From contig WRBV01000001.1 of the NCBI GenBank assembly GCA_009784375.1, positions 18,546 through 82,545 on the forward strand: a stretch of 64,000 nucleotides of DNA, in the 5' to 3' direction. Below are positions 1 through 64,000 of the stretch, one piece after another. Every line of letters begins with the position of its first letter. Within the stretch, counting starts at the first letter, position 1. This DNA is from Bacillota bacterium (GTDB lineage: Bacteria; Bacillota; Clostridia; Christensenellales; UBA1242). Both the position numbers and the translations under genes were made by a program. The notes below the pieces were generated by a model. The model was not told where the DNA came from. It saw only the letters and a list, made by a program, of their open reading frames with translations, and did not search any database.

Positions 1-864
1 AACCCCACCTTCCTCGGTGTTTATATTATTTGCGTATGCATGAATGTTCTCGGCGTAACCGTCGTTGTATGCAAAAGCAACTTCGATTTGACTTGTCTTG
101 CCGCCTTTGTCTATATAAATAGTTTGCGGAATAATAAGGTTCTTGTTTCGGTTAAGGTGTTCAACAAACTCGACGATACCACCCTTATAACAAAAATCAT
201 CTGTTCTCTCGCGCCCTGGACGTTTATCGCTTGCCATAATACGCAAGCCCTTGTTAAGAAATGCAACTTCGCGCAGTCTTGAACGAATGGTGTCATAGTT
301 AAAATCAACGCTGTCAAAAATATCGGCGTCTGGCATAAATGTTATTTTTGTACCCGTTTTCTTTGTACTTCCAACTTCTGCAAGTGGTCTTTGTGGAATA
401 CCACGGTTATATGTTTGTTTAAACTCTTTACCATTTTGCCAAATTTGAACATCCAACCATTCTGACAAAGCATTTACAACAGAAATACCAACACCGTGCA
501 ATCCACCCGACACTTTGTACCCGCCCTCACCAAACTTTCCCCCAGCATGCAATTTTGTAAGAACAACCTCGACCGCACTCTTCTTTTCGGTCTTGTGAAT
601 TCCCGTTGGAATACCACGACCGTTGTCGGTAATCGAAACAGAACCATCTTTGTTAATGGTTACATCAATCAAATCACAATGACCTGCAAGTGCTTCGTCG
701 ACCGAGTTATCGACAACCTCGATTATCAAATGATGCAAACCACGTGCATCAGTAGAACCAATATACATCCCTGGACGCTTACGGACTGGGTCAAGCCCCT
801 CTAGCACTTGGATCTGGTCCGAGCCATATTTTGCATCTACTTTTGATATTGTGTTCTTTGCCAT
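1..864 (-). CDS. gyrB: DNA gyrase subunit B, N-terminal ~288 codons (gene continues beyond window start)
   Basis: Absent from the ORF track because there is no in-window stop. Reverse-strand ATG at 864-862 opens MAKNTISKVDAKYGSDQIQVLEGLDPVRKRPGMYIGSTDARGLHHLIIEVVDNSVDEALAGH, the conserved GHKL ATPase N-terminus of GyrB. Confidence 0.9.
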   Translation of the reverse strand, partial: MAKNTISKVDAKYGSDQIQVLEGLDPVRKRPGMYIGSTDARGLHHLIIEVVDNSVDEALAGHCDLIDVTINKDGSVSITDNGRGIPTGIHKTEKKSAVEVVLTKLHAGGKFGEGGYKVSGGLHGVGISVVNALSEWLDVQIWQNGKEFKQTYNRGIPQRPLAEVGSTKKTGTKITFMPDADIFDSVDFNYDTIRSRLREVAFLNKGLRIMASDKRPGRERTDDFCYKGGIVEFVEHLNRNKNLIIPQTIYIDKGGKTSQIEVAFAYNDGYAENIHAYANNINTEEGGV

Positions 865-1215
865 TGTCTAACCCCTTTCACTTACATACATTTTTAGTTT
901 TATGACCAGGGAATTATCGCAGATAATTCCGTATATCAGTCCTTGCTTAGTGTCCAAAAAATGTATCGACCGTCGCAAAGCGACGCACTATTACATTTTT
1001 TATGTGAATACACATAAACCCATTTTTCTTCATTTGTTATGTAATCTCGCCCCAAGTCGATTAATTTAACAGATAATTATAACACATACTCCCCCACACA
1101 TCAACCCTTTTTCACCGCAAAATCGATTTAAAGGCGTCATTTTATTAAAAAACCCGCCCCTCGCCCACAAAAAGGGCTTGATTTTTCAAAGTTTTTTTGA
1201 TATAGTTTACAGCAT

Positions 1216-1292
1216 GGTGGCGTGGCGCAATTGGTTAGCGCACAGGATTCATAACCCTGAGGTTCCCAGTTCGATTCTGGGCGCCACTACCA
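1216..1292 (+). tRNA. tRNA with CAT anticodon (Met, or lysidine-modified Ile2), CCA encoded
   Basis: Cloverleaf by eye: acceptor GGTGGCG/CGCCACT, D-arm GCGC-AATTGGTTA-GCGC, anticodon loop TTCATAA, T-arm CCCAG-TTCGATT-CTGGG, then ACCA. Confidence 0.85.
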
Positions 1293-1293
1293 A

Positions 1294-1635
1294 ATGATCT
1301 TTTACTGTGGCAGATGTAAAATTGTGTTAAAACGTGACGAAAATATTTGTCACTTGTGTGGCAAACGAAAACTAAAAGAACCACAACAAAACGACGTCGT
1401 ATATTTGACAACATTAAACAACGGTCCGCTGTCGGGGATGTTCGAGGACATGTTAAACAACAATAATATTCCCTACATGCGAAAAGAGCCAAAGGGCTCG
1501 ATTCCTATGGCGGTGTTTGCAAAGGCATTTTCATTTGATTACTTTGTTCCATATGGCACACTTGAATTAGCAAAAGAAATACTTGCACTTGTCCCAAAAC
1601 AGTCAAAACCTATTCCCGCATTTCCAATAATCTAA
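1294..1635 (+). CDS. hypothetical small protein with N-terminal CxxC..CxxC zinc-ribbon-like motif
   Basis: ORF track. Motif CGRC...CHLCG. No family recognised. The ATG sits 2 nt after the tRNA 3' end, so the true start is uncertain. Confidence 0.45.
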   Translation: MIFYCGRCKIVLKRDENICHLCGKRKLKEPQQNDVVYLTTLNNGPLSGMFEDMLNNNNIPYMRKEPKGSIPMAVFAKAFSFDYFVPYGTLELAKEILALVPKQSKPIPAFPII

Positions 1636-1679
1636 ATGATAACCCTAAAAAGGGGTCTATTGACTTCTATCAAATCGAT

Positions 1680-2639
1680 ATGATAAAATCATTGATGAAT
1701 ACTCAAGCAAGTTACTTGTTTTTTGATCTAGAAGCAGACCCAGCAACGCTGACGCCAGCAAGTTTCGGTTCGGTTCTTACAAACGACAATTTCGACATAA
1801 TTGAAAGACCTAGCGTAGGGTTTTATCAAAAAAAGAAAAATTACAACAAATCATTAATCAAAACGGTAACTGGCAAAAAATTCGGTTCTGACCCCACAAT
1901 ATTTAAAGAAAAAGAAAAATACATGTATGACATACTTACCCAAGCCGATATGAATTTTGCATTCCATGCACAATGTGATTTGATCACAATACAAAGAATG
2001 TATAAAAAATACAACTTACAAATGCCATTAATATCCAGCTACTGTGTCAAAGAAATACATGACGCGGTATCATATTCGGAAGGGGTAAAAAATGGTACGC
2101 TGTTCGAACGTCTTAAAAGATTCGATATTGATACAAGTCACCTTCGCCCACACTTCTCAGTCGACGATGCCGAAGCCACAAGACTTCTTCTTGATGAGAT
2201 TTGCTATCGGCTTGAACTATGGCCCGAAGAAATCATAGAAAAATACTTTGTTTGCAACTATAACACAATGGACGTAGGTCATGGAATATCACGGCTGGAT
2301 ACATATGTAAATAACGGACTTGCTAAATTATCCGACACAGCCCCTAAAATTTCTATATCTCACCCACTTCAGAGCAGCTTGTCAAAAACCAATGCCTGGC
2401 CATTTTTTGTAAAGAATTTACGAGACAAGGGTATTAATCTCACACGCGACGTTGAACAGGCAACATACTTTGTGTCTGGCGATAATGACGATACATGCAA
2501 AAGAGAATTTCATCTTGATAATGTGAAAGATAAAAATAAACAGCAGACTACTCAAAAGATTAATACACAACAACTATGTTCACTTCTTGATATAGAAAGC
2601 CTCGAGCCACCTGTTGAAAGAACCATAGCTTTTAACTAG
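1680..2639 (+). CDS. DnaQ-like DEDDh 3'-5' exonuclease domain protein with unassigned C-terminal region
   Basis: Exo motifs FFDLEAD (I), FHAQCDL (II), HFSVDDAEAT (III, H-x4-D). Confidence 0.6.
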   Translation: MIKSLMNTQASYLFFDLEADPATLTPASFGSVLTNDNFDIIERPSVGFYQKKKNYNKSLIKTVTGKKFGSDPTIFKEKEKYMYDILTQADMNFAFHAQCDLITIQRMYKKYNLQMPLISSYCVKEIHDAVSYSEGVKNGTLFERLKRFDIDTSHLRPHFSVDDAEATRLLLDEICYRLELWPEEIIEKYFVCNYNTMDVGHGISRLDTYVNNGLAKLSDTAPKISISHPLQSSLSKTNAWPFFVKNLRDKGINLTRDVEQATYFVSGDNDDTCKREFHLDNVKDKNKQQTTQKINTQQLCSLLDIESLEPPVERTIAFN

Positions 2640-2710
2640 TCAAGTTATCCTTGACATTTATTTTTAATTGTGGCAAATTTTGTCTATTATTTTTCAAAGG
2701 AGATAAAAGC

Positions 2711-3133
2711 ATGGAAAGAACATACGTAATGATTAAACCCGACGTAACAACAAGACAAGACGCAGACAACGCAATCGCAGACATCAAAGAAATGATTTTG
2801 AACTTGGGATTGCAAATAACCGCAGACAAAATGTTTGATTTGTCAAAAGAGGTTTTGGCTGAACACTATGCCCACATAGTATCAAAACCATTCTACCCAG
2901 AAATCGAAGAATTTATGACAAGTGGTCCAGTAGTCGGTATGATTGTCGAGGGCAAAAACGCAGTCGAAAAAATGGGCATGCTTCGTGGACCAACCGACCC
3001 AGCAGGCTGGGGAACTGACACTATCCGTGCAAAATATGGAAAAGACATCGGGACAAACGCAATCCACAGCTCGGATTCAATCGAAAACGCCGAAATCGAG
3101 ATTGTAAGATTTTTCGCAGAAGATGTTGTATAA
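2711..3133 (+). CDS. ndk: nucleoside diphosphate kinase
   Basis: MERTYVMIKPD..., GTDTIRAKYG, NAIHSSDS. GGAG RBS precedes ATG 2711. The track ORF starts earlier at 2651. Confidence 0.9.
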   Translation: MERTYVMIKPDVTTRQDADNAIADIKEMILNLGLQITADKMFDLSKEVLAEHYAHIVSKPFYPEIEEFMTSGPVVGMIVEGKNAVEKMGMLRGPTDPAGWGTDTIRAKYGKDIGTNAIHSSDSIENAEIEIVRFFAEDVV

Positions 3134-3148
3134 ATCTTAGCTTTAAAC

Positions 3149-3176
3149 AAAACCGCTCGCAACTGGGCGGTTTTTT
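3149..3176 (+). terminator. probable intrinsic terminator after ndk
   Basis: AACCGC..GCGGTT stem followed by a TTTTTT run. Confidence 0.5.
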
Positions 3177-3316
3177 AAATCTACAGCCATGTCATTGCAA
3201 GGAAGGACAGACCGCCGAGATTGAGGGTACAGAACACAACTTCTCTCTACACATACAATCATTTTAAATTTTTATTTTCCTATGTTATATTTGTGTAAAC
3301 TATTCATGGGGGAATT

Positions 3317-4381
3317 ATGATAAAAAAGCTGCCTACTCCTGCAGAGATTCGCGCACACCTTGACGAATATGTCATTGGTCAAGACGATGCAAAACGTGTT
3401 TTATCAGTATCTATTTATAACCACTACAAACGAATAATGCATACAGACACCGACGTTGAAATTACAAAGAGTAACGTTTTAATGATAGGTCCTACTGGTG
3501 TTGGTAAAACTTATATTGTCCAAACACTTGCCCGCATGTTGGATGTACCATTTGCCATGTCTGATGCGACAACTTTGGTTGGTGCAGACAGCGTAAGCGA
3601 AGAAATCCAAAACATTATATTAAAGCTTTATCAAAATTCAAATTACGACATCAAACAAGCCGAACTTGGAATGGTTTACATAGACGAGGTTGACAAGCTT
3701 GCATCTAAATTCAACCGAGGCGGTGAAGCAATTCAACAAGCCTTGCTTAAAACCATCGAGGGTTCGATTGCAACAATTAACACACCAAATGGTCCAGTTG
3801 ATATCGACACAAAGAATATCCTGTTTGTTGGGGGTGGTGCGTTTGTCGGGCTTAACATTCTTGTTAAATCACGACTGACTGGAAGCACTATTGTTCTTGA
3901 TGAAAATGAATCAAACCAATTAATAAAGGACGCAGCGGTATCCGATTTTGCAAAATTTGGTCTTATACCCGAATTCATTGGTCGACTTCAAGTTATTGTT
4001 ACGTTAAACGCACTTGATAAACAAGCATTGGTCGATATACTAACAAAACCAAAGAATGCACTTGTTACACAATATAAAAAGCTTTTTGCTATGGACGGCG
4101 TCGAACTTGTCTTTGATGAAGAAAGTTTACTTAAAATCGCAGAAAAGGCATCAGCCCTTAAGACTGGGGCACGTGGTCTTCGTACCGTTCTCGAAAGACA
4201 TCTGCGCGACATCATGTATGATTCGCCTAGTGCAAAGAATTTGAACAAAGTCACAATAAATGCAGACTTCATCAATAAAGAGGGCGAGGCAACATTTGAT
4301 TACGTCGAAGCCAAACCCGAGGACGAGCTACAACCAATCGCACCGCGCATTGCACGAAGCATAATTGCCGACAACAACTAG
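3317..4381 (+). CDS. ClpX-family AAA+ ATPase lacking the N-terminal zinc-binding domain, with degenerate pore-1, RKH and IGF loops
   Basis: LPTPAEIRAHLDEYVIGQDDAKRVLSVSIYNHYKR, Walker A GPTGVGKT, Walker B VYIDEVDK, FGLIPEFIGRL, sensor-2 TGARGLR. GYVG is replaced by DSVS and GIGFG by TIVLD. Confidence 0.85.
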   Translation: MIKKLPTPAEIRAHLDEYVIGQDDAKRVLSVSIYNHYKRIMHTDTDVEITKSNVLMIGPTGVGKTYIVQTLARMLDVPFAMSDATTLVGADSVSEEIQNIILKLYQNSNYDIKQAELGMVYIDEVDKLASKFNRGGEAIQQALLKTIEGSIATINTPNGPVDIDTKNILFVGGGAFVGLNILVKSRLTGSTIVLDENESNQLIKDAAVSDFAKFGLIPEFIGRLQVIVTLNALDKQALVDILTKPKNALVTQYKKLFAMDGVELVFDEESLLKIAEKASALKTGARGLRTVLERHLRDIMYDSPSAKNLNKVTINADFINKEGEATFDYVEAKPEDELQPIAPRIARSIIADNN

Positions 4382-4398
4382 TTAAAAGGAGCCTTATC

Positions 4399-5163
4399 TT
4401 GAAACAAACAATTAAGTACGAAAATGGCGATAAATATGTTGGACACGTCCAAGATGGCGCACGACATGGCATCGGTGTGTATTTTTTTGCCAATGGCAAC
4501 AAGTACGAAGGCTTTTGGCAAATTGGTCGAAAGCATGGGAAAGGTACATATATTTTCAAGAGTAAAACCGAATACATAGGCTATTGGCAAGACGATAAAA
4601 AGCATGGCAAAGGTATCTATCTTTACGCAAACGGTGACAAGTTTTCGGGTACATGGAAAAATGGATTCAAAGAAATAGGTCAGTACACATTTGGAAATGG
4701 CGATATATACGAAGGTCGCTTTCAAAACAACAAATTTCATGGCAAAGGTCAATACACCTATTCAAATGGTAATAGGTACAATGGCGATTGGGCTGACGGC
4801 AAACAAAATGGGCTAGGTGTACTCTACTATGCAAATGGTGGACGATACGAAGGAGAATGGTTAAACGACTTGCGACACGGAAAAGGCACGCTTATATTAC
4901 CAAGTGGTTATGGTGGATATTCTGGCACTTGGGTTGATGACAAGCGAGAAGGCAAAGGTTCAACCCACTTTGCAAATGGAGAACAATATGGCGGCGAATG
5001 GCAAAATGGCAAAATGCATGGACATGGTATATATGTTTATCCAAGCGGAGAACGATTCGAAGGTATTTGGGTAAACGGACAAAAGCATGGCAAAGGTACA
5101 ACCTACCACGCGGACGGTTCAAAGACGGTAACAATTTATGAACACGACAATAGAATACATTAA
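4399..5163 (+). CDS. MORN-repeat protein
   Basis: About ten tandem YxGxWxxGxxHGxG repeats. TTG start preceded by an AAAGGAG RBS. Confidence 0.8.
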   Translation: MKQTIKYENGDKYVGHVQDGARHGIGVYFFANGNKYEGFWQIGRKHGKGTYIFKSKTEYIGYWQDDKKHGKGIYLYANGDKFSGTWKNGFKEIGQYTFGNGDIYEGRFQNNKFHGKGQYTYSNGNRYNGDWADGKQNGLGVLYYANGGRYEGEWLNDLRHGKGTLILPSGYGGYSGTWVDDKREGKGSTHFANGEQYGGEWQNGKMHGHGIYVYPSGERFEGIWVNGQKHGKGTTYHADGSKTVTIYEHDNRIH

Positions 5164-5202
5164 ATTAAAAAATCGCAATATGCGATTTTTATAACCCTAT
5201 GT

Positions 5203-5799
5203 CTAAATACCCATAATTTTTCGTTTTTTGGCTTCGAATTCTTCTTGAGTTATAAAACCCTCATCGGCAAGTTTTTTGAAATGCATTATACGTTTTGTCA
5301 TCTTTTCATCACACATTGGATCAATCGGGACTTGCGCTGGTATAACATATTGCGGGGACTCGTTAAGTCGCGCACTCGATGTTCTTAAACAATCCATATG
5401 AGAAATCACAGCTTTGTAAACTTTTTTCATACACTTTGGAACGAATAACGCAGAAAACACATCGTCTATTGTTTGAAATACAATTTCCCCCGCCATGTAA
5501 TAAGTCTTCTTTGTAATATCGTTAATGTTTTTTAACATAACCTGTTTACTTCGTTCACGAGTCACAACACCATGTTGACCAATAATAATCTTTTTATTAG
5601 TAAGTGCAAACGCAGACACCCCGATATTGTTCTTGGCATTAATTTTATATTCGGCAAGAAAAGTCAACACCACATCGTCCTCGGGTGTTAAATAATTTGC
5701 AATAACCTCGAAATGCTTGAGCCCACGCCTTATAAAAAGTGCGTCACGACCATAACCATTTTTTATGGCAAATTCATACATTTCTAATGCTGTTCTCAT
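5203..5799 (-). CDS. hypothetical protein with C-terminal SHOCT-like motif
   Basis: C-terminus KLADEGFITQEEFEAKKRKIMGI resembles the SHOCT short oligomerisation motif. Lies 39 nt downstream of the helicase on the same strand. Confidence 0.55.
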   Translation of the reverse strand: MRTALEMYEFAIKNGYGRDALFIRRGLKHFEVIANYLTPEDDVVLTFLAEYKINAKNNIGVSAFALTNKKIIIGQHGVVTRERSKQVMLKNINDITKKTYYMAGEIVFQTIDDVFSALFVPKCMKKVYKAVISHMDCLRTSSARLNESPQYVIPAQVPIDPMCDEKMTKRIMHFKKLADEGFITQEEFEAKKRKIMGI

Positions 5800-5838
5800 G
5801 TTAATATAATATCACACAACTTATCTAATTATTAAGCT

Positions 5839-8800
5839 TTATTTCTTTGAATTATTCAAAACCAATCTTTCCTGCTCTTTCTTTGCAATCTTGTCGATTT
5901 GTGAAATTACCTTTGAACGATGTAACCACCAATCTCTACTCCATACTCGTAAAATCTTCCAACCACGACTTTCCATGAATGCTGTACGAAATACATAACG
6001 TTCAAGAACACTTGAACTCGAGCGGAATGCCGTATCGTCACATTCAATTCCGACTAAATAGGTATCAAATTTCTTGTCATATATCGCCAAAGATAATTTG
6101 TAACTATTATTACCAAGATCTGCCTCGACGCTGTATCCAAGTTTTTCAAGTGCCACTTTTATTTCGTCTGCAATTCCTATTGATTTATTTTGTGCCATAT
6201 CGCTCGGTCTGAAACTCTCAAGAATGTATTGAACCTCTTTCGATTTTCCAGCAGATACCGCACGCACATATTGAAGATATTTTTTAAACAACTTTGGTCC
6301 AAGATTTTTTGTACCATCAACATTAAGCTCTTCGGGTTCAATACTTGTTACAACATAAATTTTCTTTTTTGCCCTTGTAATTGCAACGTTAAGACGATTT
6401 TCTCCACCCTCTATATTCAATGGTCCGAAATGAGATATAACTTTACCGTGCTCATTCTGAGCATACCCTATGCTGAAAATAATTATGTCACGTTCGTCAC
6501 CTTGGACGTTTTCGATATTTTTGACAAAGATACTTACATCTTCTCCGTTCTCACGCCTGTTCTTTTCTTTTAATAATTGATTACGGAATTTTTCATCTTT
6601 CAAAGACTCTTTGTCAACAAGGTCTTCTATAAGGTTTTCTTGTTCGGCGTTAAATGTAACTATTCCGATAGTTTCATTTGACTTGCGAGAATTTAACAAT
6701 TTCTTCAACAACTTGACAATCTCGATCGCCTCTTCTTTATTTTTTCTGTCTATCCATTTTCCCGAGACTTTTATACGTTCTATTGGCTTGGTCTGGATAT
6801 TTTTTGACAAGTTCGGAGCAATCTGCAGGCGACAATCATAAAAGGCATAGTTAGAAAATGTAATAAATTCCTCATGTAAACTTCGGTAATGATAATTCAA
6901 ATTCACGCTGTTGTATCGACTTGTCGCAAGGTCAAGCAAACTCTCGACCTCTAATGCCGCTTGGGTACTTAGGTCAAGATCATAAAAATCTGTACCCATA
7001 TACCGACGTATAAAGAGTGCAGTTGGACGAAGTTGTTTATTATCCCCCGCAATTGCGATGTGACGTCCACGATAAATTGTTGGAAGTGTATTTTCAATAA
7101 ACACTTGACTTGCTTCATCAAATAATATGAGATCAAATAAATTTTCTTTTAATGGCATGATCGTAGATACATTCTCGGGCGACACAAGCCAACATGGAAA
7201 TAACGTAAGCATAAGGTCGCTATAGGTATCCATTAATTTACGAATTGTCCAAAGATTTTGTTGTTTGTTAATTTGGTAAAAGAAATTTTTGTTTTCGGGC
7301 GTACTCTTGTACAATGTTGAATAATTCTTCTTGAACATATCAAGACAAATTTGTTTTACCGTTTCTCTTTGCTCCTCTTTTAACGAAATTATCCTTGTAC
7401 GCATATTTTCAAAATCCATGATTTTTGCAAGACGATTCTTGTATACATCCTCCGCCAAAACAAGCTCGTGATATACCCTTGCATGCAGCAATTTTTCTAT
7501 AACATCTTTAAAACATTTTAAGCCTTTTGAATTTTTATAAGCAAAGTTCAATACAAGCTTTTCCATGTCTGTCATTTCTTGCATATTTAAATTCATGTCA
7601 CGAACATCAACATAATTATCAAGCGCATTTGACAACATCTTTAAAAACAATGTGTTTCCATACAAAATATTTTCAAGCGTCATAGCAAAACCTTTTTTGT
7701 CCAAAATGGTTTCAAGCAAAGCAAACTCATCAACATATGTTTTTATTCCTTGCATAGCCTGTTCAAAGTTATCCGAAATTTGTTTTGCATCTTTTCGCTC
7801 GATCTTTGCAATAAATTTTACAATAGGTTTTAAATCGCTTTTACTTGAAAGGTCATTCTCCAAATAGAATGCAAGTAATTGTCGCGCGTTTGGATATCTA
7901 CTCATATCAAATGGCACAATTTTCTTGCCCGAAAATCCATCAATGAATGTTTTTGCCGTATTAATTGTATGAACACTTAAATCATTTTTAATATGGTTTA
8001 CAAGTGGGTTTTGCGCCTGCATTTCCAATCTTTTGTAATATAAATCGCTTTTTCTTTTTTCTTTTATAACTCGAATAGTATTGTCAAGTTCATGATACCT
8101 CAAAGCCATGACTTTTGGGTTTTGCAACATGCTCTCATAAACTTGCCGCTCGGTCACATCTTTTCCGAATATGTAGCTCATGGCGTACATTTCTTGTAAA
8201 CTTGGTCCAAATGCAGTCGGAGTAAACAAGGTGTCCGAAATGGTCTGCAACGCTTCTACTTCCGAGTCTATCGTATTCTTTATCTCTTTATATTTGGTTT
8301 CATTGTTCGTTGCATCGCCCAAAGCATGTGTTTCAATAATCGACAAATGCGTTGCCTTTGTTCGTGCATAAAAGTCGTTTTTGTGTTTCTCGGGGTCGGT
8401 AACATACATAACCTTGTCATTCAAGATTCCAAGTCGGTTATAAATAACATCCAATGCCGCCTTTTTTTGCGACACAACCAAAACCCGTTTATTCTTACAA
8501 AGTGCATCGGTTATGACGTTGACCAATGTTTGGCTCTTTCCCGTTCCTGGCGGACCATATATAACCATATTTCCATGTTGATTAAGCTTCTCTATCGCTT
8601 CTTCCTGTGCAAAGTCAAGCGAGTTCACGGCGTAAAGGTTGCTGTCTGGATTTTTTATTTTTCCAACCTCGCGATTTTCAAGAAGGCTGCGAATTGCTGC
8701 CGTGCCTTTTCTTTTTTCAAGTTCGCGGTAATCATTATAAATAGCATTTGCAAGCGGGAACCGCCCAAGAATCGAATAATGCTTTACCTCGATTGGGTCA

Positions 8801-9576
8801 CCCAAATGTGGTTCTTTTACACGGTTAAAGCCAAACATACCTTTTCGTTGCGGATGTTGCATTTTAAATCCAAACGTACGCAAATATGAAACAATATCAT
8901 CAATTGTTTTAAACTTCATTTCTTGCATGGTATCAAATTCTTGCACCATGTCATCTATGTCCAGATTAAAACGCTGGGCATATGCCATGATAAAGACTTT
9001 GTTAAATTGGATTTGTTCATCTGCTTTTAGTTCGATAATCGCTGTTGTCTCGTTCTCTATGTGTATCACCGCTGGGAAAAGCAAAAGTGGCGCACGGACA
9101 ACGGTCTCTCGCCCAATACAACCCTCGACAAACGGATAACCAATAAATAATTCATATCGACCAGTCTCACTTGCGATTTCTTCGATTTCACGCTTGAGCA
9201 ATTTCAAATCGTTGACTTGGGATATTATTATCTTTTTTTCTTCGTCACGCTGGATACGTGCACGACGTAAATTTTCATTAGCAACTTCCGCCTTTTTCAT
9301 AGGGCGTTCGTCCTTATATTGTGCCTTTACCACCTTTTCAACGTCAAGATTACGACAAATTCGCTCCTTTGAATCCTTGTTTACAAGAGCATATGTCGTA
9401 CGCTTTTTGTTCCACAAAAAATCATGGAAATCATCAATCGCCTTGTAATCTCCATCCAAAATTCTGCCTATGTCATAGGCGGTTTTTTTACTTACACTCT
9501 TAGAGTACAAGCTTCGGCTTCGTCCACTTATTTCAACAAGCCTGTCACGGTAATATCTATAAATTTTCTTCACCAT
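5839..9576 (-). CDS. large SF1 (Upf1/DNA2-like) helicase with C-terminal Vsr/DUF559-like restriction-endonuclease-fold domain
   Basis: Walker A GPPGTGKSQT, motif II FDEASQ, motif VI LNVAITRAKKK. C-terminal YLVGIECDD...ERYVFRTAFMESRGWKILRVWSRDWW. Confidence 0.8.
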   Translation of the reverse strand: MVKKIYRYYRDRLVEISGRSRSLYSKSVSKKTAYDIGRILDGDYKAIDDFHDFLWNKKRTTYALVNKDSKERICRNLDVEKVVKAQYKDERPMKKAEVANENLRRARIQRDEEKKIIISQVNDLKLLKREIEEIASETGRYELFIGYPFVEGCIGRETVVRAPLLLFPAVIHIENETTAIIELKADEQIQFNKVFIMAYAQRFNLDIDDMVQEFDTMQEMKFKTIDDIVSYLRTFGFKMQHPQRKGMFGFNRVKEPHLGDPIEVKHYSILGRFPLANAIYNDYRELEKRKGTAAIRSLLENREVGKIKNPDSNLYAVNSLDFAQEEAIEKLNQHGNMVIYGPPGTGKSQTLVNVITDALCKNKRVLVVSQKKAALDVIYNRLGILNDKVMYVTDPEKHKNDFYARTKATHLSIIETHALGDATNNETKYKEIKNTIDSEVEALQTISDTLFTPTAFGPSLQEMYAMSYIFGKDVTERQVYESMLQNPKVMALRYHELDNTIRVIKEKRKSDLYYKRLEMQAQNPLVNHIKNDLSVHTINTAKTFIDGFSGKKIVPFDMSRYPNARQLLAFYLENDLSSKSDLKPIVKFIAKIERKDAKQISDNFEQAMQGIKTYVDEFALLETILDKKGFAMTLENILYGNTLFLKMLSNALDNYVDVRDMNLNMQEMTDMEKLVLNFAYKNSKGLKCFKDVIEKLLHARVYHELVLAEDVYKNRLAKIMDFENMRTRIISLKEEQRETVKQICLDMFKKNYSTLYKSTPENKNFFYQINKQQNLWTIRKLMDTYSDLMLTLFPCWLVSPENVSTIMPLKENLFDLILFDEASQVFIENTLPTIYRGRHIAIAGDNKQLRPTALFIRRYMGTDFYDLDLSTQAALEVESLLDLATSRYNSVNLNYHYRSLHEEFITFSNYAFYDCRLQIAPNLSKNIQTKPIERIKVSGKWIDRKNKEEAIEIVKLLKKLLNSRKSNETIGIVTFNAEQENLIEDLVDKESLKDEKFRNQLLKEKNRRENGEDVSIFVKNIENVQGDERDIIIFSIGYAQNEHGKVISHFGPLNIEGGENRLNVAITRAKKKIYVVTSIEPEELNVDGTKNLGPKLFKKYLQYVRAVSAGKSKEVQYILESFRPSDMAQNKSIGIADEIKVALEKLGYSVEADLGNNSYKLSLAIYDKKFDTYLVGIECDDTAFRSSSSVLERYVFRTAFMESRGWKILRVWSRDWWLHRSKVISQIDKIAKKEQERLVLNNSKK

Positions 9577-9620
9577 CCAATATACTATGAATTTTATATT
9601 TAGGCAATTCTACACGCAAA

Positions 9621-9651
9621 CAAAAAAGCCCTGTGTGGGACAGGGCTTTTT
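9621..9651 (-). terminator. intrinsic terminator downstream of the MIP channel gene
   Basis: AGCCCTG / CAGGGCT 7-bp stem flanked by an A-run and a T-run. Confidence 0.7.
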
Positions 9652-9669
9652 ATAGTAAGTAAAATTAAA

Positions 9670-10446
9670 TTACTCGGCTTCGGCTTCTTCCTCTTCTTTT
9701 TTACCAAAGAAGTAGCATCCTGCAAGTGCCGCCAATGCTGCACCAATCATAGGAGCAACAAGGAACAACCAAACTTGTCTAAGTCCTTCAACTCCACCGA
9801 ATACTGCTGTACCCAAGCTTCTTGCTGGGTTTACTGATGTTCCTGTGATGTTGAATCCAACAAAGTGAACAAGTGCAAGTGTCAAACCGATAACAATTCC
9901 AGCAATAACTGCATTTTTCTTTCTTGCAACCACACCAATGATTGTAAGAACGAATACGAATGTCAATACGATTTCAACAAGAAGTCCAAGAATAATTGAT
10001 GTTGCTGTGTTTGTACCGATTTCTTCAAACCCATTTACACCAGCTGTAAGCCAAGTTACATCACCACCGAATGCAAGTTTAATGGTTCCCCATACAAACA
10101 ATGCACCGACAATAGCTCCGATTACTTGTGCAACTACATAGAAACCAAAGTCTTTCAAGCTAAGTTTTTTTCTCATAAACATAGCAAGTGAAACCGCAGG
10201 GTTTACGTGTGCACCACTTATCGGACCAATTATGTAGATAATTGCCATAAGTGACAAACCAAATGCAAGCGAACCAATTAACGCATGTGCCGCCGTTGCA
10301 AATGGCATTCCATCTTCCGCTCCTGGAATACCCATAAAGGCACTACCAAGTAACATTCCGCCCCAGACAACCGCGCCCACACTCATCGCAACAAGGAAAG
10401 CGGTTCCGAGCATCTCAGCCAAGTACTTTTTCATATCTTTCATCAT
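9670..10446 (-). CDS. MIP-family channel (aquaporin/glycerol facilitator)
   Basis: Two NPA boxes (HVNPAVSL and SVNPARSL). Start set at MMKDMKKYLAEMLGT with an AAGGAGG upstream. The track ORF extends to 10578. Confidence 0.85.
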   Translation of the reverse strand: MMKDMKKYLAEMLGTAFLVAMSVGAVVWGGMLLGSAFMGIPGAEDGMPFATAAHALIGSLAFGLSLMAIIYIIGPISGAHVNPAVSLAMFMRKKLSLKDFGFYVVAQVIGAIVGALFVWGTIKLAFGGDVTWLTAGVNGFEEIGTNTATSIILGLLVEIVLTFVFVLTIIGVVARKKNAVIAGIVIGLTLALVHFVGFNITGTSVNPARSLGTAVFGGVEGLRQVWLFLVAPMIGAALAALAGCYFFGKKEEEEAEAE

Positions 10447-10623
10447 ATGAATTTTATTCCTCCTTATATTTAAGAATATAAATATATTCGTATAAATATA
10501 TGCAAAAGTCAAGGAAAAATACACCTTTTTCGCATTAATGTATTTTTTGGGCATCTTGGTCATAAAACAATCCAACATTTTTCCTTTTGATTATCAGTTC
10601 AAATATGTTACAATAATTCATCT

Positions 10624-11535
10624 ATGGGGGAAAACAAGTTCTTAAACCAAGAATACTCTCTTGCACAAGAGGGTCGAAATATGAAAGGCGAAACCAAACG
10701 GTTCCGTACTGCATCCATTATTTCTAGTGGATTTTTTACCATTGCAATCCTTATTTCGGTGGGACTTATTGCTTTTACCGTTGTTTTCTTTTATTCCGAA
10801 GTTCGTGGTACAAGCATGATGCATCGACTTAACCCTTATTATTTCCAAGCTAACGCTGTAAATGGTGGAAACAATACTGACAGCGTCCTTGTCAACCGTT
10901 TCGCCAACCCAAGTCGTGGTGACATTATAGTGACCCGATTTTATCGCACAAACGGACAACACCAAAGCCCAGATGGTCGGTTTTGTTTCTTTATTAAACG
11001 TGTAATCGCATTACCAGGCGACACCGTCTTTTTCCACAGAATTCCCTTAACCAATCCAACATCTTTTGCAAATGATCGTTTTGAAATCCAAGTAAATGGT
11101 GTACCTATCGACGAGTACTATCTTGATACAACTCGATGGGGTCAGAATTTGGTTACTGGGCATTATGTCCGCCTGCTAAATTGGCTTGAAGGTGGTAATT
11201 TACATGCAAATGACGGCTTTTACAACACAGGCTGGCAAAGACAGTTTATCCAATACGTCACACACACCCCCGCTAATGGATCACCCTTTACAAGAAGAGA
11301 AATCGTAATTCCACAAGGATATGTATTTTACATGGGTGACAATCGCGGTGGCGATGGATCAACTGGTGAAAATGGTGACCGTCAATGGAAAAGCTTTGAT
11401 TCATCAGACTTTGGTCCAGAACGAACCAATCTTATCGTTGGCGTAGTCGTTGATGTTGCACGAAACCAATCATTACCTGCATACATGTGGAATTGGGTGG
11501 TTCATATATTTACATTCCGTTGGATATGGGGCTGA
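10624..11535 (+). CDS. lepB: signal peptidase I
   Basis: N-terminal TM segment, GTSMMHRL (Ser box), IKRVIALPGDTV (Lys box), GDNRG. The alternative ATG at 10681 is equally plausible. Confidence 0.8.
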   Translation: MGENKFLNQEYSLAQEGRNMKGETKRFRTASIISSGFFTIAILISVGLIAFTVVFFYSEVRGTSMMHRLNPYYFQANAVNGGNNTDSVLVNRFANPSRGDIIVTRFYRTNGQHQSPDGRFCFFIKRVIALPGDTVFFHRIPLTNPTSFANDRFEIQVNGVPIDEYYLDTTRWGQNLVTGHYVRLLNWLEGGNLHANDGFYNTGWQRQFIQYVTHTPANGSPFTRREIVIPQGYVFYMGDNRGGDGSTGENGDRQWKSFDSSDFGPERTNLIVGVVVDVARNQSLPAYMWNWVVHIFTFRWIWG

Positions 11536-12787
11536 GATAAACTTTTTCATATTTAACAATGCGTTGCTTGCCTTTATAGTGGCTTTTTCTTATTATTTTT
11601 GATCGCACAATTTCATCATCACGATATGTATCAAGATAAGTAATTGTTTCGCGCGGTGGATAACCAGATTCAATTACTCGCTCTTTATAATACCATTCTT
11701 CCCCTGTGTAAAAATCATATCCACTTGTTTCAACGGGTACTTCGCCAAGTATCTCATATTTTTGTTCAAGAGTTTTCATCTCGACCCTTGGCACATACCT
11801 AAACGAAGTCGGGGCTCCATATATTTTGACAAGTGCAGTATTTTTTGGTCCATTGTCGATAACCTTGGCTTCTATGAAAATTGTATGTCCTGTGTTATTT
11901 ACAAATTCCAAATCGGCGGCACTTGATACCATCGCATCACGTCCAAGCGGGACATACGATATCGGCAGACTGTGATTATGACTCTCCGCTATTCGTAATC
12001 CACTTAAAAGCACCGCATTAAAAATGGTCGTGCTTGCTTGGCATACCCCGCCGCCTATTCCTGGAACAAATTCACCGTCCTTGATTATATTAGCCTCTTC
12101 AAAACCCATTGCACTTGTTCTTGGACCTACGACCTTGTTAAAGGATACGCGCTCGCCATCTTTTACTATTAGACCATCAAAAGCCTCCAGAGCAAGTGCG
12201 ATGTTAGACTCTCTCGGTGCATTATCGGCAAATACGGTTGAATAGCGACTGCGCTCAACTATATCATCCAAAATGTCATCTACACCTCTCGGTGTCGTTA
12301 CTTTCACATCGGCATAGATATCGGTATATACCCCACCCTTTAATGCCATGAAAATATCCATGCATAGCTTTTTTACATCAAGCTCCCGCCCCTCTTCTTG
12401 GTCCGTTATCCAAAATTTTTTCAATCTATCTGGTTCAAAATTTATTATGCCGTCATTTTTTGCCTTGAACACTTCATCTTCGATATTTTTTACAATTTTA
12501 TATATCTCGGGAAATTTTTTCTGTAATGTCATTGCTGGGTCAAGGACCTTTTTTTCTTGAATATCTTGTGCTCGCTCCCATAAATTCTTGCCCTCGGTAA
12601 ATTTGTGCCTTGATTCCAAATCCCACCAATTTGGTACAAGCTTCGACTCTGTTACCTTTATTTTTTTAACAATTCCATCAACTTCATAATGAATGGAAAA
12701 ATATACCTGTTCATTTGCAAAGCCAAAAAGACCAAATGAACCCAATACAAGTATTACTACAATTCCGACAATTAAAGCGCGTTTCAC
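11510..12787 (-). CDS. VanW-family protein
   Basis: N-terminal TM segment. GGGVCQASTTIFNAVLLSG, the VanW signature region. Confidence 0.8.
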   Translation of the reverse strand: MKRALIVGIVVILVLGSFGLFGFANEQVYFSIHYEVDGIVKKIKVTESKLVPNWWDLESRHKFTEGKNLWERAQDIQEKKVLDPAMTLQKKFPEIYKIVKNIEDEVFKAKNDGIINFEPDRLKKFWITDQEEGRELDVKKLCMDIFMALKGGVYTDIYADVKVTTPRGVDDILDDIVERSRYSTVFADNAPRESNIALALEAFDGLIVKDGERVSFNKVVGPRTSAMGFEEANIIKDGEFVPGIGGGVCQASTTIFNAVLLSGLRIAESHNHSLPISYVPLGRDAMVSSAADLEFVNNTGHTIFIEAKVIDNGPKNTALVKIYGAPTSFRYVPRVEMKTLEQKYEILGEVPVETSGYDFYTGEEWYYKERVIESGYPPRETITYLDTYRDDEIVRSKIIRKSHYKGKQRIVKYEKVYLSPISNGM

Positions 12788-12825
12788 ACGGTATTATGTG
12801 CAGATTTTCTGTCAAAAATTAACTA

Positions 12826-13287
12826 ATGGTCAAGTTTATTCTTTTTTCTACTTTTTGCATAATCCTTATCTTCTATCATTTTGAATCATTGTCTAATCCA
12901 AAGCTTGAACAACTGGGGGACGGTCAGTTTTCAATATATTCACGCGAAATTATCCAAAGCCCGCTTGTCTTATCAAAAACCAACATCGGTTTTGGATTTA
13001 TTTATACAATACATTCATTAAACGCAAATCAATTACGTCAAAAATTCAATGTGATTGACGGCGAAAGCATTGTTCTTGATAACTTTATACATCCAAACCA
13101 AATTCTCCGACAACTTGGATATACACAAATTTCATCCCAACAAAGCGCAAATCTTTTTACAATCTATGCCTATTCAAGTCGAGGTCGTGATTTTATTAGA
13201 AAAGACAACAACCGAATTAACTTGCAGGTCGCAGTACGAGACGGCAGAGTCACAATCGGCTGGCCAGTAATTTTGGGAAGCTTTTAA
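12826..13287 (+). CDS. hypothetical membrane-anchored protein (possibly YwmB-like)
   Basis: ORF track. Hydrophobic N-terminus. The tail INLQVAVRDGRVTIGWPVI is only weakly reminiscent of YwmB/DUF1779. Confidence 0.4.
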   Translation: MVKFILFSTFCIILIFYHFESLSNPKLEQLGDGQFSIYSREIIQSPLVLSKTNIGFGFIYTIHSLNANQLRQKFNVIDGESIVLDNFIHPNQILRQLGYTQISSQQSANLFTIYAYSSRGRDFIRKDNNRINLQVAVRDGRVTIGWPVILGSF

Positions 13288-13315
13288 AATACAAATAAAC
13301 AGAGTCATCCTCTGT

Positions 13316-13855
13316 TTATTGTTCTTTGTGCATGTCGCTTACCGCTCTTATAACGGCGTCTACCTCTTTGTTTCTGCCTAGTACATATCCGCCTTCTTGC
13401 TTGCGCATCCAACTTGTTAAACGAGAAAGTAACATTGTTTGTGCAACTTTGTCATGTTGTTTCGTGCAACCAAGAAAATCACATTCTGCTTTTATTACCG
13501 CTCCAACATCATGCATTGCATCCAAATCAAAATATGCTTGTTCTTTGGGGTAGTCGCTCCTGCCATTTTGACTGTAATATTCAAAGAGACTATTAAATGC
13601 TTGTGTGTGATATATCATTTCTTCTTTATCACAACCCTCTCGCGCACAATGCCCCAAATCTTTTATAGTGTCATTTTCTACTACTGGAAGATTTACAACC
13701 TTTCGGGCTTGACTGACCGTGAAGCCATTTTCATAGATAAGGCATTCAAAGAAAGTCTTCTGTGCATCGTTCCATCCATCACTCTGGTCTCGCAAAAATT
13801 TTTCAACATTCGGATCCAAGCCAAATTCATCAAATGTCGCCAAACTCCTCATCAT
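13316..13855 (-). CDS. hypothetical protein
   Basis: ORF track. Start moved to the ATGATG at 13855, which follows an AAAGGAG RBS. Confidence 0.5.
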   Translation of the reverse strand: MMRSLATFDEFGLDPNVEKFLRDQSDGWNDAQKTFFECLIYENGFTVSQARKVVNLPVVENDTIKDLGHCAREGCDKEEMIYHTQAFNSLFEYYSQNGRSDYPKEQAYFDLDAMHDVGAVIKAECDFLGCTKQHDKVAQTMLLSRLTSWMRKQEGGYVLGRNKEVDAVIRAVSDMHKEQ

Positions 13856-13924
13856 CAATTCTCCTTTGCAAGAGATTATCACAATATACTCAATTTTACA
13901 ATACCTAACTTGGTCTAAGCCTTT

Positions 13925-14692
13925 TTAATCCCCGAACATTAATATCTCTTCCCAATCGCGGCTTATTTGAAAAGATTTATGTTCACGACGGAAAATATCA
14001 AGGAGCCCACTTGATTTAAAGCTGTAATATTCTTCTTTGCCAAAAATTAAATGGTCAAGAACATGTATTTGCAGCGGAGTAAAAAGATTTACAAGTGATC
14101 GTGTAAGCAATATATCCGCATCTGACGGAGTTACACTTTCGCTTACATGATTATGTGAAACGACAACTGCTGCCGCTTTTACACGTAACACAGCATCCAT
14201 AATTTCGCGTAAATCAAGGTCGACTTTGTGAATATTACCTTCGACTTGTTCTTGCAATATTATCTTGCCCGCTTTGTCAAGACAAACCAAGATAAACTCT
14301 TCGCTTGAATATGTTTGCATAATAGGCTGCAAGTACTCGACCGCATTTTGTGTATTATTAATTTGTTCTTTTCGATTTTTTCGCTTTGTTGCATAAGTCA
14401 CAAATTGACGAAGAAATGATAAGAACACCGCGGTATTCTCACCCACACCACCTACCTCTTGCAACTTTTCTGGATGTGCTTCGATTACACCGCTCAAGCT
14501 TCCGAATTTGTTGATTAATCTATGTGCCGTTGGATTGGTATCAATACGTGGTATGCAAAGACCGAGCGCATATTCCAAAACTTGTGTCTCGTTAAAAGTT
14601 TCCAGACCATGTTCGACAAACAAGTCTCGAAGTTTGCGTCGTCGCCCGTGGTGGATTTCGCTGTCCGTCTTTTCATCTTTTATTTTTGCCAT
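13925..14692 (-). CDS. radC: RadC-like JAB/MPN domain protein
   Basis: JAMM motif HNHVSESVTPSDADILLT. The N-terminus MAKIKDE...RRRKLRDLF is typical of RadC. The track ORF begins upstream at 14788. Confidence 0.8.
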   Translation of the reverse strand: MAKIKDEKTDSEIHHGRRRKLRDLFVEHGLETFNETQVLEYALGLCIPRIDTNPTAHRLINKFGSLSGVIEAHPEKLQEVGGVGENTAVFLSFLRQFVTYATKRKNRKEQINNTQNAVEYLQPIMQTYSSEEFILVCLDKAGKIILQEQVEGNIHKVDLDLREIMDAVLRVKAAAVVVSHNHVSESVTPSDADILLTRSLVNLFTPLQIHVLDHLIFGKEEYYSFKSSGLLDIFRREHKSFQISRDWEEILMFGD

Positions 14693-14751
14693 GGAACTAT
14701 TATGCCATATCTCTACACATATACAAAAAGAAAAAGAAGCTCTCGCTTCTT

Positions 14752-15033
14752 TTATCGTCTCCAAATAATTTGCCCTGGTCTGCCCCATCCAAGTTCACGC
14801 AATGCCCATTCTTCTAAGAAGCTTGGGCATTCAAATAAACCGATGTCATTTTCGGCATCACGAATTTGTTGTGCAAGGCGTGCGTTTTCTGCATCAAGAC
14901 TTGCTAATTGACGGTTACGATTACCTTGGATTGCCAATTGAAAAGTCAAAACAGTAACAAGGCAAACCATCAACGTCACCGCTGCAACCACGGTAATTTG
15001 TACACGCTTTTTCAATCTTTCGTTCATGACCAT
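14752..15033 (-). CDS. septum formation initiator (FtsB/DivIC-like) family protein
   Basis: Single TM segment, then coiled coil QLASLDAENARLAQQIRDAEND, then EEWALRELGW. Confidence 0.6.
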   Translation of the reverse strand: MVMNERLKKRVQITVVAAVTLMVCLVTVLTFQLAIQGNRNRQLASLDAENARLAQQIRDAENDIGLFECPSFLEEWALRELGWGRPGQIIWRR

Positions 15034-15104
15034 GATTTATTATATAACAAAACGATAAATTAACCAAAACAAATATACACATATACCTTTGCATACATTA
15101 TATT

Positions 15105-15872
15105 GTGAACATCTTTATCGCAATATTTCTTGGCATAGTACAAGGCTTTACCGAATTTCTTCCAGTCTCGTCAAGTGGTCACTTGATACTTTTTCAACAT
15201 ATCTTTAACCTTGGAGACGACCTTTTACTTTTTAATATTCTTCTCCACATCGCTACACTACTTGCCGTATTGTTTGTCTTTCGGAAGCGAATTTGGGAGC
15301 TTGTTAAAAATCCACTCAACAAAACTAACCTTGCACTTGTGCTTGCGACCATTGTTACTGTTGGATTCGTACTTGTATTCAAGGACTTTATAGATCAAAC
15401 CATGGGTGCAAATGTTTTACCAATAACATTTATGATTACCGCGATATTGCTTTTTTCAACCACGTTTATTGAACCATCAAAATCGTTGGTGCCAAACAAA
15501 CCAATTACATACACTTCGGCATTGTTCACAGGTCTTGCCCAAGGTATTGCAGTTGTTCCAGGTTTTTCACGAAGTGGATTCACAATTAGTACGGCATTGT
15601 TCACAGGAACTAATCGCGAACGTGCGGCAGAATTCTCGTTCCTTATGAGCATCCCCATAATTATCGCGGCACTTATATATGAATTGATTTCAAATCCATC
15701 ACCATCACTCGGCAATCCCGTTCCACTTGTGCTTGCATTTATTGCCGCACTTGTATCTGGAATTTTTGCAATCAAGTTTATGCTCAACATAATCAAAAAG
15801 GTAAAACTATATTGGTTCAGCCTGTATCTGGTAATTCTTTCGATTGTTACGATTTTCCTTTTATATATCTAG
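15105..15872 (+). CDS. uppP: undecaprenyl-diphosphate phosphatase
   Basis: QGFTEFLPVSSSGHL and PGFSRSG motifs in a polytopic membrane protein. Confidence 0.9.
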   Translation: MNIFIAIFLGIVQGFTEFLPVSSSGHLILFQHIFNLGDDLLLFNILLHIATLLAVLFVFRKRIWELVKNPLNKTNLALVLATIVTVGFVLVFKDFIDQTMGANVLPITFMITAILLFSTTFIEPSKSLVPNKPITYTSALFTGLAQGIAVVPGFSRSGFTISTALFTGTNRERAAEFSFLMSIPIIIAALIYELISNPSPSLGNPVPLVLAFIAALVSGIFAIKFMLNIIKKVKLYWFSLYLVILSIVTIFLLYI

Positions 15873-15894
15873 CGTTATGTGTTAATCTATATAA

Positions 15895-16326
15895 ATGGAA
15901 AACATAGAAAAACTTGTAAACGAATTCCTTGGAGATGAGGGTTTTAACCTGCGTAATGCACTTGCCTATGGTGGCATGGGATTGTCAAAAACGACGGGTC
16001 AAGCCAACGAAATAATAAGCGGAGTTGGGTTTGCCGAACAACAATACAGCAGAGACCGTCAAATCCGTATGGGTGAAATTCTTGGTGAAATGCTTTTTTA
16101 TTGGCACGTATTGGCAAGCACAATTGAAATGCCGATTGATGAAATAATCGCTCAATATGTTTCAAGCTTCGAAGCAACACGAGTAACACTTGCAAAAGAC
16201 AAGGTAACTATCCAAGATATGATGGAAATGAAAAAACACGTAAAAGCAAGTGTTCTTGCCGATTTAGAAAGAAGCAAAGATAATAACGAAAAGAAAAAAG
16301 TCCGTGAAAACATGTTAATGAAGTAA
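15895..16326 (+). CDS. hypothetical protein (possibly MazG-like all-alpha NTP pyrophosphohydrolase fold)
   Basis: ORF track. The GEILGEMLFYWHVLA segment only loosely resembles MazG-family helices. Confidence 0.35.
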   Translation: MENIEKLVNEFLGDEGFNLRNALAYGGMGLSKTTGQANEIISGVGFAEQQYSRDRQIRMGEILGEMLFYWHVLASTIEMPIDEIIAQYVSSFEATRVTLAKDKVTIQDMMEMKKHVKASVLADLERSKDNNEKKKVRENMLMK

Positions 16327-16340
16327 CAACAGGAAAACGA

Positions 16341-16805
16341 ATGAATCAACTATCAATGGAAACACCAATTGGAAAGCTCACCATCTCGGAACGGGATGGT
16401 TTTATTACGCATGTCTATTTCTGTGGTGAAGAGTCCAATGCAAATGACACCGAAACTCCCCTTTTACTGCAAGCCAAAACACAACTAACCGAATATTTCA
16501 ATGGCACGCGAAAAACTTTCGATCTACCAATCAAACCAAATGGCGGAGAATTTTTTAGACGCGTATGGAGCAAAATGATTGAATTGGTTCCATATGGGCA
16601 AACTGCAAGCTATGGTGAACTTGCAAAACTTGCTGGAAACGAAAAAGCAAGCCGAGCCGTCGGCATGGCAAATAACCGCAACCCAATTCCAATAATCATT
16701 CCATGTCACCGAATCGTCGGCAAGAACGGAAAACTTACTGGTTTTCGCGGCGGGCTTGATTCAAAGCAATGGTTACTTGAACACGAGAAAAATAATTTAA
16801 ATTAA
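16341..16805 (+). CDS. ogt: methylated-DNA--protein-cysteine methyltransferase
   Basis: Active-site IIPCHRIV. YGELAKLAGNEKASRAVGMANNRNP. Confidence 0.9.
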   Translation: MNQLSMETPIGKLTISERDGFITHVYFCGEESNANDTETPLLLQAKTQLTEYFNGTRKTFDLPIKPNGGEFFRRVWSKMIELVPYGQTASYGELAKLAGNEKASRAVGMANNRNPIPIIIPCHRIVGKNGKLTGFRGGLDSKQWLLEHEKNNLN

Positions 16806-17017
16806 TTTACCTTTTTTTCTATTTTGGTGTCTGCACACGCCATTTGATACTGTATAAGTGTTTCCGACACGCCTTCGGGCTCCATTTCGTCATTCATAAT
16901 TCTTCTTTCTGTCGTTTTCAATAGGTTGGCATAAAGTGGATTAAATCCAATCATATCTCTTCCGTTAAAATACCGCGAGAGTTGCGAAAGCTGCGATTTT
17001 TTTGGTAATTGTTCCAT
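16802..17017 (-). CDS. hypothetical 71-aa protein, apparently leaderless
   Basis: ORF track. TTGCTA-17nt-TATAAT ends 5 nt before the ATG. No SD sequence. Confidence 0.4.
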   Translation of the reverse strand: MEQLPKKSQLSQLSRYFNGRDMIGFNPLYANLLKTTERRIMNDEMEPEGVSETLIQYQMACADTKIEKKVN

Positions 17018-17022
17018 ATATG

Positions 17023-17051
17023 ATTATATAACATTTGTTTCAACCTAGCAA
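17023..17051 (-). promoter_or_regulatory. sigma-70-type promoter abutting the 71-aa ORF
   Basis: Reverse strand reads TTGCTA (17051-17046), a 17-nt spacer, TATAAT (17028-17023), then CATAT and the ATG. Confidence 0.5.
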
Positions 17052-17162
17052 TCACTTGATTTGCGTTAGATTCCTGAGATAAATTTCGATGGTGTTCGAG
17101 GGAAGACATAGGTAATATCTGACCGAGAATGACGCGGAATTTAGCCAAAAAGATAATGTAAA

Positions 17163-17597
17163 TCACTTATGGTATTTCTCGCCCTTGGCTATTGTAAACG
17201 CGCGATAAATTTGTTCCACCAAAATCACCCGAAACAATTGATGCGGCAAGGTTATACCGCCAAAACTTATTTTTTCGCTAACAACATCGTCCAAATAATT
17301 TCCAACACCATCACTTCCGCCGATTACAAATGATATTGTACTTGATGTTTGTGATATGTTTTCAACCCTTTTTGATAAACCGACACTTGAAACACTTTGT
17401 CCATTAATATCGCACAAAAATACATGACCACGCAATTTGGTCTTTATCTCTTCACATTCGCGTTTGATATCACTTTCTTTTACTTGGATTATCTCGAGCT
17501 TACAATATTTGCCAAGCCTTTTTACATATTCCGATATTGCATCGGTAAAGAACTTTTCCTTGATTGTTCCCACCGCGATTATTTTGATTGTGAGCAT
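17163..17597 (-). CDS. rlmH: 23S rRNA (pseudouridine1915-N3)-methyltransferase
   Basis: MLTIKIIAVGTIKEKFFTDAISEYVKRL...IGGSDG...ISFGGITLPHQL, a SPOUT fold of RlmH size (144 aa). Confidence 0.85.
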   Translation of the reverse strand: MLTIKIIAVGTIKEKFFTDAISEYVKRLGKYCKLEIIQVKESDIKRECEEIKTKLRGHVFLCDINGQSVSSVGLSKRVENISQTSSTISFVIGGSDGVGNYLDDVVSEKISFGGITLPHQLFRVILVEQIYRAFTIAKGEKYHK

Positions 17598-17608
17598 ATT
17601 ATCCCCTT

Positions 17609-18307
17609 TTACCTAAAAACCGAATGTGCAATATCTTTACTCACGATTTTGAATTCTCCGCTCTTTAAACTTCCCAACTTTAATCCCGCAATTGCCACTC
17701 GTCGAAGTGCGGTTATCCTGTATCCTAGTGCCTCGAACATTTTACGTACTTGGCGGTTGCGACCCTCGGTAATTGTTAATTCGACAACATTAGGCTCGGT
17801 TCGATTTGCCTTTGCTGGATGTGTCATTTGATCATCAATCAAAATTCCTTGTTCCAAATTTTTTAAATGCATCGGATGGAACTCTTTATTTAATGTTGCG
17901 ACATAGGTCTTGCTTATTTTTGACGATGGATGCGTCACCCGCTTGGTAAATTCGCCATCATTTGTAAGAATCAACAATCCACCTGTATCATAGTCAAGCC
18001 GACCTACTGGGAATATCCTTGCATTACCAATTTTTTCTTTATCAATCAAATCAAGTACCGTCTTTCTGCCCTTTTCGTCATTGCATGTTGTAACATATCC
18101 TTTTGGTTTATTCAAAATAATATAGATAAACTCTTGACTTGCCGAAACCAACTTGCCATCTACATGCACTATATCTTTCTCATTTATCTGTGTCGAAAGG
18201 TCTCGCACAACAATGCCATTTATTTTAATGCGACCTTTTATTATATATTCTTCGCATGCTCTTCGCGAGCCTACGCCACAACTTGCCAAAAACTTATTTA
18301 TTCTCAT
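17609..18307 (-). CDS. pseudouridine synthase, RsuA/RluB family
   Basis: S4 domain MRINKFLASCGVGSRR. Catalytic GRLDYDTGGLLILTNDG. Confidence 0.85.
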   Translation of the reverse strand: MRINKFLASCGVGSRRACEEYIIKGRIKINGIVVRDLSTQINEKDIVHVDGKLVSASQEFIYIILNKPKGYVTTCNDEKGRKTVLDLIDKEKIGNARIFPVGRLDYDTGGLLILTNDGEFTKRVTHPSSKISKTYVATLNKEFHPMHLKNLEQGILIDDQMTHPAKANRTEPNVVELTITEGRNRQVRKMFEALGYRITALRRVAIAGLKLGSLKSGEFKIVSKDIAHSVFR

Positions 18308-18376
18308 ATTTTATGATAACACAAGATTACATATTTCTCACTTTTCAATTCGCGATTTCTTATATATAATAGTAAT

Positions 18377-19777
18377 ATGAAACTTTATAACACATTAACA
18401 CGAAGCAAGGATCAGTTCATCCCAATTGATGGCAAAACGGCAAGAATCTATTCTTGTGGACCAACCGTATACTCTTCACCGTCTATTGGTAATTTACGTG
18501 CCTATATTTTTACTGATATTTTAAAAAAGGCGATCGAGCTTAACGGATTCGAAGTTTTCGACATAGTAAACACGACAGACGTTGGGCATTTGCAAAGTGA
18601 CGCAGACGAAGGCGAGGACAAAATCGAGGTCGCAGCACGAAAAGCTAACCTTGACCCAATGGCAATTGCCAAACGTTATACTGATGAATTCTTTGATGCA
18701 TGTGACAAATTAATGATAAGACGTCCCAAAATTACTGCACCCGCAACATCATATATCGAGCAAATGATTGAACACATCGCAGGGCTTGAAAAACTTGGAT
18801 ACACATATAATACAAGCGACGGAGTTTATTTCGATAGCTCTAGATTTACTGATTATTATATTCTATCAAAGAAAAAAGACTCGAAAGAAGACAAGGCTGG
18901 AATCCGTGTTGCACTTGGCGAAAAGAAAAATGCAAACGACTTTTGCTTGTGGAGATTTGCAAAGCCAACCGCATTACAAAAATGGCAAAGTCCATGGGGA
19001 ATTGGATTTCCTGGTTGGCATATTGAATGTTCGGCAATTGCACGTCATCATTTCGGTGATACATTCGATATACATACGGGCGGTGTTGACCACATTCCAA
19101 TTCATCATACAAACGAAATTGCCCAGACCCAAGCACTTACAAATAAACCAGTCGCAAATTTCTGGATTCATAATGAATTTGTTATGGTTGATGGCGGCAA
19201 AATGAGCAAGAGCCTTGGTAATGTATACACCGTTACCAATCTCGAGGAACGTGGATTTAACCCAATTGCATTTCGCTATTTTGTTCTTGGCGCACATTAC
19301 AGAACATTGCTTAATTTCACATTTGATGCCTTGATTGGTGCACAAACATCTTATGATAATCTTGTGAAAGAATTATCAAAACATGCAAGCAGAGCAAGCA
19401 CCAATAATGATAAACTTGCACATCAATATCGAACCCGGTTTGTTGAATATATGTCGGATGACCTTAACACTTCACGCGCACTTGCCATTGTTTGGGAATT
19501 GGTAAAACTCTCCCCCGACAAATTGGTTTATGACCTTGTCATCGAATTTGACCAAGTCTTGTCCCTTGGTTTAGAAAATGCGGTTAAACAATATTTGATA
19601 AATACAAATGTTAAGATTGAAATCCCCAAGCTTGTGAAAGAAATGGCTGATAAACGCATTCAATTAAAAAAAGACAAACAATTCGCCGATGCCGACAAGT
19701 TACGCGAAGAAATCAAATATCTTGGCTATGAAATATCCGATACGAAAGATGGATACGAAATCACAAAAATCAATTAA
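18377..19777 (+). CDS. cysS: cysteine--tRNA ligase
   Basis: MKLYNTLTRSKDQF, CGPTVY, GWHIECS, KMSKSLGN. Confidence 0.95.
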   Translation: MKLYNTLTRSKDQFIPIDGKTARIYSCGPTVYSSPSIGNLRAYIFTDILKKAIELNGFEVFDIVNTTDVGHLQSDADEGEDKIEVAARKANLDPMAIAKRYTDEFFDACDKLMIRRPKITAPATSYIEQMIEHIAGLEKLGYTYNTSDGVYFDSSRFTDYYILSKKKDSKEDKAGIRVALGEKKNANDFCLWRFAKPTALQKWQSPWGIGFPGWHIECSAIARHHFGDTFDIHTGGVDHIPIHHTNEIAQTQALTNKPVANFWIHNEFVMVDGGKMSKSLGNVYTVTNLEERGFNPIAFRYFVLGAHYRTLLNFTFDALIGAQTSYDNLVKELSKHASRASTNNDKLAHQYRTRFVEYMSDDLNTSRALAIVWELVKLSPDKLVYDLVIEFDQVLSLGLENAVKQYLINTNVKIEIPKLVKEMADKRIQLKKDKQFADADKLREEIKYLGYEISDTKDGYEITKIN

Positions 19778-19778
19778 A

Positions 19779-19803
19779 AAGAAGGATCTCCCTTCTTTTT
19801 TTA
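19779..19803. terminator. bidirectional intrinsic terminator between cysS and the convergent 74-aa gene
   Basis: AAGAAGG / CCTTCTT stem flanked by A-runs and T-runs. Confidence 0.65.
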
Positions 19804-19804
19804 T

Positions 19805-20029
19805 TCAATAATAGTTGTCTGTTTCTCTTTGTGCGATTTCCTGTTCATATTGACCAACCCCACCAAGTTTAATGACCGCACATACTCCTGCTATTTTTAC
19901 AACGTCAATAACAGTCCCAAGCTTGTTACCAGCCTTTGTTGTCTTATCAGTTACCCAAGCATCTACAGTAAATAAACCTTCACTTGCTTTGTCTATTGCT
20001 TGATCTTTTAAATGTGCTAATTTACTCAT
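19805..20029 (-). CDS. hypothetical 74-aa protein
   Basis: ORF track. Last gene of the parA-led same-strand string. Confidence 0.45.
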   Translation of the reverse strand: MSKLAHLKDQAIDKASEGLFTVDAWVTDKTTKAGNKLGTVIDVVKIAGVCAVIKLGGVGQYEQEIAQRETDNYY

Positions 20030-20032
20030 TTC

Positions 20033-21241
20033 TTATTCCTCTGGTTTGTTTTGTTGCATAGCAGTACGAAGTCCAGCAAGCGCACGCATAACCTCGTCCT
20101 CGCTGTACGTTTCTTGCCCATTTGGTTGATGATTTTTTGTTACTTTTGCTTTTACCTGTTTTGTTTGTTTTTGCTCTTGATTTGTTGCTTGTTTGTTTTC
20201 AATTTGTTTTTTCACAGGCTCGTGTTCAATTACCGTAACACTATCGTAGTCCGAGCCGATTTGTCTTGTTGTACTTGCCGCAAATACTTTTGGCTCTTCT
20301 CCTGATTTTTGTTCAACGTGCAAGAACTTGGACTGCTCGCTCCCTGTTGTTGTTCCATCGTTAAATGTTGTTGTTTCCCTGCGATTTTCCGCCATAGTAC
20401 TTGTCATTGTTGATGATTTTTCAACAGATACTGTTGTAGTTACTTCGACACTTGGTGTTTGTGTTGTTTGAACCGCAATTGGTGCATTTTCCTTGACCAC
20501 GACCTCTTTTGGCTCGTTCTTGACTACCTTCTTTGGTTCTTGCTTTTTTGTTGCTTTTGGCTGTGCCGTTCTGATTGGTTTTTCTTTTACTGGCTTTTCT
20601 TGTTTCGGCTCTTCCATCGTTTCTGCCTTTGGTTCTTTTCTTTTGACTGGTTTTGCTGCTTTGTATTCTTGAAATGGAACTACTAACGGTCCTTCTTCTA
20701 TCACTTCTGCTTTTACTGGCTCTTGAGCTGATTCTGCTGTTTGTTCTTTTTTTGTTGTCTCTTGTGGTTTATCATTTTTGGCTGGAACAATCTTTGGTTC
20801 CTTGTCTTTATCTTTCTTTGACATAGTGTTATCTATGATGGGTTTGACAACACAGTCACTACAATCTTTAACACATCTGCAACGACATACAAGAGCAAAA
20901 AGAAAATTCAAAATAAGAATTATAAAAAGCACAGCAATTGGCAAGGTCAAATACGTAAGAAAAAGTGCAACTGTTGTAAACGCAAAAGCAAGGGCAATAA
21001 ATGCTATACCAAGAAATAATAATCCAAGAAATGCATTAATTTTTTGAAGAGTTCTTCGCGCATCTTTTGCTCTGCAACATCCGTGTTTTTGTTCAATAGC
21101 ACGAAACCAAATTGCAAATATAATCCATGATAAAAGTACAAGCCCAAGCAAAGCGATTGCAATAATTGCAAGAACAAATGTGCTGAATAACCCAGCAAAC
21201 CACGCTATCCCATCAAGAATTGAATAAAACATAACGACCAC
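20033..21241 (-). CDS. membrane protein with Cys-rich segment and K/E/P/T/Q-rich low-complexity tail
   Basis: About four N-terminal TM helices, then CRCRCVKDCSDC, then a long charged low-complexity region. Confidence 0.6.
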   Translation of the reverse strand: MVVMFYSILDGIAWFAGLFSTFVLAIIAIALLGLVLLSWIIFAIWFRAIEQKHGCCRAKDARRTLQKINAFLGLLFLGIAFIALAFAFTTVALFLTYLTLPIAVLFIILILNFLFALVCRCRCVKDCSDCVVKPIIDNTMSKKDKDKEPKIVPAKNDKPQETTKKEQTAESAQEPVKAEVIEEGPLVVPFQEYKAAKPVKRKEPKAETMEEPKQEKPVKEKPIRTAQPKATKKQEPKKVVKNEPKEVVVKENAPIAVQTTQTPSVEVTTTVSVEKSSTMTSTMAENRRETTTFNDGTTTGSEQSKFLHVEQKSGEEPKVFAASTTRQIGSDYDSVTVIEHEPVKKQIENKQATNQEQKQTKQVKAKVTKNHQPNGQETYSEDEVMRALAGLRTAMQQNKPEE

Positions 21242-21275
21242 TCCTTAAACAATATTGTGACCGTTTTTCTTAAAT

Positions 21276-23603
21276 TTATGGCAACAATGGTCTGAAAATA
21301 TTGTTTATTATTTGGTTTATTATATCACTTTCCATAGAATTGTCAAGGTCCCCTAGAATTTGAGCAAGGTCATCAAACACATCACTATCAATATATATAC
21401 TGATTGGACTTGTATAGCCACCTCCACCGTCTGGCATCATTGTTGCAATATAACGCAATGTTTCTCCAGTAGAGTCAAGAATTTCAATGATATCCATAAC
21501 ATCAAGATTGTCATTGTCAAGCGCATTGACGATTTCTGTCATTCCGTCACCAAGCATTCGAAGTGCCTCGAGAGAATATGCAAAGTTTTCTCGCGAAGAA
21601 TCAAGGTTAATAGAAATCGTATCACCAAGAATACCACCAAGAAGATTATCGCTGTTGACTATCTCTTCAATTTGACGCACAACAATAGGTCCGATAAGAT
21701 CATTGTCTTTCAAGATATCAAACAAGTCATCACCAAAGATAATGTCAAGAATATCGCCAAGGTTATTGCCATCAAAATTAAGAATTTCTTGCGCTATAAT
21801 AATAAGATCTTTCAATGCTACAAGTTGTGCCCGCCAATCTATGTCACCTGTTTCCAATCTATCTAAAATCTCATTTACAAGGTCTTCGATTTCATCCTCT
21901 ACACCAAGCTCGAAATCAAAGTCAATGTCGTTAATAAAATTACTTACAACCGCACGAACGATTGGGCTGAAGTTAATTTCCATAGTAAGGATGTTAAGAA
22001 CTTCACCGATGTTTATTAGAATACTGTCGTCAAGGTCGGCAATCAAATCAAGAATATCTTCATCCGAATTTATAATGTCGGCAATCTCGGTAAATACCGC
22101 TACACCGCTGTTAAACATTCGTGTTAAATCATACGCTGTGGTGTTCCATGTGAAAGGGAAATCAACGTCTGCTTCTTCAAGATCAAGGAACAGCATTAAC
22201 GGAACACGAACTATATCAAATGTGTCTGTACCTGTTTGCGTTGGGCTTGTTGTAAGAATTTGACTGAACACACCCATATTGAATACTTGTGAGAGTAACC
22301 TGTAGACTGCTGTTTCTTGCGTGTTACCACTAAGGAATACTGCAAGCTTTGAACTTGCTTCGTCCATATCACCATCGTCATTAAAACCATCAACCACAGA
22401 TCTAAGTGCCTCGAAAAGGTTGTAATAATTTCCATTAAACTCACGAGTCTGGGTAAACAATACTCGCAACACTTCCACAGTATTTACCAAGTCGTTTCTT
22501 ATAAAGTTCGCATTCATGTGACGGAATGATGCTATGATTGCGTCATTAAATCTTTCATTAAGTTCATCAATTCGCGCCTGTTCTGCAGCGTCTTGTGCAT
22601 CACCTTCGAAAATTTGGAAGTCTTCGAAGAAGTCAATCTCTTCAAGGAACCCAGCAACTCCTTCACCCGCATTAGCAAGAAGTCTTACAAATTCTATGTC
22701 AAACAATTTTCTTATTGTTGCACCTATTGCATTGTAATAGCTTTGCGGTAATTCTTTTAATACCTCAGCCGTGTCAAGTCTGTTGCCTTCCTCATCAAAG
22801 AAATTTTGCCATATTGCTACAAAGTCTGCTTGGACTTCGAAACCACGCATCACATCTTGACGAAGGTTTACATTCGGATTGTTACTTGTACGAATGGTTG
22901 TAAGATAACCAAACATAGGTCCACCAAGTGCCTGCATTCCTGTTATTCTTGAAATAACACCATATGCAGAACCTTGGATATCCGCATTCCAATCACGTAT
23001 AAATTCATTTACCGGAGCCATGAAGTTGATGTCTTCATCAAACATGCGGACTTCGGCTGTTGCAAATTCTGGAGTATAGTTGTCTATTCTGTTAAGTGTA
23101 TTGATAAATCCATTCACAGGAATAAACACAAAGAAGAAAATTACAAAACCCTGGACAACACCCACCACCATACCAAGCAATCGACCTTTCTTTGCATCTC
23201 TGTGTCGAACCTTGCCCGCAAAGATTGCATAAAAAATCCAAGAAATCCATTTTAATAGATAGAACAATACAATAAATACAAACAGAGCAATAATTGCTAT
23301 TGGTATCCCATAAAACACACTAGTAAGACCCGAGAAATTATTAACAGCAGCACCAACATTCCCCTGGTCCATAAGATGCTCGTCAAACTGGTTTTCGGCT
23401 ATTGTTGTAAATGCCCTTGCAATCAATGGCGCAGTAAAGAATGCAATCAATGATGCACCAAACAAAATTCCAAGCCTAAACAACGAACGCTTGAACCCAC
23501 GAACAAGTCCGAATACAAGCCCCATAACTATGGTAAAAATAAACAATCCAAGCAATCCAAACGAAACCCCATTCAGAATACCACTCGCCTCAACTCCTTC
23601 CAT
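21276..23603 (-). CDS. 775-aa CvpA-like multi-pass membrane protein with very acidic ~600-aa extension
   Basis: N-terminus GLVRGFKRSLFRLGILFGASLIAFF plus further TM helices resembles CvpA. The remainder is D/E/N/I/L-rich. Confidence 0.6.
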   Translation of the reverse strand: MEGVEASGILNGVSFGLLGLFIFTIVMGLVFGLVRGFKRSLFRLGILFGASLIAFFTAPLIARAFTTIAENQFDEHLMDQGNVGAAVNNFSGLTSVFYGIPIAIIALFVFIVLFYLLKWISWIFYAIFAGKVRHRDAKKGRLLGMVVGVVQGFVIFFFVFIPVNGFINTLNRIDNYTPEFATAEVRMFDEDINFMAPVNEFIRDWNADIQGSAYGVISRITGMQALGGPMFGYLTTIRTSNNPNVNLRQDVMRGFEVQADFVAIWQNFFDEEGNRLDTAEVLKELPQSYYNAIGATIRKLFDIEFVRLLANAGEGVAGFLEEIDFFEDFQIFEGDAQDAAEQARIDELNERFNDAIIASFRHMNANFIRNDLVNTVEVLRVLFTQTREFNGNYYNLFEALRSVVDGFNDDGDMDEASSKLAVFLSGNTQETAVYRLLSQVFNMGVFSQILTTSPTQTGTDTFDIVRVPLMLFLDLEEADVDFPFTWNTTAYDLTRMFNSGVAVFTEIADIINSDEDILDLIADLDDSILINIGEVLNILTMEINFSPIVRAVVSNFINDIDFDFELGVEDEIEDLVNEILDRLETGDIDWRAQLVALKDLIIIAQEILNFDGNNLGDILDIIFGDDLFDILKDNDLIGPIVVRQIEEIVNSDNLLGGILGDTISINLDSSRENFAYSLEALRMLGDGMTEIVNALDNDNLDVMDIIEILDSTGETLRYIATMMPDGGGGYTSPISIYIDSDVFDDLAQILGDLDNSMESDIINQIINNIFRPLLP

Positions 23604-23662
23604 ACTACCCCCTTATTCTCTTTTTATTTTGTGTAATTTCTCTTTTATATATGTTATTTGGT

Positions 23663-24433
23663 TTATTTTGGTTGCCGTGAAAGAAATTCTTTTGCAAGTG
23701 CCTCGTATGCAAGTGCCCCAGGACATTTTCTATCATATAACGTTATTGGCATCCCATGACTTGGAGCCTCGGCAAGCCTTACATTTCTTGGTATTTTTGT
23801 TTTGAAAACCTTTTTACCAAAGAATTTTAATATTTCATTTGCAACTTGGTCTGTTAGCGAACTTCGTTTATCATACATAGTAAGTAATACACCATCAATA
23901 TCTAAACTTGGGTTAAGCCCTTGGCTGCGAATAAGGCGTACTGTGTTTATAAGTTGACTTACACCTTCAAGAGCAAAGAACTCACATTGAATAGGAATTA
24001 TAAGCGCATCAGCGGACGTAAAAGCATTTAACGTAAGTAACCCAAGCGATGGTGGACAATCAATACATATATAGTCATAGCTTGAACGGATTTGATTCAG
24101 ATATTTTTTCAATATGCGTTCGCGCCCACTCATTCTAACAAGCTCTACCTCTGCACCTGCGAGATCTACTGTTGCTGGAATAATTTCAAGGTTTTTTATT
24201 TGTGATAATTGAACAGCCTCACTTATGTCGCATTGTTCACACAGAACATCATAAATCGTTTTTGTGCCTTTGGTCTTTTCAATGCCTATACCACTTGTCG
24301 CATTACCTTGTGGGTCAACATCTATTATAAGAACCTTCTTTCCCATCTCTACAAGAAACGCGGACAGGTTAACACAAGTGGTTGTCTTGCCCACTCCACC
24401 TTTTTGATTTGTGAACGCAATTATCTTTGACAT
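23663..24433 (-). CDS. parA: chromosome partitioning ATPase ParA/Soj
   Basis: MSKIIAFTNQKGGVGKTTT deviant Walker A, VLIIDVDPQGN, DYICIDCPPS. The track ORF starts 18 nt upstream. Confidence 0.9.
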   Translation of the reverse strand: MSKIIAFTNQKGGVGKTTTCVNLSAFLVEMGKKVLIIDVDPQGNATSGIGIEKTKGTKTIYDVLCEQCDISEAVQLSQIKNLEIIPATVDLAGAEVELVRMSGRERILKKYLNQIRSSYDYICIDCPPSLGLLTLNAFTSADALIIPIQCEFFALEGVSQLINTVRLIRSQGLNPSLDIDGVLLTMYDKRSSLTDQVANEILKFFGKKVFKTKIPRNVRLAEAPSHGMPITLYDRKCPGALAYEALAKEFLSRQPK

Positions 24434-24545
24434 TATTTTTAATAATACCACAGCCTTTGCAAAAATGAAAGTGTTTTACTTTATACTCTTGGTCGCACCA
24501 CCTAACTAATATATCTATATTTATTATAGATAATAACCCTACAAT

Positions 24546-24561
24546 TGTTCCACGTGGAACA
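24546..24561. promoter_or_regulatory. parS centromere-like site 1
   Basis: Perfect 16-bp palindrome TGTTCCACGTGGAACA in the parA-parB intergenic region. Matches the Bacillota parS consensus tGTTnCACGTGaAACa. Confidence 0.85.
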
Positions 24562-24633
24562 ATTTCGAAAAACTTCATTTGACAAAACTAAAAAGTATTG
24601 GTATTTATAGAATAGAATCAAGGAGGATATAGC

Positions 24634-25608
24634 ATGAGTCAAAAAGGACTAGGAAAAGGCTTGGGTGCATTGATTGCAATGTTTGACGAGGAGAACGAAA
24701 ATTTAAAAAAGGAGACAAAGACAATCGAAACAAAAGAGATTGATTTTTTCTCTGAGCTCCCTTCACCCAAAAAGAAGGAACCCATAACAAAAACAACCTT
24801 GGCAAAAAAAGAAGACAACACTACCCCGCCAACTTCTGGCGTCCTTGAGATAGATATCAACTTAATTGACAACAACGTAAACCAACCCAGAAAGACTTTT
24901 GACCCGACTGGGCTTCAAGAGCTCGCCGACAGCATCGCATCGTCAGGAGTCTTCCAACCCATCCTTCTTAACAAAGTCGGTGGAAGATATATGATTGTGG
25001 CTGGTGAGCGAAGATGGCGCGCATCTAAACTCGCAGGGCTAAACAAAATTCCCGCACTTATTCGCGACTACAGCCCGCGCCAAGTTGCCGAAATTGCAAT
25101 TGTAGAAAACTTGCAGCGTGAAGACCTAAACGAGATTGAACTTGCCAAAGGAATAAAAAAACTTATGGATGACTTCTTTCTTACTCAAGAAAAGGTCGCA
25201 ACAGTTCTTGGAAAAAACAGAAGCTCTATTGCAAACACATTACGACTACTCAACTTGCCAAGCGAGGTTCAACACCTTGTCGAAACTAACCAACTAAGCG
25301 CAGGACACGCTAAATGCCTTGTAGCGGTATCCAACGTTGAGAAATGCATAAGACTGGCTCATCAATGCGTAACACAACAATTGAGTGTTCGCGAACTTGA
25401 AAACATAATCAAAGGCCCGCAAATCGCATCTACAAGCAGCTCACAATCAAAGCCTCAAAGCATTGAACTTCGCCACCTTGCAAGAGAATTGACACTCAAA
25501 CTAGGCACAAAAGTTGTTATCCAAGGAAACGAAAGCCAAGGCAAGATATTAATCGAATATTATGATAAAAAAGATCTAATACGATTAAGCACAACACTAA
25601 AGGACTAA
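24634..25608 (+). CDS. parB: chromosome partitioning protein ParB/Spo0J
   Basis: NQPRKTFD, IVAGERRWRASKLAGL, ENLQREDLN, and HTH region TQEKVATVLGKNRSSIANTLRLL. Confidence 0.9.
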   Translation: MSQKGLGKGLGALIAMFDEENENLKKETKTIETKEIDFFSELPSPKKKEPITKTTLAKKEDNTTPPTSGVLEIDINLIDNNVNQPRKTFDPTGLQELADSIASSGVFQPILLNKVGGRYMIVAGERRWRASKLAGLNKIPALIRDYSPRQVAEIAIVENLQREDLNEIELAKGIKKLMDDFFLTQEKVATVLGKNRSSIANTLRLLNLPSEVQHLVETNQLSAGHAKCLVAVSNVEKCIRLAHQCVTQQLSVRELENIIKGPQIASTSSSQSKPQSIELRHLARELTLKLGTKVVIQGNESQGKILIEYYDKKDLIRLSTTLKD

Positions 25609-25620
25609 GCCAAACAAAAA

Positions 25621-25636
25621 TGTTCCACGTGGAACA
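25621..25636. promoter_or_regulatory. parS centromere-like site 2 (also a terminator-like hairpin after parB)
   Basis: TGTTCCACGTGGAACA flanked by AAAAA and TTTTTTT, 13 nt after the parB stop. Confidence 0.85.
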
Positions 25637-25705
25637 TTTTTTTATTTTTCAGTATCCAAAGTTTTATAATTTGACAAAGTCGAGAATAATTGGTATAGAT
25701 TATAT

Positions 25706-26281
25706 ATGCTCGTCGATATCATTGCCATCACACTAATAATTATATTTTGCATTGTCGGCGTACGTGTAGGCTTTTTACGTGGACTGTTATCATTTGTGAC
25801 CATATTTATTTCAATACTTGTCTCTATCTTTCTCGCAAGACCAGTAGCCAGCTTACTCGACAATTGGTTTGGACTTGCAGACACATTCAGCGGATGGTTC
25901 ACAGGCGAGGGTACAATCGACACAATGGCTCGCAATAACGGCTTTATGCTTGTAGTCATCTTCGTAGCAATTTTTCTTTTCATATCAATTCGTCTCACAC
26001 TTTGGCTATTACGGAAAAAAATTAAAAAACTCAAAGAGCGATTACCCGAGTTTAATAGGGTTGACCAGATCCTCGGATTCTTTCTCGGACTTGTGCGATT
26101 CATATTATACGCTGCAGTCATCTCTACATTTCTTGCATTCGCCGAATCCATATCCTTTCTCGAAAGAATACCAAATTGGCTTTTCGAAGACAGTACGATC
26201 GCATACTGGATCTACCAAAGATGCCTGGATCTTGTCGGACCATTAATGCGAAGCCTTAACGCCGGAAATATCTTTAACTAA
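25706..26281 (+). CDS. cvpA: CvpA-family membrane protein
   Basis: MLVDIIAITLIIIFCIVGVRVGFLRGLL plus four TM segments; size is typical of CvpA. Confidence 0.7.
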   Translation: MLVDIIAITLIIIFCIVGVRVGFLRGLLSFVTIFISILVSIFLARPVASLLDNWFGLADTFSGWFTGEGTIDTMARNNGFMLVVIFVAIFLFISIRLTLWLLRKKIKKLKERLPEFNRVDQILGFFLGLVRFILYAAVISTFLAFAESISFLERIPNWLFEDSTIAYWIYQRCLDLVGPLMRSLNAGNIFN

Positions 26282-26306
26282 AAAAGGGCAGAGCGCCCTT
26301 TTTTTA
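26282..26306 (+). terminator. intrinsic terminator after cvpA
   Basis: AGGGC / GCCCT stem followed by a T7 run. Confidence 0.6.
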
Positions 26307-26310
26307 AAAT

Positions 26311-26326
26311 TGTTCCACGTGGAACA
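26311..26326. promoter_or_regulatory. parS centromere-like site 3
   Basis: Third exact copy of TGTTCCACGTGGAACA, between the convergent cvpA and recF genes. Confidence 0.85.
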
Positions 26327-26328
26327 AT

Positions 26329-27396
26329 TTACACGATTTTACCGTCTTTAATATAGTATTTTTCTATATTAACTAGTTCAATGTCATTTGCCGTTGTAAT
26401 TATTGACTGGCATCGTCTAATGGCTTTAAACAGTCGCTCTTGCCTTTGTGGGTCGAGTTCGGATAAAACATCATCTAATAATAATACTGGCATTTCGCCT
26501 GTTTCCTCCTTGAAAATAACAAGCTCTGCCAATTTAATTGATAGTGCCACCGTACGCTGCTGTCCTTGGCTTCCAAATGTACGCACATCTTTGCCGTTTA
26601 TTAAAATACATATATCGTCCCTATGTGGACCAACAGTTGTAGTTCGAAGTCGCATATCGCGCCCCCTTGCCTCATGTAGAGCCGCCAAAAGGGCAGTCTC
26701 GACATTTTTACCGCCAACGCATCCTTCATACTCAAGCCCTATTTGTTCGACCGAACTAGTTAAAAAGTTATGAACCTTCTCAACCTCGGATCGCAGACGA
26801 CCAAGAAATAATATTCTTTTATTTATAATAATTGTACCTTGTTTAGCCAGTTCCAAGTCCCATATATCCAACTCGGCATCCAAGCTTCCACTAGCCGATT
26901 TTAACAAGGCATTTCGCTGGGCGAGTATTTTGTTATACCGTACAAGCGCATAGAAATAATTTTTATCAATCTGAGACAGATCTATATCTAAAAACCGCCT
27001 ACGGTCTTTCGGAGCCTCTTTTACTAACTTTAATTCGTCAGGGCTAAAGAATACACAGTTTATTTGTCCCATCAATTCGCCCATTTTTTGAATGGGAATT
27101 CCATTTATTTTGATTGATTTTTTTTCACTCTTTGATAACTTTATCTCGACATCGACATCACCATATGATTTTTCTGCAGTTGTTTTAACACGTGCAAAAT
27201 CTTGGTCAAAGTTTATCATATCCTTATCGCGATTAGTGCGCCAACCCCGTCCGACACATGTTAAATAAATACTTTCAAGTAAATTGGTTTTGCCTTGTGC
27301 ATTATTGCCAATAAAAACATTGACCCCATCTCCAAGAGTCACGGTTGTATCAATATGATTTCGAAAATTGGTCAAAGCAACCGACTTGATTTTCAT
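26329..27396 (-). CDS. recF: DNA replication and repair protein RecF
   Basis: MKIKSVALTNFRNH, Walker A GNNAQGKTNLLE, signature SQGQQRT, LLLDDV. The track start at 27414 is also possible. Confidence 0.9.
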   Translation of the reverse strand: MKIKSVALTNFRNHIDTTVTLGDGVNVFIGNNAQGKTNLLESIYLTCVGRGWRTNRDKDMINFDQDFARVKTTAEKSYGDVDVEIKLSKSEKKSIKINGIPIQKMGELMGQINCVFFSPDELKLVKEAPKDRRRFLDIDLSQIDKNYFYALVRYNKILAQRNALLKSASGSLDAELDIWDLELAKQGTIIINKRILFLGRLRSEVEKVHNFLTSSVEQIGLEYEGCVGGKNVETALLAALHEARGRDMRLRTTTVGPHRDDICILINGKDVRTFGSQGQQRTVALSIKLAELVIFKEETGEMPVLLLDDVLSELDPQRQERLFKAIRRCQSIITTANDIELVNIEKYYIKDGKIV

Positions 27397-27442
27397 TTCA
27401 AATGATTCTAGCATGATTAACTATCGGTGTCGAGAGAATAGG

Positions 27443-28795
27443 CTAGTTGTTCAAAATCATCTTGGTCATGTCTTCTATTATTCGCTTCATCCGCGCGTCT
27501 GTCTTTTTTAAACTCGCAATTTTGTTTCGTGCATGCATTACGGTTGTATGATCACGACCACCAAGCAACTTTCCAATGTTTACAAGCGGCAAATGCAAGA
27601 ACTCGCTAATCAAATAAATGGCAACCATGCGCGGCTCAACAAATTCACGATTACGTTTTTTACCAACTATATCGTCTTTTGCTATATTAAAATATTTTGA
27701 AACACTTTCTATGATTGAAGTTGCCGTGGTCTGGGCTTGCTTGTCCTCGACCGATTCTTGCAATGCTTCACGACAATCTTCAACAGTAGGGTGGTCTCGA
27801 CCTTTCAAGTCGCTGTAAAATAATACCTTGAAAAGCATTGCCTCCATATCGCGAACATTCATTGTCTTATCGAACGCATAGCTTGCAACATATTCAACAA
27901 CTTCGTTTTCAAGCTTTCTATTCTCAAGTTTTGCCTTTTTTTGCAAAATCGCCATACGCATTTCAACGTCGGGAACGGTAATATCTTGGATTAGCCCCGA
28001 TTTAAAACGACTTCGCATACGTTCTTCTAATGTTTCGAATTTATCGGCATGTCGGTCACTTACCAATACGATTTGTTTACCATTTTGGTATAAGTCATTA
28101 AAAGTATGGAAAAACTCTTCCTGTGTACCCGTTTTGTTTTCTATTATATGTACATCATCAATTAAAAGGATATCCACATTGCGATATGATTCGCGAAAAG
28201 CTGATATGGTCTTGTTCTTTATAGAATCAACATAATCATTCAAAAAATTCTCACAGGTCGAAAATGCAATACGCAAATGTGGATGATTTTCAGAAACATA
28301 GTTCGCAATAGAATGAAGAAGATGAGTTTTACCAAGCCCAGAACATCCATATATAAACAAGGGATTAACTTTTTTTCCTGGATTCTTTGCAACCGCTTCG
28401 GCGGCAGCAGCAACGAATTCATTACTTTTCCCAACAATAAATGTGTCAAAAGTCTTCAAAGGATTAATTGGTATAAATCGGTTAACATGTTTTTCACGAA
28501 CAGGCGCAATAATTTCACCCTTTTTTGTCGCCTCACGCGCTTCTTTTTCTATCGCATCGATAATTGTTACACGCTCGACTATTGGAGCCGCTTCTTTTAA
28601 TTCAAATTCGATATGCTCGAAATGCCGTTCGTTCATGGCTTGCTCTTTCGCCGCTTTTGAATGTGCCGCCAAAACAAACTCACCATTCGAAAAATCTTCG
28701 ACCTCCAAAGTTTTTATCCATAAATCAAAACTTATGGCACTTACCTTGTCTTGAATTTTTTTCTGTGCATCTTCCCAAATTTTCTTGTTATCCAT
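27443..28795 (-). CDS. dnaA: chromosomal replication initiator DnaA
   Basis: NPLFIYGCSGLGKTHL, LLIDDVH, and C-terminal GGRDHTTVMHA DNA-binding helix. Confidence 0.95.
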   Translation of the reverse strand: MDNKKIWEDAQKKIQDKVSAISFDLWIKTLEVEDFSNGEFVLAAHSKAAKEQAMNERHFEHIEFELKEAAPIVERVTIIDAIEKEAREATKKGEIIAPVREKHVNRFIPINPLKTFDTFIVGKSNEFVAAAAEAVAKNPGKKVNPLFIYGCSGLGKTHLLHSIANYVSENHPHLRIAFSTCENFLNDYVDSIKNKTISAFRESYRNVDILLIDDVHIIENKTGTQEEFFHTFNDLYQNGKQIVLVSDRHADKFETLEERMRSRFKSGLIQDITVPDVEMRMAILQKKAKLENRKLENEVVEYVASYAFDKTMNVRDMEAMLFKVLFYSDLKGRDHPTVEDCREALQESVEDKQAQTTATSIIESVSKYFNIAKDDIVGKKRNREFVEPRMVAIYLISEFLHLPLVNIGKLLGGRDHTTVMHARNKIASLKKTDARMKRIIEDMTKMILNN

Positions 28796-28847
28796 TGTGG
28801 ATAACTTATCACAGAAATTTTTCCCTGTAAAGACCTTATGTGGATAA
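28788..28847. promoter_or_regulatory. DnaA-box cluster in the dnaA-dnaN divergent intergenic region
   Basis: Exact TGTGGATAA (reverse complement of TTATCCACA) at 28796-28804 and 28839-28847. Degenerate TTATCCATT at 28788-28796 forms a head-to-head pair over the dnaA start codon. TTATCACAG at 28806-28814. Confidence 0.8.
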
Positions 28848-28919
28848 CTTTTTCATTTGCCTACATCCTTCATCTTTGGTATCCTATATACTAGTAACGA
28901 AACTATAGGAGAAATAAAA

Positions 28920-30017
28920 ATGAAATTAATAGTAGACGGACTTGATCTTGCCGAAGCGGTTGCAACAGTATCACGTGCGGCAAACGCAAAAACAATTAAC
29001 CCAGTACTCGAGGGAATTAAACTAACCGCAAAAGACGGAACATTGAAACTTGCCGCAACTGACCTTGAAATATATTTACAGAAAACTGTTCGTGCCGACA
29101 TAAAACAAGAAGGTGAAGTAATCGTCCCAGGTCGCCTTTTCTCGGAATATGTACGCAAGCTTGAAAAGACTCAAATCAATATCACAAGCGAAGGCGAGAG
29201 CGTAGTCATAACCCACGACGACAACGTATGTAATTTCCAATGCCTTTTGACCGAAGAATATCCCGATATTGTATCGCTAAGTGCAAAACCTCACTTTTCA
29301 ATAAGAAGCGACGCATTCCGCGACCTTATATCAAAAACAGTAATAAGTGCAGCAACAGACGACAGCCGTCCTGTTCTTCGCGGAGTACTTTGCGAAATCG
29401 AGGGCGAGAAATTAACAGCAATCGCACTTGATGGGTTCCGTTTATCCAAAGTTGAAAAAACAATTGCAAACCATGCCGACAACACAAACATAATTATCCC
29501 AGCACGAAGCCTTGACGAAGTACGAAAATTACTTCTTGATGATAACGGCGAAGTTAATATCATTATTGAAAATAAATTCTTCCAAGTAAACGTTGGCAAC
29601 ACAATATTCGCAAGCCGTACAATCGAAGGCGAGTTTACGAACTGGCGCCAAATTATGCCAAAGACTTTTGTATCCGAAGTCGTAGCCGAACGCAGCGCAT
29701 TTGCCGAAGCGGTCGAACGTGCAGGTCTTCTTGTACGAAGTGACAAAATCAACCTTGTAACACTAAAGGTTGCCGACAAACAAATTCTTGTTACAAGTAC
29801 AAATGAAATCGGCAAAATAAACGAAAAAGTAAATGCAAGCCTTACTGGTAAAGACATTAACATTTCATTCAACGCAAAGTATCTATATGACGCACTCAAA
29901 AATATTAATGTTGAATTTATCAAAATATCACTCACAGGAATCCACAGCCCATCAATCATAACATCTGCAAAAGAAGGTGACTTCGTCTTCCTTGTACTAC
30001 CAGTAAGAATGAATTAG
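28920..30017 (+). CDS. dnaN: DNA polymerase III beta sliding clamp
   Basis: MKLIVDGLDLAEAVATVSRA..PVLEGIKL.., 365 aa. AGGAG RBS before ATG 28920. The track ORF starts at 28857. Confidence 0.9.
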   Translation: MKLIVDGLDLAEAVATVSRAANAKTINPVLEGIKLTAKDGTLKLAATDLEIYLQKTVRADIKQEGEVIVPGRLFSEYVRKLEKTQINITSEGESVVITHDDNVCNFQCLLTEEYPDIVSLSAKPHFSIRSDAFRDLISKTVISAATDDSRPVLRGVLCEIEGEKLTAIALDGFRLSKVEKTIANHADNTNIIIPARSLDEVRKLLLDDNGEVNIIIENKFFQVNVGNTIFASRTIEGEFTNWRQIMPKTFVSEVVAERSAFAEAVERAGLLVRSDKINLVTLKVADKQILVTSTNEIGKINEKVNASLTGKDINISFNAKYLYDALKNINVEFIKISLTGIHSPSIITSAKEGDFVFLVLPVRMN

Positions 30018-30024
30018 TACTTAT

Positions 30025-30055
30025 AAAAAAAAAGACGACAATCTCGTCTTTTTTA
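30025..30055. terminator. bidirectional terminator between dnaN and the GNAT gene
   Basis: AAGACGA / TCGTCTT stem flanked by an A9 run and a T6 run. Confidence 0.7.
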
Positions 30056-30066
30056 TTAGTTAAATG

Positions 30067-30612
30067 TTACTGCTCTAAACTAGGTTCAATATTTCTCTCT
30101 AACTCCAAATCAGCATTTGGTATCTCATAATAGTGAACACTACCACCAAACCACTTCTCATCTTCTTTAACAAGCTTGCCACCACATGCCAATACCGTTT
30201 TCACCGATGCAGTATTATCGCCATAGCAAACATACTTGAAACTTTTTTTACCAATTTGGCTTGCATATTCTCTGGCACCATTTAACATTTGTGTTGCATA
30301 ACCTTTGCCGCGTTCACTCTCTATAACATTTAGACTTACATTTCCCCAATATTCTGTCTGCGGCGTATCCTCAGTATACATCAATAAAGAACCAATCAGC
30401 TTATTGTCCGATTCTCTTATGCCCAAAAACTGCCTAGCAGTTTCATGTTTATTACATTGTCGAATCCATTCCTCAGCAACAACTCGCTCCATCTTTTCAC
30501 GAAAATCACTTATACCATTATGGTTATAATGAGAATCTAGAAAATTTTGGATTTCTGTAACATAGTCCTGATTAGGAGGAATTAGCTTTACTACATCTTC
30601 GTTAAGATCCAT
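30067..30612 (-). CDS. GNAT-family N-acetyltransferase
   Basis: ERGKGYATQMLNGAREYA matches the acetyl-CoA-binding motif-A pattern (R/Q-x-x-G-x-G/A). Confidence 0.7.
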   Translation of the reverse strand: MDLNEDVVKLIPPNQDYVTEIQNFLDSHYNHNGISDFREKMERVVAEEWIRQCNKHETARQFLGIRESDNKLIGSLLMYTEDTPQTEYWGNVSLNVIESERGKGYATQMLNGAREYASQIGKKSFKYVCYGDNTASVKTVLACGGKLVKEDEKWFGGSVHYYEIPNADLELERNIEPSLEQ

Positions 30613-30667
30613 ATGGATATTATATCATTACAAGTAAATATCTGAAAACAGTTTACTTCCTATCTTG

Positions 30668-30696
30668 TTGACAAGTACAAAATTTTCTTATATAAT
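30668..30696 (+). promoter_or_regulatory. consensus sigma-70 promoter of the rpmH operon
   Basis: TTGACA (30668-30673), 17-nt spacer, TATAAT (30691-30696). Confidence 0.75.
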
Positions 30697-30726
30697 AGTC
30701 TGTTTATTACATAAAAGGATTTCCAC

Positions 30727-30861
30727 ATGAAAAGAACTTTCCAACCAAAAAAGAGAAACAAACAAAAAGTACATGGCTTTCGTGCTCGTATGTCGACCAC
30801 AGGCGGACGTAATGTTTTAAAGCGTCGTCGTGCTCGTGGACGCAAGGTAATTTCTGCATAA
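30727..30861 (+). CDS. rpmH: 50S ribosomal protein L34
   Basis: Too short for the ORF track. Translates to [44 protein letters not shown]. Confidence 0.95.
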
Positions 30862-30884
30862 TTTCTCAAGCCAAGAGGTGACCA

Positions 30885-31223
30885 ATGCTTAAATTGGACA
30901 ATCGCTTGAAAAAGCGCAAATCATTTAATTATATTTATCGAAAAGGTAAGCACATTGGGAACGAGGTATTAACCCTCGTTTTTGTGCCAGCCCGTGTACG
31001 TGAAGTAAAAATTGGTTTCTCGGTCTCGAAAAAAGTGGGCAACGCAGTAACAAGAAACAAGGCAACGCGAAAAATGAAATCAGCCGCACGTGAACTCGTC
31101 CCACTTATCAATCCGAACCATACGTTGATTTTTGTTGCCAAAGAGGGTATAGACAAAATCCACGTAAACGACATCAAAATGGCAATGGAGAATGTATTAA
31201 CAAGAGCAAAGGTGCTACGATGA
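30885..31223 (+). CDS. rnpA: ribonuclease P protein component
   Basis: Follows rpmH. KIGFSVSKKVGNAVTRNKATRKMK is the RNR-like basic motif. Confidence 0.9.
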   Translation: MLKLDNRLKKRKSFNYIYRKGKHIGNEVLTLVFVPARVREVKIGFSVSKKVGNAVTRNKATRKMKSAARELVPLINPNHTLIFVAKEGIDKIHVNDIKMAMENVLTRAKVLR

Positions 31224-31480
31224 AAAAAATAACTATGCACATCGCACTTCTTCCTATATACTTGTACAGACTTGTTATAAGCCCATGGCTGCCAAAGAGT
31301 TGTGCATTTACCCCAACATGTTCAGAATATGGATTGATTGCAATCAAAAGACATGGTATATTCGTGGGTTGGTGGATTGCAATCAAAAGAATTCTTCGAT
31401 GCAACCCATTTAACAAAAGAGCAAACGGATACGACCCAGTAAAATGGAGATTATCAGGAAAAGCCAAATACATCGTCTAA
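31220..31480 (+). CDS. yidD: membrane protein insertion efficiency factor YidD
   Basis: IYLYRLVISPWLPKSCAFTPTCSEYGLIAIKRHG. Confidence 0.9.
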   Translation: MKKITMHIALLPIYLYRLVISPWLPKSCAFTPTCSEYGLIAIKRHGIFVGWWIAIKRILRCNPFNKRANGYDPVKWRLSGKAKYIV

Positions 31481-31514
31481 CCAAAGACATTGACTATATC
31501 CCAAGGAGTGAACT

Positions 31515-32804
31515 ATGACCAATTTACTTTCAAATGTTGTATTCCCATCAGGAGCTGGAGGATTTCTTGGGCTTCGTGGTGTTGCGACCTCTTTCCTTGA
31601 ATGGGTTTATTCTTTTATCCCAAACTATGGTCTTGCTATTATATTTTTTGTTTTGTTACTTCGTCTCATGTTTTTGCCACTTGATTTTGGAACAAAGTAC
31701 TTTACAAAGAAAAACAGTATGCGAATGGCAGAAATCAAACCCGAGGAAGAAGCAATAAAAGCGGCACACGCAGGCGACCCTGTTGCCTATAACCGTGCCC
31801 GCCAAGCACTATACAAAAAACACGGTTACGGAATGGGTGGATTTTGTTTATTTACACTTTTGAACCTTGTAATCATGATGGTGGTTTTCATTTCTGTTTT
31901 CCAAGCATTGAACGGTATAAGTAACTTTAACATTAACAATCAATTCAAAGAACTTCAAGGCACATTTCATTATCATGCCGCCCGATATATTGATTCTCCA
32001 CATCATATAACAATACCGCCATTTGACACATCCGAACCTCCAGAATACTGGATAGCAGATTTCATGGACAGTCCATATTTCGAGAGCTGGCAAGAACATG
32101 CATATTTCGAAGACTTTGAAACAGCAATTAACCAAAGGTTTTCCGAAGTCAACGAAAGATTCCTGTGGGTTGCAAACGTATGGCGTTCGGACACACCATG
32201 GACACAAAGAACACTTTCATGGAGCGACTTCCAAAGCGCAGTTAGCGGGGTAGAAGGTTCGGTCACCCGAGGACTTAATTCATACCAACGTGCCGAATTG
32301 CAAGCCGAGTATAACTTTATTTTCGGAAACATTGACGAACACGGAACACGTTGGAACGGTATATTATTGTTAATCATATTGGCGGGTGCAAGTACATTCC
32401 TGAGCTCTTGGATTAATGCACGTCAAATGGCAAAAAACAAGCCGAAGCCCGAAGAAAAGAAAGAGATCGAAGCAGGCTATTCAATCCGTGATGTAAAGAA
32501 CCAAGCAGGCGATGGAACTGCTCCACAAATGCCAACTATTGACCCAAATGTGATGACTGGAAAAATGATGAAATTTATGCTTCCTGTTATTATGATTGTG
32601 GTTACTCTTATGAATACTGCTGCACTTGCTATTTACATTACCGCAGGTTCATTAATTGCAACTGGTCTTGGGGTATTGATGACTATGCTTGTTAACAAGA
32701 TTATAGAAAAACAAAAAAAGAAAAGAGCCGAACGCGGTCCCGACCTTTCTATAATTAACCCACATGCAAAATATTTCAAAACAAAGAACAAGGCTGAGAA
32801 ATAA
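31515..32804 (+). CDS. yidC: membrane protein insertase YidC (longer than typical Bacillota YidC, with an inserted soluble segment)
   Basis: Synteny after yidD. LAIIFFVLLLRLMFLPLDFGTKYF, multi-pass, basic C-terminal tail. Confidence 0.8.
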   Translation: MTNLLSNVVFPSGAGGFLGLRGVATSFLEWVYSFIPNYGLAIIFFVLLLRLMFLPLDFGTKYFTKKNSMRMAEIKPEEEAIKAAHAGDPVAYNRARQALYKKHGYGMGGFCLFTLLNLVIMMVVFISVFQALNGISNFNINNQFKELQGTFHYHAARYIDSPHHITIPPFDTSEPPEYWIADFMDSPYFESWQEHAYFEDFETAINQRFSEVNERFLWVANVWRSDTPWTQRTLSWSDFQSAVSGVEGSVTRGLNSYQRAELQAEYNFIFGNIDEHGTRWNGILLLIILAGASTFLSSWINARQMAKNKPKPEEKKEIEAGYSIRDVKNQAGDGTAPQMPTIDPNVMTGKMMKFMLPVIMIVVTLMNTAALAIYITAGSLIATGLGVLMTMLVNKIIEKQKKKRAERGPDLSIINPHAKYFKTKNKAEK

Positions 32805-32813
32805 TACTAAACT

Positions 32814-32840
32814 AAAAAGACGCACATGCGTCTTTTTTTA
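32814..32840 (+). terminator. intrinsic terminator after yidC
   Basis: AGACGC / GCGTCT stem followed by a T7 run. Confidence 0.7.
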
Positions 32841-32954
32841 TTCACCCAGGTGCACTACTTCATACATCCAGGACGACGGGAAAGTTTTTGCTTCTTTTCA
32901 AAAGAAGTGATACACTTGGTAATGTAACTATACAAAAAAGGAAGGAGTGACCAC

Positions 32955-33755
32955 ATGTCAAAAGTTCTAGAAATCACCGCAAAGACAATTGATGAAGCAA
33001 TAGCAGATGGACTTGAACAACTTGGTGCAAGTTATGACGAAGTAGAAGTAGAAGTCCTAAGTAACGGTGGAATGTTCAAAAAAGCAAAGGTCAAATTAAC
33101 ATTGACAAAAGAACCTGCAAAAGTTGAAGAAAAAAAGCCAGAAACAAAAATAGAGCCAGTAATAGAAAAACCAAAAGAAACAAAAAAAGAAGAAAAAACA
33201 CAAGTACCAGCAAAAGAAAAAATTGATAAACCAAAAATAGAAAGAGCACCAACTCCAAAAGGTGACGGCAAAAAACTGGATGAATGTGTTTATTTTGTAA
33301 CCGAGTTCCTTAGATTACTTGGTAATGATGCAACCGTATCAAACGAAGAAACCGAGAAATCATACATGATCCATATAAATGGCGAAGACGTCGGTCGTTT
33401 AATTGGAAAGGGTGGCGAGGCATTAAATGCGTTGCAAACACTTGTAAGTTCGGTTGCCATATCTCATGCAAATGGTGACAATAAACGAGTATTCGTAAAC
33501 ATTGAAAATTACAAAGAAAAGCGTACCGAAACATTGCAATCACTTGCAAAGAAAAAGGCAGAATACGTAAAAGAATCGGGGCGTTATGTAAAACTAGAAC
33601 CTATGATTGCACGTGACCGTGCCATTATTCATACGGTAATCCAATCAATCGAAGGCGTTCGCAGCTATAGCACAGGCGAAGGTGTCAACAGAAGGTTGGT
33701 AATCGCACCAGCAAACAAAGAACAAAAACAAGAAAATCCATCTTCAGAAGATTGA
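32955..33755 (+). CDS. jag: Jag/KhpB RNA-binding protein (Jag_N, KH, R3H)
   Basis: Synteny after yidC. N-terminus AKTIDEAIADGLEQLG, K/E/P linker, KH segment GRLIGKGGEALNALQ, R3H-like C-terminus. Confidence 0.85.
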   Translation: MSKVLEITAKTIDEAIADGLEQLGASYDEVEVEVLSNGGMFKKAKVKLTLTKEPAKVEEKKPETKIEPVIEKPKETKKEEKTQVPAKEKIDKPKIERAPTPKGDGKKLDECVYFVTEFLRLLGNDATVSNEETEKSYMIHINGEDVGRLIGKGGEALNALQTLVSSVAISHANGDNKRVFVNIENYKEKRTETLQSLAKKKAEYVKESGRYVKLEPMIARDRAIIHTVIQSIEGVRSYSTGEGVNRRLVIAPANKEQKQENPSSED

Positions 33756-33834
33756 TAATCTATATTTTAAAAACCCGTATTAAACTACATTACAAATACT
33801 GGGTGCAGCGTACGTGCTGCGGGAGATAACAAAG

Positions 33835-34842
33835 ATGACTAAAATTATTTGTACAATTGGACCAGCAAGCAATACACCCGAAATGATCGAAAAAATGGTG
33901 CATGCAGGCATGAGCATAACAAGAGTAAACTGCAGCCACGGAAACGAAGATTCAATCCGTGCCCAAATCAAGAGCCTTAAACAAATCCGTGTTGATAAAA
34001 AACTTGACTTTGAAATCATGTTGGACACAAAAGGACCCGATGTTCGCATTGGAACTTTCAAAGACGGACAAATTGAGCTTTGCCAAGGTGACCAATTTAT
34101 TCTTACAACTACACAATGCGAGGGTGATAATACACGTGTTTTCGTAAATTGTGAAACACTTCCCGAGCGTGTAAAGCCTGGGCAAATTCTTTTATTAAAT
34201 GACGGACTCATCCGTGCAACGGTAACAACGGTAAAAGGCAATGACGTAGTTACAAAAATCGAACAGGGCGGGGTACTTTCAAACCGAAAAACAATGTTTG
34301 CACCCAACTGTGACCTTGGACTTCCGTTCCTAAGTGATGCCGACAAAGCTGACCTTCGAATCGGTGTAGAAGAAGGTGTTGATATGATTGCCGCATCTTT
34401 TGTTGGATCAAAAAAAGACGTTGAACAAATGCAATCATTCCTTGTCCAATGTGGAAAAAACATTCCTATCGTTGCAAAAATTGAAAGCTCGGATGGAATT
34501 GCAAACATTGACGAGATTCTTGCAAATGTTATGGGTATGATGGTTGCCCGTGGAGATCTTGGTGTTGAATACCCACTTGAACAAATTCCAGGACTTCAAA
34601 AGTTCTTGGTTGAAAAAACTTTGGCTGCTGGAAAATTTGCAGTCGTTGCAACCGAGATGATGGAAAGCATGATAAACAAACCACGTCCAACACGAGCAGA
34701 AGTAACCGATGTGGCAAACGCAGTCTGGCAAGGCGCACATGCCGTAATGCTGAGTGCCGAGAGTGCGGTTGGAAAATTTCCACTCGACACCGTCCAATTT
34801 ATGAAACGCATCGCCACCGAAGCTGAGAAATCAAGAAAATAA
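33835..34842 (+). CDS. pyk: pyruvate kinase, short form lacking the C-terminal (C) domain
   Basis: MTKIICTIGPAS, MSITRVNCSHG, MLDTKGPDVR, VARGDLGVE, MLSAESAVG. It ends at about residue 335, where domain C normally begins. Confidence 0.85.
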   Translation: MTKIICTIGPASNTPEMIEKMVHAGMSITRVNCSHGNEDSIRAQIKSLKQIRVDKKLDFEIMLDTKGPDVRIGTFKDGQIELCQGDQFILTTTQCEGDNTRVFVNCETLPERVKPGQILLLNDGLIRATVTTVKGNDVVTKIEQGGVLSNRKTMFAPNCDLGLPFLSDADKADLRIGVEEGVDMIAASFVGSKKDVEQMQSFLVQCGKNIPIVAKIESSDGIANIDEILANVMGMMVARGDLGVEYPLEQIPGLQKFLVEKTLAAGKFAVVATEMMESMINKPRPTRAEVTDVANAVWQGAHAVMLSAESAVGKFPLDTVQFMKRIATEAEKSRK

Positions 34843-34847
34843 TTTAG

Positions 34848-34870
34848 AAAAAAGGCAGTTGCCTTTTTTT
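34848..34870 (+). terminator. intrinsic terminator after pyk
   Basis: AAGGC / GCCTT stem followed by a T7 run. Confidence 0.65.
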
Positions 34871-34924
34871 AGGGAGCACAAAACATATCATCCCATAAAT
34901 AATTTGTACTAATATAAATTTTCC

Positions 34925-35103
34925 AAACCTCAAATCACAAGGTGCGGAACTACCGCCAAAGGCGGTGGTTCACGGTTTTGTGATGACCAGTTCGCAACGC
35001 GAACATAAAAATTGCTCCACAATGTCAAACACCAAAGGTGGATATTTGCGGGGGTTTCTTCAAAGGGGGCAGAGCCCCCTGAAAACTTTTTTGTTTCTTT
35101 TTT
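34925..35103 (+). ncRNA. candidate small structured RNA or cis-regulatory leader (unclassified)
   Basis: Lies between two + strand terminators. Compound hairpin at 34934-34984, hairpins at 34990-35004 and 35030-35040, and a strong terminator AGGGGGC-AGA-GCCCCCT plus T-run at 35064-35103. Confidence 0.3.
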
Positions 35104-35192
35104 GGTTACAAAAAAGAAAGTAAACACTTCTTGATTCTTTTGGTAAAAGAATAGGTTTTACATTCCACCCAATCTATCATAAACTAGTTTAT

Positions 35193-35996
35193 ATGAAAAA
35201 ACTCTTGGTCATCGGAATTGTGCTTTGCATGACAATATTTTTAACAGGTTGTGCAACAATTACCGCTTCTGTAACACGGCTGTCTGACGGTCGTGTTGTT
35301 CAAACCATTATTATAAACTTTGAAAATGCTCCAAGCCAAACCAAGATTATGGAAATCGAAGCCTTTATCGGAAAAGAGGGCGGATATCTTGATGTTGCAC
35401 GTGGTATTCGTTATCGTTACTATGAAAATGGTGATCCTATGATTAACCCAAGTACTGGGCTTCAAAGAACATTTATGTACGACAAAACAAAGAACTATGG
35501 TTGGCTCTCGAATTCTCCAAACACTTTTGTCTTGACATTAACATTTAATAACATTCACAGCTTTCATTATTTCAACGAAATCCATGAACAAGTTCAAGAA
35601 GTTACGATTGAACGCGGCATATTCTTTGTTGAACGCACAATCACAATGCAAAATCCATTCCGAACATTTTTCGAAAATGAAGACAGCAATCGTAGTATGG
35701 GAATTATAAATCACTTTAAATATGAATTCAATGCAACAACCGATGACCTTTCATTTATCTATGTTATTGGCTCATCTTTCCGAAGAACAGATACTAATGC
35801 AACAACCTCGCGACGCGCATCAAATGGGGACTACTATTATTATTTTGCTGCGACTTCTCTTGAAGACGTACAAGACATCGTTGTATTTGACCGCTTTGCA
35901 AATACACCCGCATGGTATGGGGTAGGAATTGGTGCGACATTGTTATTTATGGGAATATTTTTTATACTTGCAAAAAAGAAAGGGGAGTCTAAATAA
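35193..35996 (+). CDS. lipoprotein with C-terminal TM anchor
   Basis: Signal peptide with lipobox MKKLLVIGIVLCMTIFLTGC. Confidence 0.65.
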   Translation: MKKLLVIGIVLCMTIFLTGCATITASVTRLSDGRVVQTIIINFENAPSQTKIMEIEAFIGKEGGYLDVARGIRYRYYENGDPMINPSTGLQRTFMYDKTKNYGWLSNSPNTFVLTLTFNNIHSFHYFNEIHEQVQEVTIERGIFFVERTITMQNPFRTFFENEDSNRSMGIINHFKYEFNATTDDLSFIYVIGSSFRRTDTNATTSRRASNGDYYYYFAATSLEDVQDIVVFDRFANTPAWYGVGIGATLLFMGIFFILAKKKGESK

Positions 35997-37020
35997 CCCG
36001 ACTGTATTCCTTCGTCTCAGTATCTTTTACAACCTTGGCTTTGTTGGCTGATAAAAACTTACATATATTGTAAACATCAATCCAAATTTCACCATTGCCA
36101 TCTTCTTGTGATTTGTCAAAGATAATTTGCATACCGAAATGAAGGTGTGCCTTTGTTTTCATGTTTACATTCTCTTTACTTGAATAACCTGTTTGTCCAA
36201 GATATCCAATAACTTGACCAGCCTCGACCTTATCACCAATTTTTAAATGTGCAGGGTACGGATGATCTTTACGAAGATGGGCGTAATAATAATATCGTTT
36301 TGTGTCTTCGCTTCGAATTCCTACTCGCCAACCGCCGTATCTATTCCAACCAAGTTCGGTAATTGTCCCGCTCTCCATTGATATTATAGGTGTCCCAACA
36401 CCGCCATACAAATCATGTCCAAGGTGCCTGCGCTTAAATCCATATGTTCTGCTGTTGCCAAAGTCGCTGTAGCCTGTATGCCAAAAGCCCTTTGCGATTG
36501 GATGAAACCCAATTATGGTGCCCGATTTTGCATCAATAATTCCATCCAACACCGCATGATAACTTTCTACATAGTATTTAAAGTATTTATTGTCTTCATA
36601 CTTATCGATTGACTCACGATTTCCCGACTCAAGCTCTTTCATAAGTTTTGAAAGATTTTTCGTATCCGCTTTTATATTAAACCTATTCGAATTTTTAAGA
36701 GCCAGATAAGCAAGAATCTCGCACGAACCAATGTCGGTAATTCCCTTTGATACAAGCTTCACATGTGCCTTTTGTACACGACCAAGAATTTGATATGATG
36801 GATTGAATTCTATCCATTTAATAAATTTTTTTTCTTCGGGCTTTTTCTCTTCCATCTTTTCTTCGGTCGATACCATACTGCTTTCAATTTCGATTACAGA
36901 TTGTATGTTTTCCGAAAAATTGCTGTTACGCTCTTTACCTATTTCATAATTTTGCGGAATAAAAGCACTTGTTAATACAAGCGTTGTCACAAGTACAGGT
37001 AATAATAATAATTTTTTCAC
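35989..37020 (-). CDS. M23-family metallopeptidase
   Basis: HLGHDLYGGVGTPI and AHLHFGMQI (HxxxD / HxH zinc motifs). N-terminal signal peptide or anchor. Confidence 0.8.
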   Translation of the reverse strand: MKKLLLLPVLVTTLVLTSAFIPQNYEIGKERNSNFSENIQSVIEIESSMVSTEEKMEEKKPEEKKFIKWIEFNPSYQILGRVQKAHVKLVSKGITDIGSCEILAYLALKNSNRFNIKADTKNLSKLMKELESGNRESIDKYEDNKYFKYYVESYHAVLDGIIDAKSGTIIGFHPIAKGFWHTGYSDFGNSRTYGFKRRHLGHDLYGGVGTPIISMESGTITELGWNRYGGWRVGIRSEDTKRYYYYAHLRKDHPYPAHLKIGDKVEAGQVIGYLGQTGYSSKENVNMKTKAHLHFGMQIIFDKSQEDGNGEIWIDVYNICKFLSANKAKVVKDTETKEYSRVI

Positions 37021-37046
37021 GCGTTAGTATATACAAAGAATTATAT

Positions 37047-37742
37047 TTAATTCTTACAATCGCTGCACGGTTCACAATTTTCGCATGATTTATCATCTTC
37101 CACAGCGGCTGTATCCACCCGTAAATGCATTGTATAGTCTGGCCATTTTTCAAAAAAGTTTGAACAAAACATTATTATCAAGCAAACATTTGCAAGAAGA
37201 ATCTGGGTCAATGCGGTGAACCATCCCATTTGAGCTGATGCAAAAATAAAAATCACCGCTACAATGAAAAGTGCAGTAACATATGGAACAAACACACGCT
37301 TTTTCTTTTTTCGCATGAATTTTACAATTAGTATCCATACAACACATATAACACAAAGCACACCAAATAACATCGCCGATCCAACGTGAATTATTCTTTG
37401 CCACGTCTCCATCCCTACAATGATTGTCGTTAAAATACCCATTAAACAACCAATGGTCAGCGGAATTTCAAATAATTTATTTTTAAAATTACATCTTGAT
37501 GCAAGCAATCGTAGATTAAAGTAAACTGCCAAAGCGGTAAAAATCCCCCAAAGCAAAAACAAAACTCGGTTCTGTTCGCCTATTGCAGAAAATGGATCTG
37601 TTGTCGGATTTTCGCCTCTTGACAACATTATAAATGATAACACAATTGACGTGACAATTGCTGCACCACACAAAGTACTCTTGGTCAAGAATTTTCTTGA
37701 AACTTTATCTTGGGTGACACCCGACACTTTTTCTTCTGTCAT
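37047..37742 (-). CDS. multi-pass membrane protein with Cys-rich C-terminus
   Basis: ORF track. About six TM helices. Tail SCENCEPCSDCKN. Confidence 0.55.
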   Translation of the reverse strand: MTEEKVSGVTQDKVSRKFLTKSTLCGAAIVTSIVLSFIMLSRGENPTTDPFSAIGEQNRVLFLLWGIFTALAVYFNLRLLASRCNFKNKLFEIPLTIGCLMGILTTIIVGMETWQRIIHVGSAMLFGVLCVICVVWILIVKFMRKKKKRVFVPYVTALFIVAVIFIFASAQMGWFTALTQILLANVCLIIMFCSNFFEKWPDYTMHLRVDTAAVEDDKSCENCEPCSDCKN

Positions 37743-37784
37743 GACTAGATATTATCAAAAGAATTAAATAGATGCAAATATTTT

Positions 37785-40178
37785 ATGAATGTGATATATT
37801 TTCCTATGAACTATCCAGAAATTCACAAAAAATGGCAAAAGTACTGGCAAAAAAATAATGTTAACAAATTTGACATGAACTCATCAAAGCCAAAGTATTA
37901 TACCCTTGAAATGTTTCCATACCCAAGTGGAGCCAATTTACATCTTGGGCATTTTTTCAACTTTGCACCATGTGATACTCATGCACGGTTTAAACGCATG
38001 ATGGGCTATAATGTGTTTCATCCTATGGGCTTTGATGCCTTTGGGTTGCCAGCCGAGAATCATGCTTTGTCTACTGGAACTCATCCACATGACAATACAA
38101 TCATTAATATGGAAAAATTCCGCAAACAACTTGATGAACTTGGCGGCATGTATCCATGGGAATACACATTGACAACATGCTTTCCAGAATATTATACGGG
38201 TACACAATGGTTGTTTTTACAATTGTTCAGACATGGGCTTGCATATCAAAAAGAATCTACCGTGAATTTTTGTGACAAGTGCAAAACAGTAATCGCAAAT
38301 GAACAGGTCATAGACGGAGAATGTGAACGCTGTTCATCCGAGGTCATACGTCGCGACATGAAACAATGGTTTTTCAAGATTACTGATTTTGCTGGAGAAT
38401 TGCTTGACGGTATTGATGGTTTGGATTGGCCAAACAAAACAAAAACAATGCAACAAAATTGGATAGGACGATCATGCGGAGCCAACGTTATTTTCAACGT
38501 AGAAAACTCTAAAGATACTATCGAAGTTTTTACAACTCGAATTGATACTATTTTTGGTGCTACGTTCATTGTTCTTGCACCAGAAAATTGCCTTGTGAAA
38601 CGTGTTACAACATCCGAGCAAGAAAAGGCTATTGATGCATATATAAAAAAGACAGCAAAGAAGAGTGACATTGAACGTATGGAAAACCACGAAAAGACTG
38701 GGGTCTTCACAGGCGGTTACGCAATCAACCCAGCAAGCGGCAAGCGTGTTCCAATATACATCGCCGACTATGTTTTAAATAATTATGGTACGGGTGCGGT
38801 GATGGGTGTTCCCGCACATGATGAACGCGACCATGAATTTGCAACGAAATACAAAATAGAAATTAAACAAGTAATAAAAACAGATAAAGAGGATGCCTGC
38901 GTCACAGAATTCGGAACATTGATTAACAGCGACAAATACAACGACCTATCTTCGGAACAAGCAATTATTCAAATTACAAAAGACCTTGAAAAAATCAAGT
39001 CGGCAAAACATTCAATTACATATCGTCTTCGCGATTGGTCAATGTCGCGTCAACGCTATTGGGGTGTGCCAATTCCAATTGTTTATTGTGAATGTTGTGG
39101 AATCGTTCCCGTGCCTGAGTCACAACTTCCCGTAAAGTTACCTTATATAAATGATTTTAAACCACATGGTGCACCACCACTTGCAAACGATGAAAACTTT
39201 GTAAATACAACTTGCCCAAGTTGCAATGGACCAGCAAAACGCGAAACCGAAACTATGGATACATTTGTTTGTTCAAGTTGGTATTTTCTGTCATATCCAT
39301 CGGTGGGAAATGTTGGAATGACTGGTATCCCATGGGATAAAAAGATAACCGAAAAAATGCTGCCCGTAGATAAGTACATAGGTGGGGCAGAACACGCTTG
39401 CATGCATCTTTTATATGCACGTTTTATTACACGCTTTTTACACAAATATGGATATATAAACTTTGCCGAACCATTTAAAAGCCTTGTCCACCAAGGCATG
39501 ATACTTGCGCCAGATGGACAAAAAATGTCAAAGAGCAAAGGCAATACAATAACTCCAGACAAATATATCGAACAATATGGAAGTGATGTCTTACGCATGT
39601 ATATGTTATTCGGGTTTAACTATATAGACGGAGGACCATGGAACGATGCCACATTAAAAAGCATTACTCGCTTTATTGAGCGAGTCGAAAAGATAATCTC
39701 ACAAATTTCTTGTGAAACTGAAACGGATGATGAAGTTCAATATGTCCGTGCATCAACAATCAAGAATGTAAAACATGACCTTGATTCATTTTCATTTAAT
39801 ACTGCAGTTGCACGCTGTATGGAATTTTTAAATGCCATCCACACATCAAAAAATAAATCAAGAGAAAGTGTTATCGATCTTATTCTTTTACTTGCACCTA
39901 TGATGCCGCATATTGCCGAGGAATTCTTTGAACTGTTACGTGAACACAACAAAACATCAATCTTTGACGAGAAATTTCCAATACCAAATCAAAAATTTCT
40001 TGAACGCTCGGATATAGAAATCGTAGTCCAAGTCAACAGTAAAATCAAAGAAAGACTGACAATAAAAAAAGACGCAACCCAAGACGAGGTTGTCGCGTTG
40101 TGCAAATCTTTTATAGGTGATACATCACCAAAGAAAATTATCTATGTACCAAATAAATTAATAAATTTCATACTATAA
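37785..40178 (+). CDS. leuS: leucine--tRNA ligase
   Basis: PYPSGANLHLGH (HIGH-type motif), KMSKSKGN, CP1 editing region. The alternative ATG at 37806 (MNYPEIHKKWQKYW) may be the true start. Confidence 0.95.
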   Translation: MNVIYFPMNYPEIHKKWQKYWQKNNVNKFDMNSSKPKYYTLEMFPYPSGANLHLGHFFNFAPCDTHARFKRMMGYNVFHPMGFDAFGLPAENHALSTGTHPHDNTIINMEKFRKQLDELGGMYPWEYTLTTCFPEYYTGTQWLFLQLFRHGLAYQKESTVNFCDKCKTVIANEQVIDGECERCSSEVIRRDMKQWFFKITDFAGELLDGIDGLDWPNKTKTMQQNWIGRSCGANVIFNVENSKDTIEVFTTRIDTIFGATFIVLAPENCLVKRVTTSEQEKAIDAYIKKTAKKSDIERMENHEKTGVFTGGYAINPASGKRVPIYIADYVLNNYGTGAVMGVPAHDERDHEFATKYKIEIKQVIKTDKEDACVTEFGTLINSDKYNDLSSEQAIIQITKDLEKIKSAKHSITYRLRDWSMSRQRYWGVPIPIVYCECCGIVPVPESQLPVKLPYINDFKPHGAPPLANDENFVNTTCPSCNGPAKRETETMDTFVCSSWYFLSYPSVGNVGMTGIPWDKKITEKMLPVDKYIGGAEHACMHLLYARFITRFLHKYGYINFAEPFKSLVHQGMILAPDGQKMSKSKGNTITPDKYIEQYGSDVLRMYMLFGFNYIDGGPWNDATLKSITRFIERVEKIISQISCETETDDEVQYVRASTIKNVKHDLDSFSFNTAVARCMEFLNAIHTSKNKSRESVIDLILLLAPMMPHIAEEFFELLREHNKTSIFDEKFPIPNQKFLERSDIEIVVQVNSKIKERLTIKKDATQDEVVALCKSFIGDTSPKKIIYVPNKLINFIL

Positions 40179-40179
40179 C

Positions 40180-40209
40180 TTGCCAAAATTTATTTTTTTA
40201 TAGTATAAT
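40180..40209 (+). promoter_or_regulatory. promoter of the six-gene operon (near-leaderless aguA)
   Basis: TTGCCA (40180-40185), 18-nt spacer, TATAAT (40204-40209). The ATG is at 40219 with no SD sequence. Confidence 0.55.
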
Positions 40210-40218
40210 TATCCATTA

Positions 40219-41205
40219 ATGAAAGCGGAGTTTAATAAACATGCCTGCACGGTATTGCTTTACCCACATGCATCAAAAAATGATGTATGGCGGTTAAATG
40301 CCAAAATTATCCGCAATGTAGTAATTGAACTTGCAAAAGTTGTATCTCAATTTGAACCAGTACTATTTGGATATGGTGATATACACCCATCAATAAGACA
40401 AAACAATATTTCCTTGGGCAGGATAGATTATGATGATATTTGGGTTCGAGATACTGGACCCATTCCTTTACGTAATAATAAATTGGTAATCTTTGGATTT
40501 GATGGATGGGGTGGACTCAGTTCGGATTTTGTACCGTCACAAATTGTTTCGTCTCAAATCGCTGACAAATTAAACCTTAGTATTGTCAATACAAGTGAAA
40601 TTGTATTAGAAGGTGGAAATATCTCGAGTGACGGCAAGGGAACGGCACTAGTTATCAAAGAACGCGTTCTTTCAAGTAATAAAAAATCACTTGACGAAAT
40701 AGAATCTGAACTTAAAAAATGCCTGGATCTAAACCGAATAATTTGGATCGAACGCGGGCTTATTTATGATGAAACCGAGACCCATGTTGATAACCTTTGT
40801 GTATTTGCAAGCGAAACTCAAATATTACTTGCTTGGACGGATGACAAACAAAATCCACAATATGACGTTGTACACGAAGCTTTTGATATTCTTTCAAAAA
40901 CCGAATATGAAATAATCAAAGTACCTATTCCAGACATATTTAAAAGAACCGAAGACGATTGCATTGGAATAAAAATAGTACAGGGCAACAAAGCAAGAAT
41001 TATGGGCGAACCAATCCAAGCAAGTTACATTAACTTTATGTTTGTGAATGGTGGAATTATATTGCCTCAATTCAATGCACCCCAGGATAAAAATGTGCTA
41101 GAATTATTTAAACAAATTTTCCCATCAAGACAAATCGTACCGTTTAATGCAAGAGAAGTAATACTGGGTGGTGGTGGATTGCATTGTATATCAAGAAACA
41201 TATAG
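40219..41205 (+). CDS. aguA: agmatine deiminase (PAD_porph / pentein family)
   Basis: DIWVRDTGP, VLEGGNISSDGKGT, ETETHVDNLCVF, ASYINF, C-terminal GGGGLHCISRNI with the catalytic Cys. Collinear with enterococcal AguA as recalled from memory. Confidence 0.85.
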   Translation: MKAEFNKHACTVLLYPHASKNDVWRLNAKIIRNVVIELAKVVSQFEPVLFGYGDIHPSIRQNNISLGRIDYDDIWVRDTGPIPLRNNKLVIFGFDGWGGLSSDFVPSQIVSSQIADKLNLSIVNTSEIVLEGGNISSDGKGTALVIKERVLSSNKKSLDEIESELKKCLDLNRIIWIERGLIYDETETHVDNLCVFASETQILLAWTDDKQNPQYDVVHEAFDILSKTEYEIIKVPIPDIFKRTEDDCIGIKIVQGNKARIMGEPIQASYINFMFVNGGIILPQFNAPQDKNVLELFKQIFPSRQIVPFNAREVILGGGGLHCISRNI

Positions 41206-41215
41206 GAGGACACAG

Positions 41216-43192
41216 ATGGACTATAAAACAAATTTGAAAGAAGCGATGAAACTTCTTATCGCCGACCAAGACGATACGTTCAAGGTTTATAAAGACCGAA
41301 AAATTCTCGGATCACTTGTTTTCAAGGATTTGTTGGATCGTCGGTCTGGTATTGACTCGAACGGTAATCCTTTGGAAGGCTTTTACCTTACACCAAAGAA
41401 CCGAGAAGTCGGATTAATGACCCGTCTTATTGGGCTGAATGGTGTATTGAATCTTATAAGCAGATATAACGTAGAACCGACTGATGCAGAAAAAAAGATA
41501 ATATACAAAGACATAAAAGATGTTCTTGCTTATATTGAAAAACATGGATATGATGCAAGCCCATACCTTGACGATGATACGAATGCATTTTATTTCAAAG
41601 AGAACCGAGTAGACGGCAAGAAAATATCTTATATGGACTCACGCACATGGGCGTTTTCTTTGTTTTTGGAAATTCGAAAACTTCACAACATAGAAACAGC
41701 AAAGGGTGGCAAAAAATTACTTGATTTCTCGCCTTTCATTGAAAGTGTTAACACAAGAATTAAGCTTGCTCTACGTTTTTTTGTTGATTCTGTTGTAATC
41801 GATAAAAATGGTGACGCTGTGGGTTGGGGCTTTGCAAATGGTTGTGAAGAACCTTCTTTGTATTTTACATATACATTACTCGAGGCATTTTCCGATTTCG
41901 AAGATGCGTGTTTGCTTGGAAGTAACCGTGACGAAGATTTCCTTGAATTTCTTAATGAGGGAAACACATATGACAAACCTATCGAGGATGAATTCCGCGA
42001 TAAATGTTTCCGTGTCGGAGACATTGCTTGGAATATGTTTGGTCATATAATCAAAGACGCATTCGTAAGTGACAGGTTCGATGACAAATTCCGAATTATC
42101 CCACGTGACGAGATTATTAATTCCTCACGCTCTAACGTTCTGTTTAACACAATTTACATCGTCTTTATTTGGCTTTATTCTTATAAAAACAACCACGAGA
42201 TTCGACCAACACAATGGGGCAACATAGAATCCGAAGATGCCATTGATAAATGTGAAGATGTAAAGGTCGCAATGGCACAAGCACTTTCACTTGTACAAAC
42301 ATTGTATGACGAATTAGTATCTGAAGGAAAAGACAGCATAGTAAGCCGTCACATTATTGCATTTGACCAAGACCACAAAATAGAAAGATTTGGAAAAGAA
42401 TTGAACGATGCAAACATATTAACGGCAAGTCTTTTGCCTATGCTTGCAAAGGCTAATAACCTTGTTGCGTTCTATATCCATAAATTCCCACAACAAAAAA
42501 TGGGTGTCTTATTTGAAAGAATGATTGGCGCCCGACTTTTAAGTGGAGAATGGCTATGGGCAAACCGATTGTTTGATTTACTTTCTACTGTTCGTTATAT
42601 CGGATCGATTGCCGATTTTTACGATTACTATGATACCTTTGAAAAGAAATATGCCGAAAAATCTACATCAACATCCAAAATGAAGAAGGATTTAACGGAC
42701 GAACTTAAACGTGAATTAGAACCAGCAATTGCAAAAGACGTACGACAAAAACTTGCAGCAAAACATAAACAAGACCTTGATGAAATGCAAGCACGTAATG
42801 AATTAAATTTCCCAATCGAAGTTCAAATCAACAAACGCGTAAACGAAATTGTTGACAAGCGGGTAATGGAAATTATCGGAACAATGTTCAATGATTTTGC
42901 AAAGTTTAACAAGCAAAAAGGCAAGAATGAAAAAGCATCAATGACCGAAGAGAATGCAAAGGTTTATGCGGCACTTAATGAATATGTCATGAGCCACTTT
43001 GACCAACCACTTAAAAAAGCAAGTGATGTAACAGGTAAAGCATCAATTGATTTATTGGGTGCGGCAAACATCGATATTATGACGGCGGCAAAAGAATTCT
43101 TTGAATTCACCGCAGACAATATGGAAAGAAAAGGTTTAAGTAAATTATCACTTGCTAACATATTTGAATTAATAAAAAAGGAAAAGGAGTAA
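41216..43192 (+). CDS. 658-aa protein: N-terminal alpha/alpha-toroid-like repeats plus K/E-rich helical C-terminal third; function unknown
   Basis: AGGAGG RBS, 10 nt after the aguA stop. SYMDSRTWAFSLFLE and DAVGWGFANGCEEPSLYFTYTLLEAF resemble terpene-cyclase/prenyltransferase-type repeats. Track ORF start 41168 rejected. Confidence 0.6.
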   Translation: MDYKTNLKEAMKLLIADQDDTFKVYKDRKILGSLVFKDLLDRRSGIDSNGNPLEGFYLTPKNREVGLMTRLIGLNGVLNLISRYNVEPTDAEKKIIYKDIKDVLAYIEKHGYDASPYLDDDTNAFYFKENRVDGKKISYMDSRTWAFSLFLEIRKLHNIETAKGGKKLLDFSPFIESVNTRIKLALRFFVDSVVIDKNGDAVGWGFANGCEEPSLYFTYTLLEAFSDFEDACLLGSNRDEDFLEFLNEGNTYDKPIEDEFRDKCFRVGDIAWNMFGHIIKDAFVSDRFDDKFRIIPRDEIINSSRSNVLFNTIYIVFIWLYSYKNNHEIRPTQWGNIESEDAIDKCEDVKVAMAQALSLVQTLYDELVSEGKDSIVSRHIIAFDQDHKIERFGKELNDANILTASLLPMLAKANNLVAFYIHKFPQQKMGVLFERMIGARLLSGEWLWANRLFDLLSTVRYIGSIADFYDYYDTFEKKYAEKSTSTSKMKKDLTDELKRELEPAIAKDVRQKLAAKHKQDLDEMQARNELNFPIEVQINKRVNEIVDKRVMEIIGTMFNDFAKFNKQKGKNEKASMTEENAKVYAALNEYVMSHFDQPLKKASDVTGKASIDLLGAANIDIMTAAKEFFEFTADNMERKGLSKLSLANIFELIKKEKE

Positions 43193-43195
43193 TTC

Positions 43196-44089
43196 ATGGA
43201 AATAATTACATTTTGGTCGTATAAAGGGGGAGCAGGTCGAAGTTCAACCTGTCTTAACACTCTACCTTACTTGGTGGATGTTTTAAATGCGACCAAACAA
43301 TCACCATTACTTTTATTGGACATGGATTTGGATAGTGCGGGTATGACATATCTTCTTGATTTGGATAAACATTTTCAAAACAACGAAGTTTACGATATCA
43401 AGAGTTTTCTTAAAGGCGACGAGAATTGGTCCGAAAATCCAGCAGAGTCCCTTATGGAACACACATTGTATCAAAAGTTCGTACCCGTGGGTGAAAAGCT
43501 TGGTGTTGATAACGATGCTGTTATGTTTCTTGGTGTGCATGATGGAAAGAAAATAGACAACGCAGACATGACGGGTGCAAAAGAAGAAATTTTTGCAAAG
43601 TTCCGAAGGTTTTGCCGCAAGAATAAAATAAGCGCAGTTGTAATGGACAGCTCGGCTGGGACACAGTTTTCAGCAGAACTTGCAATAGGAGCCGCAACAA
43701 TAGTTGTAAGCTGCATGCGTGCAACTACACAATTCAGAACAGGAACATTTAATTATCTTGACCGATTACTTGTCGAACAGCCTGACAAAAAAATCATTGT
43801 TCTTCCAACCGTTGTTCCAAATGGTGAAAAGATAATCGACGACATGCCACAAAGAAAAACCACCGTCGAAGATATAAAGAAAAAAATTGAAACTTTCGGG
43901 CTTAAAAATGTAAAGCTTGATTTTGTCGAAGAAGAAGAACTTGGAATTAACGAAGTCGAGCGTTTCAAATGGCGTGAAGGTGTGTTGTACAAAATCTGCA
44001 AAGACCAAAAACTTGCCGAAGACGAAAAAATAGCCGTATCGCGTTATAAAAAACTTGCCGAAAAACTTGTGGAGGGCGATTATGACTAG
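43196..44089 (+). CDS. ParA/MinD-family (SIMIBI) ATPase with KGGxGR P-loop variant
   Basis: FWSYKGGAGRSS (signature Lys kept, GKT replaced by GRS), LLLLDMDLDSAG (switch I-like), AVVMDSSAGT (Walker B-like). The RBS AAGGAG lies inside the upstream gene's end. Confidence 0.75.
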   Translation: MEIITFWSYKGGAGRSSTCLNTLPYLVDVLNATKQSPLLLLDMDLDSAGMTYLLDLDKHFQNNEVYDIKSFLKGDENWSENPAESLMEHTLYQKFVPVGEKLGVDNDAVMFLGVHDGKKIDNADMTGAKEEIFAKFRRFCRKNKISAVVMDSSAGTQFSAELAIGAATIVVSCMRATTQFRTGTFNYLDRLLVEQPDKKIIVLPTVVPNGEKIIDDMPQRKTTVEDIKKKIETFGLKNVKLDFVEEEELGINEVERFKWREGVLYKICKDQKLAEDEKIAVSRYKKLAEKLVEGDYD

Positions 44090-46295
44090 TTACAACGAAT
44101 TTGCAAAAAAGATTAACAAAGAAATCAAATGCCCTAATCTTCGCGAGCTTTTGTTTGGAATGCCCGATGTCGAAGCCGAGGATTTAAAAGGTATTGGTAC
44201 AATCAACCGAATGTTAACATTCGGTTTTATGGTTGCATTTACCAAATGGAAAAATTGCATTATCGATGGTAACAAAATCCATCTTTCTCCCAATTCACGA
44301 CGTGTATTCGACGCATTCAAAAGCGTATATAACGGTGAAAACATCGAACTTGATTTGATAATTTACACAATGACTGAAATGCAACTTGATGAATATGGCA
44401 TAGGTAAACAATCCTATTTTTCCGATATCATAAGCGGGGCAGAAGACACGGTACAAATTCCTGCACTTCGTAACTTGATTAAAACATGGTTCCAAAGTGT
44501 AAAACGTGCCGAAAAAAATCAAGAAATATTACTTGGCAAATTGGTTGGTTTATACAACGCATTTCCTTTCCTTAAAAATTCCAAGGTCAGCTTTGTAAAA
44601 CATGAAGAACTACCATTCGAATTAATTGAAATAGAATTGCGTCAAGGAAAAGTCCTAAAACCGTATATGATTATGGCTCGTAACGAGTTTGGTAATTTTT
44701 ATCTGCAATCTTATTCAATTTTACAAGACAATTTGTCACGACTTACCTATTCAACATTCGATGGAGTCGAATTATACCAGGAAGTCATCTTGACCAAAAT
44801 ATTTTCACGCGAGGCGGCAATTCGCAACCAAAACCAAGCCCCACGAAATATTATGGCTAAGTCACTTTTCTCACTCAGTTTTAAATATATAAAGAACTTG
44901 TCTCTTGCATTATCTGATACGGTAAAGCGCCAAACAATGCAAAAATTATATGAACATTTTTCACAAAAATACAGCGATGTATTCGAACTTGGATTCAAAA
45001 AACCCGACGAGCTTAACTGGGATAACATTATTACTATCCTTATAATAGAAGAAGGTCCAAGTGAATTACTAGAATTCATACTTGACTCGGATGGCTTTTA
45101 TTTTGATATGATTCTTGACAACTTGGAAAAGCGTTACCACGAACCTGGCTTTACACAAATGGTAAAACTAGATTATGAAAAAACCCAAGCTCAAGAACTT
45201 GCCGTATTAAAAAGCTATATAGACGATAACAGCTCGATCATCAAGAATATAAGCAACATCAACAAGACACTAATGGCAAAGGGTATTATCAATGGACTTG
45301 CATCTCTTGAAAATAACCACAGAACAAGTAAAGCATTATTCGTCGAAAGTCTTGCCGTACGTATTAAAAACGTAGACAAAATTATTATGTCTAACGACAC
45401 TAACCGTAGCAAAACATTAAAAATTAACAAAGTACTTGAAAAGACTTTCCGATATGTAATTCCATTTTATTATGGAGTAATCGCATATCAACAAGAAAAG
45501 GAAGATTTGTTTTCCGAAATCGAAACAAAGAACTTCGCACTTGACAAGGTTGACAAAAACACAATTTTCTTGAAATGTGAAAAGAAATTTTTCGAAGCAG
45601 CCGAATCATCAATCAAATTACTTAACACAAAATCACTTGGCGAATTGGTGAGCGAATTCAGAACGCTTTGTAATTCTATTTCCACATCAAAAGGACGCAA
45701 AGTCGAATTGTCACCAAACGGACGCATGTTAAAAAGCGCAATCGGTCGTGATTATATATGTGCCGTTGAATGTTTCAATAAAGTTCTTGAAATTAAACCA
45801 GATGAAAGCATGGATTTATCAGACGCAAAAATCCCAACAGACATCGTTTCATTTATCAATAATGAAAAACATGACAAGGGTTATGGTACCGTTTACGCAA
45901 ACATCGTCTTGTTTAATAAATTCCTTATCAAGGTCAAGGAATTGTTATACTTCCTTATATATAACGAGGACTACCAACGCGAGATGATGCTTGGTCAACA
46001 GATTTCTTTTGATCCAATCTATCCATATGTAGTTTGCTATAGAACCAAGAGCGAAAACCGCGACGGCTACAGCGTCAACAGCTTTATCGTTTTTCCATCC
46101 GAAGAATCAATGTCAAGCGAGATTAAAATCTTGTCCGAACGCGACTATGAAATCAATGAAAAATATTATTGTATACCTAACCAAACAACATCGAATTCAC
46201 GATGGTGGATTGAACCGTTCCTTATAAGTTGTCGTAAATACGACCAGCTTGTACACTCATGTTTTAAAAAGAAAACACCCGAGGAGGAAGAGTAA
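44082..46295 (+). CDS. 737-aa protein of unknown function
   Basis: ATG overlaps the upstream stop (ATGACTAG) and follows a GGAGGG RBS. No motif recognised. Confidence 0.6.
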   Translation: MTSYNEFAKKINKEIKCPNLRELLFGMPDVEAEDLKGIGTINRMLTFGFMVAFTKWKNCIIDGNKIHLSPNSRRVFDAFKSVYNGENIELDLIIYTMTEMQLDEYGIGKQSYFSDIISGAEDTVQIPALRNLIKTWFQSVKRAEKNQEILLGKLVGLYNAFPFLKNSKVSFVKHEELPFELIEIELRQGKVLKPYMIMARNEFGNFYLQSYSILQDNLSRLTYSTFDGVELYQEVILTKIFSREAAIRNQNQAPRNIMAKSLFSLSFKYIKNLSLALSDTVKRQTMQKLYEHFSQKYSDVFELGFKKPDELNWDNIITILIIEEGPSELLEFILDSDGFYFDMILDNLEKRYHEPGFTQMVKLDYEKTQAQELAVLKSYIDDNSSIIKNISNINKTLMAKGIINGLASLENNHRTSKALFVESLAVRIKNVDKIIMSNDTNRSKTLKINKVLEKTFRYVIPFYYGVIAYQQEKEDLFSEIETKNFALDKVDKNTIFLKCEKKFFEAAESSIKLLNTKSLGELVSEFRTLCNSISTSKGRKVELSPNGRMLKSAIGRDYICAVECFNKVLEIKPDESMDLSDAKIPTDIVSFINNEKHDKGYGTVYANIVLFNKFLIKVKELLYFLIYNEDYQREMMLGQQISFDPIYPYVVCYRTKSENRDGYSVNSFIVFPSEESMSSEIKILSERDYEINEKYYCIPNQTTSNSRWWIEPFLISCRKYDQLVHSCFKKKTPEEEE

Positions 46296-47095
46296 TGCTT
46301 CACATTATGCTTGATGCATATGATTGCACAGACACAAAGACCGCCGATTTGCGTGGTGTATATGAAACAATAACAAAAGTCGTCGATATTATGGGGGCAA
46401 AGACAATCATGCCGCCTGTACTTGTTCCTTATTATTATGGTACAACCGCAGATGACGACGGTATAAGTGCATTTGTATTATTAAAAGGTGGTCACTTTAC
46501 AATTCATACATTTCCATCCAGACAATGTTATTTCGTGGATATGATGTATGATGGCTTCATAAGCGAAGATAAATTCCGCGATGTTATGTTAAAAGAATTA
46601 CCTGCTACATCGTCAAGCGTCGCATCGGTAGACCGTCGTTTTTGTATTCAAGACCAAAACAAAGATATGCGCATTGACGAAGCAAAAGACTTTGGACCTC
46701 ATTATATGATTAAAAGCAATGAAAAGATTGATCTTGATATAAACAAGATATACGATGTTCTTGACCGCTTGCCGCCCCAAGTAAATATGACCCCTATTAT
46801 GCGCCCAGTTGTTATTACCAACAAAGTAAAAAATCCAAAGTACATAAGCGGTATAACAATGATAGCCGAGAGCCATATTGCAATCCATTATGACATCGAA
46901 AACAAGAGTCTTTTCGCAGATATTTTTTCATGCAGCTTTATCGACAGCAAAGATGTATCCGCAACACTTGCTCGTGAACTTGGAATAAAATGTGAAAATA
47001 TTCTTATTTCTCGTGGAACAAAACATACGAATCGCCATGCTCTGCGCGACCAAGTAATAACACGTGCAGCAAGATGGCGCGAAAACATAACATAG
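46295..47095 (+). CDS. tandem (pseudo-dimeric) S-adenosylmethionine decarboxylase-fold protein, pyruvoyl-type; substrate unknown
   Basis: N-half GISAFVLLKGGHFTIHTFP (no Ser). C-half ISGITMIAESHIAIHYD..ADIFSCS. Compare class-1 SpeH/SpeD [26 protein letters not shown]. Start overlaps the upstream stop (TAATG). Confidence 0.7.
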   Translation: MLHIMLDAYDCTDTKTADLRGVYETITKVVDIMGAKTIMPPVLVPYYYGTTADDDGISAFVLLKGGHFTIHTFPSRQCYFVDMMYDGFISEDKFRDVMLKELPATSSSVASVDRRFCIQDQNKDMRIDEAKDFGPHYMIKSNEKIDLDINKIYDVLDRLPPQVNMTPIMRPVVITNKVKNPKYISGITMIAESHIAIHYDIENKSLFADIFSCSFIDSKDVSATLARELGIKCENILISRGTKHTNRHALRDQVITRAARWRENIT

Positions 47096-48660
47096 GAGGC
47101 TTTGTGGACGGTAAAATCGTAAAACAATTTACAAAGTTTATTTATCCATTTAAATACCATAAACCTGATACAACCTGTCGTATATTCGAGGAGATACAAA
47201 GTTCAAAGGGTAACCCCATTCGTATCTGGGATTGTTTTGGAATAGATGGTCAAGATCTTCACGAAGAAATCGCCAATCTATATTCATTCCATGAAACTCG
47301 TGAACGTATCGCCGACTGTTTTCAACTTGGCATACATAACAAATGCCGTGAAGCAATTGGGCTGCCTCCCAAGGCAACAGACAATATAACATTCACAATG
47401 CGTGGAAGAAAAGACACAGTAAATATCAGCATTCCCAATGTCCGTGTTTATTTATTTGAATCCGAAGTTGGTTTTATCGAAGTGGAATGTGAATACCAAA
47501 CACAAAACATTGAAGATTACATTGACTGTAATTACTTTATAAGCGAAATCAAATCAGAAAAAAATACTTTCACAATGCAAAGAAGAATATCGGCAACCGA
47601 AAAATTCGTTTCAACATTCACTATGGAAGACTTAATCAAAAATGTACTTTACTATGTCGGCGACGACATTCGATTTTTTGACAATGTCGGAAAAGAATTC
47701 AACGAGAAAAAACCCATTATTTATTCTTACCTGCTGCTTGATAAGAAGCCCACAAATTTGGAACAAATAATCTATTATGCTCGAAAGAATTATAAAGCAA
47801 GCTATAAACCACCAGCATCCGACTTTATTATCGAAGGCAACCCTCAAGTTTATCAAACATTCGACAACTCATATTGGGGGACAAGCCAATACGGGACAAC
47901 CAATATAAGCTTTCTTGTCGGCGACAGGCAAACTGATGAATTCTTTCACAATAATTTTGTATATAAACTTAATAACAGTTATTTTCATCTTTTCCTAAGT
48001 GTCTTGCACCAAAAATATGCAACCCGACTTCTCACGACAAAAATGAGCCACCTTGACAAGGTTGTTAAAGACTATGAAATCATGCAACAACAAGCATGCC
48101 AGGCAAGGGAATACCAGGCCCAATCGGCATCTCTTAAATTCCGTGCATTTTTTAATGTCCCATCCAACATTGAACATGTTAACCGCTATTATGATCTTGT
48201 AACACATACTTTTGAAATTGAAAAAATTTACCAAAGTTTTAACGAAGATTTAAACAGTATTATTTCCCTGTCCGATACGTACACAGCAAAAAGCAATGAA
48301 TACCAAAGAGAGAAAAAAGAACTGGAACGAAAGAAAATCGGTGTATATGTTCTTCTATTCGGTACGATTATATCGGCTGTAACTATGTTAAGTTCTGTAT
48401 GGACTGTTATCGAAAAAATTGCTGGGGAACCAGTAAGAGTTGGCTCGCCCCTTATGATTATTATCTTTTCAGCACTCTTGTTATTAATAACTGTAGCGGC
48501 TGCAAATGTGTTTATACGAATTCATGAGATAAAAGAAGCATCTTACCAACTTGAAGAACAAAAAAGAACGGGCGAACTTGGAAAAGATTGTATTCGTAAA
48601 AAAAGAAGAAAATATATCAGAATAAAGGACAAAGAACACCTGCAAAAAGAATCTGAATAA
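47074..48660 (+). CDS. membrane protein with CorA-like topology (large soluble N-domain, coiled coil, two C-terminal TM helices, basic tail); no GMN motif
   Basis: TM1 IGVYVLLFGTIISAVTMLSSVWTVI, TM2 LMIIIFSALLLLITVAAANVFI, tail RKKRRKYIRIKDK. Alternative GTG start at 47104 after an AGGAGG. Confidence 0.6.
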   Translation: MARKHNIGGFVDGKIVKQFTKFIYPFKYHKPDTTCRIFEEIQSSKGNPIRIWDCFGIDGQDLHEEIANLYSFHETRERIADCFQLGIHNKCREAIGLPPKATDNITFTMRGRKDTVNISIPNVRVYLFESEVGFIEVECEYQTQNIEDYIDCNYFISEIKSEKNTFTMQRRISATEKFVSTFTMEDLIKNVLYYVGDDIRFFDNVGKEFNEKKPIIYSYLLLDKKPTNLEQIIYYARKNYKASYKPPASDFIIEGNPQVYQTFDNSYWGTSQYGTTNISFLVGDRQTDEFFHNNFVYKLNNSYFHLFLSVLHQKYATRLLTTKMSHLDKVVKDYEIMQQQACQAREYQAQSASLKFRAFFNVPSNIEHVNRYYDLVTHTFEIEKIYQSFNEDLNSIISLSDTYTAKSNEYQREKKELERKKIGVYVLLFGTIISAVTMLSSVWTVIEKIAGEPVRVGSPLMIIIFSALLLLITVAAANVFIRIHEIKEASYQLEEQKRTGELGKDCIRKKRRKYIRIKDKEHLQKESE

Positions 48661-48741
48661 AAAGAAAGCCGACTTTGTCGCGTTGCTCTGAGTTTAATGC
48701 ATTTCTTGGATTTTAAAATATTGTTAAATAATTCCCAACAA

Positions 48742-48770
48742 ACGAGCCGAATGGGCTCGTTCTATATTTC
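48742..48770 (+). terminator. possible terminator of the six-gene operon
   Basis: ACGAGCC / GGCTCGT stem with only a weak T-tract. Confidence 0.4.
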
Positions 48771-48821
48771 TGAAAAGAAAAAGATTTACAAAATAACCAT
48801 ACTTGTGTATAATAAATTTAT

Positions 48822-48913
48822 GGAGAGTTGGGTGAGTTGGTCGAAACCACCTTCCTGCTAAGAAGGCGCCGGTCACAAGCTGGCCACTGGTTCGAATCCA
48901 GTACTCTCCGCCA
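48822..48913 (+). tRNA. tRNA-Ser (GCT), CCA encoded
   Basis: Acceptor GGAGAGT/ACTCTCC, anticodon stem-loop CCTTC-CTGCTAA-GAAGG, long variable arm, T-loop GGTTCGAATCC. Confidence 0.9.
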
Positions 48914-49156
48914 AAAAAATAATAACAAAAGACATCGTCTTGTTCAGTTTACATTTTAAAGAGTTAGTCCATATTGCTAGAGCAGTTGGTCTGAAATTTT
49001 CCTTATTTACTGAAGACATAGATAGCAATATAGATAAGCAAGAACGAGCAAATAAATTAATTAGACATTTGCAACAAGCAAAGTGAGATTAAATAATTTG
49101 TTATTTTCTATTAATGATTTATAATAATATATAACTTCTTAACATAGGAGGGTAAT

Positions 49157-49906
49157 ATGGCAATTGCAGTATTTGGGGATATCCACGGAAATCTGGAGGC
49201 TTTGGAAGCCATTCTAAAACACATAAAAAAGAACCGTAAAATTAAACAAGTCTATTTTTTGGGTGATGCTATTACATTTGGACCAGACTCGTCCGCTTGT
49301 CTAAAGCTTTTGTCAAAATACAAATTTGTACATTGCGTCACAGGAAACCATGAACAAAGGATGGTACGTTATGATTCAAGTGTTGCAACAATGACATATG
49401 CGGGCATCAAGCACATGGAATACATATTCCACAGCCTTGATAACGATGATCTACGCTTTATTAAAAGCATGCCAAACGAGATTAAGATAAACTACAAAGG
49501 CTTTAACGTTTTATTCACACATTACAGCCTTAATGAACAAGGTGTTGTGCGTGATGACTACGAAGAATTTACCGAGGCACAACTTCACAAATTATTCGGT
49601 GACAAGAACGCAGACATTGTGTTCTTTGGTCACATTCACTCAAGAAAAATAATCATCGATGAACATGGCAAAAGTTATGTGTGTAACGGTTCAAGCGGCT
49701 GTGTAAAGGGTGATACAACATTCTATACTTACTTTGACGTTAACCGAGCAATTGGGGACGAACCTAACCTTGATATATACCGTGTGAATATAAAATTTAA
49801 CCGAAAGAAATTTGATGAAAAAATGAAAACGCAAGATATCCCCGAAAAGCTTAACTTTGGGAAATTCTGTTTTGGGAAAGACTATTCTCCAGACACAGAA
49901 GAATAA
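49157..49906 (+). CDS. metallophosphoesterase (calcineurin-like)
   Basis: GDIHGN, GDAITFGPD, GNHE, GHIH motifs. GGAGG RBS. Confidence 0.8.
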   Translation: MAIAVFGDIHGNLEALEAILKHIKKNRKIKQVYFLGDAITFGPDSSACLKLLSKYKFVHCVTGNHEQRMVRYDSSVATMTYAGIKHMEYIFHSLDNDDLRFIKSMPNEIKINYKGFNVLFTHYSLNEQGVVRDDYEEFTEAQLHKLFGDKNADIVFFGHIHSRKIIIDEHGKSYVCNGSSGCVKGDTTFYTYFDVNRAIGDEPNLDIYRVNIKFNRKKFDEKMKTQDIPEKLNFGKFCFGKDYSPDTEE

Positions 49907-50082
49907 TTACATAACTTACAAACAAAACCTATGTGCAATCCATGGGTTTTTTCTTTGGCTTTATTATCCATCCACATATTTCGGCAAATATATATATTTT
50001 AAGACACTTTCATATAAAGATATATATATGAATGTAATCGTATATCAAGTATAATAGTAGATATAAAACTAAGGAGGTTACT

Positions 50083-50325
50083 ATGACCTTGAATGCCGCT
50101 GTTGCGAGACGAGTTGCTGGGTTACTCGAGAAACATGGGATAACACAATACCGTCTTGTTGTAGATTCTGGACTTACACACTCTGCTATGCGCTATATTA
50201 TGAGTGATGCAAAAAAAGATGTAAGACTTTCTACTATTGCAAAAATTTGTACTGTATTTAATATGACATTGGACGAGTTCTTTAACGACAAAGTGTTTAA
50301 CCTTGAAAATATTGATTTTGATTGA
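50083..50325 (+). CDS. XRE-family HTH transcriptional regulator
   Basis: 80 aa, ...ITQYRLVVDSGLTHSAMRYIMS..RLSTIAKICTVFNMTLDEFF. AGGAGG RBS. Confidence 0.75.
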   Translation: MTLNAAVARRVAGLLEKHGITQYRLVVDSGLTHSAMRYIMSDAKKDVRLSTIAKICTVFNMTLDEFFNDKVFNLENIDFD

Positions 50326-50525
50326 TGAATGAGTGCGGTTGTGGTCATGCCTGCATGAACATAACCACACGAATGAAATCAATACGGGACAAGCCCTGTA
50401 TTAGAATTCAGAATAAGTTATTTACAAATTTAATTAATAATGATATTATATCTTCTGTGGGAGATCTTTTGTAAATTTTTTGCACTACGATTGGTCGATT
50501 GAACCACTAAAGGAGTATAGACAAA

Positions 50526-50957
50526 ATGTCTAAAGCTATTAAAACTCAAGTGAAACTCCAAATTGCGGCTGGCAAGGCTACACCTGCGCCACCAGTTGGA
50601 TCAACACTTGGACCTCATGGGATTAACATCCCGCTGTTCGTTAAATCATTTAACGACCAAACAGCAAAGGACGCTGGATTAATCATCCCAGTCGTTGTAA
50701 CAATCTACACCGACCGTTCGTTTGATTTCGTCCTTAAAACCCCACCGACCGCCGTTCTTATCAAGCAAATTCTTGGTATCCCAAGCGGTTCAAAAAAGCC
50801 AAACATGGACAAGGTTGGAATGCTTTCACGTGCCCAGGTCACCCAAATTGCAAAACAAAAAATGGTTGACTTGAACTGTACGGATTTGGCATCTGCCGAG
50901 AGCATGGTTCGTGGCACAGCCCGCAGTATGGGTGTAACAGTAGAGGGGGGTGCATAA
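50526..50957 (+). CDS. rplK: 50S ribosomal protein L11
   Basis: [26 protein letters not shown]... Confidence 0.95.
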
Positions 50958-50958
50958 T

Positions 50959-51639
50959 ATGGCAAAAAAGTATAACGAAAAAGTAGCAAAAGTTGATGCA
51001 TCAAAACAATACAATATCGACGAAGCAATGAAACTTGTCGTCGAAAATGCGACAGCAAAGTTTGACGAATCTATTGAATTGCACGTACGTCTTGGTGTTG
51101 ACGGTCGTCAAGCTGACCAACAAGTACGTGGAACAGTAGTTCTTCCACACGGTACAGGTAAAACATTGCGCGTTCTTGTAATCTGTAAACCAGACAAACA
51201 AGACGAAGCAAAAGCAGCAGGTGCCGACCACGTAGGTGCCGAAGATATCATCACAAAAATCACATCACAAAACTGGTTGGACTTTGATGTATGTATCACA
51301 ACTCCAGACATGATGGGTGTAATTGGTCGTGTTGCAAAAATTCTTGGACCAAAGGGTCTTATGCCAAACCCAAAGAGCGGTACGGTAACAACCGACATTA
51401 AAAAAGCGGTTGCCGACGCAAAGGGTGGAAAAGTTGAATACCGTCTTGACAAGGGCAACAACGTACATTGTTTAATTGGAAAAGCTTCATTCGGAGATAA
51501 GAAACTTGTAGAAAACTACAACGCACTTATTGGTGCAATTATCAAGGCAAAGCCATCTGCGGCAAAAGGTGTATACCTTAAAAACGTCGTAGTCACAAGC
51601 ACTATGGGTGTGGGTGTCAAGGTTAACCAGGTCATCTAA
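50959..51639 (+). CDS. rplA: 50S ribosomal protein L1
   Basis: [13 protein letters not shown]..., [32 protein letters not shown]. The track ORF begins 9 nt earlier. Confidence 0.95.
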
Positions 51640-51652
51640 TACTTATTACAAT

Positions 51653-51681
51653 AAAAGAACTCGGAGACGGGTTCTTTTTTA
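51653..51681 (+). terminator. intrinsic terminator after rplA
   Basis: GAACTCG / CGGGTTC stem followed by a T6 run. Confidence 0.7.
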
Positions 51682-51804
51682 GAGGTCACAAACTCGGTCA
51701 TTGTGCTAGTGTTCGCAAATCTACTATACACTCTAGGACATTGTAGTGCATGTCACTCTGAAAAAAAAGAGCTCTACGCTCTCTTTCTGTAATTTAAATA
51801 AAAC

Positions 51805-52068
51805 TCAATCTGGCAAATTAGCGGTCAACAAACTTACCTTGTATCCTTTCCATTTTGCCGATACATCTTCGAGTGATGTAGGCTCGGGAAAATCGATTTC
51901 TTCACGTAATGCTATTTTAAAATATACATGCATCTTGTATTCAGCCTCGGCGTAAACGTCTTCTAGCGTTTCACCTATTGCATAAATTAAAAGGTCGGGC
52001 ATAAATCCGTTATACGCTCCCGTTTCCTCGTTCAATATGAAGACTATTGGATATGTAAACTTTGGCAT
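51805..52068 (-). CDS. HicB-like antitoxin-fold protein (no hicA partner seen)
   Basis: MPKFTYPIVFILNEETGAYNGFMPDLLIYAIGETLEDVYAEAE resembles the HicB N-terminal domain. Confidence 0.55.
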   Translation of the reverse strand: MPKFTYPIVFILNEETGAYNGFMPDLLIYAIGETLEDVYAEAEYKMHVYFKIALREEIDFPEPTSLEDVSAKWKGYKVSLLTANLPD

Positions 52069-52237
52069 TTTGTTCCCCTATATGTTCTATTTTATGATAC
52101 TCCTGCACATTTGTCTAATCATTTATCCCCAATTTTTGAACTTTATCTATACCAATAATAAGAAATTAATGTTAGACAAAAATAACTTTTATGATATAAT
52201 ATTAACATTAACATTCGGGGACAAGGAGGTATTACCT

Positions 52238-52453
52238 ATGCGAACATTCACAGACTCGACAATTCTTGACGAAAGTAAAACTGGTTCAAAGTTTAACGGA
52301 ACCGAAATTACTTTCAATGATACTAATGGCAAAATGGTAGAATCATCTCTACTTGACAACTTTACGAAATTCCCAGAAGGAATGCAAAACTTTCTATCTA
52401 CACTTCTTGGTATTGAAAAAACAAAATCATCCGAACCTGGACTTGAAATGTAA
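52238..52453 (+). CDS. hypothetical 71-aa protein
   Basis: AAGGAGG RBS before ATG 52238. The long upstream extension in the track ORF is rejected. Confidence 0.45.
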   Translation: MRTFTDSTILDESKTGSKFNGTEITFNDTNGKMVESSLLDNFTKFPEGMQNFLSTLLGIEKTKSSEPGLEM

Positions 52454-52462
52454 TCAACCAAA

Positions 52463-52489
52463 CCACCGAATGCGGTGGTTTTTATTTTT
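52463..52489 (+). terminator. intrinsic terminator
   Basis: CCACCG / CGGTGG stem followed by a T-run. Confidence 0.7.
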
Positions 52490-52592
52490 GCAACATAAAC
52501 ACATCAATTAAATTATTTGAATAGTATGAAATAAAACATGCTTACATAATTCGGTCATTTGGGATCGCAATTATGTAAGGAGAATTTTATAA

Positions 52593-53813
52593 ATGGCAGA
52601 CACACCTTTTCCACAGAGTAACGACATGTTACTTTTTACGTTTTCAGCAGGTCCGACAATTAATCTATTTAATCTTGATGTTACGACTGTAAACGCTACA
52701 CTACAAAACAACTTACCCTTCACAGGGCAAACTGTTGCCTTGGCTTTTAACGCCCAGGATGACTTTGTATATACGTGTGTATATAATTCGGAACCCCCTG
52801 ATACAGGAAAGCTTGTTGACATTGTTCGCTTGGACAGCGATTTAAATACAACTTCGCTTGGGCTGCCAGACGGATTACCAGTTACTACTGCTGGTACCTA
52901 TTACTATGCAAGCTATATCGATAAAGATGGTTTTTGGTTTCTTTCAACCAATGGTGCAACAAGTTTTTATGTAATAGACATGCGTCCAGGTTCACCGACT
53001 TTTTTCAAGTTAGTTGACCCAACCAATGGATTTCAAGAACAGACAGGCAATTATGGAACTCCATTTGTTTCCATGCCCCCTATTCCTGTTGGCGGCAGCA
53101 GAACAACATGGGTCAGAGCATCTGATGGATTATTGTATCAAGTTTACTCGTCTTATAATACAAGTACGCAAATTACAACTTTCGGATTTATTTCTATTGA
53201 CCCAACAACGGGTATTGCTGGACAGGCTTCTGGTGGACCATGGACTATTCCATCACTTGATGCTATTTTTGCTATGACAATAGATTCGAATGATACTATT
53301 TATATAGTAACTGGGTATGGAAAATTATTTTTTACTTTTGAATTTTCAAATGGCATAATAACTGGACAAAATTTGGGAACAGTTGATATTGGCACTTATA
53401 TTCCGTACGGTGCTGCTATGAATCCACTTGCGGATCCTGGGTCGTCAACTGTGCCGAACTTTGCCCAATGGGATGTAACCGATTGCGATGGCATAACCAC
53501 CACCATGTCAAGTAACACAACAACAGTTGAAGTCGTTGATGTAGAAATAACAAAAACAGCAAGTTGCTCATGGGTATTGAAGGGTGGTGTCATTTCATAC
53601 TGTGTAACTCTGAGTAACCAGAGCGATATAGACCTTGTTGACACTTTATTCCGCGACACCCTTAATTCAAGACTTGTATATGTAACAGGAAGCTTTACCG
53701 TCGACGGAGTTGAAACAACACCTTTAACAAGCGGTCAAACAATATCATATGAATTGGATCTTAATGCAAAAACAATAAAAACTATTTGTTTCAAAGCACG
53801 ACTTCGTGTTTAA
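52593..53813 (+). CDS. DUF11-type (conserved repeat domain) C-terminal protein with uncharacterised ~300-aa N-domain, no signal peptide
   Basis: C-terminus VEITKTASCSWVLKGGVISYCVTLSNQSDIDLVDTLFRDTL...VYVTGSFTVDG resembles DUF11. Confidence 0.55.
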   Translation: MADTPFPQSNDMLLFTFSAGPTINLFNLDVTTVNATLQNNLPFTGQTVALAFNAQDDFVYTCVYNSEPPDTGKLVDIVRLDSDLNTTSLGLPDGLPVTTAGTYYYASYIDKDGFWFLSTNGATSFYVIDMRPGSPTFFKLVDPTNGFQEQTGNYGTPFVSMPPIPVGGSRTTWVRASDGLLYQVYSSYNTSTQITTFGFISIDPTTGIAGQASGGPWTIPSLDAIFAMTIDSNDTIYIVTGYGKLFFTFEFSNGIITGQNLGTVDIGTYIPYGAAMNPLADPGSSTVPNFAQWDVTDCDGITTTMSSNTTTVEVVDVEITKTASCSWVLKGGVISYCVTLSNQSDIDLVDTLFRDTLNSRLVYVTGSFTVDGVETTPLTSGQTISYELDLNAKTIKTICFKARLRV

Positions 53814-53838
53814 CACCTTTGCCTAGATTAAACAAAAA

Positions 53839-53862
53839 AGGATAGCGAACTATCCTTTTTTC
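53839..53862 (+). terminator. intrinsic terminator
   Basis: AGGATAG / CTATCCT stem followed by a T-run. Confidence 0.7.
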
Positions 53863-53937
53863 TTGGTGGGAACAAAGCGACACCAAAATAATCCTTGCAA
53901 AATCTTAAAGCATATGTTAAACTTTGGTTATCTTGTT

Positions 53938-54013
53938 GGGAACTTAGCTCAGCTGGTAGAGCATTCGGCTTACATTCGAACGGTCGGGGGTTCGAGCCCC
54001 TCAGTTCCCACCA
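53938..54013 (+). tRNA. tRNA-Val (TAC), CCA encoded
   Basis: Acceptor GGGAACT/AGTTCCC, D-arm GCTC-AGCTGGTA-GAGC, anticodon loop CTTACAT, T-arm GGGGG-TTCGAGC-CCCTC. Confidence 0.9.
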
Positions 54014-55596
54014 AACAAGGTACGTGCCAAACCGTCAAGGACGGCGAGCGTACCTTTTTCGTTGCCTATACTGTTAATAGCATTATCGGTGGTTTCCTTG
54101 TCGATGGTGATTTTGTTTCCACCACCGTTTCCGTCAATGGATAACCAAACAACAATACGGTCATCGTAAATATAGCAGGCACTTACAAGGTCATCATACA
54201 ATCGCTTTTGAAAGTCAAGGTCGGATTCCAATTCCTGTGGTGTTATATAGTCGTTTATGAAATTGATAATATCTTGGGCGGTTGCTTGGATTCCGTTTTC
54301 AAATGTGATTTGAATTTTTTGCTCGGTCAGGTCGTTTATAAGAATAGTCAACTCGTCAATTTTGACTTGGCAAGACTTTTTGAGAGTGTCGCTTTTCATG
54401 GCAACGGCTTCAATGAACGCTTGGGTCGTGTTCTCGATTTGCTTGTGTGCGATGCCTATTTGGGTTTCAAGTGATTTGATTTGCTTTTCGCCTGTGCGGT
54501 CTTTGTAATATTCAATCACACTATCGGCAATTCTGCTGACTTTCTTTGGGTCTTTCAAGTATTCCAAAATGACTGAAATTATAAACAATTCCAGTTTTTC
54601 TTTTTGTTCCAATCGCTTTTGGCATGATTTGTTGTTGTGCTTTCTCTTGCGTGAGGATCGGCAACTGTAATAGCGGTACACCTTGTCAGGTTTATTGCCA
54701 CCGTCTGCGACCATGTTGCCACCACAAAGACCACAAAAGCATTTTCCAGTTAAATAATACGTTTGTTTGATTGAGTCCTTGCGTGTGTAAATTTTGTTTG
54801 CATCCAACATTTCTTGGACTTTATCCCACAACTTTTTATCAATGATAGCAGGATATATGTTCGTCCAAACTCTGCCAAACCTTTCAAACTCGCCAATGTA
54901 TTTGGGATTCCTAAACCAGTTATCAAACAACTTGTAATCAAATTTCTTTCCCCTGTATGTAATGTTCCGAGCATTCAAATCGTCAACAATGGCTTTCTTT
55001 GGTGTTCCGTCTGCGTATCGTTGGAAGCACTCTTTTATAATTTCGGATTCCGTTTCACAAATACCGACCTTGTGGATCGTGCCTTTCTTGCCAACTTTGT
55101 CGGTGTCCGTCAACTTGAAACCATACAAGATTTTTGTGCCTAAATATGTGCCGTTTTCAAGTGCGGTTATCATGCCGTCACGAACTCGCTTTGATAATCG
55201 TTGACTGTACTTTTCGTCATTCCATTCCAAAAACATTTCGTATATTTCGCCACCTTCGTCATCGCTGACTGGCTCTGTGGCACTTACAACACGAACACCG
55301 TGATCCCTGCGTAATTGTGCTTTGTACAACATACTATCGTGGCGGTTACGTGCAAAGCGGTCAAACTTGTATACAAGGATGACTTGAAATATTTTTAACC
55401 CTGCCTCGTCAACCATGTTTTGAAATTCAGGACGGCGGTCATTCGTTCCTGTCCTTGCTTTGTCGTTGTAAACCTTTACAATCTTGTAACCCATCTTTTC
55501 GGCGTGTTCTTTACACACCCTGATTTGTCCGTCGATGCTTTGTTCGTTTTGTCCAACAGATGAAAATCTTGCGTAGATGACTGCGTTGTTGTTCAT
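54001..55596 (-). CDS. large serine recombinase (531 aa)
   Basis: MNNNAVIYARFSSVGQNEQSIDGQ (catalytic Ser region), DRFARN, recombinase domain, zinc ribbon CGLCGGNM..YYSCRS, coiled-coil C-terminus. AAGGAG RBS. The track ORF extends to 55722. Confidence 0.9.
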   Translation of the reverse strand: MNNNAVIYARFSSVGQNEQSIDGQIRVCKEHAEKMGYKIVKVYNDKARTGTNDRRPEFQNMVDEAGLKIFQVILVYKFDRFARNRHDSMLYKAQLRRDHGVRVVSATEPVSDDEGGEIYEMFLEWNDEKYSQRLSKRVRDGMITALENGTYLGTKILYGFKLTDTDKVGKKGTIHKVGICETESEIIKECFQRYADGTPKKAIVDDLNARNITYRGKKFDYKLFDNWFRNPKYIGEFERFGRVWTNIYPAIIDKKLWDKVQEMLDANKIYTRKDSIKQTYYLTGKCFCGLCGGNMVADGGNKPDKVYRYYSCRSSRKRKHNNKSCQKRLEQKEKLELFIISVILEYLKDPKKVSRIADSVIEYYKDRTGEKQIKSLETQIGIAHKQIENTTQAFIEAVAMKSDTLKKSCQVKIDELTILINDLTEQKIQITFENGIQATAQDIINFINDYITPQELESDLDFQKRLYDDLVSACYIYDDRIVVWLSIDGNGGGNKITIDKETTDNAINSIGNEKGTLAVLDGLARTLFGGN

Positions 55597-56256
55597 GTTC
55601 TGTTTCTCCTTATTTAATTTTTTTGACTGACTGGCATATTGCCTTATCGGTCTTACCCAGCCAAAAGCAAAACCCAAAATTGCAGTCAAGGGCAACGAAC
55701 TCCTGAAAAATAGACCAATCAAAATTTGACCAGTCCATTGCTTTTCGTTGTGCGTTTTACCCCTTGACGGCGGTTTTGGGTTTTGTTACAAAAATGGTAA
55801 GACAGATAAGGCAACAATTTTGATGCTATCGTAATTGCGTCCTCACCATACGGATATGAATCATGCACTTGTCAGGTAGCGACCTGACAAACCCATTGTA
55901 TTTGTCCGTATATTGAGGGAAAGGAATTTTATTGCCAGTTCATTATACGGACAGGAATCGTACACTAGTCAAGTGGGGGCTTGACTGACCCCTACTTTTT
56001 GTCCGTATAGTGAGGGGTTGCGTTTAGTACTCATCTTGTCGGTAAGGTAAGGGGAACAACTGCCAAGAGCAAAGGCATTTGGGATTTGGACAAATGCCAA
56101 TTCCCCAACTTTATGTCATGCCAATAGCAAAAGCGGTTTAGCGAGGCGAAGGCAGGCAAAAAGTGGGGTGGCTTGTCCACCCACGTGCCTGCTCGCCTGA
56201 TCCGTGAGGGTGTAAAGTATTAGTGTTACCTTTACACCCTGCATTCTATCTTTAAC
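55597..56256. other. ~660-nt gene-free, hairpin-dense segment (candidate large structured ncRNA and/or regulatory/recombination DNA)
   Basis: Long imperfect palindrome at 55641-55812. Two tandem ~97-nt modules at 55841-56017. Hairpins at 56051-56106, 56145-56197 and 56207-56240 (11-bp perfect stem). Confidence 0.35.
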
Positions 56257-57210
56257 TTGTGGATGAGTTCAATTGTCAAGTGCCACAAGATGCTATATAC
56301 TGCTTATATGTGCAAGGGTGTTGCAAAGCCATTCTTGAAATGGGCAGGTGGTAAAGGTCAATTACTCGATAAATTCGGCAGTCTATATCCTGCTGATTTC
56401 AAAAACTATATTGAGCCATTTGTTGGTGGCGGTGCAGTTCTTTTTGACGTTTTGCAAAGATTTGACATCGAACGTGCAGTTATCATTGATTTGAATAAAG
56501 AACTCATAAACTGCTATCGCTGTATTAAAGAGAACGTTGACGAGATTATGAAACAACTTGAACAAGTTAAATCAAGATTTCTTTCATTGTCGTTAGATTA
56601 TCGAGCAAAGTTTTATTTAGAAATTCGCAAACGCTATAACGAAATCAAACTTAATGGGAACTATGACTTTGAAAAAGCAGTCGATTTCATTTTCTTGAAC
56701 AAGACCTGTTTCAATGGTTTGTATCGTGTAAACAGCAAAGGTGAATTTAACGTTCCATTTGGCAAACACAAAAACCCTTGTATATACGACCGAGATAACT
56801 TGATTCTAATTTCAAAGTTGTTGCAAAAAGTTGAAATCTTGTATGGCGATTACAAGCAATGTCTTGAATATATTGGTGATGATTCATTCTTGTATTTCGA
56901 CCCACCATATCGTCCATTGACAACTTCGGCATCATTCGTTGGTTATTCGCAAAATGGTTTCAATGATGATGACCAAAGGCAACTAGCCAACTTGATAAAG
57001 GGTCTAGACAAGCAGGGGTGCAAGGTTATGCTTTCAAACTCTGACCCTAAGAATGCTGACCCAACTGACAATTTCTTTGATGACTTATATAATGGATTTG
57101 ACATAGTTCGAATCAAAGCAAGGCGAATGATAAATTGCCAAGCGGATAAACGTGGTGACATAACAGAGATAGTTGTTCGCAACTATGAAAATGGAGGTGC
57201 AAATGATTAA
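56257..57210 (+). CDS. Dam-like (D12 class) N6-adenine DNA methyltransferase
   Basis: PFLKWAGGKGQLL, EPFVGGGAV, FYLEIR, LYFDPPY. True start uncertain (TTG 56257, ATG 56290 or ATG 56308). Confidence 0.85.
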   Translation: MWMSSIVKCHKMLYTAYMCKGVAKPFLKWAGGKGQLLDKFGSLYPADFKNYIEPFVGGGAVLFDVLQRFDIERAVIIDLNKELINCYRCIKENVDEIMKQLEQVKSRFLSLSLDYRAKFYLEIRKRYNEIKLNGNYDFEKAVDFIFLNKTCFNGLYRVNSKGEFNVPFGKHKNPCIYDRDNLILISKLLQKVEILYGDYKQCLEYIGDDSFLYFDPPYRPLTTSASFVGYSQNGFNDDDQRQLANLIKGLDKQGCKVMLSNSDPKNADPTDNFFDDLYNGFDIVRIKARRMINCQADKRGDITEIVVRNYENGGAND

Positions 57211-57742
57211 AGGTGGAAAAGGTGGTGCAAATACCAAAACTGGACTTGCTTTTGAGGGCAAGACGGATCTGATTATTTTTCTTGCGACACAAACTGGCTA
57301 TTCGGTGAGTGGCGATAAAGTTTTGTTTGACAAAGAACTTGTTGCACGAGTTTTCAAAAAGCACGCTTTCTACAATGTGTTTATGAAAGAACTTGGCATA
57401 GATTGGAAAGATCACATATCGGCACAGTTACTCCCTGATAGCTGTATTTTTGTTTTGTTGAATAACACCCTATTCATTATTGAGCAGAAGCATCAAGAGG
57501 TTTCTGGCTCTACCGACGAAAAATTGCAAACTTGCGATTTCAAACGTAAACAGTATCAAAAACTTCTTGCACCTGCAAATATCGATGTTGAGTACGTTTA
57601 CTTGCTGAGTGACTGGTTTCGTGCTGACCGATACAAGGACGTCCGTGATTATATCCATAGTGTTCATTGTCATTATTACTTTGAATATATTCCACTTGTA
57701 AAACTTGGCTTGCCCGTGCCACATGGAGAGCCGAGTGCCTGA
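57203..57742 (+). CDS. putative type II restriction endonuclease (PD-(D/E)xK), 179 aa
   Basis: Sandwiched between the two methylases with overlapping stops and starts (ATGATTAA). LPDSCIFVLLNNTLFIIEQKHQ gives PD...ExK spacing. GGAGG RBS. Confidence 0.6.
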   Translation: MIKGGKGGANTKTGLAFEGKTDLIIFLATQTGYSVSGDKVLFDKELVARVFKKHAFYNVFMKELGIDWKDHISAQLLPDSCIFVLLNNTLFIIEQKHQEVSGSTDEKLQTCDFKRKQYQKLLAPANIDVEYVYLLSDWFRADRYKDVRDYIHSVHCHYYFEYIPLVKLGLPVPHGEPSA

Positions 57743-58454
57743 CAAAGGTTTTGAACTTGAAACTAACACCGTATGGAGTTTTCCTGATCGTGGTAAATGG
57801 GCAACCCACGATGCGAAATACAGAGGGAATTTTTCGCCATTCGTTGCAAAGAATATAATTCTACGCTACTCAAAAGATGGTGACACCGTTCTTGACCAAT
57901 TTGTCGGCGGTGGAACAACTTTGGTTGAATGTAAACTGAATAATCGCAACGCAATCGGCATTGATATAAACCCAAATGCTGTGGAACTGACTAAACGCAA
58001 ACTTGACTTCAAATGCGATTGCTGTCCTGATATAAAAGTCTACAACGGCGATGCAACGTGCTTCGCTCTTGATGATGAAAGCATTGACCTTATCTGTTCG
58101 CACCCACCATATGCCAATATAATTCGATATAGTGAAGATATTGAGGGTGACTTATCACACTTGCCAATAGCACCATTTCTTGAAAAGATAGAACAAGTAG
58201 CAAAAGAGTCATATCGTGTTCTCCGCAAGGGCAAGTATTGTGTCATAGTTATGGGTGATACACGTAAAAATGGAATGGTACAACCACTCGGCTTTGAAGT
58301 CATGCAACGCTATCTATCAGCAGGTTTCAAAATCAAGGAAATCATAATCAAAGAACAGCATAACTGCAAAGCAACTGGCTTCTGGAAAACCAACAGCCAA
58401 AAGTTTAATTTCTTGTTGCTGGCTCATGAATATATTTTTGTGTTTGGAAAATAA
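57723..58454 (+). CDS. N4/N6 DNA methyltransferase (second methylase of the cassette)
   Basis: VWSFPDRG, VLDQFVGGGTT (motif I), LICSHPPY (motif IV). The start could also be 57705. Confidence 0.8.
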   Translation: MESRVPDKGFELETNTVWSFPDRGKWATHDAKYRGNFSPFVAKNIILRYSKDGDTVLDQFVGGGTTLVECKLNNRNAIGIDINPNAVELTKRKLDFKCDCCPDIKVYNGDATCFALDDESIDLICSHPPYANIIRYSEDIEGDLSHLPIAPFLEKIEQVAKESYRVLRKGKYCVIVMGDTRKNGMVQPLGFEVMQRYLSAGFKIKEIIIKEQHNCKATGFWKTNSQKFNFLLLAHEYIFVFGK

Positions 58455-58547
58455 CATCCTACTTGACTTTTGGATAAATTTTCCAAAAACACTTGACAGT
58501 CCGAATAATATACGCTAATATGGCATATAAACCATATTGGAGGTAAA

Positions 58548-59258
58548 ATGCAAATCGAAAAAATCAATCTATCAGACGAAGCATGTGTTGCTTTATCACA
58601 AATTCCAAAGGCGTTGGAATATTCGCTCTTGATACATAATGCAGACATGGTGACTACTCGCAACGCAATGGCATTAAACAATCTTGATGAGATAAGAGAG
58701 GAGTTATTGAAATACGATAGTGACAGTTTTATTGTAATGCCCAAGAAAATAGTTAACTGGAATTTGGTCATCATGTTTGATAGGGAGTCAGGATACATTC
58801 TTGAATTAGCAAGCAAAAATCTTGTAAATAACTTGCGATTGGACAAAATGAGTCCAGCACACCATATCTTGGCAATGCTCGGATTAAATCAAGATGCTCA
58901 ACCTGATATTGAGGAGTTAAGTTTTCTTGACGAACTGGGACTTGACCCAGTTGTTCAAAATGCTCGTGCGTGTAAAAAGCAAAATAAACTGCAAGGAATT
59001 ACTGCCGACGAAATTAAAGGTTATGTTATTATCGAGTATGATATATTACACGCAGTTGGAAAACTAAGAAACCTGAAAGCAACGTTGTGGTCCCCTAATA
59101 TGTCTACGTGTTCATCTGTTGATTTGTCAAAACTGATAACATACGACTATGGTTACGATGCTGGCGAACCAAGACCAAGAGCAAAAGTGAAAAGTACAAG
59201 ATTAAACCCTGTTGATGAAGTATCCCTTAAAATTGATGTCAAAGAAGATATAGTTTAA
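58548..59258 (+). CDS. hypothetical 236-aa protein
   Basis: ORF track. GGAGG RBS. No motif recognised. Confidence 0.5.
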   Translation: MQIEKINLSDEACVALSQIPKALEYSLLIHNADMVTTRNAMALNNLDEIREELLKYDSDSFIVMPKKIVNWNLVIMFDRESGYILELASKNLVNNLRLDKMSPAHHILAMLGLNQDAQPDIEELSFLDELGLDPVVQNARACKKQNKLQGITADEIKGYVIIEYDILHAVGKLRNLKATLWSPNMSTCSSVDLSKLITYDYGYDAGEPRPRAKVKSTRLNPVDEVSLKIDVKEDIV

Positions 59259-59282
59259 TCTTAGATAACAAAAGGGGGCGAC

Positions 59283-60437
59283 ATGAAAATAATAGCCGAA
59301 AAACTCAGGCAAGCAAGGGTTTTGAATAATATGTCGATGCAAGAATTGGCAAATCAAATTGGGGTAACAAAGCAAACTATATTGCAATTAGAGCAAGGGT
59401 CTACACAACCCAAAATGGATACTTTGTTCAAAATTGTTAGCGTGCTTAAATACCCACTAGATTTCTTTACGAAAGATATTACTTACAAGGCGGAAGTGCG
59501 TAATAATTTCTTTCGTTCTTTTAAGTCTGCAAGCGCATTGAATAAGTCAACATGGGAAGAAAAAGCAAGGTTGGTATATATCCTTTACAATGCAATTTTG
59601 ATGAAATATTTATCGTTGCCACAAGTTGATTTACCGCAAGACGATGACTTCCATAAAGTCGTTGAACAAAGGGATTTTGATGCCATTGCCATGCATCTGC
59701 GAAATTTTTGGGATATTGGAGTTAGACCTGTACGTAACATGGTTGGCTTGCTGGAAAGTAAGGGATTCGTCATTTCTGAGGTTTCAGGTGAGGGAAAAAT
59801 CGATGCCTTTACCCAGAGTTATAAAAATAGTAATCAACATTGCATTATCTTAGATAGTCACTATCAACTAATGGCTAGGCGTAATTTTAATTTAGCACAT
59901 GAACTAGGGCATATTGTTTTGCATAGTGGTATTGACCGTGCCGAGGTAACACTTGAAAAAGAAATGGAAATGGAAAAAGAGGCAAATAATTTTGCTTCTG
60001 CCTTTCTTATGCCAAAGCAAGAATTCATAAAAATTTTGTCAAGGGTTAGAAATATGCGCGACTTTATTCCAATTAAAGTTGATTGGTGCGTATCGATTAA
60101 GGCGATGATAGTAAGAGCAAATTCGCTTGGGATTTTTGATTTTCACCAATACACACGATTCATGCGAAATTATAGTTTTAACTTCAATTCAAAAAAAGGT
60201 GGGGAATGGTTAGATAGTGAAATTGAAGTCATTAGACCAGGGTTATTTAACCAGTCTTTGGAACTGCTTTTGGAAAGAAAAAAACTAACACCTGACACCC
60301 TGGAGCAGGAACTATCCGCAAACGGCGTCGCAATGAGTTTGAGGCAAGTTGCAGAGTTGTTATCTCTAAAAGGTGACTTCTTTTCAAAATATAATAATGG
60401 AATAGCAGAAATCATATCAATTAAGCCAAACAACTAA
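59283..60437 (+). CDS. XRE HTH fused to ImmA/IrrE-family (COG2856) zinc metallopeptidase domain
   Basis: N-terminus LRQARVLNNMSMQELANQIGVTKQTILQLEQG. HExxH motif in LAHELGHIVLH. Confidence 0.8.
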   Translation: MKIIAEKLRQARVLNNMSMQELANQIGVTKQTILQLEQGSTQPKMDTLFKIVSVLKYPLDFFTKDITYKAEVRNNFFRSFKSASALNKSTWEEKARLVYILYNAILMKYLSLPQVDLPQDDDFHKVVEQRDFDAIAMHLRNFWDIGVRPVRNMVGLLESKGFVISEVSGEGKIDAFTQSYKNSNQHCIILDSHYQLMARRNFNLAHELGHIVLHSGIDRAEVTLEKEMEMEKEANNFASAFLMPKQEFIKILSRVRNMRDFIPIKVDWCVSIKAMIVRANSLGIFDFHQYTRFMRNYSFNFNSKKGGEWLDSEIEVIRPGLFNQSLELLLERKKLTPDTLEQELSANGVAMSLRQVAELLSLKGDFFSKYNNGIAEIISIKPNN

Positions 60438-60476
60438 TTTCAGTCAAGCGTTGTGGTGCCTACTGCCACAGTATTA

Positions 60477-60674
60477 TCACTTCGGCACAAACCACCCACG
60501 CTCGTCACGAGGACGCTCTTGGTCTACTTTGACCTGCTTTGGTCTTGTAAAGGTAATTCCAGTTTTCCCATTGACAAATACGGTGTGTATCGTGGTATAA
60601 TCATTTGGATTCATAGAGTGGTTGTCGGTATTTGTCACCAGTTCGGCACGTACCACCTTTACTCCACCAACCAT
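60477..60674 (-). CDS. hypothetical 65-aa protein (weak)
   Basis: ORF track only. Locally higher GC. No RBS or family recognised. Confidence 0.3.
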   Translation of the reverse strand: MVGGVKVVRAELVTNTDNHSMNPNDYTTIHTVFVNGKTGITFTRPKQVKVDQERPRDERGWFVPK

Positions 60675-61283
60675 AAAATCATCATCTGATGATTTTTTTA
60701 TTGGTGCATAAGCATTGTATATAATATTGTTCGCTTGTTGTGTTGAGAATTTTAATGTAACATGACACTATGTCACAGTATAGTAATTTTGATTTACTAG
60801 ATGATGAAGAGTTTCTTTGGCATGGATTTTTAATCCATGCCCGTATTACATAATTTCAAATAAAAGAATTATATTGCAAATCCATCCAGAGATAAACGTA
60901 GTGCATATGTACAACAAGCTTAAAGGTGCACGGATAGTGCATGGTCTATCAGGTAAAATGATCAAACTTAGATTCAAGGGTTTTATTGGTGTCATTAACT
61001 CACTTTGGATATTTGGTAGCTTAATTGAAGACATGATTATATATCCACCAAATCCCGAAGAACTTCTTTCTATAATCAAAAGAAATATTCAAGAAACGAA
61101 CTAATATAAAAAGAATAGTAATTAAAAACATAGATTAATTTAAAGCATGATTTATACTCCCTGTGCCTACATTCTATCAACAAGCTCCCCGTAAAGATTT
61201 TGTTTACTGTAAAACCAAGGCAACAAACTGTTGCATATTTTGACTTGCTTAATTTGAGTGATTAAAATATAATTCAAAGAGTT

Positions 61284-61991
61284 ATGGAAATAGCAAACAA
61301 AATTCAAACAATACGAAAAAAGAATGGCTTGACACAAAAAGAATTTGCAGAAAAGCTCTTCGTTACACGTCAAGCGGTAACACGATGGGAAAGCGGAGAA
61401 ACCACACCAACTATTGACACACTTAAAAAGATGGTGGACATATTCAAAGTTGACACTTGCGACTTGCTTGGAACAATTTGTCAAAGTTGTACAGCCGAAC
61501 TTTGTGAACTTGATAATCTTGGATTAAACAAAGACAAATCGGTAAATATAGACTATTGCAAGTATTGCTTTGTAGATGGTAACTTGTTACCAGTAACGTT
61601 TGACGAGATGATGGATGGGTATGAAGAATACTTTGATAATCCAACACCCGAGGGTAAAGAAAAATTTCGCCAGCAGCTTGCCTCGCTCAAACGATGGAGA
61701 GATAATCAATCAAAAGGAGAATTCAAAATGAACAAAAGAGACTGTATCGCATGCAGCATGCCAATGGAAAAAGTCGAGGACTTTGCTGGAGGCGACACAA
61801 GTAAAAATTATTGCTTTCATTGCGCCAAGCAAGATGGAACAATGAAGACATACGCGGAAGTCTTGGAAGGATCTATGGCTTGGGGTATGGAAAATTTTAC
61901 GTTAATGGGATTTGAAACACAACCAACTGAAACCGAGTTGCGAAAGGCACTCGAAAGCCATATGGCAACATTGCCAGCATGGAAAAAATAG
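61284..61991 (+). CDS. XRE HTH regulator fused to two putative zinc-ribbon domains
   Basis: IRKKNGLTQKEFAEKLFVTRQAVTRWESGE, then CQSC..CKYC and CIAC..CFHC pairs. Confidence 0.75.
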   Translation: MEIANKIQTIRKKNGLTQKEFAEKLFVTRQAVTRWESGETTPTIDTLKKMVDIFKVDTCDLLGTICQSCTAELCELDNLGLNKDKSVNIDYCKYCFVDGNLLPVTFDEMMDGYEEYFDNPTPEGKEKFRQQLASLKRWRDNQSKGEFKMNKRDCIACSMPMEKVEDFAGGDTSKNYCFHCAKQDGTMKTYAEVLEGSMAWGMENFTLMGFETQPTETELRKALESHMATLPAWKK

Positions 61992-62004
61992 GAGAAAAAT
62001 AATT

Positions 62005-62430
62005 ATGAAAACAAAACTTAATACATCTTTGGTATTTAATGGAAATTGTGCCGATGCACTTGCATTCTATGAAAAAGTATTCGATGTAAAAGCAGAAATA
62101 GCAGGTCGCTACAAAGATGCACCAACATCCGATGGAATGCCTGGAGGCTTTGACAATCCAAAATACGCAAACTATATAATGCACGCAGAAATCAAGTTTA
62201 ACGAGAACCAAGAACTCCACTTTGCAGACATGCCAGACGCACCAGCATTTAACGATTCATTTGGTATATCATTGGCATTCGATACCGTTGAAAAAGCAAA
62301 GCAAATATTCAAAGAACTATCCCAAGGTGGAAAAATTGTCCAAGATATTGGTGAAACATTTTGGAGTAAGTGTTTTGGTAATTGTAAAGATAAATTCGGT
62401 GTTGATTGGATGATTTCTGTCATAGAATAA
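62005..62430 (+). CDS. VOC/PhnB-like (3-demethylubiquinone-9 3-methyltransferase domain) protein
   Basis: MKTKLNTSLVFNGNCADALAFYEKVF...MHAEIKF..LHFADM...FGVDWMI. The track ORF starts upstream at 61912. Confidence 0.65.
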   Translation: MKTKLNTSLVFNGNCADALAFYEKVFDVKAEIAGRYKDAPTSDGMPGGFDNPKYANYIMHAEIKFNENQELHFADMPDAPAFNDSFGISLAFDTVEKAKQIFKELSQGGKIVQDIGETFWSKCFGNCKDKFGVDWMISVIE

Positions 62431-62505
62431 TAATTTAAGTCACAATTTAACAAAAGCTTAAAAAAAGAGCCACATGGCTCTTTTTATCTAACATATGGTA
62501 ATTAA

Positions 62506-63249
62506 CTATCTCTGGTTTCCAATAACACTTCCGTCTGCACCAATCACCACAAAGAACAATTCACCCGTGTTGGTTACAAATTGAACAAACCAAAATGCCG
62601 ATATATTCGCTTGGTCTGTGATAATCTTTACATACGTTTCGAATCTTTGTGCCGATTTGATATCAGATTCAAGATGTTCAACCGCAATCTTTAACGCATC
62701 TTCCCAGCCAATTGCGTCTTCTGGCATAGAATTTTTAAGTTCAAAAACCACTCTGTAATCATTTTCAAGTATAAGTGTAAATGTTATGGTTGTATTTGCA
62801 TTCACCGAACGACCTATATCTGTTGCAAAGTTTCGACCGAACTGGTTTCTTTCAAGTGTCACATCAATCGGAGTATCCTCACCAAGTTGCAATGTTCCAC
62901 GTAATTCTACGTCATTCAAATGATTTGCATTTTTTGGTTCAATATTTAACAATGCAAATGGAATTGTTCTGCCTGCGACCCCATCCATTTGGTAATTTTC
63001 TTCACGCAAGCCTGAGAAAAATTGGACACGCACATTGTCGCTGTCCGCTTGCTTCATAAAAAATCGAGCTTCTGCAAGATTATCAAGGGCAACTTGGTAA
63101 AGACTTCTTGTACCTGTTGATAATGTTACAACCAACACAAAAACACCTATGACCGCAACAACAGCAGACAATGCAATGATTTTACGCTTTTTACTTCTTG
63201 GTTTTGCTTCCCGAACTTTTTCTCTTTTGCGGAATTTGAAAAGCTTCAT
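62506..63249 (-). CDS. membrane-anchored hypothetical protein
   Basis: Basic N-terminus plus a single TM segment (IIALSAVVAVIGVFVLVV). The C-terminal ~60 aa is PepSY-like by eye. Confidence 0.5.
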   Translation of the reverse strand: MKLFKFRKREKVREAKPRSKKRKIIALSAVVAVIGVFVLVVTLSTGTRSLYQVALDNLAEARFFMKQADSDNVRVQFFSGLREENYQMDGVAGRTIPFALLNIEPKNANHLNDVELRGTLQLGEDTPIDVTLERNQFGRNFATDIGRSVNANTTITFTLILENDYRVVFELKNSMPEDAIGWEDALKIAVEHLESDIKSAQRFETYVKIITDQANISAFWFVQFVTNTGELFFVVIGADGSVIGNQR

Positions 63250-63342
63250 AGTACCTCCATTTGACTATTGATATTAATCCTAAGATGCAAAAAATGACAA
63301 AAATATTGACAAGGTCATTTTGTCGACCAATATTGCATTGTC

Positions 63343-63639
63343 TTGTATATGGAAATGATTTTTATGCCTATGGTTTCGGTGCTTGTATATTCATTTATGG
63401 AATTCTATAAATCCATTGTCGGTAATCGACCAAAGCTCCGCGCACTTATCCCTTTAAACTCTATGTTCTTAGGGGCACTTATTGGAACAATGCTTTACTT
63501 TTTCATACCAAACATAGTCCTTATGCCAGACATTGGCACAGCAATCATTTTTGGTGCAATAAGTGGACTTGGTGCAACAGGATGCCACCAAGCTATTAAA
63601 CAGGTTTCGAAAAATCTTCATCACGTTGATAAAGATTGA
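63343..63639 (+). CDS. small 3-TM membrane protein, holin-like
   Basis: GAISGLGATGCHQAIKQ resembles phi-LC3/LL-H-type holin C-termini. Weak call. Confidence 0.4.
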   Translation: MYMEMIFMPMVSVLVYSFMEFYKSIVGNRPKLRALIPLNSMFLGALIGTMLYFFIPNIVLMPDIGTAIIFGAISGLGATGCHQAIKQVSKNLHHVDKD

Positions 63640-63709
63640 TTGACACAAGTAATCTCTTTTTGATATTATTATATACAATTAGAGATAATATCTACAGAGG
63701 AGGAAAGTT

Positions 63710-64000
63710 ATGGCTAAAAAACAACCAAGATATAAAAGTAAAGCAGCACAAGATTTCTTTGAAAAATATGGTGACACAGCACCAGAAAGAAAAGACCCTG
63801 GCATAGAAAGTGATTCACTTCGTTGGACTAAATACCTGGTGTTTGGACTTAACTATGCTGTCTTTCTTATGATTGCCGTTGTAGGTATTGTTATGATTTC
63901 AACAGCACCAGACCTAATCGCTGACAGCGGTGCGGGTGGCGGCGGTGGTGGTTCAACCGAATCCACAATTCCAACCATTTACTTTGTGTTTGGAATAATC
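63710..64000 (+). CDS. hypothetical membrane protein, N-terminal part (runs off window)
   Basis: GAGGAGG RBS. MAKKQPRYKSKAAQDFF..., a TM segment, then a poly-Gly stretch. Confidence 0.5.
   Translation, partial: MAKKQPRYKSKAAQDFFEKYGDTAPERKDPGIESDSLRWTKYLVFGLNYAVFLMIAVVGIVMISTAPDLIADSGAGGGGGGSTESTIPTIYFVFGII

What the first reader, a model, noticed from the sequence alone, without database searches (positions are those of the whole stretch)
43196..44089. Gene 3: ParA/MinD ATPase with Lys-to-Arg P-loop variant (KGGAGRS), wedged between two large orphans
Seen in sequence: SYKGGAGRSS replaces the deviant Walker A KGGxGK[ST]. The signature N-terminal Lys is kept, but the canonical P-loop Lys is Arg and the Thr is Ser. 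Switch-like LLLLDMDLDSAG and Walker-B-like AVVMDSSAG are present. The canonical Soj in this same window (23663-24433) has KGGVGKTT, so this is a divergent paralogue rather than a lineage quirk. Its start and stop are coupled to both neighbours. From memory, a KGGVGR-motif variant ATPase family exists in public annotation, but I cannot verify membership here.
Basis: partly seen in the sequence, partly recalled or inferred. Interest (0 to 1): 0.55.

Follow-up and report, generated by a model that had tools for sequence, protein, structure and literature searches.

The report
Arg-P-loop ParA-like ATPase, core of TIR/membrane cassette
The gene encodes a ParA/MinD-type ATPase whose key phosphate-binding lysine is always arginine, and it is the fixed central gene of an undescribed, horizontally spread gene cassette of gut anaerobes that looks like an immune (anti-phage) system built with polyamine-pathway enzymes.

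Summary
ORF 43196-44089 (+) encodes a 297-aa protein with SYKGGAGRSS. Its AF2 model (pLDDT 94.9) matches Soj/ParA/MinD. Arg15 aligns with the P-loop Lys of the window's own Soj.

The Arg is a family trait: KGG[AS][GC]R[ST] occurs in 84/84 loci and no other GK[ST] loop exists. The signature Lys, the DxD pair and the Walker B Asp are also invariant. The protein hits NCBIfam AAA_KGGVGR at 51 bits, below the 90-bit cut-off, so it is a sister clade.

The two "orphans" are conserved partners. A–ATPase–B is a co-evolving, translationally coupled triad in at least 155 species genomes, all uncultured gut bacteria from several phyla. Around the triad, genes swap:
- A TIR protein (61 loci) or a CorA-like two-TM protein (18 loci, including this window), never both.
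- An AdoMetDC-like pyruvoyl decarboxylase (58) or a GNAT fused to B (10), never both.
- An optional agmatine-deiminase-like, agmatinase-like, radical-SAM or PRMT-like enzyme.

Best reading: a nucleotide-gated dimer switch or scaffold at the core of a new candidate defence system. The defence function is inferred. A and B match no known family, and B's predicted fold matches nothing in the PDB or viral structure libraries.

The parts
40180..40209 (+). Promoter-like site (TTGCCA-18-TATAAT) between the leuS stop and the first cassette gene
   Evidence: 11/12 consensus match. This is a consensus match only.
40219..41205 (+). Gene 1: PAD_porph, an agmatine-deiminase-like guanidino-modifying enzyme (328 aa)
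   Evidence: Pfam PF04371 at E 6e-80. NCBIfam agmatine deiminase models score 253-260 bits, below their cut-offs of 382 and 483. The C-terminal GGG.HC catalytic-Cys motif is kept in all 25 orthologues. In other loci this slot holds an agmatinase-like, TIR, radical-SAM or PRMT-like gene.
41216..43192 (+). Protein A (658 aa): conserved partner with no known domain and a coiled-coil-rich C-terminal third
   Evidence: The start agrees with the NCBI model P0163, and a GGAGG lies upstream. There are no Pfam, NCBIfam, PADLOC or PDB sequence hits. A profile finds 365 representative clusters. A lies directly upstream of the ATPase in 76 of 83 loci.
43196..44089 (+). KGGxGR-variant ParA/MinD-fold ATPase (297 aa), the finding itself
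44082..46295 (+). Protein B (737 aa): conserved partner with no family match and a predicted fold that matches no solved or viral structure
   Evidence: There are 42 homologues with no Pfam domain. The AF2 model has pLDDT 82.6. Foldseek finds no match in PDB or BFVD (best E 0.017, TM 0.07). Only the N-terminal ~240 aa are retained in 11 short-B loci. B carries a C-terminal GNAT in 10 loci. In L087-L089 the ~900-aa protein downstream of the ATPase contains a TIR domain and has no detectable B similarity.
46295..47095 (+). AdoMetDC/SpeD-like tandem-domain pyruvoyl decarboxylase (266 aa). The N-domain is degenerate and the C-domain looks catalytically intact.
   Evidence: PF02675 at E 1e-26 over two stretches. 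The C-domain AESH and FSC align with the processing Ser, His and Cys of Aquifex SpeD, PDB 2iii. [EQ]SH plus F[ST]C are present in 59/59 orthologues, while the N-domain has GGH and no Cys.
47074..48660 (+). CorA-like membrane protein (528 aa): ~420-aa cytoplasmic domain plus two C-terminal TM helices
   Evidence: PADLOC 'CorA-like' PDLC01175 at E 5e-6 over residues 18-165. TM windows lie at ~421-446 and 453-486. It is present in 18 loci and never occurs with TIR. There is no Pfam or PDB sequence hit.
48741..48761 (+). Terminator-like hairpin after the last cassette gene
   Evidence: 8-bp stem with 5 GC pairs and a T-rich tail. This is a consensus match only.

Best explanation
Gene 3 encodes a ParA/MinD-fold (SIMIBI) NTPase of an uncharacterised clade. 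In this clade the canonical P-loop Lys is fixed as Arg, while every other nucleotide-site residue is kept.

It most likely still binds ATP and forms the ATP-sandwich dimer. This is inferred from the invariant signature Lys10, the Walker A' Asp42/Asp44 and the Walker B Asp151. Hydrolysis is probably slow or partner-triggered. The protein would therefore act as a nucleotide-gated switch or assembly platform that holds its two large partners, A and B, in one complex.

This A–ATPase–B triad is the invariant core of a horizontally mobile cassette. The peripheral genes are interchangeable:
- An output module that is either a TIR protein or a CorA-like membrane protein. These are mutually exclusive, and this window has the CorA-like one.
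- Small-molecule enzymes: an AdoMetDC-like pyruvoyl decarboxylase or a GNAT, with or without an agmatine-deiminase-like, agmatinase-like, radical-SAM or PRMT-like enzyme.

I read the whole as a candidate anti-phage or conflict system. The triad senses or gates, the TIR or membrane protein executes, and the decarboxylase/deiminase pair acts on arginine and agmatine (or on SAM) as an accessory effector or signal-processing step.

Shown: the fold, motif invariance, synteny, coupling, co-evolution, module swapping and intact catalytic motifs. Inferred: ATP binding with weak hydrolysis, physical A–ATPase–B complex, defence function and enzyme substrates.
For: ATPase:
- The AF2 model has pLDDT 94.9, and its top 50 PDB matches are Soj, ParA, MinD, FleN, McdA and similar proteins.
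- Arg15 aligns with the Soj P-loop Lys.
- K10, G11, G12, R15, D42, D44 and D151 are invariant in 53 diverse homologues, and the Arg is present in 84/84 loci.
- NF047398 is the best HMM for the window protein and for all distant members tested, at 43-66 bits.
- Replacing the equivalent Lys in P1 ParA (K122Q) leaves ATP binding intact but abolishes hydrolysis (PMC2950902).

Core triad:
- The same gene order is seen in Chitinispirillia, Clostridia and Cloacimonadota, in distant loci and across the 83 non-duplicate loci analysed (89 loci fetched).
- Pairwise-distance correlations among A, ATPase and B are 0.83-0.89.
- Stops and starts overlap or abut, each with an RBS.

Swappable modules:
- TIR is in or next to the cassette in 61 loci and the CorA-like gene in 18. 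Both occur together in 0 loci and neither in 4, three of which are cut by contig ends.
- The TIR is closest to PADLOC CBASS, pAgo and Thoeris TIR effector models.
- SpeD-like occurs in 58 loci and GNAT-B in 10, never together.
- The gene before A is TIR in 34 loci, PAD in 24, agmatinase-like in 8, radical SAM in 8 and PRMT-like in 1.

Mobility:
- Proteins 56-57% identical to the window ATPase occur in different phyla.
- Flanking genes are unrelated between loci: 104 Pfam families among 111 flanking proteins.

Catalytic motifs of the PAD-like and SpeD-like genes are conserved.
Against: - There is no experiment of any kind.
- No component of the core matches a validated defence system. PADLOC gives only an 19-25-bit P-loop-only hit to candidate PDC-M28B.
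- In this window the cassette sits among housekeeping genes (leuS, L11, L1), not in a defence island. Flanks in other loci are mostly housekeeping too.
- It was not found in phage, plasmid or IMG/VR collections, so mobility is inferred only from its patchy distribution.
- An Arg in the P-loop could instead mean loss of nucleotide binding, making the protein a pure scaffold.
- PAD and agmatinase give different products. That argues against a single small-molecule signal and leaves the role of the enzymes open.
- AdoMetDC-like substrate specificity (Arg, Orn or SAM) could not be determined.
Confidence: 0.55

Rival explanations
1. Peptide or protein arginine-modification (RiPP-like or protein-maturation) system. 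The variable enzymes act on peptidyl-arginine of a substrate protein, possibly A or B, or on an unseen small peptide. PAD would make citrulline, the arginase-family enzyme ornithine, PRMT methyl-arginine, and the radical SAM/SPASM enzyme crosslinks. The ATPase would act as an assembly or chaperone factor.
For: Three of the gene-1 families (PAD_porph, arginase and PRMT_C/PrmA) have members that act on peptidyl-arginine. The radical-SAM variant's best NCBIfam hits are RiPP maturases such as PapB and SCIFF. PAD_porph enzymes that citrullinate lasso peptides are known (bioRxiv 10.1101/2020.07.16.207027, listed).
Against: TIR is the commonest companion (61/83 loci) and has no place in a RiPP pathway. 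No precursor-peptide gene is conserved. The PAD's and arginase's best equivalog models are agmatine deiminase and agmatinase, which are small-molecule enzymes; agmatinase scores 166 bits against a cut-off of 174. A pyruvoyl decarboxylase fits an amino-acid substrate better.
Confidence: 0.12
2. Specialised arginine/agmatine-to-polyamine metabolic operon (housekeeping or acid-stress). SpeD-like would be an arginine decarboxylase, and PAD or agmatinase would convert agmatine onward. The two-TM protein would serve as a channel, and A, the ATPase and B as regulators.
For: An AdoMetDC-like gene with an agmatine deiminase or agmatinase reproduces two known routes from arginine towards putrescine. SpeD homologues that have become Arg or Orn decarboxylases, and SpeD-SpeD fusions, are documented (PMC10407285). 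The window cassette lies between housekeeping genes.
Against: Most loci (48 of 83) have neither PAD nor agmatinase but do have TIR. No N-carbamoylputrescine amidohydrolase, SpeE or antiporter is in the cassette. More than 1,600 aa of fast-evolving proteins with no detectable domain (A and B average about 30% pairwise identity) are atypical for metabolic regulators. The distribution is patchy and crosses phyla.
Confidence: 0.13
3. Degenerate pseudo-ATPase. The Arg P-loop no longer binds nucleotide and the protein is only a static adaptor between A and B.
For: The canonical Lys is the key beta/gamma-phosphate ligand. 'Inactive MinD/ParA-like' domains have been reported in other conflict systems (PMC7159879). 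Pfam AAA_31 scores only 15.6 bits.
Against: The signature Lys, both Walker A' Asp residues, the Walker B Asp and the P-loop glycines are invariant over sequences only 29-72% identical to the window protein. That is hard to explain without a nucleotide site. Arg preserves the positive charge.
Confidence: 0.15
4. Chromosome or plasmid partition ParA, or a cell-division MinD paralogue.
For: The ParA/MinD fold. Some sources label homologues 'MinD-like ATPase' or 'BcsQ'.
Against: No ParB, centromere, MinC or MinE partner is present. The window protein does not hit NF041546 ParA_partition or the MinD models. A canonical Soj is already present in the window. It is absent from 72,556 plasmids. It is always embedded in the A/B cassette.
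Confidence: 0.02

Closest known systems
NCBIfam NF047398 'KGGVGR-motif variant AAA ATPase' (domain model)
   Same: The P-loop signature KGGxGR is the same. The match runs the full length of the profile (positions 2-184 of 190). It is the best HMM hit for the window protein and for every distant cassette ATPase tested.
   Different: Scores are 43-66 bits against a curated cut-off of 90, so NCBI's rule would not name it. This clade has an extra conserved C-terminal region (residues ~240-297) and its own A/B partners. No paper on the NF047398 family was found.
Soj/ParA/MinD/FleN deviant-Walker-A ATPases (e.g. PDB 6iub, 8ray, 3q9l, 5j1j)
   Same: The fold is the same (TM 0.6-0.73). The signature Lys, the Walker A' DxD and the Walker B Asp are all present.
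   Different: The canonical P-loop Lys is replaced by Arg. Sequence identity is about 16%. The protein falls below the Pfam AAA_31 and CbiA thresholds. It has no ParB, MinE or DNA/membrane-targeting partner, and its partners are two large proteins with no known family.
Inactive MinD/ParA-like domains in NTP-dependent conflict systems (Kaur et al. 2020, PMC7159879)
   Same: A ParA/MinD-like module with a non-canonical active site is embedded in a multi-gene conflict system that carries TIR-type effectors.
   Different: Those are domains fused to kinases or AP-ATPases in vWA-MoxR ternary systems. Here the ATPase is a stand-alone protein with an otherwise intact nucleotide site, and there is no MoxR or vWA gene in the cassette.
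Type III CRISPR CorA effector with SAM-AMP signalling (Chi et al. 2023, PMC10600005)
   Same: The last cassette gene has CorA-like topology and weakly matches PADLOC's CorA-like model (E 5e-6). The cassette also carries an enzyme from a SAM-utilising family (AdoMetDC).
   Different: No Cas10 or CRISPR is present. The match covers only part of the N-terminal domain. The gene does not hit Pfam CorA. No ligand is known.
Neofunctionalised and fused SpeD/AdoMetDC homologues (Li et al. 2023, PMC10407285)
   Same: It is a tandem SpeD-SpeD fusion of ~265 aa with one degenerate domain. Its association with an agmatine deiminase or agmatinase gene is what that paper used to predict arginine decarboxylase activity.
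   Different: Here the N-terminal domain is the degenerate one and the C-terminal one is intact, the reverse of the V. vadensis protein. There is no SpeE, SpeY or AguB. The protein is part of a TIR/CorA-linked cassette.
ATPase-scaffold defence systems such as PARIS (AriA/AriB) and Gabija (from memory, not tested here)
   Same: This is a functional analogy only. An ATPase holds partners in an inactive surveillance complex and effectors are released on trigger.
   Different: Those use ABC/OLD-type ATPases, not ParA/SIMIBI. There is no sequence relationship.

Membership tests
ParA/MinD (SIMIBI, deviant Walker A) superfamily | Overall alpha/beta fold of Soj/MinD | tested here: met
   AF2 pLDDT 94.9. 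Foldseek PDB top hits are Soj, ParA and MinD at E 6e-9 to 1e-6 and TM 0.6-0.73.
ParA/MinD (SIMIBI, deviant Walker A) superfamily | N-terminal signature Lys of KGGxGK[ST] | tested here: met
   K10 is invariant in 53 homologues and aligns with the Soj signature Lys.
ParA/MinD (SIMIBI, deviant Walker A) superfamily | Canonical P-loop Lys (GK[ST]) | tested here: not met
   Arg in 84/84 loci, and no alternative GxxxxGK[ST] loop.
ParA/MinD (SIMIBI, deviant Walker A) superfamily | Walker A' Asp pair and Walker B Asp | tested here: met
   D42, D44 and D151 are invariant. DMD aligns with the Soj DVD.
ParA/MinD (SIMIBI, deviant Walker A) superfamily | Pfam AAA_31/CbiA gathering score | tested here: not met
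   AAA_31 scores 15.6 bits against a cut-off of 27. There is no CbiA hit.
NF047398 KGGVGR-motif variant AAA ATPase | KGGxGR motif | tested here: met
   KGGAGRS at residues 10-16.
NF047398 KGGVGR-motif variant AAA ATPase | HMM score at or above the curated cut-off (90 bits) | tested here: not met
   51 bits, E 2e-13. Distant cassette members score 43-66 bits.
Partition ParA (type I par systems) | Adjacent ParB/centromere partner, and a match to the NF041546 model | tested here: not met
   The neighbours are A and B, which have no HTH or ParB domain. The window protein does not hit NF041546. It is absent from the plasmid collection.
BY-kinase (bacterial tyrosine kinase) | Walker A/A'/B plus a C-terminal Tyr cluster and a transmembrane activator | tested here: not met
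   The C-terminus ...KLVEGDYD has a single Tyr. There is no BY-kinase family hit.
BcsQ (cellulose synthesis) | Match to TIGR03371/PF06564 and a bcs operon context | tested here: not met
   The window protein has no hit. No bcs genes lie nearby. The JGI 'BcsQ' labels on homologues are generic.
Known or candidate anti-phage systems in PADLOC-DB v2 | Core proteins match the system's HMMs | tested here: not met
   A, B and SpeD-like have no hits. The ATPase has only a P-loop-region hit to PDC-M28B at 19-25 bits. The TIR and CorA-like genes hit generic effector models.
Anti-phage defence system (generic) | Protection against phage when expressed | not testable with these tools
   Only architecture-based inference is available.
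Agmatine deiminase (AguA equivalog), gene 1 | Score above the TIGR03380/NF010070 cut-off, and the catalytic Cys | tested here: inconclusive
   253-260 bits against cut-offs of 382 and 483. The catalytic GGG.HC motif is conserved in 25/25 orthologues.
AdoMetDC/SpeD (PF02675), gene 5 | Self-processing Ser (ESH), His and Cys | tested here: met
   The C-domain AESH...FSC aligns with Aquifex SpeD and is conserved in 59/59 orthologues. The N-domain lacks them. The substrate is not determinable.

The most novel reading that the evidence does not exclude
The cassette is a new class of prokaryotic immune system. A ParA-type Arg-P-loop switch, with two sensor or scaffold proteins of unknown family (B's predicted fold matches no solved structure), would control amino-acid- or SAM-derived small-molecule chemistry. 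A pyruvoyl decarboxylase, with or without an agmatine deiminase or agmatinase, or a GNAT, would make or destroy a non-nucleotide amine signal such as agmatine, decarboxylated SAM or a derivative. That signal would gate either a TIR NADase or a CorA-like membrane effector. Alternatively, the system would starve phage of arginine or polyamines. Either way, polyamine-pathway enzymes would have been recruited into immunity.
Probability: 0.2. Interest if true: 0.9.

Novelty: new variant of a known kind. Interest (0 to 1): 0.66.

Why it matters
Taken alone, the ATPase is a natural experiment. A whole clade of ParA/MinD proteins has fixed Arg at the catalytic P-loop Lys while keeping the rest of the site. 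This bears on how these switches tune ATP binding against hydrolysis.

Taken in context, it marks an undescribed cassette present in at least 155 species-level genomes of gut anaerobes from ruminants, rabbit, chicken and termite. Its swappable TIR or membrane modules are typical of immune systems, yet two of its core proteins have no recognisable relatives. Its accessory enzymes come from arginine, agmatine and polyamine metabolism, which is not an established effector or signal chemistry in phage defence.

There is also a practical point. In these genomes, 'agmatine deiminase' and 'SAM decarboxylase' genes inside this cassette should not be read as evidence of polyamine biosynthesis in metabolic reconstructions.

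Tried and rejected
- Sequence searches of A, B and the CorA-like protein against Pfam, NCBIfam, PADLOC and PDB, singly and as profiles or across all alignment members, gave nothing above noise. The one exception was the weak PADLOC CorA-like hit.
- The B structure model was compared with PDB and BFVD and found no credible match.
A profile search of 1.84 billion representatives enlarged the family to 365 clusters, but 30 distant members carried no known domain.
- Searches of phage, plasmid and IMG/VR collections with the ATPase found no match.
- Literature searches for KGGVGR, for AdoMetDC or agmatine deiminase with anti-phage or TIR, for pyruvoyl with anti-phage, and for ParA-like ATPase defence systems found no description of this cassette.
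- I tried to infer the AdoMetDC-like substrate from PMC10407285, but the main text gives no residue rules.
- I rejected partition ParA, MinD, BcsQ and BY-kinase (see the membership tests).
- A defence-island test of the flanks was only qualitative. Apart from extra TIR genes, the flanks are heterogeneous and mostly housekeeping, and no background control was possible.
Full report
**1. The observation**

ORF 43196-44089 (+) is real, and the opposite strand is closed. It encodes 297 aa with SYKGGAGRSS at residues 8-17, LLLLDMDLDSAG at 38-49 and AVVMDSSAG at 147-155.

An identical protein is annotated as hypothetical (FWE45_00330) in a Firmicutes MAG, and 123 homologues were found down to E 1e-27. 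Among the 120 listed, every full-length sequence carries KGG[AS][GC]R[ST]. Three have Cys in place of the second Gly, and one is N-terminally truncated.

In an alignment of 53 sequences that are 29-72% identical to the window protein, the invariant residues include S8, K10, G11, G12, R15, N21, D42, D44, S47, G49, D151 and G155.

In loci recovered from species-representative genomes, 84 of 84 ATPases have the Arg, and none has a second GxxxxGK[ST] loop.

**2. What the protein is**

Sequence models barely see it. Pfam AAA_31 gives 15.6 bits against a cut-off of 27. PDB sequence and profile searches give E of 0.04 or worse.

The best family is NCBIfam NF047398, 'KGGVGR-motif variant AAA ATPase', at E 2e-13. 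It covers profile positions 2-184 of 190 but scores only 51 bits against a curated cut-off of 90. Six distant cassette ATPases behave the same way, at 43-66 bits. It is therefore a sister clade of that family, not a called member.

Structure is unambiguous. The AF2 model has pLDDT 94.9 and pTM 0.93. Its top 50 PDB matches include Soj, ParA, MinD, FleN, McdA and FlhG, at TM 0.6-0.73 and about 16% identity.

hhalign against the window's own canonical Soj (23663-24451, minus strand; AAA_31 240 bits) places KGGAGRSST opposite KGGVGKTTT and LLLDMD opposite LIIDVD. Arg15 therefore occupies the catalytic P-loop Lys position, and D42/D44 are the Walker A' pair.

Everything a ParA needs for an ATP-sandwich dimer is conserved except this Lys. 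In P1 ParA, replacing that Lys with Gln leaves ATP binding intact but abolishes hydrolysis (PMC2950902). From this I infer an ATP-binding, slowly or conditionally hydrolysing switch rather than a dead protein.

A conserved clade-specific C-terminal region carries F243, G250, I251, E253, R256, F257, W259, E261, D276, E277 and Y284. It is a candidate partner surface.

**3. The neighbours are not orphans**

Six genes run from 40219 to 48660 behind a promoter-like site (40180-40209) and before a terminator-like hairpin (48741-48761). They have overlapping or abutting stops and starts, and GGAG(G) ribosome-binding sites. In order they are:
- a PAD_porph agmatine-deiminase-like enzyme
- protein A (658 aa)
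- the ATPase
- protein B (737 aa)
- a tandem AdoMetDC/SpeD-like protein
- a 528-aa protein with two C-terminal TM helices and a weak PADLOC 'CorA-like' hit

The same six genes in the same order occur in Chitinispirillia and Clostridia MAGs. A shorter version occurs in a Cloacimonadota MAG. The flanks differ in each case.

More distant ATPase homologues (32-39% identical) sit in variant cassettes:
- TIR–A–ATPase–B–AdoMetDC
- arginase-family–A–ATPase–B–AdoMetDC
- PRMT-like–A–ATPase–B–CxxCxxCC

**4. Survey of genomes**

A scan of one genome per GTDB species found 155 genomes encoding a relative, of which the best 80 loci were kept. All are MAGs from ruminant, rabbit, chicken or termite guts. Most are Clostridia. 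The rest are Bacilli/Erysipelotrichaceae, Cloacimonadota, Fibrimonadales and Treponema.

I called ORFs and matched them to the window proteins. Among 83 non-duplicate loci, A precedes the ATPase in 76. A recognisable B follows in most of them.

| Gene before A | Loci |
|---|---|
| TIR_2 | 34 |
| PAD | 24 |
| Arginase family (best model agmatinase, 166 bits vs 174 cut-off) | 8 |
| Radical SAM/SPASM | 8 |
| PRMT-like | 1 |

Counting TIR genes anywhere in or abutting the cassette changes the picture:

| Module | Loci |
|---|---|
| TIR | 61 |
| CorA-like | 18 |
| Both TIR and CorA-like | 0 |
| Neither | 4 (three cut by contig ends) |
| SpeD-like | 58 |
| GNAT fused to the B C-terminus | 10 |
| Both SpeD-like and GNAT-B | 0 |

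Further points from the survey:
- All 18 CorA-class loci carry SpeD plus either PAD (10) or agmatinase-like (8).
- In the radical-SAM class, TIR follows B.
- In three loci (L087-L089) the ~900-aa protein downstream of the ATPase contains a TIR domain and has no detectable B similarity.
- Eleven PAD loci keep only the first ~240 residues of B, which points to that domain as the essential part.
- Pairwise distances of A, the ATPase and B correlate at 0.83-0.89, so the triad is inherited and diverges as a unit.
- A and B evolve fast (about 30% mean identity), compared with 42% for the ATPase and 48% for SpeD.
- Apart from extra TIR genes, the flanks share nothing: 104 Pfam families among 111 flanking proteins.

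**5. The partners**

- **Protein A** has no hit in Pfam, NCBIfam, PADLOC or PDB sequences. A profile search of 1.84 billion representatives finds 365 clusters, and 30 distant members carry no known domain.
- **Protein B** also has no hit. Its AF2 model (pLDDT 82.6) has an N-terminal helical domain, a beta domain, a long helical region and a C-terminal beta domain. It finds no credible match in PDB or BFVD.
- **The SpeD-like protein** is a tandem fusion. Its C-terminal domain keeps the self-processing [EQ]SH and the F[ST]C Cys in 59/59 orthologues, and aligns with Aquifex SpeD. In the window protein the N-domain has GGH and no Cys. Such fusions, and SpeD homologues turned into Arg or Orn decarboxylases, are documented, and genomic presence of agmatine deiminase or agmatinase genes was used to predict arginine decarboxylase activity (PMC10407285).
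- **The PAD-like protein** keeps its catalytic Cys motif in 25/25 orthologues.
- **The TIR variants** are closest to PADLOC's CBASS, pAgo and Thoeris TIR effector models.

**6. Interpretation**

Shown:
- A ParA/MinD-fold protein has a family-fixed Lys-to-Arg P-loop.
- It is the invariant centre of a co-evolving, translationally coupled A–ATPase–B triad.
- The triad sits in a modular cassette with mutually exclusive TIR or CorA-like genes, mutually exclusive SpeD-like or GNAT genes, and optional guanidino-group enzymes.
- The cassette has a patchy, cross-phylum distribution in varied genomic contexts.

Inferred:
- The ATPase is an ATP-gated dimer that assembles or gates A and B.
- The cassette is a conflict (anti-phage) system. 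A conserved NTPase core combined with alternative TIR and membrane effectors is the recurrent design of CBASS, Thoeris, pAgo and type III CRISPR accessory modules. This comparison is from established knowledge; the CorA/SAM-AMP precedent is in PMC10600005.
- The role of the decarboxylase with deiminase or agmatinase is open. Options are arginine or SAM depletion, making or removing an amine signal, or self-protection. PAD and agmatinase yield different products, which argues against a single product acting as the signal.

Caveats:
- No core protein matches a validated defence system.
- In this window the cassette lies among housekeeping genes: leuS upstream, L11 and L1 downstream, and yidC, jag and soj further upstream.
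- It is absent from phage, plasmid and IMG/VR collections.
- No paper describing it was found.

**7. Verdict**

The gene is not a partition, MinD, BcsQ or BY-kinase protein. It is best described as a new clade next to NF047398 and as the core switch of an undescribed candidate defence cassette.

| Claim | Confidence |
|---|---|
| Fold and motif claims | ~0.95 |
| Conserved-triad claim | ~0.9 |
| Defence function | ~0.5 |
| Any specific arginine, agmatine or SAM mechanism | 0.25 or less |

Noticed in passing
window 46295-47095: The AdoMetDC-like protein is a SpeD-SpeD tandem fusion. The N-terminal domain is the degenerate one (GGH instead of ESH, no Cys) and the C-terminal one is intact. This is the reverse of the Victivallis vadensis fusion discussed as a model for eukaryotic AdoMetDC evolution (PMC10407285). 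In TIR-class loci the N-domain often reads GSH, so it may still self-process there.
   Followed up: partly
window 54001-55722 (-): A large serine recombinase (Resolvase + Recombinase + Zn_ribbon_recom) lies about 5 kb downstream of the cassette, beyond the L11/L1 genes. It may mark the edge of an integrated element. No att sites or element boundaries were looked for.
   Followed up: no
window 23663-24451 (-), 31515-33755 (+): A canonical Soj (KGGVGKTT), with yidC (60KD_IMP) and jag (Jag_N/KH/R3H) nearby, suggests the window lies close to the chromosomal origin region.
   Followed up: partly
L003 10879-13095 and L082 (same sequence) versus L004 3992-6208: In one Clostridia contig, protein B is split into 548-aa and 128-aa ORFs. 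Another contig encoding the identical ATPase has an intact 738-aa B. This is either a frameshift or pseudogenisation, or an assembly error.
   Followed up: no
L035, L041, L049, L051, L052, L058, L060, L067, L069, L077 (B genes ~960-990 aa); L087-L089 (~890-917 aa): B carries a C-terminal GNAT acetyltransferase in exactly the loci that lack the SpeD-like gene. In three loci (L087-L089) the ~900-aa protein downstream of the ATPase, in the B position, contains a TIR domain but has no detectable B similarity. This suggests the enzyme modules dock on the C-terminus of the protein in that position.
   Followed up: partly
ATPase homologues in 6 of 84 loci and 3 of 120 database proteins: A sub-variant of the P-loop reads KGGSCR or KGGACR, with Cys replacing the last Gly before the Arg. 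This is a second unusual substitution inside the phosphate-binding loop.
   Followed up: no
L017, L020, L024, L025, L028, L071, L074, L076 (gene ~580-600 aa upstream of PAD); L005 5777-6904: PAD-class loci with the short form of B carry an additional TIR-domain protein immediately upstream of PAD. They lack the CorA-like gene. This is what revealed the TIR/CorA mutual exclusion.
   Followed up: yes
window 52593-53813 (+): A 406-aa protein with DUF6923 and DUF11 repeats, probably a cell-surface repeat protein. It is unrelated to the cassette.
   Followed up: no
window 5839-9576 (-): A 1245-aa ORF that was not examined.
   Followed up: no

Follow-up and report, generated by a model that had tools for sequence, protein, structure and literature searches.

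The fifth gene of a six-gene operon in the window, the 64,000-nucleotide stretch of a Bacillota bacterium genome that was analysed, probably encodes a fused class-1b AdoMetDC-fold pseudo-dimer with one active site, which would convert arginine to agmatine and serve as an accessory agmatine module in a probable conflict or defence system. Gene 5 (46295..47095, + strand, 266 aa) was accordingly labelled as a fused tandem AdoMetDC-fold proenzyme and a predicted pyruvoyl-dependent arginine decarboxylase; both NCBI and JGI name its product S-adenosylmethionine decarboxylase.

Gene 5 is a two-domain AdoMetDC-fold protein

The ATG that opens the reading frame of gene 5 overlaps the TAA stop codon of the gene before it, as TAATG, and a ribosome-binding site, GAGGAGG, is located 7 nt 5' of this ATG. 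The NCBI call has 266 aa, and the ENA call of 262 aa starts 4 codons too late. The two sequence strings quoted in the earlier note occur verbatim in the translation, GISAFVLLKGGHFTIHTFPSRQCYFVDMMYDG at residues 56-87 and ISGITMIAESHIAIHYDIENKSLFADIFSCS at residues 184-214.

That note had described the protein as two AdoMetDC-fold units, at residues ~1-115 and ~140-266, and the modelled domains described below agree with this division. Pfam AdoMet_dc (PF02675) matches two stretches of the protein (E=1.4e-26, 93.3 bits against a cutoff of 25), and PHROG SAM-decarboxylase families match both halves. The N-half and the C-half align with each other by BLASTP (E=4e-5), as do the two half-family profiles by hhalign (probability 95%, E=4e-8, 85 columns). 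The AF2 model (pLDDT 86.6, pTM 0.85) contains alpha/beta domains at residues 2-113 and 134-240, joined by a linker of lower confidence. A Foldseek search with this model returned T. maritima, A. aeolicus and human AdoMetDC as the best PDB matches (probability 1.0); the T. maritima structures 1tmi, 1vr7 and 1tlu gave TM 0.79-0.81 on the target with rmsd 2.0-2.7 A, the best of them TM 0.81 at 2.0 A. Both marks of the class 1b AdoMetDC fold, a score above the Pfam gathering threshold and a superposable alpha/beta sandwich, are present. Gene 5 is thus confirmed as a real two-domain AdoMetDC-fold protein with one cleaving half.

Asymmetry of the halves and the predicted active site

The N-half (residues 1-124; 46295..46666, +) is a non-cleaving AdoMetDC-fold domain that keeps H3, D7, D54, S58 and H71, and alignments place its former Glu-Ser site at G65-G66 (46487-46492, +). 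The C-half (residues 125-266; 46667..47092, +) is the cleaving domain, with S185, E192-S193, H198 and C213; in the region of the ES site it can be aligned with AdoMetDC from T. maritima and A. aeolicus, and the family points to E192/S193 (46868..46873, +) as the predicted self-cleavage site. In T. maritima AdoMetDC, S63, H68 and C83 are essential (PMC10407285). This set is present in the C-half as S193, H198 and C213; the N-half has G66 and H71, and the alignment places no Cys at its counterpart of T. maritima Cys83. The claim that only the second repeat is able to form a pyruvoyl group therefore holds.

Conservation was assessed in a close set of 115 relatives and in a distant set of 60 tandem representatives of 50%-identity clusters. 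S193, H194, H198, C213, S58 and H71 are invariant across the close set. In the distant set, S193 and C213 are each retained in 59/60 sequences, H71 in 60/60 and S58 (as S or T) in 58/60, against drifting mirror-image residues, with S185 kept in 36/60 and H198 in 47/60. Position 66 is Gly in 49 of the 60 representatives and is not Ser in 58, N-half position 86 has no Cys, and all representatives share the same polarity, the cleaving half being C-terminal. The N-half is highly conserved, holds more invariant columns than the C-half and, to judge from these alignments, is not a decayed relic. The asymmetry fits one composite active site, to which the C-half would contribute S193 and C213 and the N-half S58 and H71, and thereby upholds the single-site pseudo-dimer that had been proposed. 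We take S58 and H71 to be the counterparts of T. maritima Ser55 and His68 and, presumably, of human Ser229 and His243, which are supplied by the non-pyruvoyl half; we infer this half-by-half assignment of active-site residues by analogy with the human and T. maritima structures.

One part of the original description has to be amended. The replacement of ES by GG in the N-half and the retention of E192-S193 in the C-half both stand, but the Glu is not conserved in the family: the residue before the pyruvoyl Ser is Gln in 87/115 close relatives and Glu in 28/115, so the Ser, rather than the Glu-Ser pair, is the conserved feature.

The six-gene operon and its uncharacterised system

Since the six genes overlap or abut and are bracketed by promoter-like and terminator-like sites, they are read as one transcription unit. 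The promoter-like site, TTGCCA-18-TATAAT (40180..40209, +), is defined by a consensus match only (11/12); it is the best + strand site in the region and lies at the head of the unit, inside a 40-nt gap after leuS. The terminator-like hairpin (48741..48761, +), with an 8-bp stem, 5 G-C pairs and a T-rich tail, follows the stop of the last gene by 81 nt. The first gene (40219..41205, +) encodes an aguA-like protein of 328 aa (Pfam PAD_porph, E=6e-80; NCBI name agmatine deiminase family protein, MCL2755486.1) that matches, over its full length, agmatine deiminases of known structure from Arabidopsis, S. mutans and E. faecalis (E=5e-53 to 6e-41). Its score lies below the NCBIfam aguA equivalog cutoff (253 vs 382 bits), so agmatine is a presumed substrate for this enzyme too.

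The aguA-like gene and gene 5 bracket a triad composed of an alpha/alpha-toroid protein, a KGGxGR variant P-loop ATPase and a 737-aa protein, after which comes a gene for a CorA-like protein. The uncharacterised toroid protein (BIG1; 41216..43192, +; 658 aa, its start at 41216 taken from NCBI MCL2755487.1) combines an (alpha/alpha)6-toroid N-terminal part with a long C-terminal coiled coil (AF2 pLDDT 80). It has no Pfam, NCBIfam, PADLOC, PHROG or PDB-sequence match, and Foldseek relates it to GH76 mannanases and 2-epimerase toroids (probability 1.0, TM 0.5-0.6). The ParA/MinD-like variant ATPase (43196..44089, +; 297 aa) has the Walker A motif SYKGGAGRS, in which Arg replaces the P-loop Lys; it matches NCBIfam NF047398 'KGGVGR-motif variant AAA ATPase' below the cutoff (E=2e-13) and a PHROG ParA-like family (E=2e-5), and its invariant residues are K10, G11, G12, R15, D42, D44 and D151. 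The uncharacterised 737-aa protein (BIG2; 44082..46295, +) has no family or PDB-sequence match and is unrelated to BIG1 by hhalign; in some relatives it consists of the N-terminal ~230 aa only, and short versions (~235 aa) occupy the equivalent slot in other loci. The last gene (47074..48660, +) encodes a CorA-like membrane protein of 528 aa with two C-terminal transmembrane helices, which matches PADLOC PDLC01175 (E=5e-6) and has no PDB-sequence relative; among its orthologues, 11/14 match PDLC01175 (best 3e-9) and 5 match PDLC01043 (7e-12). A search by Pfam and gene annotation found no speE in the operon, and Pfam detected no TIR-domain protein in the window.

The six genes do not form a polyamine operon; the middle three and the last belong to an uncharacterised system that comes with either TIR or CorA-like proteins (the TIR/CorA-like system). 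Across metagenomes, the triad always occurs with a TIR or CorA-like protein, usually TIR, and often without gene 5, so that the decarboxylase appears to be an accessory 'agmatine module' taken up by what is probably a conflict or defence system. System-embedded copies (n=46) are accompanied by aguA in 22 cases and by speB in 3, in an identical 5' slot, and among ATPase-anchored loci aguA or speB is present in 6/10 with the gene 5 family and in 0/21 without it (Fisher p=3e-4). The system-linked gene 5 copies form their own clade. Partner enzymes are interchangeable, namely aguA, speB, a radical SAM enzyme with a PEP-utilising enzyme, and a CxxCxxCC protein. Some gene 5 relatives are fused to a radical SAM enzyme of the neighbour type (52% identical) or to a CxxCxxCC domain, and the radical-SAM fusion is also found next to the PEP-utilising enzyme as a cassette of its own. 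Small-molecule enzymes fill the variable accessory slots: the predicted arginine decarboxylase, agmatine hydrolases, radical SAM enzymes and a GNAT. A tentative further reading, which we consider possible and still doubtful, is that the decarboxylase with AguA or SpeB (in sister subtypes, the radical SAM and PEP-utilising enzymes) is a functional part of an undescribed immune system with the triad as its core, in which a TIR or CorA-like effector would act with an arginine-derived signal, precursor or antiviral.

Substrate of the gene 5 family

Relatives of gene 5 are found in at least 505 species genomes, mostly of uncultured gut, rumen and termite Bacillota. The conversion of arginine to agmatine had been offered as a guess, and comparative genomics now strengthens it with agmatinase and deiminase neighbours, loci with a separate speD and speE, and a fusion to a deiminase; the gene 5 product is most likely an arginine decarboxylase making agmatine. 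An agmatinase gene lies directly upstream of a family member in 28/81 non-redundant loci (171 bits for the neighbour against TIGR01230; Pfam Arginase, 1e-60), and an agmatinase or agmatine deiminase partner is present in 53/81. In three loci the cluster also encodes a separate SpeD of the E. coli type (TIGR03331, 428 bits) and SpeE, in two of them together with agmatinase, so that a second AdoMetDC there would be redundant; equivalent reasoning, from a separate speD in the cluster, led to the experimental identification of V. chlorellavorus SpeDA. In one relative, P0209, the tandem domain is naturally joined to an agmatine deiminase domain (PAD_porph, E=2e-79). A genuine AdoMetDC belonging to a polyamine operon could equally well have agmatinase next to it, so it is the three speD loci and the aguA fusion that discriminate. 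Overall, the gene 5 family shows the gene context by which SpeDA is recognised, i.e., agmatine-using neighbours and/or a second bona fide speD.

The catalytic half points in the same direction. A Pro present in every bona fide AdoMetDC sets these enzymes apart from SpeDA (PMC10407285); our reading of that paper and its Fig. S5 maps this residue to HxWPE/HTWPE, after the catalytic His, and at the equivalent position 201 Pro occurs in 0/115 close relatives. Gene 5 also scores below the cutoff of the NCBIfam AdoMetDC equivalog TIGR03330 (67.3 vs 75.65 bits). A point on the other side is that characterised SpeDA enzymes have a kcat of 0.02-0.5 per s, and such slow turnover fits biosynthesis better than a rapid defence effector.

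In the mechanism that we propose, the two fused class-1b AdoMetDC-fold domains would pack as an intramolecular pseudo-dimer with a single active site. The chain would cut itself just before Ser193, after a residue 192 that is Glu in gene 5 and Gln in most relatives; Ser193 would become the N-terminal pyruvoyl group of an alpha chain (residues 193-266, computed mass 8.5 kDa), leaving residues 1-192 as the beta chain (21.9 kDa). The C-half would provide the pyruvoyl group and the catalytic Cys213, and the non-cleaving N-half would supply Ser58 and His71. Gene context and sequence signatures suggest L-arginine as the substrate and agmatine as the product. The agmatine would then pass to the presumed agmatine deiminase from the start of the shared transcription unit and be converted to N-carbamoylputrescine.

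The existing annotation implies a different enzyme, a bona fide SAM decarboxylase that supplies decarboxylated SAM for aminopropyl transfer and is fused like its eukaryotic counterpart. The NCBI and JGI names say so, the best Pfam, NCBIfam and PDB matches are all AdoMetDC, and putrescine for a SpeD/SpeE route could come from a neighbouring agmatinase. Position 75, which from our reading of the human structure we take to be the N-half residue matching the Glu that binds ribose in AdoMetDC, is still Glu in 39/115 close relatives, about a third, so loss of SAM binding is not clear-cut. Nevertheless, we consider this enzyme unlikely, given the score below the equivalog cutoff, the absence of the conserved Pro from the catalytic half in 115/115 relatives, the separate high-scoring SpeD with SpeE in three loci, the lack of speE in the window operon, and the relative fused to agmatine deiminase, whose substrate is agmatine and not the product of SAM decarboxylation. 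Ornithine, as in SpeDC, or lysine would be a substrate if the agmatine-enzyme neighbours were coincidental or acted on another guanidino compound. SpeD homologues have indeed become ornithine decarboxylases, the 'DIFSC' motif of the C-half is common to the SpeDC halves of published fusions, and gene 5 has about equal profile scores to SpeD and SpeDC halves. However, the SpeDC signature around the pyruvoyl Ser, read as QLIETSLxSGHF from two active fusions (Fig. S5), is absent, with TMIAESHIAIHY in its place; SpeDC has four diagnostic residues near the pyruvoyl site, Gln, Thr, Phe and Tyr, and the family reads T/A/V188, Q/E192 and Y199 there, the mapping of positions being inferred. An ornithine decarboxylase makes putrescine directly, so agmatinase or agmatine deiminase partners, present in 53/81 loci and fused in one relative, would be pointless; we rate this substrate choice as quite improbable.

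The link to the TIR/CorA-like system raises the further alternative of a non-canonical substrate or a system-specific small-molecule precursor, with AguA or SpeB acting as a tailoring enzyme or an off-switch. An agmatine-derived signal or antiviral metabolite is conceivable, and the separate clade of system-linked copies, the swapping of partner enzymes, the fusions and radical-SAM/PEP-utilising cassette described above, and the homology of the CorA-like protein to ligand-gated CorA effectors in PADLOC are all compatible with it. In the family alignment, though, speB-linked and system-linked members cannot be told apart by any conserved residue. The reaction is therefore probably ordinary decarboxylation of arginine, and a system-specific molecule has little likelihood in our view. 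A non-catalytic or regulatory role, e.g., as a ligand-binding subunit that kept the fold without activity, is very improbable: the invariance of S193, H194, H198, C213, S58 and H71 in the close set and the near-invariance of S193, C213 and H71 in the distant set are the pattern of a working pyruvoyl enzyme, even though one half is already catalytically dead and a dead AdoMetDC paralogue (prozyme) reportedly serves as a regulator in T. brucei (PMC5201418). With arginine decarboxylation as the preferred reading, the name 'S-adenosylmethionine decarboxylase' is likely a systematic misannotation of the gene 5 family, whose members are probably agmatine makers in gut bacteria.

For polyamine biochemistry, the analysis brings to light a large, apparently undescribed family of AdoMetDC-fold pseudo-dimers with a polarity opposite to that of the eukaryotic enzyme, and a second natural example of the passage from a homodimeric two-site pyruvoyl enzyme to a fused one-site enzyme. 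For bacterial immunity, the gene 5 enzyme marks an uncharacterised system with TIR or CorA-like proteins that is compact enough for a direct test. Should the link prove functional, anti-phage defence would gain arginine/agmatine chemistry as a new ingredient; on the tentative immune-system reading given above, pyruvoyl amino-acid decarboxylation or polyamine chemistry would for the first time be tied to immunity in prokaryotes.

Comparison with known systems

SpeDA proteins, which have three or four origins, are AdoMetDC homologues neofunctionalised to pyruvoyl-dependent L-arginine decarboxylases (Li, Liang, Phillips, Michael, JBC 2023, PMC10407285). Gene 5 resembles them in the class-1b fold, the Ser/His/Cys triad, the clustering with speB, aguA or speE, the lack of the AdoMetDC Pro and the predicted conversion of arginine to agmatine. 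The paper mentions no fusion among the characterised SpeDA proteins, which are presumably single-domain, two-site homodimers, whereas gene 5 is a covalent tandem with, as predicted, one site. The same paper describes SpeD-SpeDC fusions in D. phosphitoxidans and Ca. Omnitrophica, and a fusion of SpeD with a degraded SpeDC in V. vadensis (PMC10407285). These also comprise two SpeD-homologous domains in one ORF of ~270-320 aa, and the V. vadensis protein self-cleaves in one domain only. However, their N-half is a bona fide AdoMetDC and their C-half an ornithine decarboxylase or dead; in gene 5 the N-half, with Gly-Gly and no catalytic Cys, is dead and the C-half would be active. Identity to gene 5 is only ~20-25%, which would fit a shared origin as well as the independent fusion proposed in the earlier note. 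The fusion gene lies directly upstream of speE, unlike gene 5, whose family partners are aguA or speB and whose operon in the window lacks speE.

Eukaryotic class-2 AdoMetDC is likewise a fused class-1b-like pseudo-dimer with a single pyruvoyl site, in which the non-cleaving unit gives Ser and His. It carries the pyruvoyl group and Cys in the N-terminal unit, of which gene 5 is the mirror image, since the arrangement is reversed in 60/60 tandem representatives; its substrate is SAM and that of gene 5 probably arginine, and the likeness is at fold level only (Foldseek, 10% identity). In the T. brucei AdoMetDC-prozyme pair, an active AdoMetDC-fold unit also works with a catalytically dead paralogous unit. 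There, the two are separate polypeptides, each a class-2 pseudo-dimer, and the dead one is an allosteric activator, whereas gene 5 is a single chain whose dead unit probably completes the site.

On the side of immunity, CorA-associated type III CRISPR signalling, reported by Chi et al. (Nature 2023), uses a SAM-AMP-gated CorA effector. The CorA-like protein encoded at the end of the operon, a homologue of the 'CorA-like' effector models in PADLOC, is the only component in common; its partners are an alpha/alpha-toroid protein, a variant P-loop ATPase and a 737-aa protein, and Pfam, NCBIfam and PADLOC yielded no Cas match and no cyclase in the six operon proteins. Thoeris-type systems have a TIR protein in the operon, which the window lacks and sister subtypes of the triad possess. 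Set beside these systems, gene 5 is taken as a new variant among AdoMetDC-derived decarboxylases already known.

Tandem AdoMetDC fold of gene 5

The gene 5 ORF (46295-47095, forward strand) encodes 266 aa, is preceded by a GAGGAGG ribosome-binding site and begins with an ATG that overlaps the TAA stop codon of the preceding gene, BIG2. The NCBI call (MCL2755490.1) has the same 266 aa as the ORF used here. The ENA call begins at the second Met, which yields 262 aa and loses the conserved MLHI (46295-46306) including His3. Of 48 distant relatives with that position covered, 45 have the His.

An earlier note had read the protein as two AdoMetDC-fold repeats, and both motif strings that it quoted occur verbatim in the sequence. 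The repeats were confirmed by Pfam, PHROG, PDB sequence matches, half-versus-half alignment and AF2 modeling. Pfam AdoMet_dc covers two stretches (E=1.4e-26), both halves match SAM-decarboxylase families in PHROG, and around the ES site the C-half (residues 125-266) can be aligned with two AdoMetDC sequences from the PDB, those of T. maritima and A. aeolicus. The N-half (residues 1-124) and the C-half also align with each other, both by BLASTP (E=4e-5) and as family profiles (hhalign 95%, E=4e-8). The AF2 model, built with 115 homologues (pLDDT 86.6, pTM 0.85), contains alpha/beta domains at 2-113 and 134-240, and its top PDB matches are the T. maritima, A. aeolicus and human AdoMetDC.

Distribution and conservation of the family

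A family search over 5.8 billion proteins returned 452 hits, and nearly all of the best 120 are 260-270 aa long. Searched exhaustively with HMMER, the 50%-identity representatives yielded 419 clusters, of which 96 reached E<=1e-10. When one genome per species was scanned, relatives were found in at least 505 genomes. These derive from gut, rumen and termite samples and belong mostly to uncultured Clostridia and Bacilli/Mollicutes, plus some Bacteroidales, Cloacimonadota and other groups. The homologues recovered in phage searches were single-domain SpeD only, and plasmid searches revealed no copy of the family.

Residues invariant among 115 close relatives include D7, Y9, D54, S58, G66, H71 and C78 in the N-half, D132, F133, P135 and H136 at the start of the C-half, and S193, H194, H198, D209, F211, S212, C213, R240 and G241 further along it. 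Of the Glu-Ser pair described previously for the C-half, Ser193, the predicted pyruvoyl-forming residue, is conserved, but the residue before it is Gln in 87 close relatives and Glu in 28, so that the family conserves the Ser and not the pair. Polarity is uniform across the 60 tandem representatives, with an N-half lacking both the cleavage-position Ser and the Cys, and with S193 and C213 each present in the C-half of 59. Within the dead half H71 is found in 60/60 and S58 (S/T) in 58/60, compared with 47/60 and 36/60 for their C-half counterparts H198 and S185.

In human AdoMetDC one pseudo-repeat holds the pyruvoyl-forming Ser68 together with Cys82, and Ser229 and His243 belong to the second; the trans-residue argument rests on the human structure and on Toms et al. 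(2004). By analogy, one composite site in gene 5 would combine S193 and C213 from the C-half with S58 and H71 from the N-half, and residues of the abandoned second site would be free to drift. The conservation pattern is as one composite site would give, and from it we infer such a site. The essential residues of T. maritima AdoMetDC are S63, H68 and C83 (PMC10407285). Overall, architecture and conservation pattern bear out the earlier proposal of a fused pseudo-dimer with its sole active site in the second repeat, and we read gene 5 as a single-site, fused pseudo-dimeric pyruvoyl decarboxylase, with high confidence in the architecture; the composite site and the self-processing of the protein are predicted parts of this reading.

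Architecture of the six-gene unit

Six tightly packed genes (aguA-like, BIG1, ATPase, BIG2, gene 5 and CorA-like) lie between a promoter-like site (40180-40209, forward strand) at the head of the unit and a terminator-like hairpin (48741-48761) at its end. The promoter-like TATAAT ends just 9 nt 5' of the aguA start codon, and inspection showed no Shine-Dalgarno sequence (40204-40221); therefore, the mRNA of the first gene may be leaderless or nearly so, or its true start may lie further downstream.

The 297-aa ATPase is ParA/MinD-like, carries the Walker A sequence SYKGGAGRS and matches the NCBIfam 'KGGVGR-motif variant AAA ATPase'. The CorA-like protein (528 aa) has two C-terminal transmembrane helices, and PADLOC 'CorA-like' effector models match it and 10 of 13 orthologues. 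BIG1 (658 aa) and BIG2 (737 aa) are not paralogues; as single sequences or alignments, they had no Pfam, NCBIfam, PADLOC, PHROGs or PDB sequence match and no counterpart in the literature, and a search for their homologues returned 'hypothetical protein' names only. The AF2 model of BIG1 (pLDDT 80) combines an (alpha/alpha)6 toroid with a long C-terminal coiled coil, and its likeness to GH76 mannanases and sugar 2-epimerases is at fold level only.

The unit is flanked by leuS and rplK/rplA. Genes 3' of it encode a metallophosphoesterase of the calcineurin-like type and an HTH protein of the Cro/C1 type, and a HicB-like antitoxin, a DUF6923 protein, a serine recombinase and a D12-class DNA methyltransferase lie beyond rplK/rplA, a few kb downstream of the unit. 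These downstream neighbours (49157-50325 and about 51805-56300) are mobile-element or defence-flavoured.

The BIG1-ATPase-BIG2 triad across metagenomes

A metagenome scan anchored on the ATPase gave 31 reasonably complete loci, in which the BIG1-ATPase-BIG2 triad is the constant core. A TIR protein is encoded in all 21 triad loci without the gene 5 family; among the 10 with it, seven encode TIR and the other three a CorA-like protein. Agmatine enzymes occur only where the gene 5 family is present (6/10 versus 0/21, Fisher p=3e-4, relatedness of loci ignored). The system (41216-46295 and 47074-48660 in the window; sister loci L088-L166) occurs widely in metagenomes of gut, rumen and termite origin. 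Its BIG2-type partner measures 700-1000 aa across loci, and KGGxGR replaces KGGxGK in the ATPase. The triad is absent from PADLOC v2 and is apparently an undescribed multi-gene system.

The flanking slots also hold other accessories, namely a radical SAM/SPASM enzyme, a GNAT acetyltransferase, or a variant radical SAM with a PEP-utilising enzyme. In decarboxylase-lacking loci a GNAT of ~205 aa often follows BIG2, and a radical SAM/SPASM maturase-like enzyme often precedes BIG1 (slot examples: L099:7157-7786, L102:4567-5184, L106:3219-3824, L117:13194-13829, L163:13191-13796; L128:6187-7296). Relatives of gene 5 also occur as fusions with the variant radical SAM (52% identical to the neighbour type) and with a CxxCxxCC domain. 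One stand-alone cassette (L168:2666-6782, also L169) has two genes, the first joining the tandem decarboxylase to a variant radical SAM (MSMEG_0568-like) and the second encoding a PPDK_N/PEP-utilising enzyme; in TIR-LRR subtypes (subtype C loci, e.g. L052, L146) each of these three activities has a gene of its own 3' of the triad. This cassette suggests some arginine-derived product.

System-linked copies of gene 5, i.e. those at triad loci, form one clade apart from the speB-linked (agmatinase-adjacent) and speD-speE-linked clades, which argues for a single recruitment to the triad followed by co-diversification, and against a polyamine operon into which the triad was inserted by chance. Defence-type genes come after some sister loci, encoding a pPIWI-RE-associated nuclease (L011:13109-14230) or a 990-aa TIR-TPR protein (L007:12715-15684), and an 820-aa TPR protein is encoded after another (L009:11513-13972), a setting that hints at defence islands; others are followed by transporters or Hsp90, and some adjoin housekeeping genes.

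Predicted substrate of gene 5

ORFs were called in 81 non-redundant loci and clustered. An agmatinase of ~300 aa (TIGR01230, 171 bits; Pfam Arginase, 1e-60) lies immediately upstream in 28 loci. This cluster was first labelled a second ATPase family ('ATPb'); sequence reading and a scan assigned it to agmatinase, which reversed an earlier view of gene 5 as a purely defence component. E. coli-type SpeD (TIGR03331, 428 bits) and SpeE are in the cluster at three loci, two of them agmatinase loci, and these two are predicted to encode, with the gene 5 family, the full route from Arg via agmatine and putrescine to spermidine. Were the family members at these loci true AdoMetDCs, they would be redundant beside SpeD. 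Li et al. reasoned from gene context in the same way to reach the arginine decarboxylase (SpeDA) of V. chlorellavorus, which experiment confirmed (PMC10407285). Among the 46 loci of window or sister type, the same 5' slot holds agmatine deiminase in 22 and agmatinase in three. A distant member of 602 aa (P0209, L167:1221-3029) is a natural fusion in which the tandem domain, with a dead N-half and ESH/SC in the C-half, shares one chain with a complete agmatine deiminase domain (PAD_porph, E=2e-79). The product of the first gene of the window unit aligns over its whole length with agmatine deiminases of solved structure (E=5e-53), yet scores under the NCBIfam equivalog cutoff.

Gene 5 likewise scores under the NCBIfam AdoMetDC equivalog cutoff. 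Li et al. report a Pro that all bona fide AdoMetDCs share and that is not conserved in this way in SpeDA (PMC10407285); it is found in the catalytic half of none of the 115 close relatives. For a decarboxylase of another amino acid, the SpeDC ornithine-decarboxylase signature, as read from Fig. S5 of PMC10407285, is absent from gene 5. For an enzyme acting on a system-specific substrate, no conserved difference was found between speB-linked and system-linked members, which share all conserved residues. This sharing, and the presence of the family in TIR subtypes without CorA, are the reasons why a SAM-related role tied to the CorA-like effector, by SAM-AMP analogy, was set aside. Given the gene neighbours, the P0209 fusion and the sequence signatures, we favour arginine decarboxylase over the three rivals, namely a true AdoMetDC, a decarboxylase of another amino acid and an enzyme with a system-specific substrate, and hold it to be reasonably probable. 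The most likely reaction of gene 5 is arginine to agmatine, which would supply the agmatine deiminase (AguA) encoded at the operon head, and the public name of MCL2755490.1, 'S-adenosylmethionine decarboxylase', is probably wrong.

Role of the agmatine module and comparison with known systems

The operon is not a polyamine operon; gene 5 and AguA appear to be an accessory module of an uncharacterised system. The triad system is probably conflict-related, and the effector of the window system is probably the CorA-like membrane protein. Simple polyamine supply and a small-molecule signal or precursor are both candidate roles for the module, and rapid arginine depletion as an effector ranks low because the known turnover of SpeDA is slow. 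The main upside of the finding is the putative link of gene 5 to a TIR/CorA-like system. Our literature search on KGGVGR, on AdoMetDC or agmatine in defence and on fused SpeD arginine decarboxylases turned up no paper on the gene 5 family, on the KGGxGR ATPase or on the triad.

The classic example of a pseudo-dimer with one site is the eukaryotic AdoMetDC. A 2023 paper described SpeDA enzymes of a single domain as well as SpeD-SpeDC fusions, among them one from Victivallis whose C-half is dead (PMC10407285), and in T. brucei an active AdoMetDC is paired with a dead paralogue (PMC5201418). The gene 5 halves share only about 20-25% identity with the published SpeD-SpeDC fusions, as transcribed from Fig. 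S5 OCR; the T. maritima sequence in this comparison served as a sanity check only. Gene 5 differs from each of these systems: its polarity is reversed, with a dead N-half and an active C-half, and in contrast to the known fusions it has a different predicted substrate and different partners.

Follow-up and report, generated by a model that had tools for sequence, protein, structure and literature searches.

Single-stranded DNA promoters (Frpo, ssi) were reportedly found by Masai and Arai in 1997 in the plasmid leading regions of F and ColIb-P9, and to our knowledge switching gated by single-stranded DNA (ssDNA) has until now been described for leading-region genes of plasmids only. The minus-strand origin of f1/M13 is a single-strand origin comparable to those of rolling-circle plasmids. 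The Frpo stem-loop reconstitutes −35 and −10 boxes and recruits RNA polymerase, becoming inactive once the DNA is double-stranded (PMC9849209, PMC11541004). In the ssoA-type origins of rolling-circle plasmids, the stem contains the RSB (TTATGCCGAGAAAATTT) and the terminal loop contains CS-6 (TAGCGT) (PMC5703833, PMC4598088). EGeRS1 of the pLS20-family plasmids is a GC-enriched, inverted-repeat-rich sequence of ∼600 bp with a very stable RNA or ssDNA fold (PMC8708921). In SCCmec, recombinase expression and excision are kept down by a conserved inverted repeat that lies in the promoter of ccrAB, according to the work of Zhang et al. (2015) as summarised in PMC10226514.

The locus described here lies in a stretch of 64,000 nucleotides that was analysed as a whole (the window), between a large serine integrase gene and a divergent methylase operon. 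An earlier note on this DNA had proposed that positions 55597 to 56256 encode a large structured RNA. The 660 nt are best explained as a mosaic intergenic control region, and not a single RNA, of an island of ∼11 kb at a tRNA-Val gene.

Results

A gene-free, foldable region at an island boundary

The stop codon of the integrase gene overlaps the 3′ end of the tRNA-Val gene (53938–54013), which forms the island boundary, and integrase and tRNA abut likewise in the relatives L083, L068 and L023. The earlier note had correctly placed the stretch between the start of the integrase gene, an ATG complement at 55594–55596, and the methylase gene. Because the latter has in-frame ATGs at both 56290 and 56308, the true gene-free gap is 693–711 nt. 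Apart from an inverted repeat considered below, the region and its flanking genes comprise:

54001–55596, minus strand: large serine recombinase (integrase) gene, 531 aa, with Pfam Resolvase, Recombinase and Zn_ribbon_recom
55606–55611, minus strand: ribosome-binding site of the integrase gene, AAGGAG on the minus strand, read from the sequence
55834–55919: module 1, a palindromic unit with the conserved 17-mer TTGTCCGTATATTGAGG (z −5.4 and −5.8)
55931–56016: module 2, with the 17-mer TTGTCCGTATAGTGAGG (z −4.5 and −3.4)
56051–56106: branched hairpin H3, unique to the window island (z −2.3 and −2.7)
56145–56197: nested hairpin H4 (z −4.1 and −4.4)
56207–56240: hairpin H5, in which a 12-nt loop closes 11 bp of perfect stem (z near −4.0 for either strand)
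56243–56301, both strands: back-to-back sigma-70-like promoters from a consensus scan, consensus matches only
56308–57210, plus strand: gene that heads the divergent operon and encodes a Dam-family DNA adenine methyltransferase (Pfam MethyltransfD12; NCBIfam TIGR00571)

Most of what had been said of the stretch itself was borne out. It holds no credible reading frame: the longest ORFs within 55597–56256 are of 34–49 aa, all on the minus strand, and as none of these six has a Pfam match at E≤0.01, a pseudogene or hidden coding sequence was rejected. It is GC-enriched (0.439, against 0.381 for the window, at the 98.7th percentile of 660-nt windows) and ranks among the largest gaps in the window, where the median gap is 45 nt on a rough ORF-based estimate. 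It also folds far better than shuffled sequence on both strands, with RNA minimum free energies of −255.4 kcal/mol (z −10.5) for the plus strand and −239.2 kcal/mol (z −12.2) for the minus strand, and DNA values of −129.0 and −127.9 kcal/mol (z −8.4 and −8.3) for the two strands. All the named pieces were recovered, namely an imperfect palindrome (176 nt), two modules at 97-nt spacing and three further hairpins. The sequence past 56240 (GCATTCTATCTTTAAC), described as a T-rich tail, is no canonical terminator tail.

The modules are two direct copies of 86 nt, 97 nt apart and 73% identical, with promoter-like boxes on each strand: CTGACA-19 bp-TATATT (plus) and CTGACA-19 bp-TATGGT (minus) in module 1, TTGACT-19 bp-TATAGT (plus) and TTGACT-19 bp-TATAAT (minus) in module 2. 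Their self-complementarity is limited to the blocks that contain the −35 and −10 boxes, the spacers not being complementary. They recur in only one other contig, with a third copy at L083:691–793. Exact scans for TTGTCCGTATANTGAGG returned 5 stretches in viral contigs and 104 in metagenome contigs; since none has a partner arm or extended similarity, these were attributed to chance and rejected as further copies. The simplest reading of the modules is that a bidirectional promoter/operator unit has been duplicated.

The three distal hairpins have no homologue in any fetched locus, and a methylase-linked origin was set aside after no close methylase relatives were found in viral contigs. On the minus strand of H4, an inner stem GGGTGG/CCACCC is followed by CACTTTTT, a terminator-like arrangement enclosed by the outer stem; it is the only terminator-like call of the scan within the gap, a second lying inside the integrase coding sequence. 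In the adjoining promoter pair, TTGTCA-17-TATACT on the plus strand faces the methylase and TTGAAC-18-TAGAAT on the minus strand faces the hairpins and the integrase, both as consensus matches only. The distal hairpins and this pair have the look of local signals that serve transcription of the methylase operon and of a leftward transcript.

A covarying hairpin upstream of related integrases

The remaining part of the region, next to the integrase gene, is the palindrome:

55639–55814: long inverted repeat (hairpin) of 176 nt, the window member of an integrase-linked hairpin family, defined by its arms and by RNA and DNA folds
55685–55692, minus strand: invariant CCCTTGAC box on the integrase-proximal arm, from the family alignment
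55713–55735, minus strand: central hairpin of the palindrome, GACUGGUCAAA / UUUGAUUGGUC, from RNA folds and comparison of apices
55764–55792, plus strand: promoter-like unit antisense to the integrase, from reading of the sequence and the DNA fold

Its outer arms (55639–55657 and 55796–55814) are 95% complementary and its inner arms (55668–55692 and 55761–55785) 88%. Homologous hairpins of 150–200 nt are found at ∼60 loci in Christensenellales-type genomes (62 unique flanks and 58 unique hairpins were sampled), upstream of related large serine integrase genes whose products are 43–63% identical; one integrase cluster of the family was found on 201 contigs, and one of the carriers, Anaerocaecibacter muris CLA-AA-M11 (locus L032), is in culture. 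The hairpin lies about 80–120 nt from the integrase ATG, a distance that is constant across element backbones. Of 80 genome loci, most have the CCCTTGAC box 78–123 nt upstream of the ATG, and in many cases GTCAAGGG lies ∼58 nt further upstream. The CCCTTGAC box is unchanged in all aligned family members, its partner arm being degenerate. The closest relative, L083, with an integrase 63% identical, has the palindrome and one module and none of the distal hairpins.

Between classes the arm sequences vary, yet their complementarity is kept. In class A, 96.8% of cells are paired, compared with 35–50% in slid controls, and 9 pairs show double changes, compared with 5.4±1.0 in shuffles (0/500). With the anchor boxes excluded, the mean duplex energy of a hairpin's own arms is −37.6 kcal/mol, against −21.0 kcal/mol for arms paired across classes and −17.4±4.5 kcal/mol for shuffled arms. 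Homologues with compensatory changes exist for the 176-nt repeat.

Neither the window region nor a class A hairpin has any similarity to annotated phage or plasmid sequences, and blastn of both against 72,556 plasmids (PLSDB) gave no match; likewise, neither PLSDB nor the phage records showed similarity to known Frpo or sso sequences. Among annotated phage integrases, identity does not exceed 34%, and the best of them, MT837820.1, has no hairpin. PHROGs annotation of the unknown proteins of a class A element yielded nothing informative. A role as an att-site mimic or a bridge-RNA-like guide RNA was rejected. CCTTGACGG recurs near the 3′ end of the window integrase gene, the box is absent from there in every relative, and no loop complementary to the tRNA junction was found.

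Promoter-like geometry and strand asymmetry

Every class shares one layout on the strand antisense to the integrase: a TTGACn box, a duplex of 17 bp, (T/C)GnTA and an outer stem of ∼20 bp, with (T/C)GnTA beginning an internal loop of 7–14 nt (mode 11). The spacer is 17 bp long in 13 of 15 class representatives and 16 or 18 bp in the remaining two, and all 15 have A at the −11 position. Where the loop is clear, the first unpaired run of at least 6 nt starts at index 24–26, that is, at positions −12/−11, in 35 of 46 hairpins. In the window, TTGACG (55764–55769) is followed by a 17-bp spacer and TGtTACAAA (55784–55792), so placed that the −10-like hexamer sits where the internal loop begins; the DNA fold leaves 55787–55795 unpaired. 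This hexamer, TAYCCN in the family and TACAAA in the window, has no consensus T at −7 and lies in the bubble, not in the stem. Many class A members have a mismatch in the non-template −35 (TTTACA opposite TGTCAA), and the truly invariant box is on the other arm. That mirrored arm has no −10-like hexamer in 12 of the 15 classes; a sigma-A promoter reading from the invariant TTGACA towards the integrase was rejected, no such hexamer occurring 16–18 bp downstream in these 12.

The two strands are not equivalent. Folding with DNA parameters favours the antisense strand in 14 of 15 representatives, with mean energies of −49.8 kcal/mol against −47.4 kcal/mol. Its internal loop cannot pair, because it is C/A-rich on both sides; on the integrase-sense strand, G.U pairs can zip the loop closed (helix 2). 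In 6 of 10 variants the side-hairpin loop, read on the antisense strand, is C(GAA)G, C(GTA)G or C(GCA)G, and GNA triloops are unusually stable in DNA. A UUCG/UACG tetraloop reading of the side hairpin was dropped as a hint of RNA, since the register permits triloops only. The balance of G.T and A.C mismatches gives no clear signal as a strand indicator: a first count of isolated mismatches was 50 vs 104, and the trend is the opposite once loop positions are included. In the window a central hairpin (55713–55735) stands in place of the apex motif of the relatives; in RNA folds it has 13 bp on the minus strand and 4 bp on the plus strand, with three G.U pairs on the integrase-sense strand only. 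The near-perfect, mostly Watson-Crick pairing of the palindrome, the match of its layout to promoter geometry and its linkage to the integrase point to a DNA-level hairpin or a plain leader hairpin, and away from a complex tertiary RNA.

Gene orientation follows a pattern too. In the relatives examined, nearly all genes other than the integrase are on the opposite strand, a few relatives having co-oriented upstream genes. Many relatives have a rolling-circle (HUH) Rep: the elements of class A code for Viral_Rep (PF02407, HUH plus P-loop) and those of class E for REP_ORF2-G2P (PF23343). Every Rep and Sigma70_r4 gene of the relatives is oriented opposite to the integrase. Neither a Rep nor a relaxase gene was found in the window island, nor in the examined sequence of L068 and L083.

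Discussion

Why should such a palindrome be kept in front of an integrase gene? Our tentative answer, held with somewhat less than even confidence, is that the hairpin is recognised by RNA polymerase when the element is single-stranded, in an Frpo- or sso-like manner, to transcribe the integrase gene and/or to prime the complementary strand. The antisense strand would become single-stranded after rolling-circle replication, packaging or transfer, allowing the repeat to fold. The folded stem-loop would then imitate an open promoter, with a duplex −35, a 17-bp duplex spacer, an extended −10-like element at the bubble and ∼20 bp of downstream duplex. Host RNA polymerase would bind this hairpin and read the single strand in the direction of the integrase, producing an early burst of integrase mRNA and/or a primer for complementary-strand synthesis, until conversion to duplex DNA switched it off. 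That the integrase would be the product templated by the hairpin-folded strand follows from the geometry, and since nearly all other genes of the element lie opposite, the integrase is the main gene readable from the antisense strand. Conservation, covariation, the promoter-like layout, the strand asymmetry and the presence of HUH Rep genes in relatives are what the sequences show; recognition by the polymerase, and the direction and product of transcription, are predictions of this model. The orientation of Rep and of nearly all other genes opposite the integrase suggests that the antisense strand is the one exposed, and by analogy it may be the strand displaced by a CRESS-like Rep. Against this reading, no Rep or relaxase gene was found in the window island, which may or may not pass through a single-stranded stage and still use its hairpin. 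The missing consensus T at −7, the −35 mismatch of many class A members and the lack of sequence similarity to known Frpo or sso elements also speak against it.

The main rival is a leader RNA, which we consider possible but rather doubtful. The hairpin would lie in a long 5′ UTR transcribed from an upstream duplex promoter and would act in cis, through attenuation, RNase III-type processing or an effect on stability, to keep integrase expression low; in the window, the whole stretch of 640 nt from the minus-strand promoter at 56272–56243 would be a structured integrase leader. The fixed place of the hairpin next to the integrase, 80–120 nt from the ATG in every backbone, fits such RNA-level regulation equally well. 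Class A elements have TGnTAnAAT promoters in the integrase sense about 55–60 nt upstream of the hairpin base, and L068 carries TTGACT-17-TGcTACTGT in the same sense; taken together, these good extended −10 promoters lie about 45–60 nt upstream of the hairpin, so that an integrase leader RNA containing the hairpin is probably made anyway. A terminator-like pattern, with 4–6 U directly after a GC-rich inner stem in the integrase sense only, is seen in classes A, B and F as well as in the types L064 and L079, at sites that escape the terminator scan because their 'loop' is a whole sub-structure; the classes L067/L045 and L040/L060 lack this U-run. In this sense, both sides of the internal loop are rich in G/U and can pair through wobbles, A/G changes opposite U are tolerated, and 3 of the 6 pairs of helix 2 vary on one side only. 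The G.U pairs of the window's central hairpin, the minus-strand promoter and the terminator-like H4 site are also in keeping with a leader. Yet the stems outside the loop are nearly pure Watson-Crick, isolated G.U pairs (50) being rarer than A.C (104) before loop positions are counted, and the whole region, folded as RNA, is 16 kcal/mol more stable on the plus strand than on the minus strand. A leader, for which there is no Rfam family, leaves the invariance of CCCTTGAC unexplained, and it does not account for a loop that starts, in all classes, 17 bp from TTGACn with TGnTA on the other strand.

It seems improbable that the region is instead an ordinary control region of duplex DNA, in which divergent promoters and operators make up the palindrome and modules and neither ssDNA nor RNA structure plays a part. 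The divergent operon would then have the antisense TTGACn-17-TGnTA as its promoter, to which dimeric regulators would bind, for instance Sigma70_r4 proteins in the relatives or HTH proteins in the island. This would suit a region that lies between divergent genes in the window and most relatives, and modules that bear promoter-like boxes on both strands and are complementary in the −35 and −10 blocks only, as back-to-back promoters would be. Element-encoded Sigma70_r4 proteins could recognise TTGAC boxes, and for the promoter of the serine recombinase genes ccrAB, PMC10226514 cites repression of expression by a conserved inverted repeat. The spacer and the 20-bp outer arms of the hairpins are, however, wholly class-specific and yet self-complementary, with 9 compensatory pairs, a covariation that protein binding to duplex DNA does not demand. 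Complementarity is broken only in the −10 region, the mirrored arm has no usable promoter, and palindromes of 150–200 bp are costly to maintain in duplex DNA. Far less probable again is the earlier proposal of a free-standing large structured RNA, of the ROOL or GOLLD kind, that occupies most of the 660 nt and has its own role in the mobile element. The exceptional folding of the whole stretch (z −10.5 and −12.2), its GC enrichment and the tRNA linkage of the island favour it, but the two strands fold equally well, DNA parameters give the fold the same significance, and what forms is a row of independent near-perfect hairpins that no long-range helices connect. A cmscan against Rfam, including ROOL, GOLLD, raiA, HEARO/OMEGA and group I/II introns, gave no match to the stretch at the gathering threshold, at which the whole window yielded only 3 tRNAs and 12 related loci only tRNAs; at E≤10 the stretch returned sub-threshold noise of 11–17.5 bits. 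Relatives keep the 176 nt alone, L083 adding one module and no distal hairpin. What stands of that proposal is a conserved, structure-forming nucleic-acid element in a tRNA-linked island; one large RNA finds no support.

How would a single-stranded promoter of this kind relate to those already described? As in Frpo/ssi, one DNA strand forms a long stable stem-loop (in DNA-parameter folds of the window and 58 family members) that would rebuild −35 and −10 elements, although the −10 of this family is just TGnTA with a C-rich tail, in the bubble. Transcription along the single strand into the downstream gene is proposed here as well, and the design predicts a transient, entry-specific burst that ends at duplex conversion. 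There is no sequence homology (blastn, 72,556 plasmids), and promoter activity of the present family is a prediction. The hosts are Gram-positive gut Clostridia, whereas Frpo/ssi belong to enterobacterial plasmids; the gene served would be a large serine integrase and not ssb, psiB or ardA; and the host elements have rolling-circle Rep genes and no recognised conjugation leading region. The ssoA origins offer a parallel in a displaced-strand hairpin of ∼160 nt that is orientation-specific and whose recognition by RNA polymerase leads to a primer, as proposed for this family, and in elements with an HUH Rep (Viral_Rep in class A, REP_ORF2-G2P in class E), the window island being without one. 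The antisense-strand apex of the relatives, TTTATGCC-TAACGG-GAGATAAAT, resembles the RSB TTATGCCGAGAAAATTT plus CS-6 TAGCGT, but these pieces are adjacent rather than ∼50 nt apart, and the window copy lacks such an apex entirely. BLAST finds no similarity to any plasmid, and the hairpin's position is locked to the integrase, whereas that of sso is flexible.

The other two systems are less close in design. EGeRS1 lies upstream of anti-restriction or establishment genes, much as the window region lies upstream of orphan-type methylases, but there is no sequence match (PLSDB), EGeRS1 occurs in several copies per plasmid against a single copy in the window island, its fold has no recognisable promoter, and the transferred strand in pLS20 is the non-template strand. 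The conserved part of the window region is, moreover, tied to the integrase and not to the methylases. At ccrAB, too, a large serine recombinase gene has a conserved inverted repeat upstream, at a distance of a few tens of bp. In the published summary cited above, however, that repeat is short and acts with protein factors (SarS) on duplex DNA, whereas the arms of the present family are 55–70 nt long, covary and have open-promoter geometry.

On either the single-strand or the leader reading, the hairpin is a covarying element at ∼60 loci that is absent from Rfam and undescribed. Large serine recombinases are heavily used as genome-engineering tools, and if the element acts as RNA it would be a widespread cis-regulatory leader for them. 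If instead it acts on single-stranded DNA, the range of ssDNA promoters and RNA-polymerase-primed origins would grow beyond enterobacterial plasmids and filamentous phages and take in integrative elements of abundant gut Clostridia, integrase expression would be coupled simply to the physical state of the DNA, and the hairpin would mark an undescribed family of ∼11-kb elements that combine Rep with a serine integrase. A wider picture, which we offer only as a speculation and think unlikely to hold in full, is that these are temperate rolling-circle elements of gut Christensenellales, with a CRESS-like or G2P-type Rep. Their integrase, antisense to nearly all other genes, would be driven by a hairpin promoter that exists only on incoming or displaced ssDNA and would hence be expressed first, and only transiently, after entry, making the hairpin an ssDNA-gated switch for lysogeny or integration, of which the window would carry a divergent copy.

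The gap and its island

The 660-nt gap at window positions 55597-56256 had been picked out in the earlier note as GC-enriched, foldable, lacking a credible open reading frame (ORF) and a candidate for a large structured RNA. Its description is accurate: the longest ORF encodes at most 49 aa, and a translated check for hidden coding sequence gave no Pfam match for any of the six ORFs of at least 30 aa. These six, over all reading frames, lie on the minus strand, with none on the plus strand. The GC content is 0.439, compared with 0.381 for the window (98.7th percentile), and the gap is among the largest on a rough ORF map, where the median is 45 nt. Folding of the whole gap as RNA gives -255.4 kcal/mol (z -10.5) for the plus strand and -239.2 kcal/mol (z -12.2) for the minus strand, and as DNA -129.0 and -127.9 kcal/mol for the two strands (z about -8.3). 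The palindrome, modules and hairpins that had been named are all present. Another long ORF-free gap (49907-50525, 619 nt), with no Rfam match at the gathering threshold, lies upstream of the rplK-rplA genes.

Features of the gap and its borders
54001-55596, minus strand: large serine recombinase (integrase), 531 aa, with Resolvase, Recombinase and Zn_ribbon_recom domains
55639-55814: 176-nt inverted repeat
55764-55792, plus strand: promoter-like unit, TTGACG (55764-55769), 17 bp, TGtTACAAA (55784-55792); 55787-55795 unpaired in the DNA fold
55834-55919 and 55931-56016: two 97-nt modules (86-nt copies spaced 97 nt apart)
Modules, plus strand: -35/-10-like boxes CTGACA-TATATT and TTGACT-TATAGT, 19-bp spacers
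Modules, minus strand: -35/-10-like boxes CTGACA-TATGGT and TTGACT-TATAAT, 19-bp spacers
56051-56106, 56145-56197 and 56207-56240: three distal hairpins
In-frame ATGs at 56290 and 56308: Dam-family methyltransferase, at the opposite end of the gap from the recombinase start

The integrase stop (54001-54003) overlaps the 3' end of a tRNA-Val gene (53938-54013) on the opposite strand. The same abutment recurs in three related loci (L083, L068 and L023), implying that integrases of this clade target tRNA 3' ends. From an identical copy, carried by the 254-kb contig L084, the island can be seen to span about 11.4 kb and to stop short of a host Dus gene. Its order is integrase, gap, Dam methylase, a 179-aa ORF, an N6_N4 methylase, a DUF5986 protein, an HTH-ImmA/IrrE protein, an HTH-zinc-ribbon regulator, a glyoxalase, a holin-like protein and several unknowns; genes for replication or transfer were looked for in the island and not found. 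The two methylases and the intervening ORF, which carries a weak PD-(D/E)XK hint, occupy 56308-58454 in an MboI/DpnII-like order.

At gathering thresholds, cmscan of the whole window found three tRNAs and nothing else, the gap gave only noise of 11-17.5 bits against Rfam at E<=10, and 12 related loci gave tRNAs only. With only tRNAs and sub-threshold noise returned, ROOL, GOLLD, HEARO, raiA and introns are absent from the gap.

A covarying hairpin upstream of the integrases

The main finding is a widespread covarying hairpin, without an Rfam family, that goes with one clade of large serine integrases and shows the geometry of an open promoter. The window integrase is rare: apart from one exact cluster there is a single protein at 63% identity (P0002, at L083), followed by hundreds at 43-53%. 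L083 has the same layout upstream of its integrase, comprising one copy of the 97-nt module and a 210-nt inverted repeat whose arms are unlike those of the window in sequence and keep their complementarity; beyond the module it is unrelated to the window. Among 80 genome loci, CCCTTGAC lies 78-123 nt upstream of the integrase ATG in nearly all that have enough upstream sequence, and in many GTCAAGGG is found about 58 nt further upstream. Extraction and dereplication left 62 flanks and 58 unique hairpins; the hairpins are 150-200 nt long and fall into about a dozen classes by sequence. Neither the modules nor any of the three distal hairpins were found in these loci, so that comparative support is limited to 55639-55814.

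The 16 class A sequences give a consensus fold of 56 pairs, with 96.8% of cells paired. Nine pairs have changed on both sides, where shuffles give 5.4+-1.0 (0/500); the covariation score of 0.118 compares with 0.064 (0/500), and sliding the 3' partners brings pairing down to 35-50%. Between classes the arms have wholly diverged, and the best partner of each left arm is its own right arm: once the conserved boxes are left out, arm duplex energies average -37.6 kcal/mol for own arms, -21.0 across classes and -17.4+-4.5 for shuffled arms. The apical stem and a small side hairpin also covary. Since pairing is retained by covariation both within and between classes, chance is excluded, as is a purely duplex-DNA operator for the 176-nt hairpin. 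The proposed large ornate RNA is borne out only in part: homologues with compensatory changes exist for 55639-55814, an element without an Rfam family, and of the rest of the gap just one module recurs, in L083.

Promoter-like geometry

On the strand antisense to the integrase (plus in the window), the 3' arm of every class carries a -35-like hexamer (TTGACA, TTGACG, TTTACA or TTGATA), a spacer and (T/C)GnTA. The spacer is 17 bp in 13 of the 15 class representatives, and all 15 have A at -11. The first unpaired run begins at -12/-11 in 35 of 46 hairpins with a clear loop, giving a bubble of 7-14 nt (mode 11) followed by an outer stem of roughly 20 bp. Taken together, the duplex -35, the duplex spacer, the bubble (-11 to about +1) and the downstream duplex resemble an open promoter complex in shape.

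Several features of the hairpin follow this promoter geometry and not RNA logic. In 14 of 15 representatives it is the antisense strand that DNA parameters make the more stable; the bubble on this strand, rich in C and A on either side, is unable to pair, and 12 of 15 classes have no -10-like hexamer in the mirrored arm. Of 10 side-hairpin variants, 6 have a loop that reads C(GAA)G, C(GTA)G or C(GCA)G on this strand; such triloops are unusually stable in DNA. At the apex, relatives read TTTATGCC-TAACGG-GAGATAAAT on the antisense strand, recalling the RSB and CS-6 motifs of ssoA origins as a lead, not a match. The apex motif ATTTATCTCCCGTNAGGCATAAA, which resembles RSB/CS-6 when read on its other strand, is nearly invariant in classes A-D (L001-L080, about -45 to -70 of the hairpin apex; e.g. 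L009:3830-3860); neither the window copy nor L068 has it.

Modules and distal hairpins

The two modules look like duplicated back-to-back promoter/operator units and not RNA domains, judging from three copies, because they have boxes on both strands and only the -35-like and -10-like blocks, not the spacers, are complementary. All three known copies share an identical 17-mer, TTGTCCGTATAnTGAGG, and exact scans for it in viral and metagenome contigs gave chance matches only.

The hairpins at 56051-56240 have no homologue anywhere searched. On the minus strand they lie downstream of a predicted promoter (TTGAAC-18-TAGAAT) and include a terminator-like inner hairpin; a further predicted promoter, TTGTCA-17-TATACT, points to the methylase. 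The scan finds a single terminator-like site in the gap, on the minus strand within 56145-56197, its second call being inside the integrase coding sequence; the T-rich tail after 56240, previously noted, is not a terminator tail. The minus strand of 56145-56197 has an inner GC-rich hairpin and then a T-run within an outer stem, the layout of the large palindrome in miniature. EGeRS1 of pLS20, a GC-rich region of ~600 bp with many inverted repeats upstream of anti-restriction genes (PMC8708921), is the closest descriptive parallel to the whole gap; no sequence similarity was found between them.

Possible function of the hairpin

What might such a hairpin do? In relatives, integrases of this clade are carried by rolling-circle Rep elements. 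Those of class A encode a small Sigma70_r4 protein and, as initiator, a Viral_Rep of the HUH type with P-loop, and those of class E a REP_ORF2-G2P initiator. Wherever seen, the Rep and Sigma70_r4 genes are on the strand opposite the integrase; in L199, a complete element of ~11 kb, everything from Sigma70_r4 through Rep is on one strand and the integrase alone on the other, and a few relatives have co-oriented genes upstream of the integrase. Rolling-circle plasmids and ssDNA phages displace or package the coding-sense strand. If these elements do likewise, their single-stranded form would hold the template of the integrase and of few other genes, and the promoter-mimic hairpin lies immediately upstream of the integrase on that template. 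The second methylase of DpnII acts on single-stranded DNA, as would suit an element that passes through an ssDNA stage.

We rank first, tentatively, a role as a single-strand promoter or origin, as this alone explains why complementarity breaks exactly at -10 in all classes. In this role the hairpin would follow the logic of RNA-polymerase-primed single-strand origins and of Frpo, in which a single strand folds, rebuilds -35/-10 boxes and recruits RNA polymerase, and is silenced once duplex (PMC9849209, PMC11541004). Against this role, however, there is no Rep gene in the window island or in the L068 and L083 sequence examined, the -10-like hexamer lacks T at -7, and CCCTTGAC is invariant on the integrase-proximal arm whereas its partner arm is degenerate. 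Somewhat less probable, and ranked second, is a leader-RNA attenuator of the integrase. Good extended -10 promoters lie 45-60 nt upstream of the hairpin on the integrase-sense strand (class A, L068), so that an integrase leader RNA containing it is likely made. Several classes, though not all, have a U-run after the GC-rich inner stem on that strand. There the loop can also be closed through G.U pairs, with A/G changes opposite U tolerated, and the central hairpin of the window has three G.U pairs. The single-strand and leader-RNA roles may both be true.

The window copy is a divergent member of the hairpin family, in a Rep-less island. The complete, integrated class A elements (~11 kb; L199:742-11656, L201, L008-L063) have the order serine integrase, hairpin, small cargo (MarR; elsewhere MerR-ABC or TetR-nitroreductase), Sigma70_r4, about nine unknown ORFs and Viral_Rep (HUH and P-loop). 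These ORFs, which have no PHROG match, include three with N-terminal membrane anchors and one 291-aa P-loop protein. The integrase cluster P0084 occurs on 201 contigs. The class A elements may represent a family not yet described, temperate and ssDNA-virus-like or else mobilizable.
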